Part shown: positions 1 to 61,649 of the stretch, one piece after another
How positions within the stretch are numbered: position 1 is the stretch's first letter
Layout of the letters: every line of letters begins with the position of its first letter
Source of the DNA: Torpedo marmorata
Taxonomy: Eukaryota
Reading direction: 5' to 3'
Assembly (NCBI GenBank): GCA_977017645.1
Contig: OZ360240.1
Coordinates: forward strand, 64,294,001-64,355,649
DNA length: 61,649 nt
Translations under genes and position numbers: made by a program
Notes under the pieces: model-generated
Seen by the model: the letters and a program-made list of their open reading frames with translations, nothing else
Told to the model about the DNA's origin: nothing
The model's database searches: none

Positions 1-39
1 AAGAATCTCAACATATATACAGTACTTTTAATTTAAAAA

Positions 40-100
40 AATTTTGGTCGTAGGTGCGGGTGGACGTAACTCGCGTAGGTCGTAAGTTGAGGGCTACCTG
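40..100. mobile_element. Right end of a Tigger/pogo-like (Tc1/mariner) DNA element, partial
   Basis: Ends GTCGTAAGTTGAGGGCTACCTG; reverse complement CAGGTAGCCCTCAACTTACGAC resembles Tigger TIRs and the TIR at 49414. Left end is outside the window. Confidence 0.5.
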
Positions 101-104
101 TGCA

Positions 105-553
105 CAAAAGTGCTGGAGAAACTCAGCAGGTCACTCAGCATTTATAGGAGGTAAAGAGTAACCAAGGGCGGCACGGTTGGCGTAGCGGTTAGCGCGCAAC
201 GCCTTTACAGCGCCAATGATCGGGACCGGACCTGGGTTCGAATCCCGCGCTGTCTGTAAGGAGTTTGTTCGTTCTCCCCGTGTGTGCGTTGGTTTTCTCC
301 ATGGGCTCCAGTTTCCTCCCACCCTTCAAAAACGTACCGGGGTGTAGGTAAATGGGGTGTAATTTGGGCGGCACAGACTCGTAGGGCCGAATTGGCCTGT
401 TACTGTGCTGTATGTCTAATTTTTTTTTTAATTTAAAAAATTTAAACGTTTCGGGCCATGCCCTTTATGGATGTTATGTGACCTGCTGAGTTTCTCCATC
501 ATGTTTATGTATTGCACTCGACCCCAGCATCTGCAGACTTTCTTGTTTAACTG
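105..553. mobile_element. Penelope-like terminal fragments in inverted arrangement, interrupted by a SINE
   Basis: TGCTGGAGAAACTCAGCAGGTCA (110-132) and inverted TGACCTGCTGAGTTTCTCCA (479-498); same motif family as the Penelope terminus near 11440-11532. Confidence 0.5.
166..445 (+). mobile_element. HE1/V-type tRNA-derived SINE
   Basis: A-box-like TGGCGTAGCGG, B-box GGTTCGAATCC, core GTTCTCCCCGTG...GTTTCCTCCCAC, CR1-type tail GGCCTGTTACTGTGCTGTATGTCT. Confidence 0.9.
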
Positions 554-882
554 CTTAATGTATGCAAACTATGCAATGGGTTTGCAGAGCAACCAATTAC
601 ATAGTGAGATTGGTCAACGGGCAAAGGTCATAGATTTAAAATCACTGCTAAAGGATTGCAAAAGAGAGAGAAGGAGAAACATTTTTTTCACATCTATTTG
701 AATTTTTTCAGAAAGTTCAAAGCTCTGTAACAGGAGTTGTCAAAAGACTGTCAGGGAACCTGGGGTGAGGTCTCAGGGTCTGGCCGTCTCCCTGCTTGCA
801 GACTGCATAACCTTACAGGATGGACTGATTTTCCAGGATACAATGAGGAGCAAGTTGCATTCAAGGTGCGTAAAGAATGTGG

Positions 883-1033
883 TGTTCCAAATTCAAACCA
901 GCAATGACAGAAGACGCAATGCAAAAGGGGTAAAATTGAAATTTATATTTATTAAAGACAATTAAATACCCTGTATATAATTTCTTAACAATTAATCCCA
1001 CTATAAACGTCTATAATCACTATTCTTATCTAA

Positions 1034-1077
<44 letters not shown>

Positions 1078-1757
1078 GCCCAGACCATTACAGTCTGTGC
1101 CCAACCCTCATGTAAAAATGGAAAACCTTCCCCAAAACCCCCAGGTCAGTCATAAAAATAAGTCAGTCCCAAAAATAAAGTCCACAAAAATCACTCTCTA
1201 TGTTCAGGGTCCAAATTCAGCTCTGTGCAGTGGCACGAAGGACTTCTTAATGAACGTTCGAGAGAGAGACAATGACTGTTTAAGCTTACGAATGCTTGGT
1301 CTGCTTTTCTTCCGATGACTTTCCCTTTTGGTAGGTGCACGAGGGTTGCTGTTCCAAATCAGTATACCACTGATGGAGGCGTGTACTGTCTCGCTGATCT
1401 CACGCCCATTCTCCACGAAAGTTGCTTTATATCAGGATTTTGCTGATACAAGAGGCCATGTGCTATTTTCCTCAGTCTTTCTTACTGGAATGCACAAGCC
1501 TGATTTTGGTGTTGTTGCTCTAGCCTTTTGCAACTCCAAACTGAATGCTTTTTGCAGAGGTTTGCACCTGCTTTTGCAAAAGTGCAACAAAGTATCTTTT
1601 CCACAGCTTGTCTCTCTCTCTATGTGTCTCTCTCTCTGAGCACAGCCAGCCCTTGGCAAGTTAACTCTTTCAGTACCTGGTCCCAGTGTGTACTCAAAAG
1701 ACTTCATCCTTCCTGCTGACCGTCCGCAGTCCAAATGGTCAGTCAAGGTCCATAACT
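883..1757 (-). mobile_element. Solo LTR of the Gmr1-like family
   Basis: Reverse-complement homologue of the LTRs at 21811, 26766 and 33413; GTGG duplicated at 879-882 and 1758-1761; contains (GT)n at 1037-1074. Confidence 0.9.
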
Positions 1758-2373
1758 GTGGGAACTCGGAGAGCACTGTGCCCACGTTCAGCGGCCGTGA
1801 AGGTGGGAAATGGCTAAGAAACAAAGAACTTAGCAATTAAGAAGGAGGAGGCATTTCTTATTTTGAAGAAAAATATATTTAAATTTTGTATTCCTCAGAT
1901 TGGAATATGTCGAGGCAAAAGTGCAAAGACCAGATTATAAAAAGATAATTGCATTCATTGGCAAGTAGAGTTGAACTGGAAAGGATTTTTAGCGTGCTTG
2001 GCACACTCACAACTGGAATGCAGCTTCAAACTGCTCCAATTACTGGTCATAAAAATCACAACATTCATATCCCAGTGGGTTTATGGTTAGCCCAGCATCT
2101 TGGTCAAGTTGTGAAGTATGTTGACCTTCGGAATAACAACAAACTCCCTTCCCCTCACAACTTGCCCCCCTCAGTTCTTTCTCACCTTGATCACAAAGTG
2201 CCCTCTAGTGGATGCTGCCCACTCTGGTGTTTGCAATATATTAACATGGTTTAATGTGTAGAACTCAGTCAGTGATGCAAGCTCAGAAATGACACCAATT
2301 TCATTGGAGCTGGATCAGCTTGGTGGTAGGTTTATATGGAAACCTTGGAAGAGACACAATCAAAGTCATTTCA

Positions 2374-2615
2374 GGGCGGCATGGTTGGCGTAGCGGATAG
2401 CGCAACGCCTTTACAGCGCCAGCGATCGGGACTGGGGTTCGAATCCCACGCTGTCTGTAAGGAGTTTGTATGTTCTCCCCATGTCTGCGTGGGTTTTCCC
2501 GGTTTCCTCCCACCGTTCGAAACGTACAGGGGGTGTAGGTTAATTGGGTGGCACGGACTCATGGGCCGAAATGGCCTGTTACCGTGCTGTATGTCTAAAT
2601 TTAAATTTAAAAAAA
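2374..2615 (+). mobile_element. HE1/V-type SINE
   Basis: Near copy of 166-445 with A/B boxes, core and tail. Confidence 0.9.
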
Positions 2616-3784
2616 TTATTGTCCTTGAATACACTGCTTAGATAACAGTTCCTGACTTACGAAGTAAATTACTTTATGTGTGGGATTTCTGAGCACCACA
2701 TAGACACAACAAGCCTTTCGTATTGCAACTAAGAATAAATTCAACTTAAAAGCAGAAATGTTCAGAGATTGCATGCAACTCTCAATTGACTAAAAGTGTT
2801 TGGAATCAAGACGTCCATTTCATTTGCCTGTACTGTACAGTATGCAACATTAACCTTCAGATGTCCTGGCAGAACAAAACTGGATTGGGACATCTTTAAA
2901 GAAATGGAGAGATGCAAATCAAAGTCTCATTCACACTGACTATAAAGTAAACTCTCTAAACAAAAAAAAATCTTTGATGTGATTATGTGAATAGTACGTT
3001 TGAATAACTGAAACCTTCAGATTGTAGTGATTGTTGTGCTTTGGGCCCAAGATTAAAAAACTCACCTCCCACATCGACTTTACAATTACTTTTGTGATTA
3101 TTTAATTTCCAGCCTCCAGGTAAAACAGAGTTGCCTCAGAACGCTGTGTAATTAATTATGGTATTAGTGTGACTTCAGCATGAATGCTTCTTGGCCAATA
3201 TTGAGCTCACTTGCTGCTATTATAAGATTTAGAATTTAGAAATGTTTTTTCAATTATCATTGCATAATTGGATGCCAGCCTTGCCTCAATAGTAGCATTC
3301 TTGCTTCTGACTGACAGTTTTGGGTTCAAAGCCCCTATTCAGAAACTTGAACACAGGATACAGCGTCATGTTACAGTGCTGTATTGTGGAACCATCCAGG
3401 TACATAATGGATACACCATTGGATGAGAGACATTAAACTGAGTCTCTGCCTGGTCTCTTAGGTGTATCCAAAGGATCCTTCGGATCTATTTTGGCAGGGG
3501 AATCTTCTTGACTGAAAGATAATGGTCTGTCATTATGTCATCTCTGTGGGATTCTGCTGTGTATAAGTTGCCTGCCACATTTCACACATTGAAACAATAA
3601 GTATAATTGCAAAGCTTGAATGTATTAAGTTTATGAAAGATTTTGCTTGAATCAAATCTTTTCCTTAATTCTTCTCTCTCTCTCTCTCTCGCTCACTTTC
3701 CTTTCTTTCTCTCTCTCTCTCTCACCCTCTCTCAGCAGAACTGTGAAATGATTAGAAAAAACATATGTTCAGACAAGATTTATG

Positions 3785-3868
3785 CATTTTACAGAAATTG
3801 TTCTAAATGCGCTAACTTAAAGGATCTCTCCATTAAGTTAGCGCATTTAGAACAATTTCTGTAAAATG
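3785..3868. repeat. Perfect 36-bp inverted repeat with 12-nt loop
   Basis: CATTTTACAGAAATTGTTCTAAATGCGCTAACTTAA (3785-3820) and its exact reverse complement (3833-3868). Confidence 0.95.
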
Positions 3869-4870
3869 GCTCACATCAACTCCACGCGACTAGCCACCCT
3901 CGTCCCACTCCAATTCGCAACATGTCCATGGTAGATAACATCTCCCTGATCCTGCACAGAGCCCTGGAACACCTGGACAACAAGGACACCTACATCAGGC
4001 TCCACCTTCAATAAAATAGTACAAATAAAGTCATCCCTCAACTCTGTGACCTTGGCCTCAGCAGCCTCCTCTGCAATTGGATCCATGACTTCCTGTCCCG
4101 TAGGCTGTGATCAGTGGATTGGGGACAGCACCTTCTCTGCCACCATCCTCAACAGTGGGACCCCGCAAGGATGTGACTCATTCCCCCATGACACTCCCTC
4201 TATATCCAGGACTGTGTGACCAAACACTGCTCCAACTCCTCTTTAGATTTGTGCATGACACCACTGCCATTGAGTAGCGGGACTTGTGACTTGGTGCCAG
4301 GACAACAACCTCTCAGCAAGACCATGGAGCTATTCATAAACACCTAGAAGATGGCCAAGAAAGTGCACCTGCGCCTCTACTTTCTCAGAAGCCTGAGGAA
4401 ATTTCACATGTCCCAGCATCGCTTAACAACGTCTATGGTGTTCTGAAAACATCCTGTCAGGATGCATCGCTGCATAGGATGGGAACTGCTCCACCCAAGA
4501 CCTCAAGAAGCTACAGAGGGTTGTGAAAACGGATCAGGCCATCAAACATATCCACTTCCCCTCCATCGACTCTATCTACCTTGGAAAAGAAGCCGGCATA
4601 TTTAAAGACTCATCCCACCCCAGCCACACTCCCATCAACCCCCTCCAGTCAGGAGGAAGATTCATGAGTGTGAGATCATGCATCAGGACAGTTCCTTTCC
4701 CACCATTATCAGACTCCTGAATGATCCTCACACTAGTAAAACTATGCTGTCTTTGCTCTGTACCAACTGATCTCTCTCTGTATCCCTGCACCTCTGTTCT
4801 AGTCTGCTCACAAAACAAACTCTATCAATGCATCTTGGTAAAATGAGAATAAACTTGAACTTGAACTTGA
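3866..4870 (+). mobile_element. Degenerate 5'-truncated Rex1/Babar LINE (RT and 3' end)
   Basis: Remnants translate to ALEHLDNKDTYIRL, LCNWIHDFL and GTPQGC; tail AATAAACTTGAACTTGAACTTGA. Confidence 0.75.
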
Positions 4871-5039
4871 AATCCATTGAGCCTGACAGCCAACAGCCCT
4901 GCCTTACAGAACAGAACCATGTTGGCTAAGCAGGTAAGGTTTGAGGGATGCAGTCATGGTTGTGTGTGTGGGATGGGAGGGGGGGGGAGGTGGAAAGGGT
5001 AATAGTGGGCTGCAGTTAGATTTTATTTAATTGTAATTT

Positions 5040-5210
5040 TTTATTATTTTAATGATGCAGCACAGTAGAAGGCCTTTCCAGCCCGTGCCACCCAATTATG
5101 CCCAATTAACCTACAACCCCGTACGTTTTGGAGGGTGGGATGAGACTGGAGCACTCAGAGAAACCCACACAGGTCGCAGGAAGAATGTACAACCTCCTGA
5201 CAGACAGCAG
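5040..5210 (-). mobile_element. HE1/V-type SINE fragment
   Basis: Reverse complement of SINE core and tail (CCCAATTAACCTACAACCCCGTACGTTTTGG). Confidence 0.7.
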
Positions 5211-5229
5211 TAAGTTAGTTGGATGAGCT

Positions 5230-5482
5230 GGAAAAAGGTACAGGAGCCTAAAGTCGAGCACTTAATGGCACAAGGACAGCTTCTTCCCCGCTGCCATCAG
5301 ATTCCTGAATAATCAATGAACCAAAGACACTGACTTACTTTTCGTGCACTATTGTTTATATTTTTTATAGTAATGTCGTAAGATGGTTATAATATCAATA
5401 TTATAATATCAGCACTATGATGCTGCCGCGAAACACCGAATTTCATGACTTGTTCATGACAATAAATTCTGATTCTGATTCT
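5230..5482 (+). mobile_element. Rex1/Babar LINE 3' end
   Basis: Nearly identical to 31005-31240 (GACAGCTTCTTCCCCGCTGCCATCAGATTCCTGAAT; tail AATAAATTCTGATTCTGATTCT). Confidence 0.8.
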
Positions 5483-5557
5483 AATCGCAGAGCACTTATG
5501 GCATAGGGATTGCTTAAGGTGGAATGTGAGTTTAGGGGGGCAGTTTGAAAACCACTG
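5483..5557. mobile_element. Truncated hAT MITE arm
   Basis: Matches 10531-10603 and ends TTTGAAAACCACTG. Confidence 0.75.
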
Positions 5558-5559
5558 CT

Positions 5560-5676
5560 TTGGAGGGATATGGGCCAAACACAGGCAGGTGGGACTAATG
5601 TAGGTGGGACATTTTGGTCAACGTGGGCAAGTTGGGCCGAAGGGCCTGTTTTCTCACTGTGTGACTCCATGACTCT
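5560..5676 (+). mobile_element. CR1 (HER1-like) LINE 3' tail
   Basis: GGGATATGGGCCAAACACAGGCAGGTGGGAC...GGGCCGAAGGGCCTGTT...GACTCCATGACTCT. Confidence 0.75.
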
Positions 5677-6444
5677 AATGAAGCATTACCAGTGCTGTGA
5701 TATCCACTGAATAAACTTCTGAAAAGTTTAAATAAATGTAATTGTGAATGTATGTACAAAATTCCCTTCGTGTATATTAGATTCAGAAATTCTGAATCTG
5801 AATTAATTATTTAAGGGTAACTCAGCCAACTCACACCTTGCTGACCTGATCAGCTCTAAGTTTATGAGCTCTCAATAAATATTTCATGCAGTAATTTGAG
5901 ATTTTATCAAGGTTACAAAGTTCAGGTGTCCATCACCTGTAGCTATGTGCTGCAGTATCTCACCCACAGAAGTCATTGCCCCTCCAGTACCCTGTGGACC
6001 ACAAGTATTAACGTCAGCTTTGGTCTCCACCATGAATGTCATGGAGATCTCTGTAAGCTTCACATCCAGCCTTTGTTTCCTCCAGCATTCTTGCAGACTG
6101 AGTGAGTGTCTCAAAAAGGGAATGTTAGGAGTTGCTGTTGATTTTGCAGAACACCATGGTTGTCAGCTCCACCTCTTCTCCACTCAAATAACATGTAACA
6201 TGTATGTCGGGGAACCGATGCTGCAATCTCCACGGCACTTGGCAGTTTAACTTGAAATTGATAAACTTGAATTTCAGACACAGGGAGAATCTGATCCTTG
6301 ACAAAGGGGAACACTATCACCTCTCTGTCTCCCATCTTAGTTAACTTTAGACGCTTATTGAGAATCCTTGAGCAGGGACACTTGGTTAGGGACTGGAAGA
6401 GACCTTACTATGACACATGGGTAAAACCATAGAGCATTAGAGTG

Positions 6445-8600
6445 CTTGTCACGGAATCATGGAAGGCCATTTGGCCCATCATGTCTGTGTTCATCTGTGC
6501 TACCCAACCAAATCCCAACTTCCATCTCTTGACCTGTAGCCCCGTGGATCACAGCTTTTCAAGTCCACATGCAGATGCTTTATAATTATATTTAAGGCTT
6601 CTGTCTCCACCAACCATTCAGAAGCGAGTTCCTGTCCCTTCCCACACTCTCATAAAGAAAGCATTTACTGCATCCCCTTCCTAATTCTTAAATGCGTGCC
6701 CCCTACCAATCAAAATGCTTCTTCTTCCTTTTCACTGTCTTGCCCTCTCACAGTTTGACGTTCCTCTATTAAGTCTGCTCTTAGTCTTCTAGAGAAAACA
6801 ACCTTAGTTTATCCAATCCTTCCTTAAAGCTCCAGTTTTCCAATCCCGGCAACGTATTTGTGCCTTTCCTCTGCACCTTCTCCATTGCACTCACGGTTGT
6901 CCTGCCATGTGAGTCCTGCTCTGCAAACAAAACTCAAGTTGTGCAAAGAGAAGCTGGGGGTGTCTCAGCAGGTCAGCACCCGCGGAGAGAAATGGACAGT
7001 CTCCGTTTTGGGTCGGGACGTTTCTACGAGACTTAAGCAGTCAGCGATCCAGGTCGGGGCCCTTTTTCTCCAGTTTACTGCCTGAGTTGTGGCCTATCAA
7101 CCATTGTTTATAATTCTCACATAACTTCCCTGCTCTTATGTTCGACATTTTAGCTAGAAAAGAAAAGCATATGTTATGAACGACTTGTCTGTTCTGCATC
7201 CTACAAGGATCTCAGGGATATCTCTTGTCTCTCTCTGTTCATAGGAGTTTCACCACCTTCCCATTTATTCCTTTGCTTTATTGCTCTTCCTAAAAGCAAG
7301 ACCTCACATCTCTTTGTATTTAACTGCTAATCATAATTTTTGTGCCTAGCTGCTCTGGAAGTTGAAATGTATCCTCTTTCCTTGCATTGTTGTTGCTGGG
7401 GGAATCAGCACTTTTTGTACCATCTGTACATTTCTTTAATACGGGCTTGCTGAAGGATCAACTCTTTAGCAGTAAAACGATTAAGACAAATGATCACAGA
7501 CCTCGGCTTATTTTCTGCGAACTTTCTCACACCGAACGAGCGATGTGCACTTTCAAGCTCTGGGGGAGAAGGTAAAACTTCTTTACCCAGAGCAACTTGA
7601 ATCAGTTCAGCAAAGAATTCAATCGGTATTTTGCCAGTTTCCACTCCTTCTTTCAGACCAATGATTCTGAGATTATTCCGTCGCGTCCTCGCCTCCAAAT
7701 CCACAATCTTTTTCCTTAAAGATGCATTCTCCTTTTGTAAGTTGAGGTCTGCTAATTTAATTACATCCATGTCTTCCTGAAGTCGCTGCACAGAATCCTC
7801 TGTAGTTTTAATTCGTTCATCATGGTCTTGTAGGGAGGTTTTGTATATCCGATATAGTTGCCAAAGCGTCATCATACGAAGCCTGACCTCGCTTCAATGT
7901 CTCAGTATCTTCGACCAATTTCTCCAGTATAACCCTCGAAGCACTAACCTCCGTTAAAACATCAGCTATGGTCGGATTTTCATCTTTTTTTGGTCCTCTA
8001 CGTGTAGCAGCCATTTCTAGATAACGATATTTCAATAACGATTGAAAAATTCAAGTAAAAAGCGAGTTAAAACCGTGGGTAATTAACAAAAGTCTGGGAG
8101 AAACAGAATTAGCTTGCTATTCCATTCCCTGCCACCAGAAGTCCCCCATCTGTACATTTCTTGATCAGATCCTGAATATGAAAATTTAAATCATTTATGT
8201 ATACAACACAAAACAAGGAACTGGGTTCTGAGCTTTCTGGAACCTCACTGGTAAATGCCTTCCAATCACAGGAACGTCTACCTTTCATTACCCTTTGCTT
8301 CTTGCCACTGAGCCAACAGGGGATTAGATAGCAACTCCTCTTGGGTTTGCACAGCCCTTTTGTTTATGCTTGTCCTGCCAAGAGCCTTGCTGTGACACTG
8401 ATTACTGTCATCGTTGACTCTTCTGCTTAGCTCATCAAAATGTTCAATCATGTTACTGAGATATTACCATTCCTTAACAAATCCATGATGACTGAATTTA
8501 ATTATCCTGTCTTTAACTACATGAATGTTTATAAATGGCTGGGTAATTACTTGCGTTATTCTTTCCTGCCTTTATAAGCAACAGTGTAACACTAGTGGAC
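6445..8600 (-). mobile_element. Old degraded CR1 LINE, interrupted by an L1 fragment
   Basis: Patchy similarity to the minus-strand CR1 copies at 36814 and 54713-60388 (e.g. GGCCATTTGGCCCATC, TTTTCCAATCCCGGCAAC). Confidence 0.5.
7437..8145 (-). mobile_element. L1-clade LINE, 5' UTR plus partial ORF1, 3'-truncated, with 17-bp TSD
   Basis: 5' end GGGACTTCTGG; ORF1 ATG at 8014 with a frameshift; DLEARTRRNNLRIIGLKEG and ELESAHRS...PRSVII motifs; CCATCTGTACATTTCTT at 7420-7436 and 8146-8162. Confidence 0.85.
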
Positions 8601-8614
8601 CTCAAGTCCAATAC

Positions 8615-8830
8615 AGTGGCACAGCGGGTAGTGCTGCTGCCCATTAGCACCTTGGATATGGGTTCAATCCTGATCACGGGTGCTGTCTGTGCGGAATTTG
8701 CACGTTCTCCCTGTTACCAGGCAGGTTTCTCAATAAGAGTCTAAGAATAAGAATTTGCTCCAATTTCCTCCCACATCCCAAAGATGTGGAGATGGTTGAG
8801 TCAAATTTCTACTTCAAAGTACCTTGAGAG
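8615..8830 (+). mobile_element. Older V-type SINE
   Basis: GTGGCACAGCGGGTAG, GGTTCAATCC, TTTGCACGTTCTCCC, TTTCCTCCCACATCCCAAAGA. Confidence 0.65.
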
Positions 8831-8979
8831 TACGTGGACAGTGAGAGAATCAGACGGAGTGGAGAGAATAGGTTCCAGAGAAATAAGTGGGGTAATGAGG
8901 TTGAGGGGATTAGTCTGCAAGCTGGTATACATTTGATGGATGGTTGTAAGGAAATATTACATTATATTAGTAACTATAA

Positions 8980-9225
8980 GGGTGACGTGGTTAATGTAGC
9001 GGTTAACGCAACCCTATTACAGCGCCAGCGTCCCAAGTTCAAATCCGGCACTGTCTGTAAGGAGTTTATACAGTCTCCCCATGACCGCGTGGGTTTCCTC
9101 CAGGTGCTCTGGCTTCCTCCCACCCTTTGTGGGTTAATTGGTGCATTGGGGTGGTGCGGGCTCGTGGACCGGAAGGGCCTGTTACCATGCTGTAACTCTA
9201 AATTTTAAAAAAAATAAAAAATAAT
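8980..9225 (+). mobile_element. HE1/V-type SINE
   Basis: Homologous to 166-445. Confidence 0.8.
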
Positions 9226-10229
9226 TCAAAAGAATATTGCTGACTTTTATGAACCACTGAGTTTGTAAAACATCTTTCATCAGTGCATAAATATTTGATA
9301 AATGGTTTGGCTAAAAAAAAGTGTGATGGGGAGGATGTGAAGAGGTTCATACCTCAGGCAGCTGGGTGCAGACGTATTAACACATGACCTTAGCGTGCCT
9401 CCTCTGAACCTCTCTTCACTTTCTTTGAGAACATCTGGACAAAGTAGCACGACTTGCGTGGACCCATCAGCATTCTGAGGTTTGGGGGAATTAACAGTTC
9501 ATTGCCAAGAATCTGCTGATAGGAGATATACCCAGTTTTAACAAGAGAGAAGGAAACAAGAAGTAAGGAGTCTTGAGCATGAAAGAGTTAATAGTGCCTT
9601 GGAACAGGTAAATGATTAAACTCAGTTTTAGTAGGCTACCTTGATTTTTTAATAAATGTAACCACAAGAAACTCAAACAGAACGTGCTCTTTCTTTTCAC
9701 ATCCGGACGTTTGGCCTTGATGTGAAAATGAAACTGTTCCATATTGACAATGTTTGGAGAGCAGATCAGTTACAAGGGCCTCAACTGACAGTAAGTTAAA
9801 GTTAGTTCCAATGCCAGGGCTCAGATGCCCAGATTAATGCTATAACTGCATCATTAAAAACATGTATCAAAACAGTTATTGTGTGAATGCATCTTCAGCG
9901 CCTTATATTCTACATTGTGTGTTGTCTTGGTAAGCAGGACACATTGATCCATTTGCACTATGTTAGAGAACATAATTAGCCTGCACCAACACAACACACC
10001 AGTATTCCTCAGAGAGTATGGCCTAAGCTTGTTGACGATCGTGTGAGCAGTCAAGACAACAGATAATGCTCTCTTGATGAGTCCTCTGTTTGTAAGTGGT
10101 AATTGGTACCAGTGCCCAGGTAAGAAGCTATTAAAAATAATTTATTTGAAAGGAGATTCAGCAGATATTTTTGTTTTCTAACCACTAGTTACAAAATGCA
10201 TTGCTACCGGATATATGATTACCCTACAG

Positions 10230-10603
10230 CAGTGGTTTTCAAACTGCCCCCCCTAAACTCACGTTCCACCTTAAGCAATCCCTATGCCATAAGTGCTCTG
10301 TGATTAGTAAGGGATTGCTTAAGGTGGTACGTGAGTGGGAAGGGAAGATTGAGAAGCACTGCTCTGGACCCAATTGTTACTGAAATATTCTGCTTGAGAA
10401 AAATTGTCATTGGCCCGTTTCCTTTGGAGTTATGAAACCGTGCACATAACGAGTCAATTAGGTACGATTAAAACAGTGGTTTTCAAACTTTTTCTTTCCA
10501 CTCACATACCACCTTAAGCAATCCCTTACTAATCTCCGAGCACATGGCATAGGGATTGCTTAAGGTGGAATGTAAGTTTAGGGGGGCAGTTTGAAAACCA
10601 CTG
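10230..10603. mobile_element. hAT (Charlie-like) composite MITE
   Basis: TIR CAGTGGTTTTCAAACT; 8-bp TSD CCCTACAG/CCCTATAG (10222-10229, 10604-10611); two inverted ~130-bp arms. Confidence 0.85.
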
Positions 10604-10867
10604 CCCTATAGTATCTCAACATAAGAGAACAAGACAAAACTTAACAAATAAAACATAAGCAAGATGAGGTAAAAATTTTAAAAAACACCAGATTTATTTC
10701 ACATATCACAGGCCCACATTGAGACCAAGATAATGATGTAGTGGTCAGGTACAAATATTCAAAAGTTGTTGTCTCAGTCATACTGGTCTCCTTTAGATAA
10801 ATGCCATTGACCTCATTGTGATCTTCTATTGTGCACCAAGCACCTGCCACATTGGTTTGGTAGATAG

Positions 10868-11390
10868 AAGGTGTGTGATGGAAAGTGTGCTGACAGGCTG
10901 CATCACGGTCTGGTATGGGGATACCAATACCCCTGAACGTAAAGTCCTCCAAAAGGTAGTGGACACAGCCCAGGACATCACAGGCAAAACCCTTCCCACC
11001 ATCGAGAACATCTACAGGGAACGCTGCCGTTGGAGAGCAGCAGCAATCATCAAGGATCCACACCACCCAGCACACGCTCTGTTCTCGCTGCTGCCATCAG
11101 GAAAGAGGTATAGGTGCCACAAGACTCGCACCACCAGATTCAGGAACAGCTGCTACCCCTCCACCGTCAGACTCCCCAACAACAAACTCATTTAAGGACT
11201 CTTACTTGTGCACTATATTGATTTTTTTTAAATTCTCTCTGCATTGCACAGTCAGTTTGTGTACATTTGTTATCTGTTTACAGTTCTTTATTTGTTTACA
11301 TGTATATGCTGTGTACAGTCTTTTTGCACAACCAATAAGTGGTAATTCTGCCTCGCCCGCAGGAAAAAGAATCTCAGGGTTGCATGTGAT
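10868..11390 (+). mobile_element. Rex1/Babar LINE 3' part; tail resumes at ~12684-12757
   Basis: ESVLTGCITVWYG...IIKDPHHPAHALFSLLPSGKRYR...RFRNS; 3' UTR split by a Penelope insertion; tail AATAAATCTGAAATCAGAAATCTGAATCTGA. Confidence 0.85.
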
Positions 11391-12683
11391 GTCGAGTGAA
11401 ACATGATAGGCTGCAGATGCTGTGATTGTAGTAAACACATCGAAATGCTGGAGGAACTCAGCCGGTCTTTTCAGCATCTATAGGAGACAAAGATATATTG
11501 CCGACGTTTCGGGCCTGAGCCCTTCTTCAAGGAAAAATCAGAAAAGGCAGAAGCAGGATATATCAGAAAGTCTCAGAATTCAAACAATGGGGGAGGAATC
11601 CAGACCAACAAAAGGTGTTAATTGAATATGATACGGGACTATGTGAGAATTTATCATGTCTGTGCGAAAGGAGACAGGGAAAGGAGAGACGACAGGGGAA
11701 GAAGGGGGTGGTGCGGGGGGGAGGGGGGTTTAACGAAAGCCAGAGAAGTCGATATTAATTCCATCCGGTTGGAGGGTGCCCAGTCGGAAGATGAGGTGTT
11801 GTTCCTCCAATTTATGGGTAGTCTCAGTCTGGCAGTGCATGAGACCATGGTCAGACATATCGGCAAGGGAATGGGATGGAGAATTAAAATGGGTGGCCAC
11901 TGGGAGATTCATGCAATTGCGGCGGACAGAGCCAAGATGCTCAACAAAGCGATCTCGCAGTGTGCATCCTGTCTCTCCAATGTAGAGGAGACCACAGCGG
12001 GAGCACCGGATGCAGTAGATGACCCCTGCAAATTCACAAGTGAAATGTTGTTTCACTTGGAAGGACTGTTTGGGGCCCTGAATGGTGCTGAGGGAGGAGG
12101 TGTGGGCACAAGTGGAGCATCTCCTGCGGTCACAGGGGCAGGTCCCAAGGGGACGATTGGTGGGGAGGGAGGAGTGGACAAGGGAGTCACGGAGGGACTG
12201 GTCCCTGCGGAAGGCGGAGAGGGAAATATGTGTCTAGTGGTGGCGGAAATGGCAGAGGAGGATGTGTTGGATGCGGAGGCTGGTGGGGTGGTAGGTGAGG
12301 ACAAGGGGAATCCTATTCTTGTTGCATGTGGGGCCGGAGGGGGCCAGGGCAGATGTGCGGGTAATGGAGGATATGCGGGTGAGTGCCGAATTGATGGTGG
12401 TAGAGGGAAAACCACGTTGTTTGAAGAAGGAGGACATCTCTGATGATCTAGCATGGAAGTCCTCATCCTGGGTGCAGATGCGACGGAGACGGAGGAATTC
12501 AGAGAATGGAATGGAATCCTTACAGGGTGGGAAGAGGTGTAGTCGAGGTAGCTGTGGGAGTTGGTGGGTTTATAGAAGATGTGCGTCGAGAGTTTGTCTC
12601 CTGAGATGGAGACAGAGGGATCGAGCAAAGGGAGAGTGTTGCTAGAGATGGACCAAGTGAATTTGAGGTCAGGGTGGAAGTTG
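11391..12683 (-). mobile_element. Penelope-like element (RT C-terminus, GIY-YIG endonuclease, terminus), degenerate
   Basis: LSTHIFYKPTNSHSYLDYTSSHP; GVIYCIRCSRCGLLYIGETG...RFVEH...PVATHFN...EEQHLIFRLGTLQPDGIN. Confidence 0.9.
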
Positions 12684-13567
12684 GATGTACTCTGTATGCA
12701 TGTACATGTACAGTATGTACTCTGACAATAAATCTGAAATCAGAAATCTGAATCTGAGAGGCTGGTAGTTAGCAACACAACCACCTTCTCTATGACTTGT
12801 GTAATTACTATCTATCTATCTGTCTGCCACTGAAAATTAAGTACTATAGTATTAAATTTCATTATTTTTGGTTTTGAAAGTTTTGGGCATTTTTAAATTA
12901 TTTTAAAAACAGAAAATGCTGGAAACACAGCAGGTCAGGCAGCATCAATGGAAATAATCGTTTCTGGGGAAAAAAGCCATCAACAGGGAAAGATAAATCA
13001 TTTATTTTTATGTTACAGAGAGGTTGGGATTACGATGGATAAGACAAAGGAAGTATCTCAGATAGCGTGAAGCAGGTTACCATGGAGATAAGCAGTAGAG
13101 GACCTTTGGACCATGGGGACAGTTAAGAAAAGATGAAATAAAGAAAAGCTGTGGAATGAAGGCAGTTACAGTGAGAATAAAAACAAAGGAGTCTAAAAGT
13201 TGCAAAACGTAAGCTGTCAGACATGTCGAAAAGTTCAGGTGGTGCTAGCAGAAAGAGAAAAACTGGGTTAATACAAATGGCAGAAATGGTCAATTCTGAT
13301 ACAGACAGACGAAGATTAAAACTCTTCATTTTGGCCTTTTTATTCTCTCTCCCTCTCTTATTTATTTATTTTATCAATATTTATTTCCCTTTCTTTATTT
13401 CTCTTCCAATACTGATTTGACATTGAATTCACCCCCAATTACCTTCTGTCCTGCTAACTGAGGTAACACAGCTGCTGATTGTCTTGGTTACTCAGTCACC
13501 AGGGACTCTGTTTCCTTCTCGGTTCACCAACACTTCATACATTCAGTGTACATTCAGTTATTTTTGT

Positions 13568-13820
13568 GGGCAGCACGGTTAGCGTAGCGGTTAGCACAAC
13601 ATTATTACAGCGCCAGTGACCTGGGTTCGAATCCGGCTCTGTCTGTAAGGAGTTTGTATGTTCTCGCCGAGACCTGCGTGTGTTTTCTCCGGGTGCTCCG
13701 GTTTCCTCCCACGTTCCAAAGACGTATGTCGTTAGTAGGTTAATTGGTCACATGGGAGTAATTGGCTGATGTGGGCTCGTGCACGTTAGTGTGCTGTATC
13801 TCTGAACTTGAAAAAAAATT
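13568..13820 (+). mobile_element. HE1/V-type SINE
   Basis: A/B boxes, core and tail as in 166-445. Confidence 0.85.
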
Positions 13821-14704
13821 AAATTTTTAGGACTAAAAGTTTGTGTTCCAGTACAGTTACAACACCAGCATATACCCAGCAATGTTGAAAATTGTCTAGG
13901 TATGTCCTGCTCCAGAACATAGAGTCTTGATAAAGGGTCCCGACCCAAAACGTTGACTGACCATTTCTACCCATGGATGTTATCTTACCTGCGGAGTTCC
14001 TCCAGCAATTCTTTGCCTGCTCAGAACTGGTTAATTATCAGCATAATGCCTTTATTCAATGGAAGTGTTGTGGACAGTGATAACCCATGGCACTTCCTGG
14101 TTTGACTTTTATCAGAATCACCTGGCTCCAAACATTGCTCTAAACATTGATCTGAACGAATTGCAGTGGTGAGATGGAAGTGACCACCCTCATATCAAGG
14201 AAGCATTTGACCTTGTGTGGTACCAAAGACCCTGATAAAAGCTGGTCAGCAAGCATCATGCAGAAATACTCCAATGCACAGAAGTTGTGGTTGTGATTGA
14301 TGGAGGTCAATCATCCCAGCACCAGTTTCTCCCTGCAGGAGTTCCTTCATGCACTGACCTAGGCCTCTCCATCTTCAGCTACTTCATCCATTGTAAGGTC
14401 AGAGGTGGTGATGTCATTGATTGCACAATGTTCCCTTGCATTCACAATTCCTCAGCAAATGGAGGAGTTACTGCTTTGATTAAGAAATTAGTCATTAATT
14501 TCTTCTATATCACCTTCTGTAAGAGCCGTAGGCTTGGTTACTTACCATAATCGCGGCGTTCCGATGGTCTCAGCGGGTTTCGGAGGAGACACAGAGATTA
14601 GTAGGCCATGCTGGGGCCTCTTTAGTACTCTGCGCATGCGCGGGAGTGCCGACGGGCACATGCGCAGTGGGGAAGTGGTTGGAGCATGCACACTGGGGAA
14701 GTGA

Positions 14705-17546
14705 GTGCAGTATGCACGGTGGAGTATGTGTGGTGGAGTATGTGTGGTGGAGTATGCGTGGTGGAGTATGTGCGGTGGAGTATGCGTGGTGGAGTATGTG
14801 CGGTGGAGTATGCACGGTGGAGTATGCACGGTGGAGTATGCGCGGTGGAGTATGCGTGGTGGAGTATGCGTGGTGGAGTATGAATAGTGGAGTATGAATA
14901 GTGGAGTATGCGTGGTGGAGTATGCGTAGTGGAGTATGCGTAGTGGAGCATGTGCGGTGGAGTATGCACAGTGGAGTATGCGTAGTGGAGTATGCGTAGT
15001 GGAATATACGCTGTGGAGTATGCGTGGTGGAGTATGCGTGGTGGAGTATGCGTGGTGGAGCATGCAAGGTGGAGTATGCGTAGTGGAGTATGCGCGGTGG
15101 AGTATGCGTGGTGGAGTATGCGTGGTGGAGTATGCACGGTGGAGTATGCGCGGTGCAGTATGCGCGGTGGAGCATGTGCGGTGGAGTATGCGTAGTGGAG
15201 CATGCGTAGTGGAGCATGTGCGGTGGAGTATGCGCGGTGGAGTATGTGTGGTGGAGTATGTGTGGTGGAGTATGTGTGGTGGAGTATGCGCGGTGGAGTA
15301 TGCGCGGTGGAGTATGTGTGGTGGAGTATGTGTAGTGGAGTATGCGCGGTGGAGTATGTGTGGTGGAGTATGTGTAGTGGAGTATGCGCGGTGGAGTATG
15401 TGTGGTGGAGTATGTGTAGTGGAGTATGCGCGGTGGAGTATGCGTGGTGGAGTATGCGCGGTGGAGTATGTGTGGTGGAGTATGCGTAGTGGAGTATGCG
15501 CGGTGGAGTATGCGTAGTGGAGCATGTGCGGTGGAGTATGCACAGTGGAGTATGCGTAGTGGAGTATGCGTAGTGGAGTATACGCTGTGGAGTATGCGTG
15601 GTGGAGTATGCGTGGTGGAGTATGCGTGGTGGAGTATACGCTGTGGAGTATGCGTGGTGGAGTATGCGTGGTGGAGTATACGCTGTGGAGTATGCGTGGT
15701 GGAGTATACGCGGTGGAGTATGCGTAGTGGAGCATGTGCGGTGGAGTATGCACAGTGGAGTATGCGTAGTGGAGTATGCGTAGTGAAGTATACGCTGTGG
15801 AGTATGCGTGGTGGAGTATACACGGTGGAGTATGCGTGGTGGAGTATACGCTGTGGAGTATGCGTGGTGGAGTATACACGGTGGAGTATGCGTGGTGGAG
15901 TATACACGGTGGAGTATGCGTAGTGGAGCATGTGCGGTGGAGTATGCGTAGTGGAGTATGCGTGGTGGAGTATGCGCGGTGGAGTATGCGTAGTGGAGCA
16001 TGTGCGGTGGAGAATGCGCGGTGGAGTATGCGTGGTGGAGTATGCGTAGTGGAGTATGCGTAGTGGAGTATGCGTAGTGGAGTATGCGTAGTGGAGTATG
16101 CATGGTGGAGTATGCGTGGTGGAGTATGCGTGGTGGAGTATGCGTGGTGGAGCATGCAAGGTGGAGTATGCGTAGTGGAGTATGCGTAGTGGAGCATGCG
16201 TGGTGGAGTATGCGTGGTGGAGTATGCGTAGTGGAGTATGCGTAGTGGAGTATGCGTAGTGGAGTATGCATGGTGGAGTATGCGTGGTGGAGTATGCGTG
16301 GTGGAGTATGCGTGGTGGAGCATGCAAGGTGGAGTATGCGTAGTGGAGTATGCGTAGTGGAGCATGCGTGGTGGAGTATGCGTGGTGGAGTATGCAAGGT
16401 GGAGCATGCAAGGTGGAGTAGGCGTAGTGGAGTATGCGTGGTGGAGCATGCGTGGTGGAGTATGCGTGGTGGAGTATGCGTGGTGGAGTATGCAAGGTGG
16501 AGCATGCAAGGTGGAGTATGCGTAGTGGAGTATGCGTAGTGGAGCATGCGTGGTGGAGTATGCGTGGTGGAGTATGCAAGGTGGAGCATGCAAGGTGGAG
16601 TATGCGTAGTGGAGTATGCGTAGTGGAGCATGTGTGGTGGAGTATGCGCGGTGGAGTATGCGCGGTGGAGTATGCGTGGTGGAGTATGCGTGGGGGAGTA
16701 TGCGTGGTGGAGTATGCGCGGTGGAGCATGTGCGGTGGAGTATGCGCGGTGGTGTATGCGTGGTGGGGTATGCGTAGTGGAGTATGCGTGGTGGAGTATG
16801 CGTGGTGGAGTATGCGTGGTGGAGTATGCGTCGTGGAGCATGTGCGGTGGAGTATGCACGGTGGAGTAAGCACGGTGGAGTATGCGTGGTGGAGTATGCG
16901 TGGTGGAGTATGCGTCGTGGAGCATGTGCGGTGGAGTATGCACGGTGGAGTAAGCGCGGTGGAGTATGCGTGGTGGAGTATGCATAGTGGAGTATGTGCA
17001 GTGGAGTATGCGCGGTGGAGTATGCGTGGTGGAGCATGCAAGGTGGAGGATGCGTGGTGGAGTATGCGCGGTGGAGTATGCGTGGTGGAGTATGCGCGGT
17101 GGAGTATGCGTAGTGGAGTATGCGTGGTTGAGTATGCGTGGTGGAGCATGCATAGTGGAGTATGCATAGTGGAGTATGCGTGGTGGTGCATGCAAGGTGG
17201 AGTATGCATGGTGGAGTATGCGTGGTGGAGTATGCGTGGTGGAGCATGCGTGGTGGAGTATGCGTGGTGGAGCATGTGCAGTGGAGTATGCGTGGTGGAG
17301 CATGCGTGGTGGAGTATGCGTTGTGGAGCATGTGCAGTGGAGTATGCGTGGTCGAGTATGTGCGGTGGAGTATGCGTGGTCGAGTATGTGCGATGGAGTA
17401 TGCGTGGTTGAGTATGTGCGGTAGAGTATGCATGGTGGATCATGTGCGGTGGAGTATGCGTGGTGGAGCATGTGTGGTGGAATATGCGTGGTGGATTATG
17501 CGTGGTGGAGCAGGCGCGGTGGAGTATGCGCGGTGGAGCAAGCGCA
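14705..17546. repeat. 14-bp minisatellite (consensus GTGGAGTATGCGTG), 203 units
   Basis: 2842 bp = 203 x 14; 14-aa periodicity in all three open minus-strand frames. Confidence 0.97.
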
Positions 17547-17625
17547 AATCGGGGGAGAAGAAGTAGTATAAGAATATGGCGACTTAGAAGAGGGTGAGTG
17601 AGATTGTCATATCTTTCATTGACTG

Positions 17626-17697
17626 TTTAAAGTAACATTTAAAGTAACGTTTAAAGCAACGTTTAAAGCCACGTTTAAAGCAACGTTTAAAGGAACG
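17626..17697. repeat. 12-bp tandem repeat (TTTAAAGNAACG) in the BEL LTR
   Basis: 6 units here versus 4 in the 3' LTR (from ~28558). Confidence 0.85.
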
Positions 17698-18444
17698 TTT
17701 AAATGAGTGTTTGAAGAATCGTTATTAAGCATCGTTATTAAGAATTGTTTATATTTCGTTAAGTAAGATATTTAAGTCATTGAAGATTGCTACAAGTCAT
17801 CGTGTGTAAATAAAGTTTTGAACCGATTGGACATTAGTAAATTAATTGAAACGCGTCAAGAACAAGTTTCTCACCTAGCCTCCAAGTGACTATTTGTTGG
17901 ATTGAAGTCACTATATGTTTAGTCAATGAAAGTTTTATTGTTTAGAGGAGGAAAATTGAAGGAAAGAAGATAGAATAATCTCTCTGTGCTTTGGACTGAT
18001 ATTTAAAATAAAATGACGGCCATCTTGGAGATGCCTCGAGTTGGGGCAGTTTGTAATCCACATCCATCTGCCATGAATAACAGCCAGAGGGGGAGTTAAA
18101 GCTTCAAATTTTATGGTAAAGTGTCCTATAAATACATTGGAGAAACCATTTCTTGAAAATCAGCGATATTATTGACGGATGTTGTGGTGGAAACTCGTTT
18201 GTGAATAGCAGCACATTACAGTCATCTGAAGTGGTAGGCATAAGTCTGTGGACTCCTTCTGTGTATCTTTGGCAAGTTTGAACACAGATTGGATTTGCTG
18301 CTGCTGGTCCATTGGGGACTATTGATTTGGCTAGTGTTGTGTATGCTCGAAGGACAGTGGAACAAGACGAGATAAAATGGCCGCAGCAGCCGCTGATGCA
18401 GCAGCAGCTGACGCAGCAACCACTGATGTTGCTGTATTGAAGAC

Positions 18445-20980
18445 ATGAAGGTTGTGGATATTAAAGAAGAATTGAAGCGACTGAAACTAAATATAAGTGG
18501 AAATAAAAAGGTTCTCATCGCAAGACTGAAGCTGGCAAAGGAAGAAGAGGCGGCTTCTTTTGATGAACAAGAAGACAGCAAAGTGGAAATGGCTGAAATT
18601 GTGTCACCAAATGATGAAGAAAACAAAGAGGATGAAGATGCAAAGGAGGTACAATTCGGATTGGAGAAAGAGGTAAGTAAGAAGACAACATCAGACCTGC
18701 AGGACGAAATACAAGCATGTGACAGTGTCTCAAATGTTGAAAGCAGGAGAAGCAAAAGAAGTTCTTCTGGTTTAAGCTCCAGAGTTTCTCGTACTTCAAG
18801 TTCTGCATCGTCACATACAAAGATTGAAGTTAACTTGGCCGCTCTTCTTGCACGACAAAATCCTCTTAAGGATAAACATGTTTTAGAAGAACAGGAGGAG
18901 GAACTAAGAGAACAGGAGGAGCAGCTAAGGCAGAGACAACAGGAGGAGCAGTTAAGGCAGAGCCAACAGCTAAGGAAGAGACAGGAGCAGCTAAGACAGA
19001 GAAAGGAGCAGCAGGAGCTGGAAACAAATATTGCTATTGCCATGGCTAGAAAGAAGGTACTAGAAGGCTCAATGGTATCTGGTGCTCGGAGTAAATTATC
19101 TAAAGTGTATGGTAATAAAAAGTCATATATTAAAAAAGAGTCACAGGAAAAGAAACCAACCAAAAGGATAGATATTTTAGTACCAGGGGTACAAGACTTC
19201 CAAATACAAGGACAAATCCTTCAAGAGCATAGTGTTATCAAGTCACATGTACCAGTGGTAATATCTGAAGACAAAGCTGCGGCTTGGGTTCGGTCAAACG
19301 ATGCAGCTCCCTTGTTATTTGAGTCAAGCATCAGAAATACAGGAGAAACTACACCAGTGAGGTTTCCAGATATATTACCTGTAACAAGAGGCGGTGAACA
19401 GAGCAATGTATTGTCATCCAAGGGAAGACAAAATGAAATTGCTACATCATTAATTCAGTTACATTCTCTCTCTTCTTTGCCCAAGAAAGAGATACAAACC
19501 TTTGATGGTGATCCACTTCAGTACCAAGCATTCATGAGATCTTTCAAACGCAATATTGAAAATAAATGCCAAGAGCCTGATGAATGTCTTTATTATTTGG
19601 AAATGTTCACAAAGGGACATCCAAGAGAACTTGAAAATAGTTGTCAACATATGTCCTCAGAAAGGGGATTAGACAGAGCTAAGTCTTTACTGGAACAACA
19701 TTTTGGCAACAAGCATCGAATTGCTTTAGCTTATATGGATAAAGCTCTTAAATGGACATCAATAAAACAGAATGATGTAAAAGCTCTACAAGCATATACT
19801 CTCTTTTTAAGAGGATGTTGTAATGCCATGGAAGATATCGATAATATTCATGAGCTTGAAGTGCCTGGTAATATGCGAATCATCTTAGAAAAATTACCTT
19901 ACAAGTTGTGGGATAGATGGAGAAATTTGGCTTGTGATTTACAAGAAAATTACGGTTGAAGCCACCTTAAAGGATATGGTAAATTTTCTTTAATGACAGG
20001 TCTACATTGAAACAGATCCAATATATGGAAATACCAGAGACAATTCAATGGGGAACAAAGATGTAAGGAGGTCTAACTCACGGCCTAGTCCGAAATTGAA
20101 AAGGAGTACTTTTGCTACTAATGTGTCAGTTATAAATAAAGAAAAAGATAAAGTAAATAAGGAAAAGGAAAGTTTGACCAATGAGAAGAGTTGTTTGTTC
20201 TGTAAAGGTGGACATGCTTTGGAAATGTGTTTACGGTTGGAAAACAAGGAACATAATGAGAATATCGCTTTCTTAAAGGAAAATGGAATATGTTTTAGCT
20301 GTCTGTGTAAAGGGCACATCAGTAAAAACTGTAAGAAGCAACTTAACTGTAACATATGCAATTTGAAACATCCTAGAATGTTGCATATCCATCAAAGAAA
20401 CAAGGAATTAGAAAAGGAGCAAACAGAAACAAAGGAAACATCAGAAAACAATGTTATAACCTCGGTTCAGACAGTGTGGATAACTGCAAATTTTCAATAG
20501 TGCCTGTACAAGTCAAGACCAAGAAAGGGGATGCAACAGTACATACATATGCATTTCTAGATCCAGGCAGCACTGCATCTTTTTGCACGGAAGGACTAAT
20601 GAACAAACTTAATATTCAAGGAAGAAGGTCAAGAATTATGTTGAAAACCATGGGACAAGAAAAGGTCGTTGAAACCATCATTGTTTCAGGCTTAGAGGTT
20701 GCTGGATTGGATGACAAAATTTTTTGTGATCTTCCAAGTTTATATACTCAGAAGACTATGCCTGTGCACGAAGGAAACATTCCGCATCAAAATGATTTCC
20801 ATCATTTGTCTTATCTGTGAAAGGTTTATTTACCTGAAGTTAACTCTGAGATAGAAATTCTGATTGGTTCAGATGCACCAAAGGTTTTGGAGCCAGTAGA
20901 AGTAATACGGAGTAGAGGGAATGGACCTTACGCTGTTAGAACCAAGCTTGGTTGGACAATCAATGGACCATTGGAAAGAA
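18445..20980 (+). pseudogene. BEL gag-protease, broken by frameshifts and stops
   Basis: SAP-like N-terminus; LPKKEIQTFDGDPLQYQAF gag motif; CLFCKGGHALEMC, CFSCLCKGHISKNC, CNICNLKHPRMLH knuckles; AFLDPGSTASF protease; [11 protein letters not shown] motif. Confidence 0.88.
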
Positions 20981-21481
20981 ATAATGATATTGCTCAGGAA
21001 CAGTTAGCGATTAATATTAACAGGATTTTGGTTGTGAAAGTTGATGAGTTAAGGGAAGAGCAAAAGACTGTGAATAAGAAAGTCACTTTTGAAGAAAAGA
21101 AAATAGTTCAATGTGAAAATAAATCAAAGGTATTTAAAACAACATTGAAGGAATTATTTTCACCAGAAATGGATGAAAATGAAGTATTAGAAGATGTTGC
21201 AAATAATACGAGTGATTATTCCTGTGTAATTGAATCAGAGGCAGGAATAAAACAAGTGACTGAGAACAAATTTGAAAGTAGATTTTTTAGTTCGGAGGTT
21301 ACAGCAGACAAAGTCAATGAAGAAATGTTGCAATGTGATGATAAAACTGGAGAACATAGAAAATTGTGCTGATGGAATAAATAAGAATGTGAATGATAAT
21401 TTAATGCAATTGAATTCAGAGAACAAAATGTTGAAAGGGGAATTGGAAATATTGGATAATCATGAAAACAGTAAACAGAAA

Positions 21482-21787
21482 GATTTAATTGTAAGTAAAA
21501 TTCGCAAAGTCAGAAAGCGGAAGAAAAGAATAACTGCTGAAGAAATAAATACAGTTATTGAGGGAAGAGATTCAGCATTATCAAGATGTAAAAGGTTGGA
21601 GGAAGAGATTAATATTTTGAAAGAGAACAAGTTATTCGTTAATAACACAAAACAGTTGATTATAGAAAACAATCAAGAATGTAAATTGAATGTTCAGCTA
21701 CTAACAATGCAGAAAGAAAGTGATATTGCATTGCAGAAATGTAACAAGCAAGATGAAGAAATTGAAAAATTTCAAGTTTACCACAGC
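21482..21787 (+). pseudogene. MIPOL1: Captured intronless MIPOL1-like coiled-coil fragment inside the BEL element
   Basis: KRITAEEINTVIEGRDSALSRCKRLEEE...NNTKQLIIENNQE...LLTMQ...EEIEKFQVYHS aligns by eye with recalled human MIPOL1 RITAEEMSALIEERDAALSKCKRLEQE...NNMRHLTAENNQE...LLSMQ...EEIQTLRVYYS. Needs a BLAST check. Confidence 0.78.
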
Positions 21788-22713
21788 AGGGTTGACCAAT
21801 GTATCACATGTGTTATGGACCATGACTGACCATTTGGACTGCGGACGGTCAGCAGGAAGGATGAAGTCTTTTGGAGTATACACTGGGGCCAGGTACTGAA
21901 AGAGTTAACTTCCACAGGACTTGGTGTACCCAGACAGAGAGAGAGACAAGCTGTGGACAAAGATACATTGTTGCACTTTTGGTGTACCCAGACAGAGAGA
22001 GACCAGAGAGAGAGAGACAGACTGTGGACAAGATACATTTGTTGCACTTTTGCAAAAAGCAGGTGTAGATCTCTACAAGAAGCAGACAGTTGTAAGTTGC
22101 AAAGGCTAGAGAACACAGCCAAATCCAGGCGTGTGCATAGTCAGAGAAAAGACTGGCAGAATAGCACATGGCCTCCTGTCTCAGAGAAATTCTGAGAAAA
22201 AGCAACTTCTGTGGAGAACAGGCGTGAGATCAGCGAGACTAGCTGTGAGATTCAAGCATACGCCTAAATCAGTGGTATACTGATCTGGAACTTGCAATCC
22301 TTATGAACGTACCAGAAGGGGACGTCATCAGAGAAGAAAACAGTGTCTCTCTCCAACGTTCATTCAGAAGTACTCCTACCAGACACAGAGCTGAATTTGA
22401 AGCCTGAACTTAGAGAGTGAATTTTGTAGACTGTATTATCCTTTTTTTTGACTGACTTGTTTTTTATGACTGACCTGGGGTTTTTGGGGAAAGTTTTTCT
22501 ATTTTTACATAAGGGTTGGGCACAGACTGTAATGGTCTGGGCTTTACACACACACACACACTCCTTTTAGATAAGAATAGTGTTTATAGACGTTTATAGT
22601 GGGGTTAATTGTTGTGAAATTATATGTTTAATTGTGTTTAATAAATATAAATTTCAATTTTACCCCTTTTGCATTGCGTCTTCTGTCGTTGCTGGTTTGA
22701 TTTTGTAACAAAT

Positions 22714-22738
22714 CGGGGGCTCGTCCTAGGATTTGAAT
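22714..22738 (+). promoter_or_regulatory. Primer binding site, tRNA-Pro
   Basis: CGGGGGCTCGTCCTAGGATTTGAA versus tRNA-Pro complement TGGGGGCTCGTCCGGGATTTGAA, 3 nt after the 5' LTR. Confidence 0.85.
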
Positions 22739-22841
22739 CAAAATCCATCTTGGTAATTGAAGGAATCCCAGTTTGGTTTAAGGCATTCCTTTTGTAAAGC
22801 TAATTAAAAGCTAGTGTGTGTGTAACGCAAAACCAGCAACA

Positions 22842-24056
22842 ATGGATGTCGAACATTTTTTGGAATCACCTGAACCTGATACTTTAAAAAAGGCGAAAAA
22901 GCAACAGTTAGTGGCTATAGCAACAGAGTTGGGCATTGCTTCTGTAAAACCATCTATGAAAAAGTCAGAGATTGGGAGAAAAATAGTCAAATACTATATA
23001 AAAGAAAAAAAGTTTGAGGAGAGCATGTTAGAGCAGTTTCCCAAGGGTAAACCTTCTGAAAACATACAGTTGGAACTAAAGAAATTGGAATTGGAACAAA
23101 AGAAATTAGACACGGAATTGGAACTAAAGAGATATGAGAACGATGAGAGAAATAGGAGATATGAGCTGGAAAAGATGAGGTTGGAAAATGAGAGGAGACA
23201 ACAAGAGCACTAAAATCAAATTCGTCATCCTGCTGAGGGGTTTTTGGCTAGTAGAGAAGTTAGGTTGGTTCCTCCATTTGAGGAGGCAGAAATAGATAAG
23301 TACTTCCAACATTTTGAGAAGGTGGCTGTGAAATTAAAATGGCCACAAGACCAATGGTCTCTTATGTTACAAAGTGTAATAAAAGGAAAAGCTCAGCAAG
23401 CTTATTCTACTCTTACCACGGAGCAAGCTGCTGATTATGAAACGGTGAAAAAGGCTATACTCCAGGCTTATGAGTTAGTTCCAGAGGCTTATAGACAGAA
23501 GTTTAGAAATTTAAAAAGATCAGCAACCCAATCTTATACAGAGTTTGCCTATGAAAAAGTTGTGTGTTTTGACAGGTGGTGCACATCTAAGGCAGTAAAC
23601 AATGATTACAATCAATTGAGAGAATTGATAATAATCGAGGTGATAAAAAGGTGTGTTCCTGAGGATATTAAGGCATACTTAGATGAAAAGGAGGTGAAAA
23701 CTTGGCAAAATTCAGCTAAGTTAGCAGATGAATATGCTTTAACCCACAAGCCTAAGTGGACGTCAGGTAGAATTTTCCAAAAGGTCACTGTGGATAATCA
23801 GAAGCAAGTGGAAAGTAAATTTGGAAGTGGTGTTAAGGAAAGGGATGAAGGAAAGTGGAAAAGGGAAAACAATTCGGGTCCCATTTGCCACTACTGTAGG
23901 AAGGCTGGTCATATGCTAGCAAGCTGTCCAGTGTTGAAAAAGAAGAGAGAAAAGGATGCAACACCTAATGCTTGTATTCAGAGTGAGAAGATGCATACAC
24001 CCAGGAAGGAGATAAATTTACTGACAAAGTTAAAGATGTATTTAAACCTTTTGTGA
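22842..24056 (+). pseudogene. Gmr1 gag (SCAN-like capsid CTD, CCHC knuckle), with internal stop
   Basis: LVPPFEE; PEAYRQKFR...LRELIIIE...AKLADEY; CHYCRKAGHMLASC. Confidence 0.88.
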
Positions 24057-26633
24057 CTGATGGTTTTGTTTCAGTTAAGGCAGGATCAAAACAAGTGCCA
24101 GTGAAAATCTTGCGAGATACTGGAGCTGCTCAGTCACTTGTGTTAGATAGTGTCTTGGAATTTTGAGAAGCTACTGACACCGGTGACATAAATTTAATTA
24201 AAGGAATTGGTGGCGAAGTTGAGTCCATTCCTTTGCACAAAATAGTATTGGACTCAGACTTGGTGGAAGGACCAGTTATAATAGGAGTGAGATCAGAATT
24301 GCCAGTAGAAGGAGTCTCACTGTTGTTAGGCAATGACTTGGCCAAGGGTAAAGTAGTTCCTGCAGTGCGAATGACCACTAAGCCAGTCATTGATAAGTCA
24401 GAGAAAGACTCTGATATTTATCCGGCATGTGCCATAACCAGGGCCATGTCTAAGAAAAATGTCACTGTAGAAAAGGCAGAGGAAAATAACTTGGTAAAAG
24501 AAAAAGACAGTGATAATCAAGAAAACCTGGAAAAGGTTGAGCAATCTCCTATGTTACACCCATCCACTGATAAGACACCTAAAGGCACAGATTTGTCACT
24601 ATCCCGACAGGAGTTAATAGCAAGGCAAAAGGACGATCCTGATCTTGTTGAGGTGAGGGATAAGGTTCTCTATGAAGAGGAGATTAAAAAGGTGCCAGTA
24701 GGTTATTATGAAAAAGATGGGGTGTTGATGAGAAAGTGGAGACCACGTGATGTTCCTGCCAATGAAGAATGGGCAGTAGTGCAGCAGGTTGTGATCCCTA
24801 AAGTATATAGGGATGCAATAATAACTTTGGCTCATAGTACACCCTTAGGTGGTCACCTTGGGGTGAAGAAAACTATAAGGAAGATAATGAAACAATTTTA
24901 TTGGCCCAGTTTGAGAAGGGAGATTGTAAGCTTTTGCCGGGCCTGTCACACTTGTCAGGTGGTGGGTAAACCTAATCAGGGTCCCCCGGTGGCACCCTTC
25001 CAACCTATCCCTGCTTTCAGTGAGCCTTTCTCGAGAGTAATTGTGGACTGTGTTGGCCCATTGCCCAAAACCAAAGCGGGAAATGAGTATTTGTTAACAA
25101 TTATGTGTGCAGCCACCAGATTTCCAGAGGCCATTCCTCTGAGAAACATAAAAGCAAAGTCAATTGTAAAGGCTATGGTAATGTTTTTCACCTTGGTAGG
25201 TTTGGAAGGGAAATTCAATCAGATCAGGGCAGTAATTTCATGTCAGGCGTTTTCCAACAAGTGGTTGATGGACTAGGAGTTAAACAGATTGTATCCTCTG
25301 CGTACCATCCAGAAAGTCAAGGGGCCTTGGAGAGGTTCCATTCGACTTTGAAAACCATGATTAGAACCTATTGTTGTGAGAAGGAAAAGGATTGGGATGA
25401 GGGGGTTCATTTGTTGTTATTTGCAGCGAGGGAGTCTGTCCAAGACTCACTTGGTTTTAGTCCATTCGAGTTAGTTTTCGGACATGAGGTGAGAGGTCCT
25501 TTAAGATTATTAAAAGAACAGTGGATTAATAGTGATGTGCATTTAAATCTGTTAGATTATGTTTCCAAATTTAAGGATCGGTTACATAGGGCTTGTGAGA
25601 TGGCAAAGGAGAATTTAAGGCCACTCAACGGAGAATGAAGGTTTGGTATGATCGAAAGGCGAAGATGAGAACTTTTAAACCTTGTGAGAACGTATTAGTT
25701 CTGTTTCCCATCCATTCAAATCCTCTTAGGGCTAGATTTTCAGGACCCTATAGAGTTAAGTCAAAAATTAATGATGTCACCTATGTCATAGAAACACCTA
25801 ATCGCAGATGAGACACACAGGTCTGTCATGTGAATATGATTGAGCCGTATTTTGAACAGGTGCCTCAAAAAGGGACTGAACATTTACCAGAGGTACTGGT
25901 TATTGATCAGGGTAAGGAGGAGACCGATGAAACCAGTTTCAGAGAGGGTCATGGGACTGTTAATTCTCTGAGTTATGTTGTAGGACAGGGGAAGTTGGCG
26001 CCAGTAGAGGCAAAGGTTGTCGCTATTTCCGAGTTCCCTGTTCCAACTGGTAAGAAAACTCTGAGGAGGTTCCTGGGAATGATTGGCTACTACCGCAAGT
26101 TCTGTAAAAACTTTGCTGATCTTGCGCTCCCTCTCACAAAGTTGCTTAGAAAGAAAGAAAAATTTGTATGGTCTACAGGTTGTCAGGAAGCATTTGTCAA
26201 ATTGAAAACCATGTTATGCCACCAACCTGTGCTTAAGTCACCTAATTTAGAACAGCCGTTTTCTTTAGCCGTGGATGCCAGCGATGAAGCTGTGGGTGCG
26301 GTGCTGTTACAGAAGAAGAACGAAGAGGACATTGACCATCCGGTATCCTACTTCTCGAAGAAGTTCAATGATCATCAAAGGAATTATTCAACTATAGAAA
26401 AAGAGTTGTTAGCTCTTGTGTTGGCTCTACAACACTTTGATGTGTATATCTGTACAGCTCAAAAACCACTCATAGTGTATACTGACCATAATCCATTGGT
26501 TTTTCTTTGTAAAATGAAAAATAAGAATCGACGGTTGTTGAATTGGAGTCTAATTTTGCAAGAATATAATTTGGTAATCACTCATATAAAAGGGAAAGAT
26601 AATGTAATTGCTGATTGTCTTTCTAGATGTTAA
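24057..26633 (+). pseudogene. Gmr1 pol remnant: protease, integrase, RT C-terminal part and RNase H
   Basis: ILRDTGAAQS (~24107); AHSTPLGGHLG...CRACHTC, IVDCVGP, QSDQGSNF, ESQGALERFH; RRFLGMIGYYRKF, AVDASD, IEKELLA, YTDHNPL, ADCLSR; no YxDD motif. Confidence 0.88.
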
Positions 26634-28250
26634 CCTTTATCAATGAAAATAGTTCATATTTTGTATTTGTGGATGAACATTGTAGATTTTGTTTATATTC
26701 TGACACCTCAATTACTTTCCTAAATTTTGTTCTTGCAGACCAAAATTTCCTTTGTGGGTGGGAGGTGTTATGGACCATGACTGACCATTTGGACTGCGGA
26801 CGGTCAGCAGGAAGGATGAAGTCTTTTGGAGTATACACTGGGGCCAGGTACTGAAAGAGTTAACTTCCACAGGACTTGGTGTACCCAGACAGAGAGAGAG
26901 ACAAGCTGTGGACAAAGATACATTGTTGCACTTTTGGTGTACCCAGACAGAGAAAGACCAGAGAGAGAGAGACAGACTGTGGACAAGATACATTTGTTGC
27001 ACTTTTGCAAAAAGCAGGTGTAGATCTCTACAAGATGCAGACAGTTGTAAGTTGCAAAGGCTAGAGAACACAGCCAAATCCAGGCATGTGCATAGTCAGA
27101 GAAAAGACTGGCAGAATAGCACATGGCCTCCTGTCTCAGAGAAATTCTGAGAAAAAGCAACTTCTGTGGAGAACAGGCTTGAGATCAACGAGACTAGCTG
27201 TGAGATTCAAGCATACGCCTAAATCAGTGGTATACTGATCTGAACTCGAAATCCTTATGAACGTACCAGAAGGGGACGTCATCAGAGAAGAAAACAAGTA
27301 TTTGTAAGCATAAACAGTCATTGTCTCTCTCCAACCTTCATTCAGAAGTACTTCTACCAGACACAGAGCTGAATTTGAAGCCTGAACGTAGAGAGTGAAT
27401 TTTGTAGACTGTATTATCCTTTTTTTTGACTGACTTGTTTTTTATGACTGACCTGGGGTTTTTGGGGAAAGTTTTTCCATTTTTACATAAGGGTTGGGCA
27501 CAGACTGTAATGGTCTGGGCTTTACACACACACACACACACCTTTTAGATAAGAATAGTGTTTATAGACGTTTATAGTGGGGTTAATTGTTGTGAAATTA
27601 TATGTTTAATTGTGTTTAATAAATATAAATTTCAATTTTACCCCTTTTGCATTGCGTCTTCTGTCGTTGCTGGTTTGATTTTGTAACACATGATATTTTC
27701 ACTTCAGATCAAGCTATTAATTTCTCGGAAGGAACTGAGACTGAATTGAAAGTTGCAAAATTGGATTTGGAATTTCAGGAAAAGGCAATAGACACCAGAG
27801 TGGTTAAAGAGACTTGTTTATTAAAATCGAGAGGATCAGATAAATATTCAAATTCTGGTTCTAAGAGTTTAAATTCTTCATACGAGAAGTGGAATGCTGA
27901 AGAGAGGAATAAAGTGAAACGACATGCTGAAGTAGTATCTCCTGTTAAATTCAAAAGAAAATCTATCTATTTTGTCTATGGAAGATTTGAGGTTTACTGG
28001 TCGACGTTTTAACTCAAAGATTCTGGAGATAAAAGAACTTTGAAAAATACAAACTGACTTTATTTTGTTGTTGTATACTACACAGGTTACGGACTTTTAT
28101 TGATCCAGAGTTATGGTAAACTCTGGTCTTGAGAAGAAAGAAGAAAGAAGATTGGATATTGTTTGAATGTTATATGGTTATTTTTATTTGTAATTGATTG
28201 TGTAATTATTATTTAAGACATTGCGTCTAATTATAAAAATTAGGGGTCGG

Positions 28251-28825
28251 TGTAAGAGCCGTAGGCTTGGTTACTTACCGTAATCGCGGCATTCCGATGG
28301 TCTCAGCGGGTTTCGGAGGAGACACGGAGATTAGTAGTCCGTGCTGGGCCTATTTAGTACTCTGCGCATGAGCGGGAGTGCCGATGGGCGCATGTGCAGT
28401 GGGGAAGTGGCTGGAGCATGCGCTGTGGGGAAGCGAGTGCAGTATGCGCGGTGGAGTTTGCGCGGTGGAGTATGCGTGAATCGAGGGAGAAGAAGTAGTA
28501 CAAGAATATGGCGACTTAGAAGAGGGCGAGTGAGATCATCATAGCTTTCATTGACCGTTTAAAGTAACGTTTAAAACCACGTTTAAAGCCACGTTTAAAG
28601 GAACGTTTAAAGGAGTGTTTGAAGAATCGTTATTAAGCATCGTTATTAAGAATTGTTTATATTTCGTTAAATAAGATATTTAAGTCATTGAACATTGCTA
28701 CAAGTTATCATGTGTAAATAAAGTTTTGAACCGATTGGACTTGTTAGTAAATTAATTGAAACGCGTCAAGAACAAGTATCTCACCTAGCCTCCAAGTGAC
28801 TATTTGTTGGATTGAAGTCACTATA
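28251..28825 (+). repeat. BEL 3' LTR (575 bp)
   Basis: Copy of the 5' LTR with only three 14-bp units (28437-28478). Confidence 0.92.
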
Positions 28826-28918
28826 CCTTCTTCTCCAAGTAATCAACACTCAATGTAAAACACATAGGAAAGCAGGGGCTTCATCTGCACTGATGCATGA
28901 AGTGGCCATGCTCCTGCC

Positions 28919-29173
28919 TGTAGCGCGATCAATGACCACTCGCAGACACGAAGCAAGTAATCAAAGGCTTTATTAATCAGAAAACCCAGGCATGCTCTAC
29001 ATGCTGCTGGCTCACGTCCAAGGCAGGTATGAGGGAGAAGACTAAGGCTCTCAGCCTTTATTAGGGGATCTTATGGGGAGGGGCAACAGGTACAGAAGGT
29101 GGGCCAGACCGCCCAGCCCAGTGAGTCAGTGAGGACATGCCCAGACATGCCCGCAGTACCGTGTTCCACCACA
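28919..29173 (-). mobile_element. Solo LTR, related in layout to the Mag-like LTRs
   Basis: TG...CA termini; TSD CTGCC (28914-28918, 29174-29178); two minus-strand AATAAA motifs placed as in the 55310 LTR. Confidence 0.8.
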
Positions 29174-29240
29174 CTGCCTATCTCCAATCCTATATCTCTT
29201 GACGCTGTTGAAACCCAGAGTGTATTAACGAGGGATCAGT

Positions 29241-29836
29241 AGCCCTTTTTATGGTGCAACCCCACTTTAAAGCCGTCTCAAGAAAAAAAATAAAAAGGTG
29301 AACTTACTTTTTATGGTGACGACCTATATGACGTTTCCAACATTGTCTTTATGCTGAGCTGCGTCGGGAGCCAGCTTCCCGATCTGAGGGAGGCAGGGTG
29401 AGTGGTGCAGTACCGCCCCCTGCCACCATGACGTCAAACGTACGCGCCGAGAAGGGAAAGCGGCCTATACCCAATAATGGCGACCGAAGAGCAGGTAAGA
29501 GCGCTGGTGGAGATCTGTGCAGGCAGTCTTAGGACTCAGACAGATCTCCTGCGCAGCGTAATTAGCTCTACATTTTACTTAAAAATTGCGCTCTTGGGTC
29601 GCGGGCTGACGGCGTCATCGTGACGTCATCAGCCCTCCCCTTTCCAGCCGCTTTCAGTGGCTTTCGTTTTATGGAGGAGGTGGAGAGATTCTCTCCACCT
29701 CTGTGTCTACCTCCTAGGCGGATCAGAGTACGCCTTGCCAATCCGCCATCGGACTTTTTATGGAGGTAAGTGAGGCGACTTAAAGACAGAAATGTTCTGT
29801 CTTTGCAGTCGCTTTCTTTGCACTATAAAAGGGGCT
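29241..29836. mobile_element. Non-autonomous DNA transposon (PIF/Harbinger-like MITE)
   Basis: TIRs AGCCCTTTTTATGGTGCAA and TTGCACTATAAAAGGGGCT (17/19 match); internal TTTTATGG repeats; no clear TSD. Confidence 0.6.
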
Positions 29837-30679
29837 CTTGTTTTGGACAGAATCATAAAAAATTATAAAAATCATTTAAAAAATTAAAGTCATGCAGCAG
29901 AGAAACAGGCCCTTCAGCCCATGTATAAATACCCATCTATACTCACCCCATTTGCCAGAATTTTGCCAGCCTGCTTTACACTTTGTTGTGAAATACTTAT
30001 CTCGGTCTGTTTTAGCCTTTTATGATAGAATAATCAACATTCTGTCAACCATGCATAAGAAAACCCTTCTTCTACATTCCACCTTTGCTTGTACAGAGTT
30101 AACTTTCGGACATATTATCTTCATAGAAAATAAAAGCAAATCCTTCCATATATTGCTGCTTGCCTTATTCCCATCAATAGCGTTATGCAAAATGAATTGG
30201 TTCTGGTCATGCTGAAAGAGGGTAAAATTCATTGTTATTTTCATTGTTCCCTTTTTCTTTAAAGTTTCTTTTCCTGCAGATTCTTCTTAGCTCACAAGCA
30301 TCAGAGGTTTGGGCTTCCACTTCATCCACGAGAAGTCCTTTCGACTGGATCATCCTTCATGTGTGAGCAACACAGTGAATCACTTGGCACTGAAGTAGGA
30401 AGACACACACATGTACAAACTGAAAGCAGGCAGTCACTCCACTGCCAGAGTGCTGATGGTGAACCGTCTCAACTGGACAAAACTTTGGCCTATAATTACC
30501 CTCCTGACAACAACATTCCCTACCCCTCGCCTCCTCTTCAATTCTTCTCTGACTCCCGAAAACGAGAAGATTTCTGATTCTCACTCTGTGGCTCTGTGCA
30601 GTATTACAGAGAGAGAAGAAAAACCCAGATGACAAAGTTAAATGATAAAAGCACAGCAGAGAAAATCTGTTCTCAGGAG

Positions 30680-31240
30680 GGAATCACGAAGAAGGCTCAC
30701 TAGCGGTTATACTTTGTGAGGTGTTTGAGGAGATTCGGTATGTCACCGAAGACTCTCGTAAACTTCTACAGGTGTACCGTGGAGAGCATTCTGGCTGGTT
30801 GCATCACTGCCTGGTATGGAGGTGCCAACTCTCAGGACAAGAATAAACTCCAGAGGGTTGCTAGCTCGGCCTGTGACATCACGGGCACCAGTCTTCACTC
30901 CATCGAGGACATCTACATGAGGCGGTGTCTTAATAAAGCAGCCTTTATCCTCAAGGACCCCCACCACCCAGGCCATGCCCTCTTCACTCTGCTACCATCG
31001 GGAACAAGGTACAGGAGCCTAAAGACGAGCACTCAACGGCACAAGGACAGCTTCTTCCCCGCTGCCATCAGATTCCTGAATGATCAATGAACCAAAGACA
31101 CTGCCTTACTTTGACTTTTCGTGCACTATTTTTATTTATTTTTTGTAAGGTGGTTTATATGAATGTTTGCACTATGATGTTGCCGCAAAACAACGAATTT
31201 CGTGACTTGTTCATGACAATAAATTCTGATTCTGATTCTG
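30680..31240 (+). mobile_element. Rex1/Babar LINE 3' part
   Basis: LRRFGMSPKTLVNFYRCTVESILAGCITAWYG...LKDPHHPGHALFTLLPSG...DSFFPAAIRFLN; (ATTCTG)n tail. Confidence 0.88.
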
Positions 31241-31289
31241 AAACCTGGCAACAAGTTCTCTGCAAATAAGTAAGTTCAAGTTTATTAAG

Positions 31290-31548
31290 GTGTCGACCGG
31301 TTGGCGTAGCGGTTAGTACAATGCTATTACAGCGCCAGCGATCGGGTCCGGGGTTCGAATCCGGCGCTGTCTGTAAGGAGTTTGTACGTCCTCTCCATGT
31401 CTGCGTGGGTTTTCCCCGGGGGCTCCGGTTTCCTCCCACTCTTCAAATGTACCGGGTGTGTAGGTTAATTGGGTGTAATTGGATGGCATGGGCTTGTGGG
31501 CCAAAAGGGCCTGTTACTGTGCTGCATGTCTAAATGTAATTTTTTTTA
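31290..31548 (+). mobile_element. HE1/V-type SINE
   Basis: Homologous to 166-445. Confidence 0.88.
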
Positions 31549-32374
31549 AAATTATCATCTCACTGTACATATAGAACCAGACGAAATAGCATTTCACCTG
31601 ACCACAATGCACACACATACACACATAATACATAGCACATACATACATACATACTCACATACATACAGTACATAAAGATATAATATAAAATAAATATATT
31701 TAAATATTTTGTAATTATTTACTTTGTTTAATTTATAAGAGACCCAAGGTTATGGGATAGCATTCATCAATCTCACAGCCTGCAGTAAGAAGCTATTTCT
31801 CAACCTCACAGTCCTGATTTTGTTGCTTCTGAACCTTTTTCCTGATGGTAGTGGGTCAAAGATACAATTAGAACTTTGGGACTACAATATCACTAACTTA
31901 AAGAACTTACACAAGAATGTCACATCTAAAAGAAAGACAAATGTGGGATTTTTCAATGGTAATTTCCAGATCGAATTATTCTTATCCAACAAAGTGATTG
32001 GTACCATGACCCCTTCTGAAGCCCAATGACAGATGCAATGGGCCTCATCCAAAAACTCACCTTCTCGCAGAGACCCCTTTTCTCCAACCACCATGGATTC
32101 CCCTCACTTCCTTTCACTTCCATGCACACACCTAATCCCCTGTCCCACCCCTGGAGCCAAAGACAGGAGATACAGCCTTCATCTCATGCTGAGGGAACTG
32201 TCTGATCTTCACCACATAGCTTGTGCATCTCAAGGGTTGCAATCCTGCTCATGCAATGGGAGTGATGCCATGAGAATGAAGGCTAGACCTATTCTAGCTT
32301 GTCTGTGAAAACACCAATATATCAGCCAGACTCTGAATGTCGACTGGTTTCTCCAGCAATTTTATGTATTGCAC

Positions 32375-32797
32375 AAGCAATAGGTGGATGCAGGTGTGAG
32401 GATAGAAGAGAAAGAAGCTGAGAGGGGGAGAGGGCAGAGGGCCAAGAAGAGTAGCTCTCTGAAGGGAGAAGGAAGGGAAGGGGGTGGGGAGCTGTATGAA
32501 AGGAGACAGTGGGGTAGGGAAAGAGAGAGACCAGTGGAAGGGCTTAACGGAAATTGGAGGAGTTGATATTAATGCCGTCTGGTTGGAGAGTGCTGAGACC
32601 GAATATAAGGTGTTGTTCCTCCAATTTGTGGGTGGCCTCGATTTGGCAGTACATGAGGCCATGGTCAGACATGTCAGTGTGGCAATGGTGTGTGGAATTA
32701 AAATGATTGGTTACTGGGAGATCCTTGCTGTTGCAGCAGACAGAGCAAAGATGCTCAATTAAGCAATCTCCCAGTCTCTGTCCAGTCTCCCCAATAG
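32375..32797 (-). mobile_element. Penelope GIY-YIG fragment
   Basis: IGETGQRLGDCLIEH...PVTNHFN...EEQHLIFGLSTLQPDGIN. Confidence 0.8.
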
Positions 32798-33412
32798 TAA
32801 ATCCTGCCTGCATGTCCCTTGTATCTGTTAAGCACTTCAAAACTTAATTCACAGCACTTCTGAAATGATAAAATGCAGCAAAACGTAAAGGTCCAAATTC
32901 CGCTGGTGTAAAGGAAATACAGCATTAACTTGAAACACATTGAAAGGACCCTCCTTACATCTCAAGCTCAGCAGAAAGAATTGCCCTCTAATATTCATGA
33001 GCTTCACACCATCGTCATTTTGATTTATTTTAATACCAAGTTTAATAGCCTTGCACAAAAGAAAAACAGAACAGGCATTTAACTGGTAGTTCACTGTGTA
33101 TTTTTATTTCATTGAAGCTGAGGAAAGGATTTCTGATAATATCTGACAAAACAAATTGAAAGATAAGCTTATTCCCACAGAATCTGCTGTGAGTGGAATC
33201 CCAAGGGAGAATGATAGAACATAGAACAAAGAACATGACAGCACACGATGTTGTGCAACCCAATGGAAATCTACTCCACAACAATCTAATCCTTCCCTAC
33301 CTCATACCCATTATTTTTCTTACATCCATCTAAGTTTTTTGAATGTCCCTATTGTACCAGCCACCACCACCACCCCTGACAATGCATTCCAGGCACCCAC
33401 CACTCTTTGTGG

Positions 33413-33540
33413 TGTTATGGACCATGACTGTCCATTTGGACTGCGGACGGTCAGCAGGAAGGATGAATTCTTTTGGAGTACACACTGGGACCAGGTACTG
33501 AAGAGTTAACTTGCCCAGGACTGGGTGTGCTCAGAGAGAG

Positions 33541-33585
<45 letters not shown>

Positions 33586-34312
33586 CTGTGGAAAGATACT
33601 TTGTTGACACTTTTGCAAAAGCAGGTGAAAATCTCTGCAAAAAAAGCATTCAGTTTTGAGTTGCAAGAGGCTGAAGCAACAACACCAAATCCAGGTTTGT
33701 GCATTCCAGCAGAAAAGGCTGGGAGAATCACACATGGCCTCCTTTATCAGCAAAATCCTGAGATAAAGCAACTTTTGTGGAGAACAGGCGTGAGATCAGT
33801 GAGACCGGCTGTGAGATCCAAGTATACGCCTCAATCAAAACTGATTTGGAATCGCAATCATTGTGCACCTACCAAAAGGGAAAGTCATCAGGGAAGAAAA
33901 GCAGGCCAAGCATTCATAATCTTAAACAGTCATTGTCTCTCTGTCCAACGTTCATTAAGAAGTCCTTCGTGCCAGCGCACAGAACTGAATTTGAACCCTG
34001 AACATAGAGAGTGATTTTTGTGGACTGTATTTTTGGGACTGACTTATTTTTATGACTGACCTGGGGTCTTGGGGAAGGTTTTCCATTTTTACATGAGGGT
34101 TGGGCACAGACTGTAATGGTCTGGGCTTTACACACACACACACTCACACACACACACGCACACTCTCTTTTGATAAGAATAGTGTTTATAGACGTTTATA
34201 GTGGGGTTAATTGTTAAGAAATTATATGTTTAATTGTCTTTAATAAATATAAATTTCAATTTTACCCCTTTTGCATTGCGTCTTCTGTTGTTGCTGGTTT
34301 GATTTTGTAACA
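33413..34312 (+). mobile_element. Solo LTR of the Gmr1-like family, inside a minus-strand CR1 3' end
   Basis: TGTTAT...GTAACA; TSD GTGG (33409-33412, 34313-34316). Confidence 0.92.
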
Positions 34313-35844
34313 GTGGAAAAAACTTACCTCTGACGTCTCCCCTGAACTTTCCTCAATTCACCTTGAACAGATGACCTCTGGTATTTGCTACTGTTGCCTG
34401 TCATTTGCTATTGTCATCTTGTGCTGCAGTTAACCATTGAAAATCATCCAAAGAAATTAGCTGCAAAGGTAATTGTCAACCTGAACCAAAAACTGCCAGG
34501 CACAAGCTGGGGAGCACTTGGGTCAGTGCTACAGATTCCTGTAATCGTACACTCAGGATCACGATAGAGGCGTGCTTGAATTCAACTGAGAACTGCAGTG
34601 CGGTGCATCAGTGGAGCCTTGAAGTTTGTTCCATCACCCTGACTACCCCTGCTGACAATTAGTGTTCCCTATCCTCTCCTCACATTGCTCACCTTCTGCA
34701 AAGTCCAGTCAGTCGAGGGAAACCAGCAAATCCCTGTCCACCAAGATCGAGCCAGTTTTCCCTCCCGTCATTTGCATCTGCCTCTGGGGGCACACGTAAA
34801 CAGACCTTGGCAGATGGGTATACTTGAGGCACCAAAATATGCACTTGTGGTCATCGGGAACATCTGCTGCCTGACTTCCTGCTCGATCCAAAAATAAAAA
34901 GGTATCAAATCAATATTCCCTGCTACCTTTGACAAAATTGCTTGGTTTAAACATCTCAATTATTGCAGTTTCCCTACAGATAGCCCAACCACATGAATGA
35001 TGATTGACATGCAACACCACCTCAGTTTCTTTCTCACAGAAGCTGCTTGACCTGCTGAGTATTTCACGGTCATGGAGTTATAGAGAGCCCATTAAGTTCA
35101 CAGCGACTTTCAAGCACACATTATTACACCAACTCCTTCTCTAACCCGCTTTATTATCTCCACATTTTCATCAACACCCCTCCCCCACCCCCCCTCCCCC
35201 ACCCCTCCCCCACCCCACCCCCCTCCCACCCCAGATTCTGCACTCTAGGAGCAATTTGCAGCATCAAATGAACCCAGCAACTTCATGTCTTTGGGGTATG
35301 AGAGGGGAAACCCAAGTGGTCACAGGGGGGAACAGGCAAATTCCACTCACAGACAGCACCAGTGGTCTAGATTGAACCCAGGTCACAGGAGCAAGTCCAG
35401 CACCTTATGTTTTTGTTTCAGGTTTCCTGCATCTGTGGCATTTTCCTTTTACAATTTGTCTCACGCTTGAGACCTACCTCTCTGACATCATGATCAAGAG
35501 ACTCAGAGCAACATTAACATGGTCAACAGGCTGCCAATTCTGGCCATTCTATTTAGACAGTAATCCATCAATAAACAGAAGAGTAAACATCCGTTGTGCT
35601 TTGTTTATTAACGTTCCTCAGATGCATTTAATTTATTCTGCTGGCAAATTTTATCTCTTATTTCTGAGTGATCATTTCCAAAAGTTTTACTTCCTATTCT
35701 TTCATTAAATAACCTGATAGTGTTTCCAGTATTTTTATTTCTTGAGAGGCACAAGGGAAATTCTGAAGAGAATTGTTAACTGATTCATAAGTTGTTTCAA
35801 GGCAGAGTAGAAAGTACAGGAACAGGAGTCAGGGGAGTTAGTGG

Positions 35845-36695
35845 TGTTACAAAATCAAACCAGCAATGACAGAAGATGCAATGCAAAAGGGGTAAAATTG
35901 AAATTTATATTTATTAAAGACAATTAAACATATAATTTCACAACAATTAACCCCACTATAAACATCTATAAACACTATTCTTAGCTAAAGAGTGTGTGTG
36001 TGTATAAAGCCCAGACCATTACAGTCTGTGCCCAACACTCATGTAAAAATGGAAAACCTTCCCCAAAACCCCCAGGTCAGTCATAAAAATAAGTCAGTCC
36101 CAAAAATACAGTCCACAAAAATCACTCTCTATGTTCAGGGTCAAAATTCAGCTCTGCGCGCTGGCATGAAGGACTTCTTAATGAACGTTGGAGAGAGAGA
36201 CAATGACTGTTTAAGCTTACGAATGCTTGGCCTGCTTTTCTTCCCTGATGACTTTCCCTTTTGGTAGGTGCACGAGGATTGCGATTCCAAATCAGTTTTG
36301 ATTGAGGCATATACTTGGATCTCACAGCCTGTCTCGCTGATCTCACGCCTGTTCTCCACGAAAGTTGCTTTATCTCAGGATTTTGCTGATACAGGAGGCC
36401 ATGTGCTATTCTCCCAGCCTTTTCCGCTGGAATGCACAAGCCTGGATTTGGTGTTGTTGCTTCAGCCTCTTGCAACTCAAAACTGGATGCTTTTTGCAGA
36501 GGTTTGCACCTGCTTTTGCAAAAGTGTAACAAAGTACCTTTCCACAGCCTGTCTCTCTCTCTGTGTCTCTCTCTGAGCACAACCAGTCCTGGGCAAGTTA
36601 ACTCTTTCAATACCTGGTCTCAGTGTGTACTCCAAAAGACTTCATCCTTCCTGCTGACCATCCGCATTCAAAATGGTCAGTCATGGTCCATAACA
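35845..36695 (-). mobile_element. Solo LTR of the Gmr1-like family
   Basis: TGTTAC...ATAACA; TSD GTGG (35841-35844, 36696-36699). Confidence 0.92.
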
Positions 36696-36813
36696 GTGGA
36701 CAAAGGCATTGGGCACATTGAAGTCCGGTGGGGCGGTTAACGTGAAACACTTAGAATATTGGGATACAGGGAAAGCAGATTATCTTTCAGCAAAGCGAAG
36801 GTCAGCTGTCAAT

Positions 36814-37240
36814 CTATAAGACCATAAGACATAGGAGCCTAGTTAGGTCTTTCAGCCCATCGAGTTTGTTCCGCCATTTGAATCATGGCTGATGTATTTT
36901 TCCTCTGTACCCCATTCTCCCTGTAACCTTTGACACCCTTCCTCCCGACCCCATTCTCCCCGTAACCTTTGGCACACTCACTAATCAAGAATCGATCAAC
37001 CCCTGCTTTAACTCTGCCCAATGACTTGGCCTCCACAACCCTCTGTGGCAACGAATTCCACAGTTTCACCGTCCTCTGGCTGAAGAAATTTCTCCTCATC
37101 TCTGTTCTAAAGGGACATCCTTTTGTTCGGAGGCTGTGCCCTCTGGTCCTAGACTCTGCCGCTTCTGGAAACATCTCCCCTGCCACTCTGTCTAGCCCTT
37201 CCAACATTCGGTAGGTTTTAATTACATCTCCCTCTTATAC
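36814..37240 (-). mobile_element. CR1 LINE 3' end
   Basis: SRTRGHSL...MRRNFFSQRTVKLWNSLPQRVVEA. Confidence 0.85.
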
Positions 37241-38108
37241 ATGGATAAATGGAGTCTCTAAATTTATGCAGGTACACCATTTTTAAGAGGCTGTTGTTCC
37301 AGCGTGTAGTTTACTCCATTAACTGCAAGCTATCTACTCAGGTGCTGGGCATCACTAACCCCTGGCACTATAACACATTCACATTACATCGAGGATTCAA
37401 ACCTTCACAGTGAGAGGGTGGGGAGGATCTGAAGTTTGTGTAAAAGTGAATTCGACATCTTCCCAACGTTCATTTCCATTGGCTTGAATGGGAGAGATGT
37501 GAAACAAACCATCTGCGGATTTGCAATTGGATGCTTTTATGCTCCTGAAGATCTAGCCTGGTGGATAGACTGAAGATTCTGAGACAAAGGCAGGGTAAAA
37601 TTTAAATCCTATCATGATGATAGTGCTTTTCTCGAAGATGAGCCTGGATCTGAAGACTGATTTTCAGCCAGGTAGATAGGAAGATGGAGCGCTGTGCCAT
37701 CTAAGGTATATGCAAAAATCACGGAGTTTTAACAGTTGGAATTCTCCCATTTAAATGGCCACCTCCTCTGGAACATTCTGGAACATTACAGAGGACGGGA
37801 TCATTTGCCCTGCATCTACACTAGCTCTCTGAAACATTTATCTATTCAGTTCTTTCTCCATTTCTTAGATTTTATTTCCTTTTGCCCAGTACGTGTCCAA
37901 TTCCCGTCTGAAAATCACTCTAAATCCATGTATTTTGTTCCTGGCTAATTAATACCTGGTCACATTGTTGTCACTTTGACTGATAAAATAAAAAGGTGAT
38001 ATCAAGCTGGGTGTATAACAAACATCTTTCCAGACTGAAAGCAACAGAAATAGAGGATGGTGTATAACACCTGTCGCCTCACCTTTGGTGTTAAATTTTT
38101 GTGTTGAG

Positions 38109-39186
38109 TGTAACGGATGTGTTAATGTTGATATTAATATTTAAAGTTAAGTTATAGAATTATATATATTGTTAGTAAGGTTAGTTGTGGGCTGGTACAG
38201 GGTCACACATTTGCAGAAAAAAAAACCATTACTAAGAGAAAGAATGTCAGCTTGGAGACGCCGCGTCTAAGAAGACAAAAGCCATAATGAAACAGAAGTG
38301 GATTTAAGTGATTTCAGGACAATGTGTGGTTCTTAAAAGCATTATGCTAGCAGCTGTTGCAAACTCAAGTGCCATTTGAGTGACATGTGCCAGACTTTCC
38401 GGAGTCATAAACACTTAAACAGAGATGAGGTCAGAAAGGCAAGAGGCTTTGCAGAAATGAAACTGAAACTGTGCTGATGTCACGTCACATGAGGTCAGAG
38501 AAATATATAATGAAGGCAGAGAGACATTTTGGAACTCTGAAGACCTCTGAAGAAATTTGACTTTCTGGAAAGACAGAATTTGAAGCAGTGATATCTGACA
38601 TAGATAGAGGTGTTGTTTTGTGTATTATCCTTACCATAGGAGATACACCATATAAGTGGCTCTTAAAATACGTAAGACCACTTCTGACTGCCTCTTTAAG
38701 AAAGAGGACAGCCTTGTATATTACTTTCAATTAAGAAAGAAATCATCGTGGAAAACAGACTCCGGAACTCTTAGACAAGATAAGAAGGAGTTTGGTTAAA
38801 TCACTCGCTTGAAGAAAATATATCTGAAAGACAACTCATCAAAAGACTTGTGAGTTTGAAAGAAAGCAGATGCTTCACTTCTGATTTATAATTACTTCTG
38901 AAACAATTTGAAGGGATCCTGAACTTCAACAAAAGAAGTTTGAAACTGGACTTTAAAAATTGACTTTTCAGATTCAAGTTTAAACTAAAATAGTTTGGAC
39001 TTTAACACACACATATTAACATTTGCGCATAGTGGGGTTTAAGTTAGAGTTAAGTTTAGAGATAAGTAAGATATGTTATGTTCTTAATAGTTTAAATAAA
39101 ACTATTCTTTTGAATTTACCATTGTCTAGTGAATTTTCCATTGCTGTTCATTTGTTAGTACTAACAGGGTTTGTTAGTTCGTAACA
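38109..39186 (+). mobile_element. Solo LTR (1078 bp), separate gypsy-type family
   Basis: TGTAACG...CGTAACA termini; TSD TGAG (38105-38108, 39187-39190); AATAAA near the 3' end. Confidence 0.8.
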
Positions 39187-39501
39187 TGAGATATCATATA
39201 ATCCAAGAAAATGCTCTTCTTTCTTTCTCCAAGAATTGTATTGTAACCTGTAGCTTCCGGCAACCTCCACTCAGAACCCATATATTGCCTAATTAGAACA
39301 CTTCCTGATAGGCAGTATCTGAGCAAGGGTCTCAAATTCTTCTTCAGAATTAAAGCTAAATTCCAGACTCCAAATCTAGCTTTGAGAAACACCATAAAAA
39401 ATCAGCTTTGGATCATAATTACTTCACTGGTAATACTTTGGGGACATGCAGTTTTCCAAAAACAATTCACACTTGTACCTGATATTTGCACTTCTGCGGT
39501 T

Positions 39502-42310
39502 AAATAAATGATTCTTTCAAAGATTTTTATTTGAATTTATATACATCTCAAGCCGATAAAGATGACTCTAAAATTAACAAATTTTTATCCAAAATTAAGA
39601 TGCCCAGGTTAGATACACTTAGTAAAGAATCTTTAGATTCACCATTTACGATGAGGGAAGTCAATGAGGTTCTTAGTTCTTTAACAAGTGGGAAATCTCC
39701 GGGGGAGGATGGTTTCCCATCAGAATTTTATAAGAAATTTAAGGACTTATTGATACCTCCTTATATGGAGGTGTTAAAACAAATAACGGAAACCCATTCT
39801 CTACCGGAATCCTTCTCAAATGCATTATTAACAGTTATACCAAAAAAAGATAGAGACTTGTTGAAATAGACCAATATCGTTGTTAAATGTGGACTATAAA
39901 ATAATGGCGAAAATTTTAGCAAATAGATTTACCAGATTTAGTCCATGTAGATCAAGCAGGCTTTATTAGAAACAGATATTCAAATGATAATATCGCTTGA
40001 TTAATTAGTCTAATAAACGTGGCACAAAAAAGAGAAGAACTGTCATTAGTATTAACATTAGATGCCGAAAAGGCTTTTGATAGATTAAAGTGGAATTATG
40101 TATTTAAGGTACTGGAAAAATTCGGTTTTGGAAATACATTTATTAATTGGATTAAAACTATATATAAAGAACCGTCTGCTAGAGTGGTCACAAATGGACA
40201 AATATCTTCAAAATTTTCCTTAACTAGGTCTACTAGACAAGGTTGTCCTTTATCGCCAGCATTGTTTATTTTAGCAATAGAACCTTTAGCCGTATTAATT
40301 AGACAAGATATTAAGATTGCAGGTATTAAAGTTGGTAATGAAGAACACAAAATTAGTTTATTTGCAGATGACGTATTGATATATATGACAAAACCTATTA
40401 GTTCTCTAACACAATTGTCTGTTTTATTGAAGGAATATGGGGAAATATCTGGTTATAAGATTAACTCGGATAAAAGTGAAATTATGCCTTTAACACAAGG
40501 GGACTATAGTGATTGTAAAGAAATTACACAATTTAAATGGTCAAAGGAAGGAATTAAATATTTGGGAATAAAGATTGATACAAAATTAGCCAATTTATAT
40601 AAATTAAATTATTTACCATTATTTATGAAAATTAAAAAAGATTTAGAAAGTTGGAAGGATTTACCTATAACTTTAATAGGAAGGATAAACTGTATTAAAA
40701 TGAATGTTTTTCTAAGAATTCAGTATCTTTTTCAATCAATTCCTTATGAAATTCTTCAGAAATTCTTTAAAGATTTAAATTTTATTATTAGGAAGTTTTT
40801 GTGGAAAGGAAAGTTGGCTAGAGTAGGTATGGAGAAATTAACCTGGAATTATGAAATGGGTGGTCTACAACTTCCTAATTTTCAATATTACTATTAAGCA
40901 GCCCAACTAAAATTTATTAAAGAACTGTTTGATTTAGGGAAACTCTCTGCTTGGATTAGAATATAATTAAATAACATAGGAGAGGATTTGAAAGAAGAAG
41001 TCATTTATAAATGGAATTCTAAATTATTATTAACTAAAGGGAAAAATTCTCCTATTTTTAGGCATTTGTTAGAAATGTGGAATAGAGTGGATAGAGAAAT
41101 AGGAGCGAAAGGGTCAATCTCTCGAAGAATGCCTCTGTATCAAAATAATCCTATCCCATTTACTGTTGATAATCAATTATTTAAAATTTGGTTCCAAAAG
41201 GGAATTAAGGAAATAAATGATTGTTTTGAAGCTGGTAAATTTATTACGTTTCAGAGAATGAAAGATAAGTTTAGTGTAGCAAATAATACAATCTTTGCTT
41301 ACTATCAAATTAGGGCATTTTTAGTTGAAAGGTTGGGTCATGGTTTGACCTTACCAAGACAGACTGAATTGGAATTATTAGTTACTAATGGAGGTGTGCC
41401 TAAATTTATTTCTCAAATGTATAGATTGTTACAGAGGAAATTTCCTAAATCAGGAATTCATAAATCAAGATTAAATTGGGAAAAAGATTTGAATGTAACA
41501 ATAGATGAAGAACACTGGAAAAAATTATGTAAACAAAGTATGACGAAGATTATTAATGTTAGATACAGATTGGTGCAATATAATTTTTTTCATCAATTGT
41601 ATTTAACACCTAAAAGACTAAAGAAATTTAATCCGACGTTATCTGGTTTATGTTTTAGATGTAATAGTGAGGAAGGTTCTTTTGTACACTCCACATGGTT
41701 ATGTCCAAAAGTGTATGATTTCTGGTTGAAGGTTAAAAAGTTTTTGGATAGGGTATTGGGAGTTACACTCCCAATGGATCCTATGATATTTTTGTTTGGA
41801 GATATTGAAGGAACCAGTGTTAAAATGAAATTAAATATGTATCAGACAGAATTTTTACGTATTGCTTTAGCCGTTTCTAAGAAATGTATTGCCATTACAT
41901 GGAAGTCGGATGTAGATTTAGGGTTGGAAAGATGGCATGCAGAATTGCGTTCATGTATACCACTCGAAAAAATTACTTATAATTTACGTGGTAAATATTA
42001 TTTCTTTTTGAATGTATGGAGCCCATATATAAAAACTGTTGGTTTAAGGATTTGAAGATCTCCGGATATCAGATCTGATTGGCGAACCTGTGTTCCACAA
42101 TAAAATTAGTTTATAGTTGTTCTTTTTTAGAGTGACATTCTCCTTACTTTATCTTTTTCTTCTTCTTTCTTTCTTTTCGGGAGGGTTAGGGAGGGGAGGG
42201 AGGGAGGGAGGGGGGGGTGAAAATGTATCACATGTAATCTGATAAATTTGCATTTTAAACTATGTACTGTGTGATTAAAAAATTTTAAATAAAATATTTT
42301 TTTAAAAAAG
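39502..42310 (+). mobile_element. 5'-truncated L1-clade LINE (ORF2 RT and C-terminal Cys region, 3' UTR), with stops
   Basis: GKSPGEDGF, LDAEKAFDR, TRQGCPLSP, LFADD, IKYLGI, CFRC...H....C; G-rich 3' UTR, AATAAA and A-rich tail. Confidence 0.93.
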
Positions 42311-43589
42311 AAATCAAAAAAATCAGAATAGAAACAGGTCATCCTCAACTGTAAGCGACTGCCTAAAAACAAGAGTTTCAGGGTGCATTATCACTGTATA
42401 AATGTAAAATGTGGTCAGGTTTCTTCGTACACTAATGCTGAACTAATTGCAGAACAGAAGAAAAATTTGAAGACACACAGGAGATGCTGAAATCTGGAGC
42501 AACATACACTCTGCTGGAGGAACTCAGTGGGAGAAAAAGAATGATCAAGGTTTTGAGCCAGAACCCTTCATCAGGACCATTTGAAGTCTCCTTTCACAGG
42601 AATAGTCCCTTCATACTTGGTTGTGTCCGGTCAGGATCCAGTTGCATGAAACTAAAGGTGCGAAGTGAAAGTTCATCATACACATCAGTAATAAACATAC
42701 AGTATTATAGTAAACATCAAGTGCTATCAGGCTGTTGAACCTCCCTTTGTTACACAAATCAGAGACTGCTCTGACACCACAAAATGAAAGTCTGCACTAT
42801 TGCTAAGTCACTTATTTTGCACAAGGTTAGCTGTGAATCTTTATTATCAATCTATTATGTTTTGTATTTATTGTCCCTTTTTAATTCAATAAAATATACC
42901 ATTGTATTTGTTTTTAGTTGTTTCTTTCCCGCGGCAAGAATTTCATTGCACATGTACATTGTACAATGAATACGACAATAAACTCATTCTCATTGTTATA
43001 TCTTTTTGTCACAAAATGCAAGATTTATCCTTAATCGCCCAATTTGCTCAACCTTTTGATGTTGGACAGTGGAACTATTGAAAGAGTGTCCATAATTTGT
43101 CAGGTCTGCGTCTTGGCTGCGAAATCTGATTGCCATGTTCAAGTTCCCATGAGCTCACACTTAAAACTCCTTCTGATTTCAGTTGCGTTGTCATGGTGAA
43201 ACACAAGTAAAATTATTTTCTTGAAGAATTTCATAAATGCTTCCTGCTGTCAGATTTCAGAGTGTCAATCAAACTGAGTGTAATTATTGGGCACAGCAGC
43301 TTTAAGATTTTCTGCATCATTCTATTTATTTTTAGAATATTCCCCAATGAATCAATAATGAATTTCATTTGATCCACTTTGCAAAGACACCAAGAGAACA
43401 GGATACCACAATGCAGACCGCAAATTGGGAGAAACTTGAGCCCTGGTTTTCTACAGTACCTACATATAAATTTGCACAATTATATTCTGTCATTTTGTTA
43501 TTTAAGTGCTGAGTCCTTTTTTTCCAATGATGCTGACCTGTAATTCACTTGAACCTCCAAGGGTTAAATCTTGACTTTGTTCTTTTCTT

Positions 43590-44612
43590 TTTAAAATATT
43601 TTTATTGAGTTTAACATATAAACAAATGTACAAGAAAAAAAAATTAAAACATATAATCATACAAATTCAAAGGAAAAACAAGCAAATGAAACTACGTTAA
43701 CCAGTTCCCAAGTTTAAATATAGAACAAGTTATGAACATGTTATAGATTCATGTTCAAACTCGTATTCCAAATTATTGGCTGAAATATAAAATGTAAAAA
43801 GAATTCCAAAAAAAAAAGAAAAAAAATCTAAAAGCTAATTCTAATCTAACCCCTCCCTCTATAAAAGTTACCTTTATAACAAAGAGAAAATAGAAAATGA
43901 ATCAGATAGCGATCTCCAGACCTCGGACAGAGAATCCTCGGAACATTCACGTTTATTAATTCTTCCAATCATGATAGTATTCTATAAATGGGCCCCATAT
44001 CTTTAGAAATTGAAACTTTCTATCTTTAATATTATATCTAATTTTCTCCAAGCTCAGATAAGACATTACATCCTGTAACTACTGTCTATGTATCGGTGAT
44101 GAATCGTCTTTCCATTTCAATAAAATTGCTCGTCTGGCTATCAACGTGGAAAAGGCTAGAACTTTCTCCTGAGATGCAGACAGAGGTATATTTGGTTCAC
44201 GTGAAAAACCAAACAAAGCAATTAACGGACATGGTTCTATTTTAATCTTAAAAATCATCGATAAAGTTTGAAAAATATCTTTCCAAGATCTCTAAATTTG
44301 GGCATTCCCAATACATATGAATCAGTGAGGCTTCAAAAATTTTACACTTCTCACATAGTGGATCAATATCTGCATAAAAACGAGATAATTTAAGTTTAGA
44401 CATATGGATTCTATGTACCACCTTAAATTGTAATAAACAATGTCTTGCACAGAAAGAAGAGGTGTTAATCAAGCTAAGAGTATGATACCAGTCTTTGTCT
44501 GAAAATGTTATATTTAAATCACGTTCCCAATCATTCTTAATCCCTGCCATAGGGACTGATCTTATATCTAATAAATCATTATATATGCATGACGCTAATC
44601 CACGCTGAAAAA
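43590..44612 (-). mobile_element. L1-clade LINE 3' end
   Basis: WERDL...CARHCLLQFKVVHRIH...CEKC...HMYWECP; minus-strand AATAAA and A tail near 43600. Confidence 0.85.
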
Positions 44613-45036
44613 AGAACCGTTCAATGGTTTTAAACAGGTGAAGATGAGATGGTAGTCATCTGTCAAAGTCATAAAGTCTGGAAACAGGCCATTCAGACCA
44701 TTATGTCTAGACTAACCATCTCCATCAAATTCACACCTTCTCTGAACCCCATCAGCTCCCACCCACCATACTTCTGCCACCTATCTACGCTAAGGATAAT
44801 TTACAGTTGCCAATTACCCTACCATCCAGTACGTCTGTGGGAGGTGGTAGGAAAATTAAGCATTCCAGGGAAATCTATGCAGTTACAAGGAGAAGGTGCA
44901 AACTCCACACAGACACCGCAAGTGGTCGGGAAGGTGTAGAGCAGCAATACAAACCTCTCCACTGCCCTTTATAGGTGGAGGTGAAGTCATTGGGTCTATT
45001 TAAAGTGGAGGATGATGGGTCTCGATTGGTAGGTTT

Positions 45037-45561
45037 TGTAGGGGAAAGAATAATGAGGGCTATAACGAGTAAAGAGGGATGTAGATTGTGCTAATGTGGT
45101 AACAGGGAACCGAAGACAGGCCCATTAGTAGATCCGTGGAATACAGCAGTGACAACACCCAAGTTTCGGGAACACAATTAATTATGTTGTAGCGAGCACC
45201 TTTTGCTGTAATAGGCAATTAGATTTATTGTTAAGTAAGTTACAATTGTAACATGCACCCATTGTTGTAAACAGAAACTTAGACCCATTGTTAACTAAAA
45301 CTTATAGACAATTAGCATCCTGTTCTGTAATCAACCTTTATCTTGCCTGTAACTAGATCTTTGTAACTCCCATTCTGTAATCACAACAGTAAAACTAAGT
45401 TAGTCAAGTTTCTGTAATTATGTTCATTGAGAGTATAAAACTTGTATTAAAATCATGCTCAGGAGATCAGCTGTGACTGGTCTCCTGATGTGCATCAATT
45501 TTAATAAATCACCCATTGTTTCGAACATCAACTCTGCATGGTATTTCTCTTTGCTCCTACA
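45037..45561 (+). mobile_element. Probable solo LTR inserted in a CR1 3' end
   Basis: TGTAGG...CCTACA termini, TATAAAA (~45434), AATAAA (~45503); CR1 sequence resumes at 45562; TSD imperfect. Confidence 0.55.
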
Positions 45562-45977
45562 GTAAGGGTGCCAAAGGTTACAGGGAGAAGGCAGGAGAAT
45601 GGGATGAGAGGGAAAAAACATATCAGCTGTGATTGAATGGTGGGGCAACTTCTATGGGCTGAATGGTATAATTCTGCTCCTATATCTCATAGTCTAATGG
45701 ATTTAGGTCTGCCAATTCTCAAAGCAGGGTGTGGGACAAAAATGGGAGGAGAAGTGGGAAGAACAGAAGGAGATCAGAAGAAAAGAGAGGGAACGTTACC
45801 TGAAGTTGGAAAAAATCTTGATGAAGGATTCCAACCAGAAATGTTGACCATTCTTTTTCTTTCATTCATGCTGCTTGATCCACTGAGTTCCTCCAGATGA
45901 TTGTTTGATTCTCCAATTAATACCTTGTAACATATTCTCTCTCATCTGCCCACGATCTCCCTCCCAAGCCTACCGAC

Positions 45978-46586
45978 GAGCATAATCGTCACCACAAGGT
46001 CAATTTCATCCGGGTTCTCTGGTTTCCTCGAATGGTTAGCCTGGCGGTTAGCGCAACGCTATGTCAGCGCCAGTGACCCGGGTTCAAATCCGGTGCTGTC
46101 TGCAGGGAGTTTGTATGTTCTCCCCGTCACTTGTGTTAGTTTTCTCCGGGTGCTCCGGTTTCCTCCCACCCTCCAAAACGTATGGGTTTGGATGGTTAAT
46201 TGGGTGTAATTGAGCGGTAATTGAGGAGTAATTTAAATTCAGGAGAAATTTAAAGTAACCAGTTAATTAACCAGTACCTCTTTGGAATTTTAATTATTTT
46301 TAATGATAAAGCACGGTAGAAAGCTCTTCTAGCCCATGAAATGCTACCGCTCAATTACACCCAATTAACCATCCAACCCCATACGTTTTGAAGGGTGGGA
46401 GGAAACTGGAGCACCCAGAGAAAACTAACACAAGTGACGGGGAGAACATACAAACTCCCTGCAGACAGCACCGGACTTGAACCCGGGTCACTGGCGCTGA
46501 CATAGCGTTGCGCTAACCGCCACGCTAACCATTCGAGGAAACCAGAGAACCCGGATGAAATTGACCTTGTGGTGACGATTATGCTC
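45978..46586. repeat. Inverted duplication, 242-bp arms (SINE plus flank) with 125-bp spacer
   Basis: 45978-46219 is the reverse complement of 46345-46586, about 6 mismatches by eye. Confidence 0.92.
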
Positions 46587-47189
46587 ATGTCAGGTGTTGC
46601 AAAGGAGTTGAGCGACTGCTATGTTTGAAGCCAGTGCTGGGAACCAGTGCCCGACCTGCTGAATGCAAAGTGGAGAAGTATAGTTCCAAATTCAGAACTG
46701 AGAACACATCAACAAAAGGATTGATGTGTTGGTCTGACGCTCGTCCAAGTCTATGGTTTTTATTACTCTGTAAATATTCATTTTATCAAACTGGAGTTTT
46801 TTCACTTTGCTTGTTTAATAGGGACTATTTGTTCTCCAACATAAAAACATTGGGGGGAAAATGGCCTTCCAGACCCTCAGCCCCGAGATCCCAATTAATT
46901 AGATCTGCACCTTGATGTACTTTGGCGTCAACGGCCTTAATACCTTCACCAAACAAAATGTAACATTCTCGACACTGAAAATTTCCACCTGTGTCTGAGA
47001 CACATTGAAGAGAAGGAGCTCCACAGGCCCCAAACCATCTGGAGTTTAATGATTGAATGTCCAAATGTTAATTTTATGCTATTTCTCCAATTGTGTTTTT
47101 CCCACCATAGTTTCTCTCTATCAATCAAACAATGTTTGTATAACACTTTAAAAATCACACTCCTTGCGTGTTTAATGGCAGCATTCTGA

Positions 47190-47810
47190 ACAGTGTGGAG
47201 GAACAGAGAGATCCTGGGGCCCAGGTTCATGGATCCCTCAAGGGTGCCGAGCAAGTTGATAGAGTGGTTAAGAATTAGTATTGTTGTGCTGGCCTTCATT
47301 AGTCAGGGGATTGAGTTCAAGAGCCGTGAGGTATTGTTGCAGCTCCATAAAACTCTATTTAGATCCACTTGGGAGTACTGCATTCAGTTCTGGTTACCTT
47401 ATTACAGGAAGGATGTAGATGCTTTAGAGAGGGTGCAGTGGAGATTTACCAGATGTTGCCTGGATCGGAGAACATGTCTTGTGAAGCAAGGTTGACAGAG
47501 CTGGGGCTTTTATCTTCGGAACGACAAAGGATGAGAGGTGACTTAATATAGGTATGTAAGTTCATGAGGGGCTTCGGTAGGGCGGACAGCACAGAAGACA
47601 TGTGTTCAAGGTGAGTGGAGGAAAATTTAGGGGAGATGTCAGAGGTAAGTTTTTTACTCAGAAAGTGGTGGGTGCCTGGAATGCATTGCCAGGAGTGGTG
47701 GTGGAGACTGGTACAATAGGGACATTCAAAAGACTCTTAGATAGGCACATAGATGTAAGAAAATTGAGGGATTTGAGTGTGAGATAGTGAAGGATTTGAT
47801 TGTTGTGGAG
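47190..47810 (+). mobile_element. CR1 LINE 3' part; tail resumes at ~48650-48718
   Basis: GIEFKSREVLLQLHKTL...EYCIQFW.PYYRKDVDALERVQ.RFTR; FFTQKVVGAWNALP. Confidence 0.85.
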
Positions 47811-48640
47811 TTAAATAGAAAATTCTTCAGATGCTGGGATTGTAGTAGAATACATAAAAGTGCTAGAGAAACTCATCACGTCACACAGCATCCATAGGAA
47901 GTAAAAGGTGACCAACATTTCAGGCCTGAGCCCTTCATCAAGATATGAGCAAAAAGCAGGCAGGCACCTGAATAAAAAGGAGGGGGGAAGAGAGGAGAGA
48001 AAGGAAGAAGGGACAGGTGGAGGAGCACAGGCGAACAGGTAAGAGCTCATGTGAATATAAGTAGGAGGGTAGAAGAGAAAAAAGCTGAAAAGTGTAGGGG
48101 GGAGGAGTAGCTCCCTGAATAGAGAAGGAAGGGAAGGGTGTGGGGAGCTGGAGGAAATGAGACAGAGGGTTAGGGAAACAGCGAGACTTGGGGGGTGGGT
48201 TTAATGGAAGCTGTAGAAATCGATGTTAATGCCGTCTGGTTGGCCAGTTGGGAGGAGGTGTGGGCGCAAGTTTGGCATTGAGTGACACGGTTAGTGTGCA
48301 ACAATATTATAGTGCCAGCGACCTGGGTTCGAATCTGGCGCTGTCTGTAAGGAGTTTGCACGTTCTCCCCATATCTGCATGGGTTTCCTCCGGGTGCTCC
48401 GGTTTCCTCCCACCCTTTAAAAACGTACAGGATTTGTAGGTTTATTGGTGTATTTGGGCGAAACGAGCTCGTGAGCCGGAAAGGCCCATTACCGTGCTGT
48501 ATGTCTACAAATATTTTTTTTATTGCGGTCACAGAGGTAGGGACTGAAGGGGAAATTTGTGGGAAGGGATGAGAGGATGAGGGAGTGCCAGAGGGAAGCA
48601 GAGAGGGGAGGGGAAGACGTGTCTGGTGGTGGGATTACAA
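47811..48640 (-). mobile_element. Penelope 3' fragment, interrupted by a SINE
   Basis: Terminal motif as at 11400-11532; AAATCGATGTTAATGCCGTCTGGTTGG matches the GIY-YIG end. Confidence 0.7.
48282..48520 (+). mobile_element. HE1/V-type SINE
   Basis: B-box GGTTCGAATC, core and tail. Confidence 0.85.
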
Positions 48641-49413
48641 TTGATGTGGATTAGGTTTACATGTCAGCACAACATTGTAGACTGAAGGGCCTGTATGTGC
48701 TGTTATGTTTTATGTTCTTGGTTATTTTACAGTTGTTTAAACATCTTTGCTAGGGTCTGGTGAGACACCCAACACAAAGTTAAACCCCTAAACCTAAACT
48801 TACAGCTGGTAACCATCCTCAAATAGATTGGGTATTTTAGATACCACAGCCTCAGTTCTCAATCTGGCTTCCTGTGGGAATGGCTCTGTGCTGGGAGTGT
48901 GGGAATGATGGGCTTAAAGGCCCTGTTCAAAGACTCATGAAGAATCTTCACAGGCAGGAGAGAGTGTGATAAGACCATACGCCTGTGTAATTGTCCTTCT
49001 TATTTTAGACAGAGCTCTAATTCCCAACTGCTGGATGCTTCAATTAATTCAGGACAGCATCCAATTACATTTTTCATTGAAGCAACTCCCACAGGAGACA
49101 CAGGGCAATAACATTTACAGAATCTATAGCAACTGCTCAATAGGAGCAATCAGCTTGCGCAGATCATTTTGTGTACACAATCACTGATTGAATTATCACT
49201 CTAAAGAATCCGTATTTCCTTCTCAAAATGTCATTAAATAGTTATGGAATTATTGACCTACAGAGGTAACTTTCTGAATGAGACGTGAAGTAGCGTTTGT
49301 ATCTTTTTTTAACTGTCCCGATCCTAACGGGAAATGTGCTGGACAAATGAACGGGAGGAGCTCAGATCAGTTGGTCATCTTTTACTGTTGAGCCTGCTTT
49401 GCCATTGTCATTA

Positions 49414-50070
49414 CAGGCAGTCCCCGGGTTAAAAACGAGTTCCGTTACCTAGGTCTGCCTTTCATTCGGATTTGTATGTAAGTTGGAACAGGTACATATG
49501 GTCCTTATTTAGCGTCAGCTAGTCAAATGGTTATCTTAGTATATATATCTGTAGTATATATTTTACCTTTATATGCATGTAAAACACTTCCTAATATACT
49601 AAAACATCTTAAACATAATAATACAGTACATTATAGTACAAGTAACTACACACGGTCATAAGATCATGATTAAAAGTTAACACTTACAGGAGAAGATGAT
49701 GGAGAGATGGCTACTCTCTGGCGATGCTTGGCAATGGCAGCGCCCCCGACCCCGACCCCAAGGCCCTCCCGCATCTTCGCTCCTTCTAATGCGCGCCTGG
49801 CTCCTTCGCTCGCACCCTCCTCCCTCCCTCTCGCTCGCTCGTGCGCTCCCTCCCCCCCTCTCGCTTGCTCGCGCGCTCCCTCCCTCCCTCCCGCTCGCTG
49901 CCCCCCCCGCCCCTCCCTCCCTGCTGGGCGACGGCAGCATCGCGCGAGAGTATCCTACAGCATAACCACGCTCAAACCGGAAGTTCACGGCATTCTACTT
50001 CCGGTCGGCTTCTCGGTACGTAAGTATGAGTTGTTCGTAATTCGGGCGTTTTCAACCCGGGGACTGCCTG
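49414..50070. mobile_element. Tigger/pogo-like MITE
   Basis: TIR CAGGCAGTCCCCGGGTT(A/G)AAAACG (23/24 match); TA duplicated at 49412-49413 and 50071-50072. Confidence 0.92.
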
Positions 50071-50284
50071 TACTAATGACATGAAAGGAACAGATCAGCA
50101 AAGCCATTCTATTCTTTGTAAAGTGTTCGCAGATGCAATCTTTTCAGTGAGGACTTTGAACAATGTATGCCATTAACATCAACATTTCCATGCTGATGCC
50201 TTTATCATCAACAAAAGCGACACTTCGAAGTTGCATAGCTTGACACAAAGTCACTCAGAACATGCAAGGAAAACATGCCTGGTG

Positions 50285-50630
50285 CACAAACTCATGAGAG
50301 GAGTAGATTTGGTAAATACGCAAAGTCTTTTGCTCAGAGTCGGGAATTGGTAACCAGAGGACATAGGTTTAAGATGAGGGGGGAAAGAGATTTTACAGGA
50401 ACCTGAGTGGCAACTGTTTTTACACAGAAGGTGGTGGGTGTGTGAAATGGGCTGCCGGAGGAGGTGGTTGAGGCAGGTACTATTGCAATGTTTAAGAAAC
50501 ATTTGGACAGATACATAGGATGGGTTTAGAGGGATATGGGCCAAACACAGGCAGGTGAGACTCGTGTGGGTGGGTCTTTTAGTCAGCATGGCCAAGTTAG
50601 ACCAAAGGGCCTATTTCCACGCTATATATA
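50285..50630 (+). mobile_element. CR1 LINE 3' end
   Basis: ACCAGAGGACATAGGTTTAAG...TTTACACAGAAGGTGGTG...GGGATATGGGCCAAACACAGGC. Confidence 0.8.
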
Positions 50631-52180
50631 TCTAGGACTCTGCTGGAAGGGGATATTAAGGAAGAGGGAAAGACATGGAAGATTTTCAGGAGGCAGTTTC
50701 AGAGAGTGGGACCCCAGAAACTGAAGACGTGCAGCAAAAATGGAGCAAAATGCAAGGATGATCACAAGAATCAAGAAGCCAGAGTGTGATCTAAATTTGT
50801 CCCCCAACCAATGTCACTGATTTGATTATATCCAACATTTCGGGCCTGAGCTCTTTGTCAGGAATAAGAAAAAAAACATCGGAATAAAAAGGCAGGGTGG
50901 GGAGTGGGGTGGGGGGGGGTGGGGGGGAGAAGGAAGGAAGGTGAAGGGGGCAGGCCACAGGCTCAGAGAACAAAAATCATAAGCTAATCTCAGAATGGGT
51001 ATGCGTTGAGCACTACATCCGTAGTTAGTGGAGTTCCTTTAAGAATGGTTTGGTACCCAGACTCCCAGCCTTTCCTGTCTCTCTTCTATCTGCAGGAGCA
51101 GATCTAACTGACAGCTGCAGTGATAGGCTCTCAATGGACTTTTGAGCCATGATTTGGAAGGGATTATCGACTAATTGGCCTGCCAGCTCCATGAGCTAAA
51201 CAGCTGAGACTGTAAATTTGCACGTGCAAGCTTGAAAGTCTTGCATTTCTTAATACATGGAGCGGTGGCTGTGGCTTTTGGCGGCGAATATCTGTTTTCA
51301 CTGTCCAGCTACATACTCCCAGCTTGTATCTGGCAGAACCATTCTCAAAGCAGCAAAGATTATTATAAAAGGGGAAGGCACCTAAAATAAGTCATAATCT
51401 AATTGCAGTCTTCAACATCTTAAACCCCATTCCTCACACTGATACCTTCCTTTGGAGATTTCATCATGTGTTAATGAACAACTGTGAACACGGCAAAACC
51501 TTAGATTGAAAGGGAGGTTCTTTCAGTTACGTGCTGCAGCATGGATGCATCGTCTAATTACTTTCCCTAAAACTCATCCTTGCCATTAAAGAGATCATAA
51601 ATTAACAGTGCATTTCTCTCTTCAGATGTAATTGCAATGTGGAAGGATCAAACATGACAGCAACTTCCCTGGGACTACTCGAGCACCTTAGAATGACAAC
51701 TGGCGACATTGCCAAGTGAGGCAAGCAGGAATTCACATGGAGACACAAATTATGGACTTGGACACCAGCCCACGACAAGAGTGTTGGGCTTGCTTAGAAA
51801 TGGCAGTAGACAATTGAACTCAGTAATGACTGGAAATAAATAGCGTGCAGCCTAAAGAATTCCGGAAGTGTGAGCACTTCGAGATTGTTACCTCTTTATT
51901 TCTAAAAAGAAAATTTGGAAAAGTTTAGAGGCATATCTTTCTGTTCCTGCTTTGGGCCTTTGGTTTTAATGGGAGTGGTGCACATGAGGGAGAGAAGGAG
52001 AGATGGATGGAGAGAGAGAAATAAAGAGTCAAAGAGAGAGAAAGTGAAAGTAAGTGAGAGAAAGAGAGAGAGAGAGAAGCAAGAAAGAAAATAGAGAGAC
52101 AGACAGACAGAGAGTGAGGAACCTATCTAAACTCAGAATGGGTGTGTGATTGACAGTGCATTTAGAATAGCTGTGATATC

Positions 52181-52414
52181 TGATGAGCCCATCAATAACT
52201 CCAAAAGACTAGAAGTTGCACAAGAACTGAAAGGCTTTTATTAGCAAAAGAATGGAGCTACATTCGTGCTGATGATCTGTCCCGGACTGGGGGAGGAGCA
52301 GTGGCACAATGGCCTTTATTCAGGGGGTCTGTGGGAGGAGCCACCGGGACAGTCAGCAGGGGCATGTCCAGACTTATCACCCAGCCCACAATCCATACAC
52401 AGTGGTTTACCACA
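52181..52414 (-). mobile_element. Solo LTR of the Mag-like family
   Basis: Reverse complement of 55310-55544; TSD ATATC (52176-52180, 52415-52419). Confidence 0.93.
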
Positions 52415-52954
52415 ATATCCATGTTCTCAATTCTTCAATTCTTCCTCCATCTTTCTTCTCTGCTGAATTGTAAACTGAAGTAAATCCCTCAGCCTGCTGG
52501 AGCAGATATTGACAGCTGTGATTCCAGCCTCACACAGGTTCTGGAAGGGGACATCAGCTCCTCTCACATCCTCTGGCTGTCTGGGGCTGATGTTACTGCT
52601 GGGTTCCACACCCAGTCAATCCAACGGTCAGGCACAGAGGAGGAGATTCCCACCCAGGTGTGTTCAGTCCTCTCTCAATTGGGCCTCTAAGCTTTAGGTT
52701 TGATTCCCCTCTGTGTTTTTATCAGCACTGGTTCGTTTACCACTAAGTGCCTGGTTTAAATTCAGCTCCTGTACCCAGAGTACCAGAGGTGCGCTGAGAA
52801 TGAGCAGTTCCCGACAGAGAGTTCCATTGGTGGAGGTGGTTTCTTTAAGATGAGTATTGGAGCTGTCTGTCCCTTCAGGTGGTTTTAGATGGTTCCATGG
52901 CACTAGTTCAAAGAAAAGATTCCATTCTTTTTTTTTTAATTATATTTTCATGTT

Positions 52955-53191
52955 TATTTTTAAATTTTATTTACAACATGGTCGAAGGCCGATTCCGGCC
53001 ATTGAAACCCGTGCCGTCCAATTACACCAATTAACCTACATCGCCGTAGGTTTTGGAGGGTGGAAGGAAACGGGAGCACCTGCAGGTCATGAGGAGAATG
53101 TGCAAACTCCTTACAGAGAGCACCAGATTCGAACATGAGTTGCTGGCACAGTAATAGCGTTGCGCTAACCAATACGCTAACCGTACCGCCC
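52955..53191 (-). mobile_element. HE1/V-type SINE
   Basis: Reverse complement of SINE head, core and tail. Confidence 0.8.
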
Positions 53192-53697
53192 CCTCTGTCT
53201 TATCCCCTGTGCCCCTTGGCCAACATCACCAAGTGAGCTCATTTTGATGCCATGTTTCCTCTGTTATAACAGCACTTCAAATGATCTTCATTGATTGCAA
53301 AGCAATTTGGGACATACTGAGTTGATGAAGGATACTACTAAAGTGCCAGTCTTTCTTCCCAATATGACAATTCTATGTTAAAAAAAAAGTGACATCCATT
53401 GGAAGAGAAAATACTATATTACTTCATTTTGCTAACCATTGAGTTATACAGCATGGAAACAAGTTTGTGCCAAACGACAACCACCAAATTACACTAATCC
53501 TACACTAATCCCAGTTTTTATTTTCTCCACATTGCCATCAAACGCGCTGAGATTTTACCACTCACCTGCACATGAGAGGCAACTTACAGTGCTCAATTAA
53601 TTCACCCACACACAGGTCTTTCAAATGTGGGAGAAAACCAGGGCACCCAGGGGAAATCCATGTGGACACAGGGAAACCATGCAAACTTCAGACAGAC

Positions 53698-53799
53698 GGG
53701 ATTGACCCTGGGTCTTTGGTGGTGTGAGGCATCAGATGCATCACTGTGGGGATTGACCCTGGGTCTTTGGTGGTGTGAGGCATCAGATGCATCACTGTG
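53698..53799. repeat. Perfect 51-bp tandem duplication in an old SINE
   Basis: GGGATTGACCCTGGGTCTTTGGTGGTGTGAGGCATCAGATGCATCACTGTG twice. Confidence 0.9.
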
Positions 53800-55567
53800 T
53801 CATTCATGTCCTTTAAAAAACAATCTGAATTTTCCAGCAATCAACCGTACAGTGTGGCAAAAATAGATAAAGCCAAAATGGTGGCATTAGGGAAATGTAT
53901 CTATACAATGATATTGATGATGAGTTTATTGTCATACACATTATACAATCTACGTATACACTGGAAGTCTTACTTGCTGCAGCTGAACAGGTATTTTGTA
54001 AGAAAAACTACAAAAACAACTCAAAAATAACTATTCTAGTGTACTTAATTGAATTAAAGAGACAAATAAATACAAAATAGATATTTTAGGTTGTTTTGTT
54101 ATTGCACCGGATAAACTTGTCGTTTAATGGAATTCCTAACTTGGAGTAGCTGCAGCAGTGAACAAAATACAACTCATGAGGTAGGAATATTTTTCCTGTG
54201 AGATCAGCAGTTCGACCTTCCTTACATCAGTCTATGGTGAATTTCCTCTCCGGCACCACGCACAGTCTTCGGCATATGCGATCCTGTTACTCATTGAGTG
54301 TAGCCATGACGGATCTCGCCACATTGTGGGCCAGAATGGCAGACTCAGTCCTTCACAATGGGCACGTTTGCTCACTGAGAAATGCACTGAATAGTAAATG
54401 TGTGCCTCACAGATCAAAGAGAAGGAAGGCTGACATTTATACATGAGTTAATTTGAAGCTATCTGACCTTGCTGCGCAGGTTAAAGCAGCAACTACTTTG
54501 CACGCAGATAGACGTCACAAACAGAAACAGGATCAGCTCACCAGCACATCAGCCACCCCACCAGAGGCCTCAATGCCCTCGACCATTGCTACACAACCAC
54601 GAAAAGTGCCTCTGCTCTGTCCCACACCCACATTTTATTGGATAAGACTACCAGTCAATGCTACTCCTACCTGCCGATAAGCAGAAGCTGTGATGTGTGC
54701 ACCAGGTAGTAAGTCATAGAACATATAGAACATAGAACATTACAGCACAGTACAGGACCTTCAGCCCTCAATGTTGTGCCGACCTATATATTCCTACAAA
54801 AAAATACTAAACCCATCCAACCTCGTAACCTTCTATTTTTCTTTCATCCATGTCTCTTAAATGCCCCCAATGTTTCAGCCTCCACCACCATCCCTGGCAA
54901 GGCATTCCAGGCGCCACAACTCTCTGTGTAAAAAACTTACCCGTAATGTCTACCCTAAACTTTCCTCCCTTCACTTTGTAGAGATGTCCCCTGGTGTTTG
55001 CTACTCCTGCCCTGGGAAAAGGCGCTGGCTGTCCACTTTATCTATGCCTCTCAGAATCTTGTAGACCTCTATCTGTCTGCCTTATGGTAGACAAAAATTA
55101 AAGAATTTCATGTATGTTACATTCTAAATGTAGTATTACGTGACAATAATGGAACCTTTACCTTTACCTTAAATCTCCTCTCATCCTTTTTCTCTCCAAA
55201 AAGAAAAATCCCAACTCTGCTAACCTTGCCTCATAAGACTTATTTTCCAATCCAGGCAACATCCTGTTAAATCTCCTCTGCACCCTCTCCATAGCTTCCA
55301 CATCCTTCCTGTGGTAAACCACTTTGTAGAGGTTGTGGGCTGGGTGATATGTCTGGACATGCCCTCTGCTGACTGTCCTGGTGGCTCCTCCCACAGACTC
55401 CCCGAATAAAGACGATTGTGCCACCTCTCCTCCCCCAGTCTGGGACAGATTACCAGCACGGATGTAGCTCCATTCTTTTGCTAATAAAAGCCTTTCAGTT
55501 CAAGTACAACTTCTAGTCTTTTGAAGTTATTGATGGGCTCATCAATTTTATTAACAAAATCGTAAGC

Positions 55568-56345
55568 ATGGAGAATGTCTTGAGACCAGACAAGCTGGAC
55601 CTCGATCCACAAACACCAGAGGCCGGCAACGCTTTTGAAATCTGGCTAGCCTGCTTTGAGTCGTTCCTGGAGGAGATCAAGATACAAGAAGACGCTGCAA
55701 AATGCAAAGTCCTCCTCTCTAGGTTAAGGCCAGGGGTCTACTCGATGATCCGAGACCTGCGGACTTTCGAAGACGCAATGAATTCCCTTAAAAGACAATA
55801 TATACGGCCAGATAATACAGTATACGCACGACACCGGCTAGAGATGCGGCAGCAGCGGCCCGGTGAGTCGAGCGCAGAGTTCGGCCGGGCCCTACAGACA
55901 CTCGTGCGGGCCTGCGACTGCCAGGGACTGACGGCCGAACAACACGCGAAGCTCCTGGTAAGAGACGCTTTCATTACTGGGATCAGGTCGGTGTATGTAC
56001 GCCAGCGCCTGCTGGAACAAGCTGAACTCACCTTCCGTTCGGCGATAGAGCTGGCCGATACACTGGAAGCCGCGTTGCAGAACTCCGATGCTATCCACGC
56101 GCGTGATCTCCCGCCGGCTCCATGGATACCACAGACCCCACACCACGTCGGTGAATCGACCACAGCTGCCATCAGCCGCGAGTCCGAGAAATGCTACTTC
56201 TGCAGACTCGAAAAGCACCCCCGAAAACGTTGCCCGGCCCAAGAAGTGACCTCCTCCAGCTGCGGGAAGAAAGGCCATTTCGCCAAGGTCTGTAAGTCTA
56301 AACCACGAGCAGGATCGAGCAGCGCCATGTGCGAGGCATGGGGTT
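55568..56345 (+). pseudogene. Mag-like gag
   Basis: RQQRPGES, LVRDAFITGI, double knuckle CYFC...HPRKRCPA...CGKKGHFAKVC. Confidence 0.85.
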
Positions 56346-56599
56346 GCCATTGTTGCCGTCGCCATCTTGCCCGTCCACCGCCACCAAGTGCGAGACATGG
56401 GGGCGGCCATCTTGTGTGTCGTCACTTCCGTCGCCGCCATCTTACTTACCCGCGGCAAACTCGTGCGAATCATGAGAGCGGCCATTTTGTTTGACGCCAT
56501 CGCGCTGACACAGCATGCCACCATCCCGGAACACCTGGCACTCCATCGCATCGGATCAAGACAGAGACTCAACTTTGGCATCTGTTACACTCGACCAAA

Positions 56600-59461
56600 G
56601 TGCGCCCCACCAACTCGCGAGGTCTATGATGGACATTCTGGTGGAGGGACACAGGACAAGCTGCCTGTTCAACATGGGCAGAACGGAGAGCTTCATCCAC
56701 CCAGACACGGTGCAGCAATGCGGCCTCACGACACAGCCGGTAAGCCAGAGGGTCGCCATGACTTCCAGGTCGCACACAACAGTCATCCAGGGGGGTTGTG
56801 TAGCGACGCTAGTGGTGCAGGACACTGAATATCGGGACTTTACACTATTGGTCATGCCCCAACTGTGTGCCCCTGTACTACTGTGGCTCGACTTCCAGAG
56901 TCACTTTCAAAGTGTGACAATGGAGTATGACGGGCCCCTTCCACCAATTACTGTCAGTAACCATTAATTTCTCAAACACGGCAGATGTATTTCGCCACAC
57001 CACACGCGCAGCCGCATCACAGACACTACTTGTGGCCTATCAACCCTCAAGATCCCGCCCCCTATGCTGTCCGCCAATCTGACCCCTGATTGTAAACCTG
57101 TGGCAACCAAAAGCAGGAGATACAGCACGGGGGACAGGGCCTTCATTAAGTCGGAGGTACAACGGTTGCTTGGGGAAGGGATCATTGAGGCGAGCAAAAG
57201 TCCCTGGAGGGCCCAAGTGGTTGTCATCAAGAAAGGTGAGAAAAATAGGATGGTGGTAGATTATAGTCAGACCGTCAATAGGTTCACACAGCTTGACGCG
57301 TACCCTCTACCACGCATTGCAGATATGGTGAACCAGATAGCTCAGTACAAGTTATTCTCCACCATAGATCTCAAATCCGCCTACCATCAGCTCCCCATCC
57401 GCCAGGAGGACTGCCACTACACCGCCTTCGAGGCGGACGGCAGGCTCTATCACTTCCTACACGTCCCCTTTGGGGTCACAAATGGGGTATCCGTCTTCCA
57501 GAGGGAGATGGACAGGATGGTGGACCAGTGCCAATTAAAGGCCACGTTCCCATACTTGGACAACATTACTATCTGCGGTCACGACCGACAGGACCATGAT
57601 AACAATCTTCGGAAGTTCCTCCAGGCTGCCAAAGCACTTAATCTCACCTATAACAAGGATAAGTGCGTGTTCGGAACCACCCGATTCGCCATCCTGGGGT
57701 GCGTTGTGGAGAACTGAGTCATCGGCCCCGACCCCGACCGCATGCGCCCCCTGCTAAAACTACCACTTCCCCACACCCTCAGAGCTCTCAAAAGGTGCTT
57801 GGGCTTCTTCTCATACAATGCCCAATGGGTCCCTAATTGTGCAGACAAGGCTCGCCCCCTAGTCAAGTCCACCACTTTTTCCCTCTAGCGGAGGCATGCG
57901 AGGCCTTCAGCCTCATCAAAGGGGACATTGCCAGAGCAGCAATGCACGCGGTGGACGAGTCCACTCCCTTCCAAGTGGAGAGTGATGCGTCCGACTTCGC
58001 GCTGGCTGCTACCCTTAAACAGGTGGGAAGGCCGGTGGCGATTTTCTCCCGTACCCTTCAAGGCCCAGAAATTCGGCACTCAGTGGTGGAGAAAGAGGCC
58101 CAAGCCATAGTGGAAGCTATCAGGCAGTGAATGGCATTATCTTGCCGGCAAAAGGTTAACCTGCTGACTGACCAGCGCTCAGTCGCATTTATGTTCAGCA
58201 ACCAGCAGCGGGCTAAAATCAAAAACGATAAAATCCTGAGGCGGAGAATCAAACTCTCCACCTACAACTATGATATCATGTACCGGCCTGGGAAGCTCAA
58301 CGAGCCCTCCGATGCTCTATCCCGGGGGACGTGCGCCAGCGCACAGATCGACCGGTTATGTGCCCTCCACTGCGACCTCTACCACCCCGGAGTCACCCGG
58401 CTTTTCCACTTTGTGAAAGCCCGAAACCTGCCGTACCCCCTTGAAGAGGTCAGGACGATGACCGGGAACTGCCAAGTCTGCGCGGAGTGCAAACCGCACT
58501 TCTACCGACCTGACAAGGCACAATTGATAAAAGCAACCCGCCCATTTGAGCGACTGAGCGTCGACTTTAAGGGCCCCCTTCCCTCCACCGACCGCAATGT
58601 GTACTTCCTCAACGTTATTGATGAGTACTCGCGGTTCCCATTCGCCATTCCCTGCCCTGATACCACGACCACCTCGGTCATAAAAGCCCTCCGCAAACTC
58701 TTCACATTGTTTGGATACCCCTGCTGTATCCATAGTGACCGAGGGTCCTCGTTTATGAGTGACGAGCTGTGCCAATACCTGCTGGCCAGGGGTATCGAGA
58801 CTAGTAGGACCACGAGCTATAACCCCCGGGGGAATGGACAAGTGGAGAGGGAGAACGCCACGGTCTGGAAGGCCACACTCTTAGCCCTCAGGTCTAAGGG
58901 ATTACCAGTCTCCCGCTGGCAAGAAGTCCTTCATGAGGCACTCCACTGCATCCGCTCCCTGCTATGTACATCCACCAATGCCACCCCTCATGAGAGACTC
59001 TTTTCCTTCCCCGGGAAGTCGTCCACCGGGACTACCCTACCAGCATGGCTGACGTCCTCAGGGCCAGTGCTGCTCCGGAAACATGTCAGGAGCAATAAAT
59101 GGTCGAGAGGGTTCAACTACTACATGTGAACCCCCAGTACGCCTACGTGGTTTTTCCTGATGGGCGGGTCTCCATCCGGGACATGGCGCCCGCAGGAGCA
59201 CTGGTGCCTGCCCCCGAACACTCCATGGTTTCTGTCACCCACGCACTGACTAGAGACACACAGGAGACACCACCCAAGTCAAAACTGACACCAAACGAGA
59301 TCCCCGTACCGGCCGCGGCATACACACACGAGGTTTTGCTGACGCCAGACCTGCTGGTACCTCCAATCAGGCAGGAGGCAACACCGCCGCTTGCCCCATC
59401 ACCACAAGTACTGCGTCGATCACAGCGGCGGACTCGACCGCCTGATCGACTCGACCTGTAA
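56600..59461 (+). pseudogene. Gypsy pol (PR-RT-RH-IN), frameshifted
   Basis: Degenerate protease CLFNMGRTESF; SPW, DAYPLP, IDLKSAYHQ, PFG, YLDN; VESDASD, EKEA, TDQ; HPG...CQVC, SVDFKGP, HSDRGSSF, NGQVER. Confidence 0.9.
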
Positions 59462-60869
59462 ATATACTAATTTGTAATTTCTTTTGTAAATATTGTTACA
59501 CTCTTCACCCCGTGGGACTCTTTTAAAAGGAGGGGTGAATGTGGTAAACCACTATGTATAGATTGTGGCTGGGTGATATGTCTGGACATGCCCTCTGCTG
59601 ACTCTCCCGGTGGCTCCTCCCACAGACCCCCTGAATAAAGGCGATTGTGCCACCGCTCCTCCCCCAGTCCGGGACAGATTACCAGCATGGATGTGACTCC
59701 ATTCTTTTGCTAATAAAAGCCTTTCAGTTCAAGTACAGCTTCTAGTCTTTTGAAGTTATTGATGGGCTCATCACTTCCTATAATGAGGTGACCAGAACTG
59801 AACACAATACTCTAAGTGTGGTCTTACCAGAGATTTGTAGAGTTGCAACATGACCTCTCGACTCTTGAATTCAATCCCCCTATTAATGAAGCCCAGCATC
59901 CCATAGGCCTTCTTAACTATTCTATCAACCTGCACAGTAACTTTGAGATGTATGAATTTGGACCACAAAGTCCCTCTGCTCCTCCACACTGTTAAGTATG
60001 TGACCATTAACCATGTACTCAGCCTTCTGGTTTGACCTTCCAAAATGCATCACCTCACACTTATCTGGATTGAACTCTATCTGCCACTTTTCCGCCCAAC
60101 TTTGCATCCTGTCTATATCCTTTTGTAGCCTACGACAACCTTCAGCACTATCCACAACTCCTCCAATCTTCGTATCATCCGCAAACTTACTGACCCATCC
60201 TTCTACTTCTTCATCTAGGTTATTTATAAAAATCACGAACAGCAGGGATCGCAGAATAGATCCTTGCCAAACTCCACTAGTCACTGACCTCCAGGCGGAA
60301 TACTTTCCGTCTACTACTACTCTCTGCTTTCTACAGGTAAGCCAATTTTTAATCCACACAGCCAACGTTCCGTGGATCCCATCCCTCATGCTTCATGCAT
60401 GAGTAAAACACAAAAGTTTGCAGACACCATGGTTGAAGTAAAAACACAATGCTGTATAAACTCAGCAGGTCAAAAAGTGTACTTTATATAGCAAAGATAA
60501 AGATACATAACCAACATTTCGGGCTTGAGCCCTTCGTCCAGCTGGTCTGAAGAAACATGACATCCTATGAGTTAGGAGACTGGTCCATATTCAAGGTCTC
60601 TAAAACCAACTGTAATGAATACACCATAACCAACTCCAGGTCAGTGACCCAGCCTGATGCATGAAATTAAGGTAGGACCTGCACAGGGTCATCAGGGATG
60701 CCAAGAGTTGGTGGTGATCTAGAGTTGGCATTGGCGTATGGGGACTCTTTACTTCAGGGGGGCAGAGGGGTTGATTTACCCGAAATTTTACACGGGGCCA
60801 GACACAGGCCGCTGCATCCTCCGTGAACCAGCGTGCTAAGCGTAGGGGGGGGAGGGTAAATACCTAGAT

Positions 60870-61649
60870 GCACGCAAGGGGTGGGTGCAGTTCACTAGCG
60901 TGCGCCCAGCTACACTCTAGTGACGTTTGACGCACACTAGGGGTGGGTGGAGAGTCACTAGCGTGCGACAAGCTGTACGCTCATGACGCTTGACGCACGC
61001 TAGTGACGGGGGCGGGTCTGACCGCGAGCGATGGCCACTAGTGTATGGGGGTGCACAGTACCTCGCTTGGGGGTGCAATGCCCGCGAATGACCCCCCCTT
61101 GGCGCCGACCCTGGTGGAGCGGGTCCGCCATTATTGTTAATTTGTTTATCTTTTTGCTTTCTCTGTCTGATTTTTTTTCTTCTTGCTTTGCCCTAATTTT
61201 CCCCACTGTTTTGCCAGAATTTTCCCCACTGTTTTGCCCGAATCTGGGGGGGGGCAACTGCCCCCCCTGCACCCCCGGCTCGTACGCCTATGAGAGTTGG
61301 GTCATAGTCGAACCTTACAGACACCAGGCACTTGTGGCAGGACCAAGGAGGGTGCCAGACTATTTTGCGCCCTAGGCCGGGCTGAGCGCGGTGGGGGAGT
61401 GGGGGGGGCTGACCAAGCTGAGCGCGGGGAGGGGTGCTGACCGGGCTTAGCGGTGGGTGCAATACCTGATGTGACGTTCGATGTGCACCGTACCTCTTCC
61501 TCCCTCCGCCTTATCAGACTAACATGCGTTAGAACCACGTCATTCATGATGCACAGCAGGGGCGTAGCCAGGTTTTAACGTTAGGGGGAGCAAGAGCATA
61601 TAAAAAAGGCTCCACGACCACGGCTGTGCACGTGTGCACGCGCACACAC
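60870..61649. mobile_element. Cluster of GC-rich hAT-like ends and short tandem duplications
   Basis: Right-end-like GGCGCCGACCCTG (~61101-61113) and GCTCGTACGCCTATG (~61278-61292); left-end-like CAGGGGCGTAGCCAGG (61557); ~62-bp duplication at 60878-61003. Confidence 0.45.

Follow-up and report, generated by a model that had tools for sequence, protein, structure and literature searches.

The closest described counterpart of the priming system considered here is that of the Tf1 group, reportedly worked out by Levin (1995, 1996), Lin and Levin (1997, 1998), and Atwood-Moore (2006). In Tf1 and Tf2 of Schizosaccharomyces pombe, in Tj1, and in Tf1/sushi elements, a site following the 5′ LTR is complementary to an 11-nt segment of the LTR itself (excerpts of PMC7175516, PMC4600332, PMC5341516, and PMC11042837). 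Specifically, the first 11 bases of Tf1 RNA pair with the primer-binding site, with RNase H cleavage falling between bases 11 and 12 (PMC7175516, in excerpt). Approximately half of Tf1 cDNA ends in a single-stranded copy of the primer-binding site, and reverse transcriptase (RT) adds untemplated bases (PMC11042837, in excerpt). Self-priming has also been predicted from sequence in the Copia lineages TAR, Houba, and Osr-1 and in Tcn1 (PMC6317226, in excerpt). Finally, the fungal element GalEa has no tRNA site after its 5′ LTR; its hairpin is located entirely downstream of the LTR, and no LTR complement was found, as excerpts of PMC5445492 describe it.

For the BEL/Pao group, the ICTV profile of the Belpaoviridae lists, as a descriptive trait rather than a phylogenetic criterion, a site of 18 nt matching tRNA-Arg or tRNA-Gly, and calls replication poorly understood (PMC8742986). 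Our literature search returned no prior report of BEL self-priming; an earlier remark may exist beyond its scope, in GyDB, in Repbase Reports, or in subscription literature, for instance where Suzu was described. Word look-up in the main texts of the BEL surveys PMC554778, PMC3118150, PMC6238403, and PMC8556966 found no mention of a primer site, and the excerpts of PMC3601003, PMC5445492, PMC7472051, PMC8220671, PMC6934838, PMC4600332, and PMC5341516 name no BEL self-priming.

Here, we analyze a candidate self-priming site in a 61,649-nt stretch of the Torpedo marmorata genome (GenBank assembly GCA_977017645.1, contig OZ360240.1), which we call the window. By its sequence, the host element is a BEL/Pao retrotransposon, apparently a non-autonomous one. 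It occupies 14518-28825 on the forward strand, the strand also of its parts and of the nested gypsy element described below, between identical CCTTC target-site duplications (14513-14517 and 28826-28830). The 5′ LTR (14518-17915) runs TG...TA, and its U3 is swollen by a 14-bp tandem array at 14718-17538. This array, a 2.8-kb minisatellite that arose within the LTR post-insertion, has ~201 copies of the unit by TRF; the 3′ LTR (28251-28825) has 2.6 copies at the corresponding position. Outside the array, the two LTRs are identical at 511 of 542 aligned bases. A short polypurine tract, AGGGG plus a 4-nt spacer (28242-28250), precedes the 3′ LTR and has the same form in related families. The interior retains a broken gag-protease region (18427-21063; SAP, DUF1759) with no BEL RT, RNase H, or integrase. 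It corresponds, at 64-79% identity, to residues 41-941 of the 2064-aa polyprotein frame of L165, a coding relative whose domain order is DUF1759, RVT_1, Peptidase_A17, integrase, and DUF5641, a Pao-type set. The SAP domain sits at the N terminus of Gag (18427-18530), and L165 has one too. The deletion junction of the window copy is also present in copy L150. Given the missing enzymes and the shared junction, the family is presumably non-autonomous and copied in trans.

Membership in BEL/Pao follows from TG-start LTRs (ending TA here, CA or TA in relatives), the polypurine tract, the target duplication, DUF1759 in the window, and the Pol order PR-RT-RH-IN taken from L165. The nearest named proteins are from teleost fishes, and the group is abundant in T. 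marmorata (24,019 first-look gag candidates). Inserted in the element at 21811-27688 is a gypsy element with a SCAN domain, an integrase placed ahead of its RT-RNase H, and the 4-bp target duplication CATG, which we take to be Gmr1-like and which lies outside the priming system. The tRNA-like site after its LTR (22711-22735) is presumably of tRNA-Pro type; its 3′ motif has 4,887 genomic matches, and none of the four loci checked contained a tRNA gene. LTR copies of this gypsy family, 74-89% alike and in both orientations, also lie at 879-1761, 33413-34312, and 35841-36699. The window further holds a LINE-type RT frame with zf-RVT (40001-42055), along with one more LTR element (55517-59129), which has frames for RT and integrase.

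The two complementary segments flank the point where the 5′ LTR terminates. AGTCAATGAAAG (17921-17932) is the exact reverse complement of CTTTCATTGACT (17613-17624), with TGTTT (17916-17920) between the LTR end and the downstream arm. An earlier note had described this 12-nt complement 5 nt past the LTR, its retention at 11 of 12 bases in the 3′ LTR, and the absence of a TGG-type site after the 5′ LTR; all three descriptions are accurate, the 3′ copy lying at 28545-28555 and no TGG following the 5′ LTR. Its twelfth pair, exact in the window copy, is incidental to the family. Among the best 30 of 40 scored family copies, drawn from 6,530 candidates, 17 pair at 11/11 positions; at the base after the 11-mer, in a CpG context, 24 copies have C and 6 have T. 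Because C predominates there, the conserved helix is 11 bp, joining 17613-17623, the predicted self-primer, to 17922-17932, the predicted primer-binding site; 17624 pairs as a minority variant. The spacer (17916-17921) is thus 6 nt here and 0-7 nt across families. When the non-repetitive part of the LTR was shuffled by dinucleotides, 6 of 5000 shuffles gave a complement of at least 12 nt; for the whole LTR it was 0 of 1000, and 0 of 343 internal 30-nt windows reach an 11-nt LTR complement. The helix has a primer's polarity: the LTR segment is paired with its 3′ end beside the spacer, pointing into U5.

Other signals surround the segment. A likely polyadenylation signal, AATAAA, lies at 17809-17814, and A(A/T)TAAA occurs 3′ of the primer in 13/13 representative copies; its position would place the primer segment in the R region. 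TATAAG (17567-17572) does lie where the earlier note placed it, 46 nt upstream of the segment, and finds no support as a core promoter: it is TACAAG in the 3′ LTR, is present in only 20/30 family copies, and has no TATA(A/T) counterpart within 60 nt upstream in 11 representative copies of other clusters. A splice-donor-like GGTGAGT lies at 17593-17599, and GT(A/G)AG occurs 14-26 nt upstream of the primer in 10/13 representative copies; it could be an intron relic, a U1 site suppressing 5′ polyadenylation, or a promoter element. Immediately 3′ of the segment, a 12-bp GTTTAAAGCAAC-type tandem (17625-17703) forms small hairpins and differs in copy number between copies. A U5 terminal stem (17885-17912, pairing 17885-17891 with 17906-17912) shows a T-A to C-G change in other families. 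It is predicted in most of 13 copies, and in 6 of the 13 at most 7/200 shuffles fold as well; in the others it is weak (26/200 in the window copy). The 340-nt leader folds no better than its shuffles (z -0.32); the helix is nonetheless in the centroid structure.

Covariation between the two segments, which the earlier note had named as a test of its idea, is found across BEL families of the same genome. We retrieved 80 regions of 10 kb, each surrounding a match to DUF1759, the Pao peptidase, or DUF1758; the DUF1758 search contributed 2 matches and no new lineage. In 19 regions no 5′ LTR end could be located; it was placed in 22 by both LTRs and an exact duplication and in 39 by similarity, giving 62 elements with the window. 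The post-LTR site pairs with the element's own LTR at 9 or more of 11 positions in 60/62 elements, perfectly in 30, and the 62 include nine distinct perfectly paired 11-mers. Examples of the helix are CTTTCATTGAC (window), CTTTATTGAC (L165, 10 bp), TCTCTGTCGAC (L168), TTTCTGTTGAC (L099), ATTCTATTGAC (L088), CTTTTATTGAC (L087), and ATATTTTCTTTGAAT (L081, 15 bp, with both arms shifted one base). L168, with TCTCTGTCGAC/GTCGACAGAGA, belongs to the same gag cluster as copies with CTTTATTGAC/GTCAATAAAG. Mean own pairing is 10.47/11 versus 6.21 across clusters (2,594 pairs), the own score being inflated by anchoring on the best match. In an 11 x 11 table, every post-LTR stretch (11/11) finds its longest complement, 10-15 nt, in its own LTR, with ties only between copies sharing a primer core; judged by duplex energy, the element's own LTR segment comes first or ties for first in just 7/11 rows. 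The helix edge is sharp: the position past the primer 3′ end is Watson-Crick in 2/60 and G-U in 22/60. In cluster 1, pairing restarts at positions 14-16 after a mismatch. In RT, the families diverge from L165 at ~20-35% of residues at most; they share ancestry, so the matched changes are not independent events. Pairing, polarity, and covariation are established. In the young cluster (L153, L156, L159, and L165), LTRs end TA rather than CA, and the integrated LTR end shifts by subfamily, lying 0, 2, or 6 nt before the binding site; the integrase processing site appears movable.

The host tRNAs scanned offer no comparable partner. The set scanned, assembled by Rfam search and from 20 cluster regions, comprises 55 genes, 35 of them distinct, for 10 isoacceptors of 7 amino acids, including Arg(TCG, TCT) and Gly(CCC). 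When whole tRNAs with CCA were compared with the 28 bases at the LTR end, the longest complement was 6-7 nt in 8/8 representatives, versus 10-15 nt for their own LTRs. Thus, across these 10 isoacceptors, no match exceeds 7 nt, and the 18-nt tRNA-Arg or tRNA-Gly site of the family profile is absent: there is no TGG, and the best match with Arg TCG/TCT and Gly CCC in the set is 6-7 nt. TGG does occur at the site in one copy, L081, and is lacking in its siblings.

Tf1 cDNA ends predict two traces here: variable bases just past the copied site and fold-back of the copied site on the LTR segment. Directly past the helix lie two hypervariable bases (17933-17934), which may mark the primer's 5′ end. 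In the window's family, their non-majority fractions are 0.70 and 0.43, versus 0-0.07 within the helix, and the first is the most variable of 420 columns. The same column reaches 0.47 in cluster 1 (17 copies); in cluster 3 it is weak (0.24) and not among the top columns. One cluster 3 site variant is identical at 20 places, mostly small contigs, and probably represents one copy amplified in a repeat array. Patterns for fold-backs at the helix had 104 genomic matches in three families (3 + 78 + 23), reversed control patterns had 0, and a like pattern at the U5 stem, searched in one variant only, also had 0.

We read 43 of these fold-back loci (3/3, 20/78, and 20/23), some neighbors among them being two ends of one event. 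By reading, 26/43 arms extend back to the LTR start, and 12 of those continue into the polypurine tract; 6/43 return to normal internal sequence, and 11/43 end otherwise. Arm lengths are scattered, at 19-79 nt in the 6 arms that resume internal sequence, with a lower bound set by the patterns. Exact 5-bp duplications surround two U3 ends in 2/7 fold-back insertions checked, indicating that those fold-backs inserted as such. L327, L331, and others of L306-L348 are near-palindromic LTR insertions with two U3 ends, and some larger L306-L348 insertions continue, on the opposite strand, into 3′ internal sequence. The fold-backs show that DNA ends at the helix occur; because the design of the patterns fixes the junction, neither a preference for the helix nor the identity of the primer follows from them. 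Together with the hypervariable bases, they suggest that cDNA ends at the helix. Gap patterns for extended binding sites gave 211, 24, and 2 matches; no RNA start was readable among the 100, 24, and 2 listed, which are mostly variants of 1-4 bases after the helix. Contigs from three runs on a related LTR were too fragmented to join both arms.

More distant relatives also retain the pairing with changes on both sides, and many appear to assemble the complementary segment by splicing. A scan of metagenome contigs yielded 79 loci with RT 38-76% identical; viral contigs contained no relative. All four loci whose LTR end is known have a site that matches a predicted exon junction within the LTR over 11-15 nt. 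The four LTR introns, predicted from sequence, have canonical donors, pyrimidine-rich acceptors, and lengths of 76-186 nt, and 0/200 shuffles were as good for each. In an open scan of 50 segments, at most 2/40 shuffles were as good in 22, some of them at implausible sites. A second scan used rules set after the earlier results (site starting GT or AT, primer then C or G, shuffles of 2-letter blocks) on 39 segments, 26 of which the analyst had already typed; 14 spliced and 9 contiguous forms passed (23/39), and 16 failed. L294, spliced by eye, was missed by the scan, and L270 and L300 failed it. L233 has an ambiguous site: the apparent binding site complements segments both upstream in the LTR and ~70 nt downstream, a possible alternative pairing. 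In L223, at 76% RT identity, the helix is contiguous and 15 bp long.

A quick RT tree of 51 rows groups the families of the T. marmorata genome with L223 at support 100, inside a 20-row clade (support 91) in which every one of the 14 typed members is contiguous. The spliced forms fall elsewhere in the tree, intermixed with other contiguous forms; the root is a midpoint root, and we claim no direction. A splice-built primer was considered for the window's own clade and rejected, as junction matches are 0-5 nt versus 10-15 nt contiguous in 8/8 copies. A GT...AG stretch also precedes the window primer; at 19 nt, it is too short for an intron. We speculate that contiguous primers are decayed splice acceptors. 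The pyrimidine share is 0.66 for contiguous primers, 0.44 for exon-1 ends, and 0.81 for acceptors, figures from related rows with acceptors pre-selected for pyrimidines. We lean slightly toward a broader picture in which a large BEL/Pao branch of aquatic animals is tRNA-independent and has two interconvertible forms, one with a primer splice-assembled across an LTR intron and the other with an intron-free primer. The window's clade would be intron-free, derived from or sister to spliced lineages, and more than one switch would have occurred, since the site is rewritten from whichever primer is used.

The reading we consider likely, by a good margin, is Tf1-like self-priming by the 11-nt LTR segment after fold-back and cutting of the RNA. 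The earlier note had raised fold-back priming for this BEL lineage; pairing, covariation, the tRNA test, negative over 10 isoacceptors, and the traces of cDNA ends all support it. Specifically, transcription would start at or a few bases before 17613 (near 17611-17613), and the first 11-13 nt of the RNA would anneal to 17922-17932. Cleavage of the RNA would fall after 17623, the RNase H probably belonging to an RT that coding relatives provide in trans, and minus-strand DNA would then copy the spacer, U5, and R. The start, the cut, and the enzyme are modeled on Tf1. The retained primer would later be copied into the plus strand, so that the binding site is rewritten from the primer, with matched changes and variable untemplated bases behind the site as the outcome. 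Since LTR changes would in this way enter the site without a second mutation, such copying would explain the frequent matched changes between close families. The extra pairing of cluster 1 (positions 14-16) and the donor-like motif upstream of the primer leave room for an RNA start farther upstream than that of Tf1.

Other explanations would account for parts of these data. Chance complementarity in AT-rich DNA is scarcely credible: both arms are AT-rich and the twelfth pair is incidental, but covariation refutes it, and the shuffle tests, the own-LTR maxima in the table, and the pairing in relatives also speak against it. Covariation alone proves pairing, not priming, and the U5 stem covaries too. 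Thus, the helix could be a structural or regulatory RNA element, such as a packaging, translation, or polyadenylation switch, in an element primed by other means. We hold this to be improbable, as in every cluster the LTR end and the 3′ arm are 0-7 nt apart, the helix is sharply bounded and oriented as a primer would be, the 10 isoacceptors scanned reveal no alternative primer site, and DNA products turn exactly at the helix.

The remaining alternatives accept the site as a primer-binding site and differ on the primer. A tRNA half or other host small RNA could prime, with the LTR segment merely resembling it. The ICTV describes the family as tRNA-primed (PMC8742986), half-tRNA priming is known in Copia lineages (PMC6317226, in excerpt), and most isoacceptors lie outside our set of 10. 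Nevertheless, to account for nine paired 11-mers within a single genome, as many distinct host RNAs would have to coincide with the LTR, the best match among 35 distinct tRNAs, Arg and Gly included, is 6-7 nt, and the sites of relatives complement predicted splice junctions; we rate this explanation marginally below a purely structural role. Unlikely too, if the least so of the four, is priming by element RNA of another origin, namely a second packaged RNA, the 3′ copy of R, or a longer 5′ fragment. The segment is in R and present in both LTRs, the 12/43 fold-back arms that run through U3 into the polypurine tract imply a 3′-LTR template in those cases, and the donor-like motif and extra cluster 1 pairing fit as well. 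Against this, variability begins right after 10-11 paired bases, as if the primer ends there, and a copied primer-binding site annealing to the plus-sense LTR explains the fold-backs. Self-priming by the cut 5′ end remains the reading we prefer.

On this reading, the T. marmorata element resembles Tf1/sushi elements in the position of the site, its complementarity to an LTR segment, the 11-nt length, a predicted U5 stem, and signs of a copied site with untemplated bases (to the extent that the excerpts cited above describe them). Unlike those Ty3/gypsy elements (Metaviridae), it is BEL/Pao by its proteins and no chromovirus: its family has Pao-specific domains, and no chromodomain match was found. 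Its primer sequence is unrelated to theirs and varies among families (10-15 bp), the spacer ranges from 0 to 7 nt, and relatives are predicted to build the primer by splicing. With the Belpaoviridae, the family shares LTRs, the 5-bp duplication, the Pao peptidase, DUF1759, DUF5641, and, in coding relatives, a one-frame Gag-PR-RT-RH-IN; it differs from their profile in having no TGG site and no tRNA-Arg or tRNA-Gly match (PMC8742986). The sequence criterion, a run of at least 10 bases that begins 0-5 nt past the LTR and can pair with it, is common to Copia TAR, Houba, and Osr-1 and to Tcn1, which belong to other superfamilies and hosts and for which excerpts of PMC6317226 report no splice-built primer. 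In contrast to GalEa, the partner of the site lies inside the LTR (PMC5445492, in excerpt). The trait is real and well supported from sequence in these BEL/Pao elements, with a probable mechanism like that of Tf1/sushi in an element that is not a Tf1/sushi member.

Few traits define groups of LTR retroelements, and the primer is among them. If our interpretation is correct, a mechanism proven only in gypsy elements of fission yeast would extend to a third superfamily. Elements using it would not depend on tRNAs supplied by the host, nor would they be subject to silencing through 3′ fragments of tRNAs. Such priming would also explain why annotation based on primer-binding sites misses BEL elements, and it would link priming to splicing in their relatives.

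Follow-up and report, generated by a model that had tools for sequence, protein, structure and literature searches.

Pseudogenes derived from circular RNA (circRNA) are known from the mouse, in which circRFWD2 is represented by 33 high-confidence copies formed by a mechanism termed 'mysterious' (PMC4897178). LTR-mediated retroposition by template switching has been described by Tan et al., whose main text includes Pao/BEL elements (BATUMI, BEL18_AG), two-gene chimeras and in-frame ORFs (PMC5131818), and the maize LTR element Bs1 is presented as carrying parts of three host genes in one ORF (PMC13317346, PMC5131818). Among cartilaginous fishes, a recent preprint puts MIPOL1 at the head of its list of most-retrocopied parent genes; its main text relates the number of retrocopies to germline expression and non-LTR elements (bioRxiv 10.64898/2026.06.26.734816). 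Here we analysed a stretch of 61,649 nt from Torpedo marmorata (assembly GCA_977017645.1, contig OZ360240.1, positions 64,294,001 to 64,355,649), hereafter the window. Very probably, it holds a member of a BEL/Pao family in which pol has been replaced by MIPOL1 exons in the order D-E-F followed by A-B(-C), likely copied from a circRNA, together with spliced exons of Elongin A (ELOA), the whole likely being moved in trans by pol-bearing sister elements.

The BEL/Pao element of the window spans 14518–28825 and is flanked by the target-site duplication (TSD) CCTTC (Table 1). Its membership in BEL/Pao is indicated by paired LTRs, a 5-bp TSD, a polypurine tract and a BEL-type gag (PF03564, DUF1759, above the cut-off); the protease match was weak (E 0.007), and DUF1758 was slightly below the cut-off in a relative. 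With the tandem array excluded, the 5' and 3' LTRs were identical at 167/181 and 329/345 positions. Growth of tandem arrays within LTRs was also observed in other copies (e.g. L008, L019). No BEL reverse transcriptase (RT), RNase H or integrase, which an autonomous BEL/Pao element has of its own, was found within 14500–29000 of the window, as had been claimed in the original prediction, which was made from the sequence alone. The window element is thus a non-autonomous BEL/Pao derivative with host cargo in place of pol. A stretch of ∼160 nt from the integrase end, kept in most copies, has been deleted from this one.

Table 1. Features of the BEL/Pao element and its host-derived cargo, in window coordinates.
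Feature	Position	Strand	Remarks
BEL 5' TSD CCTTC	14513..14517	+	identical 5 bases at 28826-28830
BEL 5' LTR	14518..17915	+	inflated by a ~3-kb array of a 14-bp tandem unit at about 14592-17540
BEL gag: SAP, DUF1759, Cys/His knuckles	18427..20500	+	window copy disrupted by one stop and frameshifts
BEL aspartic protease	20377..21061	+	end set where similarity to pol-bearing sisters stops
Linker, non-BEL	21062..21463	+	not present in pol-bearing sisters
MIPOL1 exon D, nt 45-171	21464..21586	+	host C40:64492683-64492513, 85.8% identity
MIPOL1 exon E, 3 nt less than host exon	21587..21691	+	host C40:64463599-64463492, 82.2% identity
MIPOL1 exon F, end exactly at donor	21692..21786	+	host C40:64385806-64385712, 87.0% identity
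MIPOL1 exon A, first part	21787..21810	+	host C40:64591881; F lies 206 kb downstream in the gene
Nested Gypsy element	21811..27688	+	SCAN gag, integrase before RNase H, TSD CATG; no relation to cargo
MIPOL1 exon A nt 30-74 and exon B nt 18-90	27689..27802	+	80% and 87.7% identity
Elongin A (ELOA) exon remnants	27802..28021	+	remnants 27802-27956 and 27966-28021; host C41:38994689-38994846 (81%), 39005556-39005611 (89%)
BEL 3' region and polypurine tract	28024..28250	+	comparison with other copies
BEL 3' LTR	28251..28825	+	LTR self-comparison
BEL 3' TSD CCTTC	28826..28830	+	repeat of 14513-14517

The original prediction had placed the BEL 3' LTR immediately behind the cargo. That sequence is actually the 5' LTR of the nested SCAN-gag Gypsy element, behind which both the BEL element and its cargo resume. 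The Gypsy LTR pair was 95.8% identical in a self-comparison of the window and encloses SCAN gag, a zinc knuckle, integrase and RNase H; we take the element to be Gmr1-like. It was not found at the same cargo site in most copies of the BEL family. Two copies (L013, L020) have the same Gypsy family inserted near the cargo junction; a Gypsy insertion hotspot at CATG was considered but not supported, as the flanks across all sampled loci show no CATG preference. Elsewhere in the window we observed further LTRs of the SCAN-gag Gypsy family (879–1761, 33412–34312 and 35841–36699), another Gypsy-type LTR element at 55517–59461 (LTRs at about 55310–55547 and 59540–59776, 93%) with a related LTR on the opposite strand at 52181–52414, and broken ORFs of non-LTR (LINE) reverse transcriptase at 39504–42055.

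Identification of the cargo rests on protein and host-exon comparisons. In a search against longer proteins, 21380–21799 matched MIPOL1-type proteins only (61 matches among 1097 candidates); all 61 carry the same two precomputed Pfam domains, and each one that is named is MIPOL1. The best match was from Narcine bancroftii (70% identity, E 1.9e-33), with mammals at 33–53%. A search with the cargo among proteins of near length gave zero matches among 65 candidates, Pfam and PDB searches on the window ORF gave nothing useful, and a search of representative proteins gave 43 matches, all without names. The MIPOL1 likeness proposed in the original prediction was therefore borne out, as was its view that the span covers several MIPOL1 exons with the match stopping near an exon end: exons D, E and F follow one another without introns and the match stops exactly at the F donor. 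The A-rich drift that it described is likewise evident (A fraction 0.416 in the host exons, 0.411 in basal copies and 0.467 in the window), derived copies in general having an A content of ∼0.47 vs ∼0.41 in the host and basal copies. What it had missed is the cargo from 21787 onward, comprising MIPOL1 exons A and B and then Elongin A; the second MIPOL1 match, directly behind the Gypsy element, represents a more N-terminal region of the protein.

The host gene was examined in a 400-kb region of contig C40 (64200001–64600000), its exons being named A to G. A part of MIPOL1 missing from the cargo, used as a query, had two matches in the genome, both on C40. The host exons match the Narcine protein at 86–96%, are all bounded by AG/GT and occur as a single copy each in the 400 kb, with exons A to F totalling 780 nt. 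The acceptor of exon A is a tandem NAGNAG (C40:64591884–64591878), and the captured junction corresponds to the first AG. The MIPOL1 gene itself harbours five copies of the element bearing its exons, four of them in gene orientation.

The order of the cargo departs from that of the gene. Part of D, then E and F, are followed by parts of the upstream exons A and B, all at 80–88% identity to the host, and the donor end of F is joined base-exactly to the acceptor start of A at 21786/21787, in phase and with the reading frame preserved; the exon A and B remnants are separated by an 81-nt in-frame deletion. Genome-wide, a degenerate pattern for the drifted form of this junction had 5954 + 6147 = 12,101 exact matches and the host-identical 22-nt junction had 558 matches at ≤1 mismatch (control 0 for each), while the normal F-G junction had 0 matches at one mismatch. 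The figure of 12,101 is a floor, since the degenerate pattern recovers only 4/5 copies in the MIPOL1 region and 18/29 in another sample. At 30 loci picked by the linker, with the junction not used, the F end was found in 20 and was directly followed by the start of A in all 20; the end of B was followed by the start of C in 15/17. Exons Z (upstream) and G (downstream) were not seen in any of the sets sampled. The start of A and the intron that follows F agree by chance at 17/40 positions, which makes some of the identity beyond the junction undiagnostic; in 80 copies, a median of 28 of the 40 positions agreed with A, 19 with this intron and 9 with exon G. Contig sequences aligned to host exon F have loose ends at the F end that read exon A. 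One copy (C42:9563985–9564965) contains two adjoining D-E-F matches 405 bp apart, which would reflect either a duplication within the copy or repeated passage around the circle.

Non-colinear exon joins arise most commonly by back-splicing. The junction is exact at donor and acceptor, only exons A to F are present and there is no poly(A) tail, all of which are features of circRNA retrocopies; because the exons are joined tail to head exactly at their splice sites, the captured template was, as read from the genomic DNA, most likely a circular RNA of MIPOL1. The original prediction of a captured processed MIPOL1 transcript holds as far as spliced MIPOL1 is concerned; an ordinary processed mRNA, however, is not what was captured, given the non-colinear order with its exact F-donor/A-acceptor join. 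Non-colinear junctions can have other origins (Dong et al., PMC4897178), and a linear transcript produced by trans-splicing, exon repetition or a since-lost A-F tandem duplication, if captured by the BEL element, would leave an identical junction that DNA alone cannot separate from that of a circle. We consider such a transcript an unlikely source, as the host locus has each exon once, no exon beyond A-F occurs in any sampled copy, and human MIPOL1 is a listed circRNA host gene, in listings that do not give the exons (PMC8284075, PMC8783515). Several template switches and internal deletions are evident in the element, and a jump of the reverse transcriptase between or within linear MIPOL1 mRNAs could in principle have landed by chance at the end of F and the start of A. 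This is very improbable, however, for a join that is base-exact at both splice sites and has a host-identical stretch of 22 nt in 558 copies. AG is all that the end of F and the end of the exon preceding A have in common (judged by eye), and every other switch point falls within an exon (D48, C at about 17, ELOA in mid-exon). A short common run was seen at the derived 3' return to BEL, and no microhomology was resolved at the C-to-ELOA switch.

Less-drifted, basal copies were sampled at 30 loci by the host-identical junction and at 30 by linker DNA. Their cargo reads D(48)-E-F followed by A-B-C (about 17 nt), the closest copies being ∼91–98% identical to the host exons. Elongin A stands after C (PDB 8oev_M, E 3.8e-17 and 2e-33; Pfam PF06881, E 1.9e-14) and consists of five spliced host exons from contig C41, in normal order and at 88–96% identity. 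LTR pairs were found in 4/11 basal elements, with 87–93% identity. A second exon-split Elongin A-family match, at C25:175318134–175337048 (L246, L247), is without a match to the cargo and is possibly a paralogue.

Ahead of exon D lies the linker, 530–670 nt long in basal copies and about 400 nt in the window. Its source was not found by protein search, in the Atlas or PDB, by DNA and protein searches of the genome itself, or in the 130-kb ELOA and 400-kb MIPOL1 regions; the linker is possibly a third captured RNA. A candidate source on C22 proved to be an element copy split by an insertion. The linker was also considered as the worn remains of another turn around the MIPOL1 circle. Only a weak hint of exon B was obtained (z 4.1 at the DNA level, 0/500 codon shuffles, one of 28 tests; exon D z 2.9), with no profile-HMM support, and this reading was dropped because in less-drifted copies the linker stands out as a separate sequence.

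The cargo-bearing family comprises at least 12,000 copies in the genome. At about 5.5 kb each, 12,101 copies may make up ∼1% of the 6.2-Gb genome. Of the distinct junction loci on C1, the first 40 all had protease and linker upstream, and 38 of them had the A/B block. LTR pairs of ≥450 nt were obtained for 20 copies, 3 of them without the start motif, and pair identity was 86–100% except for one mismatched pair at 72%; most family LTRs end in TATA or TAATA, not CA. An exact 5-bp TSD was found in 12 of 17 testable copies, one with a single mismatch in 3 and none in 2 (control 0). The paired LTRs and 5-bp TSDs show mobility that was both long and recent. Three public contig sets from three organisms cover the family end to end. 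Five junction copies spaced every 4,964 bp at C1:1498494–1518375 (L078) form a head-to-tail array with LTRs in common.

These counts also bear on a reading in which the MIPOL1 stretch was added later to a single dead BEL copy as a LINE-type retrocopy, or resembles MIPOL1 only as any coiled coil might. An A-rich coiled coil and the empty near-length search would fit it, but it is refuted by the E value of the longer-protein search, by DNA identity of 82–98% to the host exons and by thousands of copies that share the BEL setting yet have separate LTRs and a separate TSD. The cargo itself has neither poly(A) nor a TSD; we give this reading almost no credence. The original prediction, which had proposed a genome-wide copy count and named a later retrocopy as the alternative to transduction, is supported in its claim that spliced MIPOL1 travels in a non-autonomous BEL family of the gag-pro-cargo type, and the cargo is not confined to a single locus.

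A pattern of protease followed by pol had 1,363 matches in the genome. A relative on C40 encodes, in this order, RT, Pao peptidase A17, an integrase zinc finger and DUF5641, so that a pol-bearing partner with common LTR and gag-pro and the order PR-RT-RH-IN is present. Pieces of BEL pol were detected in 14–19 of 20 sisters examined, vs 0/40 derived and 0/13 basal cargo stretches. Several sisters and cargo copies are alike over LTR, leader and gag-pro (≤93–95% in gag-pro, 84–93% in LTRs); the similarity ends after the protease and returns at the integrase end, ∼3.19 kb of pol being replaced by ∼1.11 kb in derived copies. The sisters are likely the helpers that move the cargo family in trans. 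A midpoint-rooted tree was built from 1 kb of gag-pro, for which 63/81 rows had sufficient length and 60 were distinct. In it, the basal cargo copies form a clade whose sister group is one pol lineage (98/83); the derived carriers have a different backbone, and 7 pol rows fall within their group (100/99). This topology points to a likely exchange of backbones between carriers and helpers.

Selection was assessed by comparing shared variants with singletons in 80 copies, taken as two sets of 40 within the initial 20 Mb of a single contig and chosen by the junction pattern. Without CpG sites, shared-variant dN/dS across the 80 copies was 0.34 in the gag core and 0.45 in the protease; both are constrained. 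For the cargo, the first 40 copies gave 0.50 for shared variants vs 1.46 for singletons (p=0.0006), a signal that was gone in the second 40 (0.87, p=0.39); pooled values were 0.78–1.02, and 1.02 without CpG sites. Host and copies compared directly gave dS 0.27 and dN 0.21 (ratio 0.78, 0.45–1.54). Purifying selection on the cargo protein was thus not reproduced between the two sets.

The reading frame behaves differently from the residues. Large deletions between basal and derived copies (285, 24, 120, 81 and 195 nt) are all multiples of 3 against at least 2/3 basal comparators, and indels occurring in ≥4 copies comprised 0 frameshifts and 1 in-frame change in the cargo, vs 11 and 1 over a 300-nt non-coding stretch at the 3' side (2 and 1 in the linker; 2 and 1 in the tail). 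At least 1000 open codons upstream of the junction were present in only 6/80 copies, and one stop inside the cargo is common to 6/80. Subfamilies have lost parts of the cargo, with a 45-nt deletion in 9/40 copies and many more deletions in basal copies. The frame looks protected through the cargo while the cargo residues drift. A host-derived extension working as a MIPOL1 coiled-coil domain fused to Gag-Pro and aiding the spread of the element would accord with the first 40 copies, with a frame that survives five deletions and with the absence of shared frameshifts; it is nevertheless doubtful, in view of the second 40 copies, the pooled and host comparisons, and the large parts of the cargo deleted in subfamilies. 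It is a similarly speculative suggestion that the fused MIPOL1 coiled coil and Elongin A pieces gave the pol-less family an edge over its helpers (∼12,000 vs ∼1,400 pattern matches), or that its transcripts supply small RNAs against MIPOL1 and ELOA. The frame may instead be kept open through the cargo because the element still needs its own Gag-Pro, the open frame likely serving RNA stability or translation-coupled packaging.

Under the circRNA reading that we favour, host RNAs would have been co-packaged in a BEL particle, namely a 780-nt circle of exons A-F, an ELOA mRNA and a third RNA. The reverse transcriptase would have switched onto them, crossed the back-splice junction while copying 586/780 nt of the circle, and switched back to BEL near the integrase end. 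The cargo block may then have been transferred to newer gag-pro/LTR backbones through recombination with helpers and shortened by in-frame deletions. The pattern of template switching in LTR elements is seen here, with host RNA in place of internal sequence and discontinuous halves of the element on either side.

Reverse transcription of circRNA into genomes was left open in the mouse study (PMC4897178), and this family offers a concrete route in which all components are visible, from the parent gene and an exact junction of the back-splice type to the carrier, its helper and the points of switching, along with copies graded from near-host to eroded. The family would also be a fossil record of germline circRNA in cartilaginous fish. 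The MIPOL1 retrocopy count of the preprint likely reflects the same or a related family, and the top rank of this gene is then likely due to one capture followed by LTR amplification, not to repeated mRNA retroposition; the main text of the preprint makes no mention of a BEL carrier, a back-splice junction or ELOA (bioRxiv 10.64898/2026.06.26.734816). If so, other parent genes with unexpectedly high ranks should have carriers of this sort. SUDS3, SDF2L1, SLU7 and ZNF276 are also top-ranked there and are candidate LTR-borne cargos.

A literature search, mostly without subscription journals and with Repbase and Dfam outside its scope, found no description of this family. It resembles BEL/Pao (Belpaoviridae) in its DUF1759 gag, protease and 5-bp TSD, and its pol-bearing sisters have the usual BEL/Pao set of RT, Pao peptidase A17, integrase and DUF5641, but unlike in BEL/Pao, host cargo replaces RT, RNase H and integrase. 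Bs1 is a low-copy element. It likewise fuses host gene segments within an LTR element; Bs1, however, is from a plant, and the accounts cited above describe no back-spliced junction in it. The retrocopies of Tan et al. share the replacement of internal LTR-element sequence by host RNA, but those in the main text are single and young and the term 'circ' has 0 occurrences there, whereas the family described here exceeds 10,000 copies and has persisted across helper backbones (PMC5131818). Closest are the mouse circRFWD2 pseudogenes, with a reversed exon-exon junction, no poly(A) and flanking LTR sequence; their 33 copies (PMC4897178) are outnumbered by those of the present family (at least 12,000) by more than two orders of magnitude, and here the circle-type piece lies in-frame within a gag-pro BEL family that has helpers, visible switch points, TSDs and a second host gene. 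Both kinds of event, circRNA-derived pseudogenes and Bs1-like multi-gene capture, are already known, and the present family is an extreme case of them in scale and completeness.
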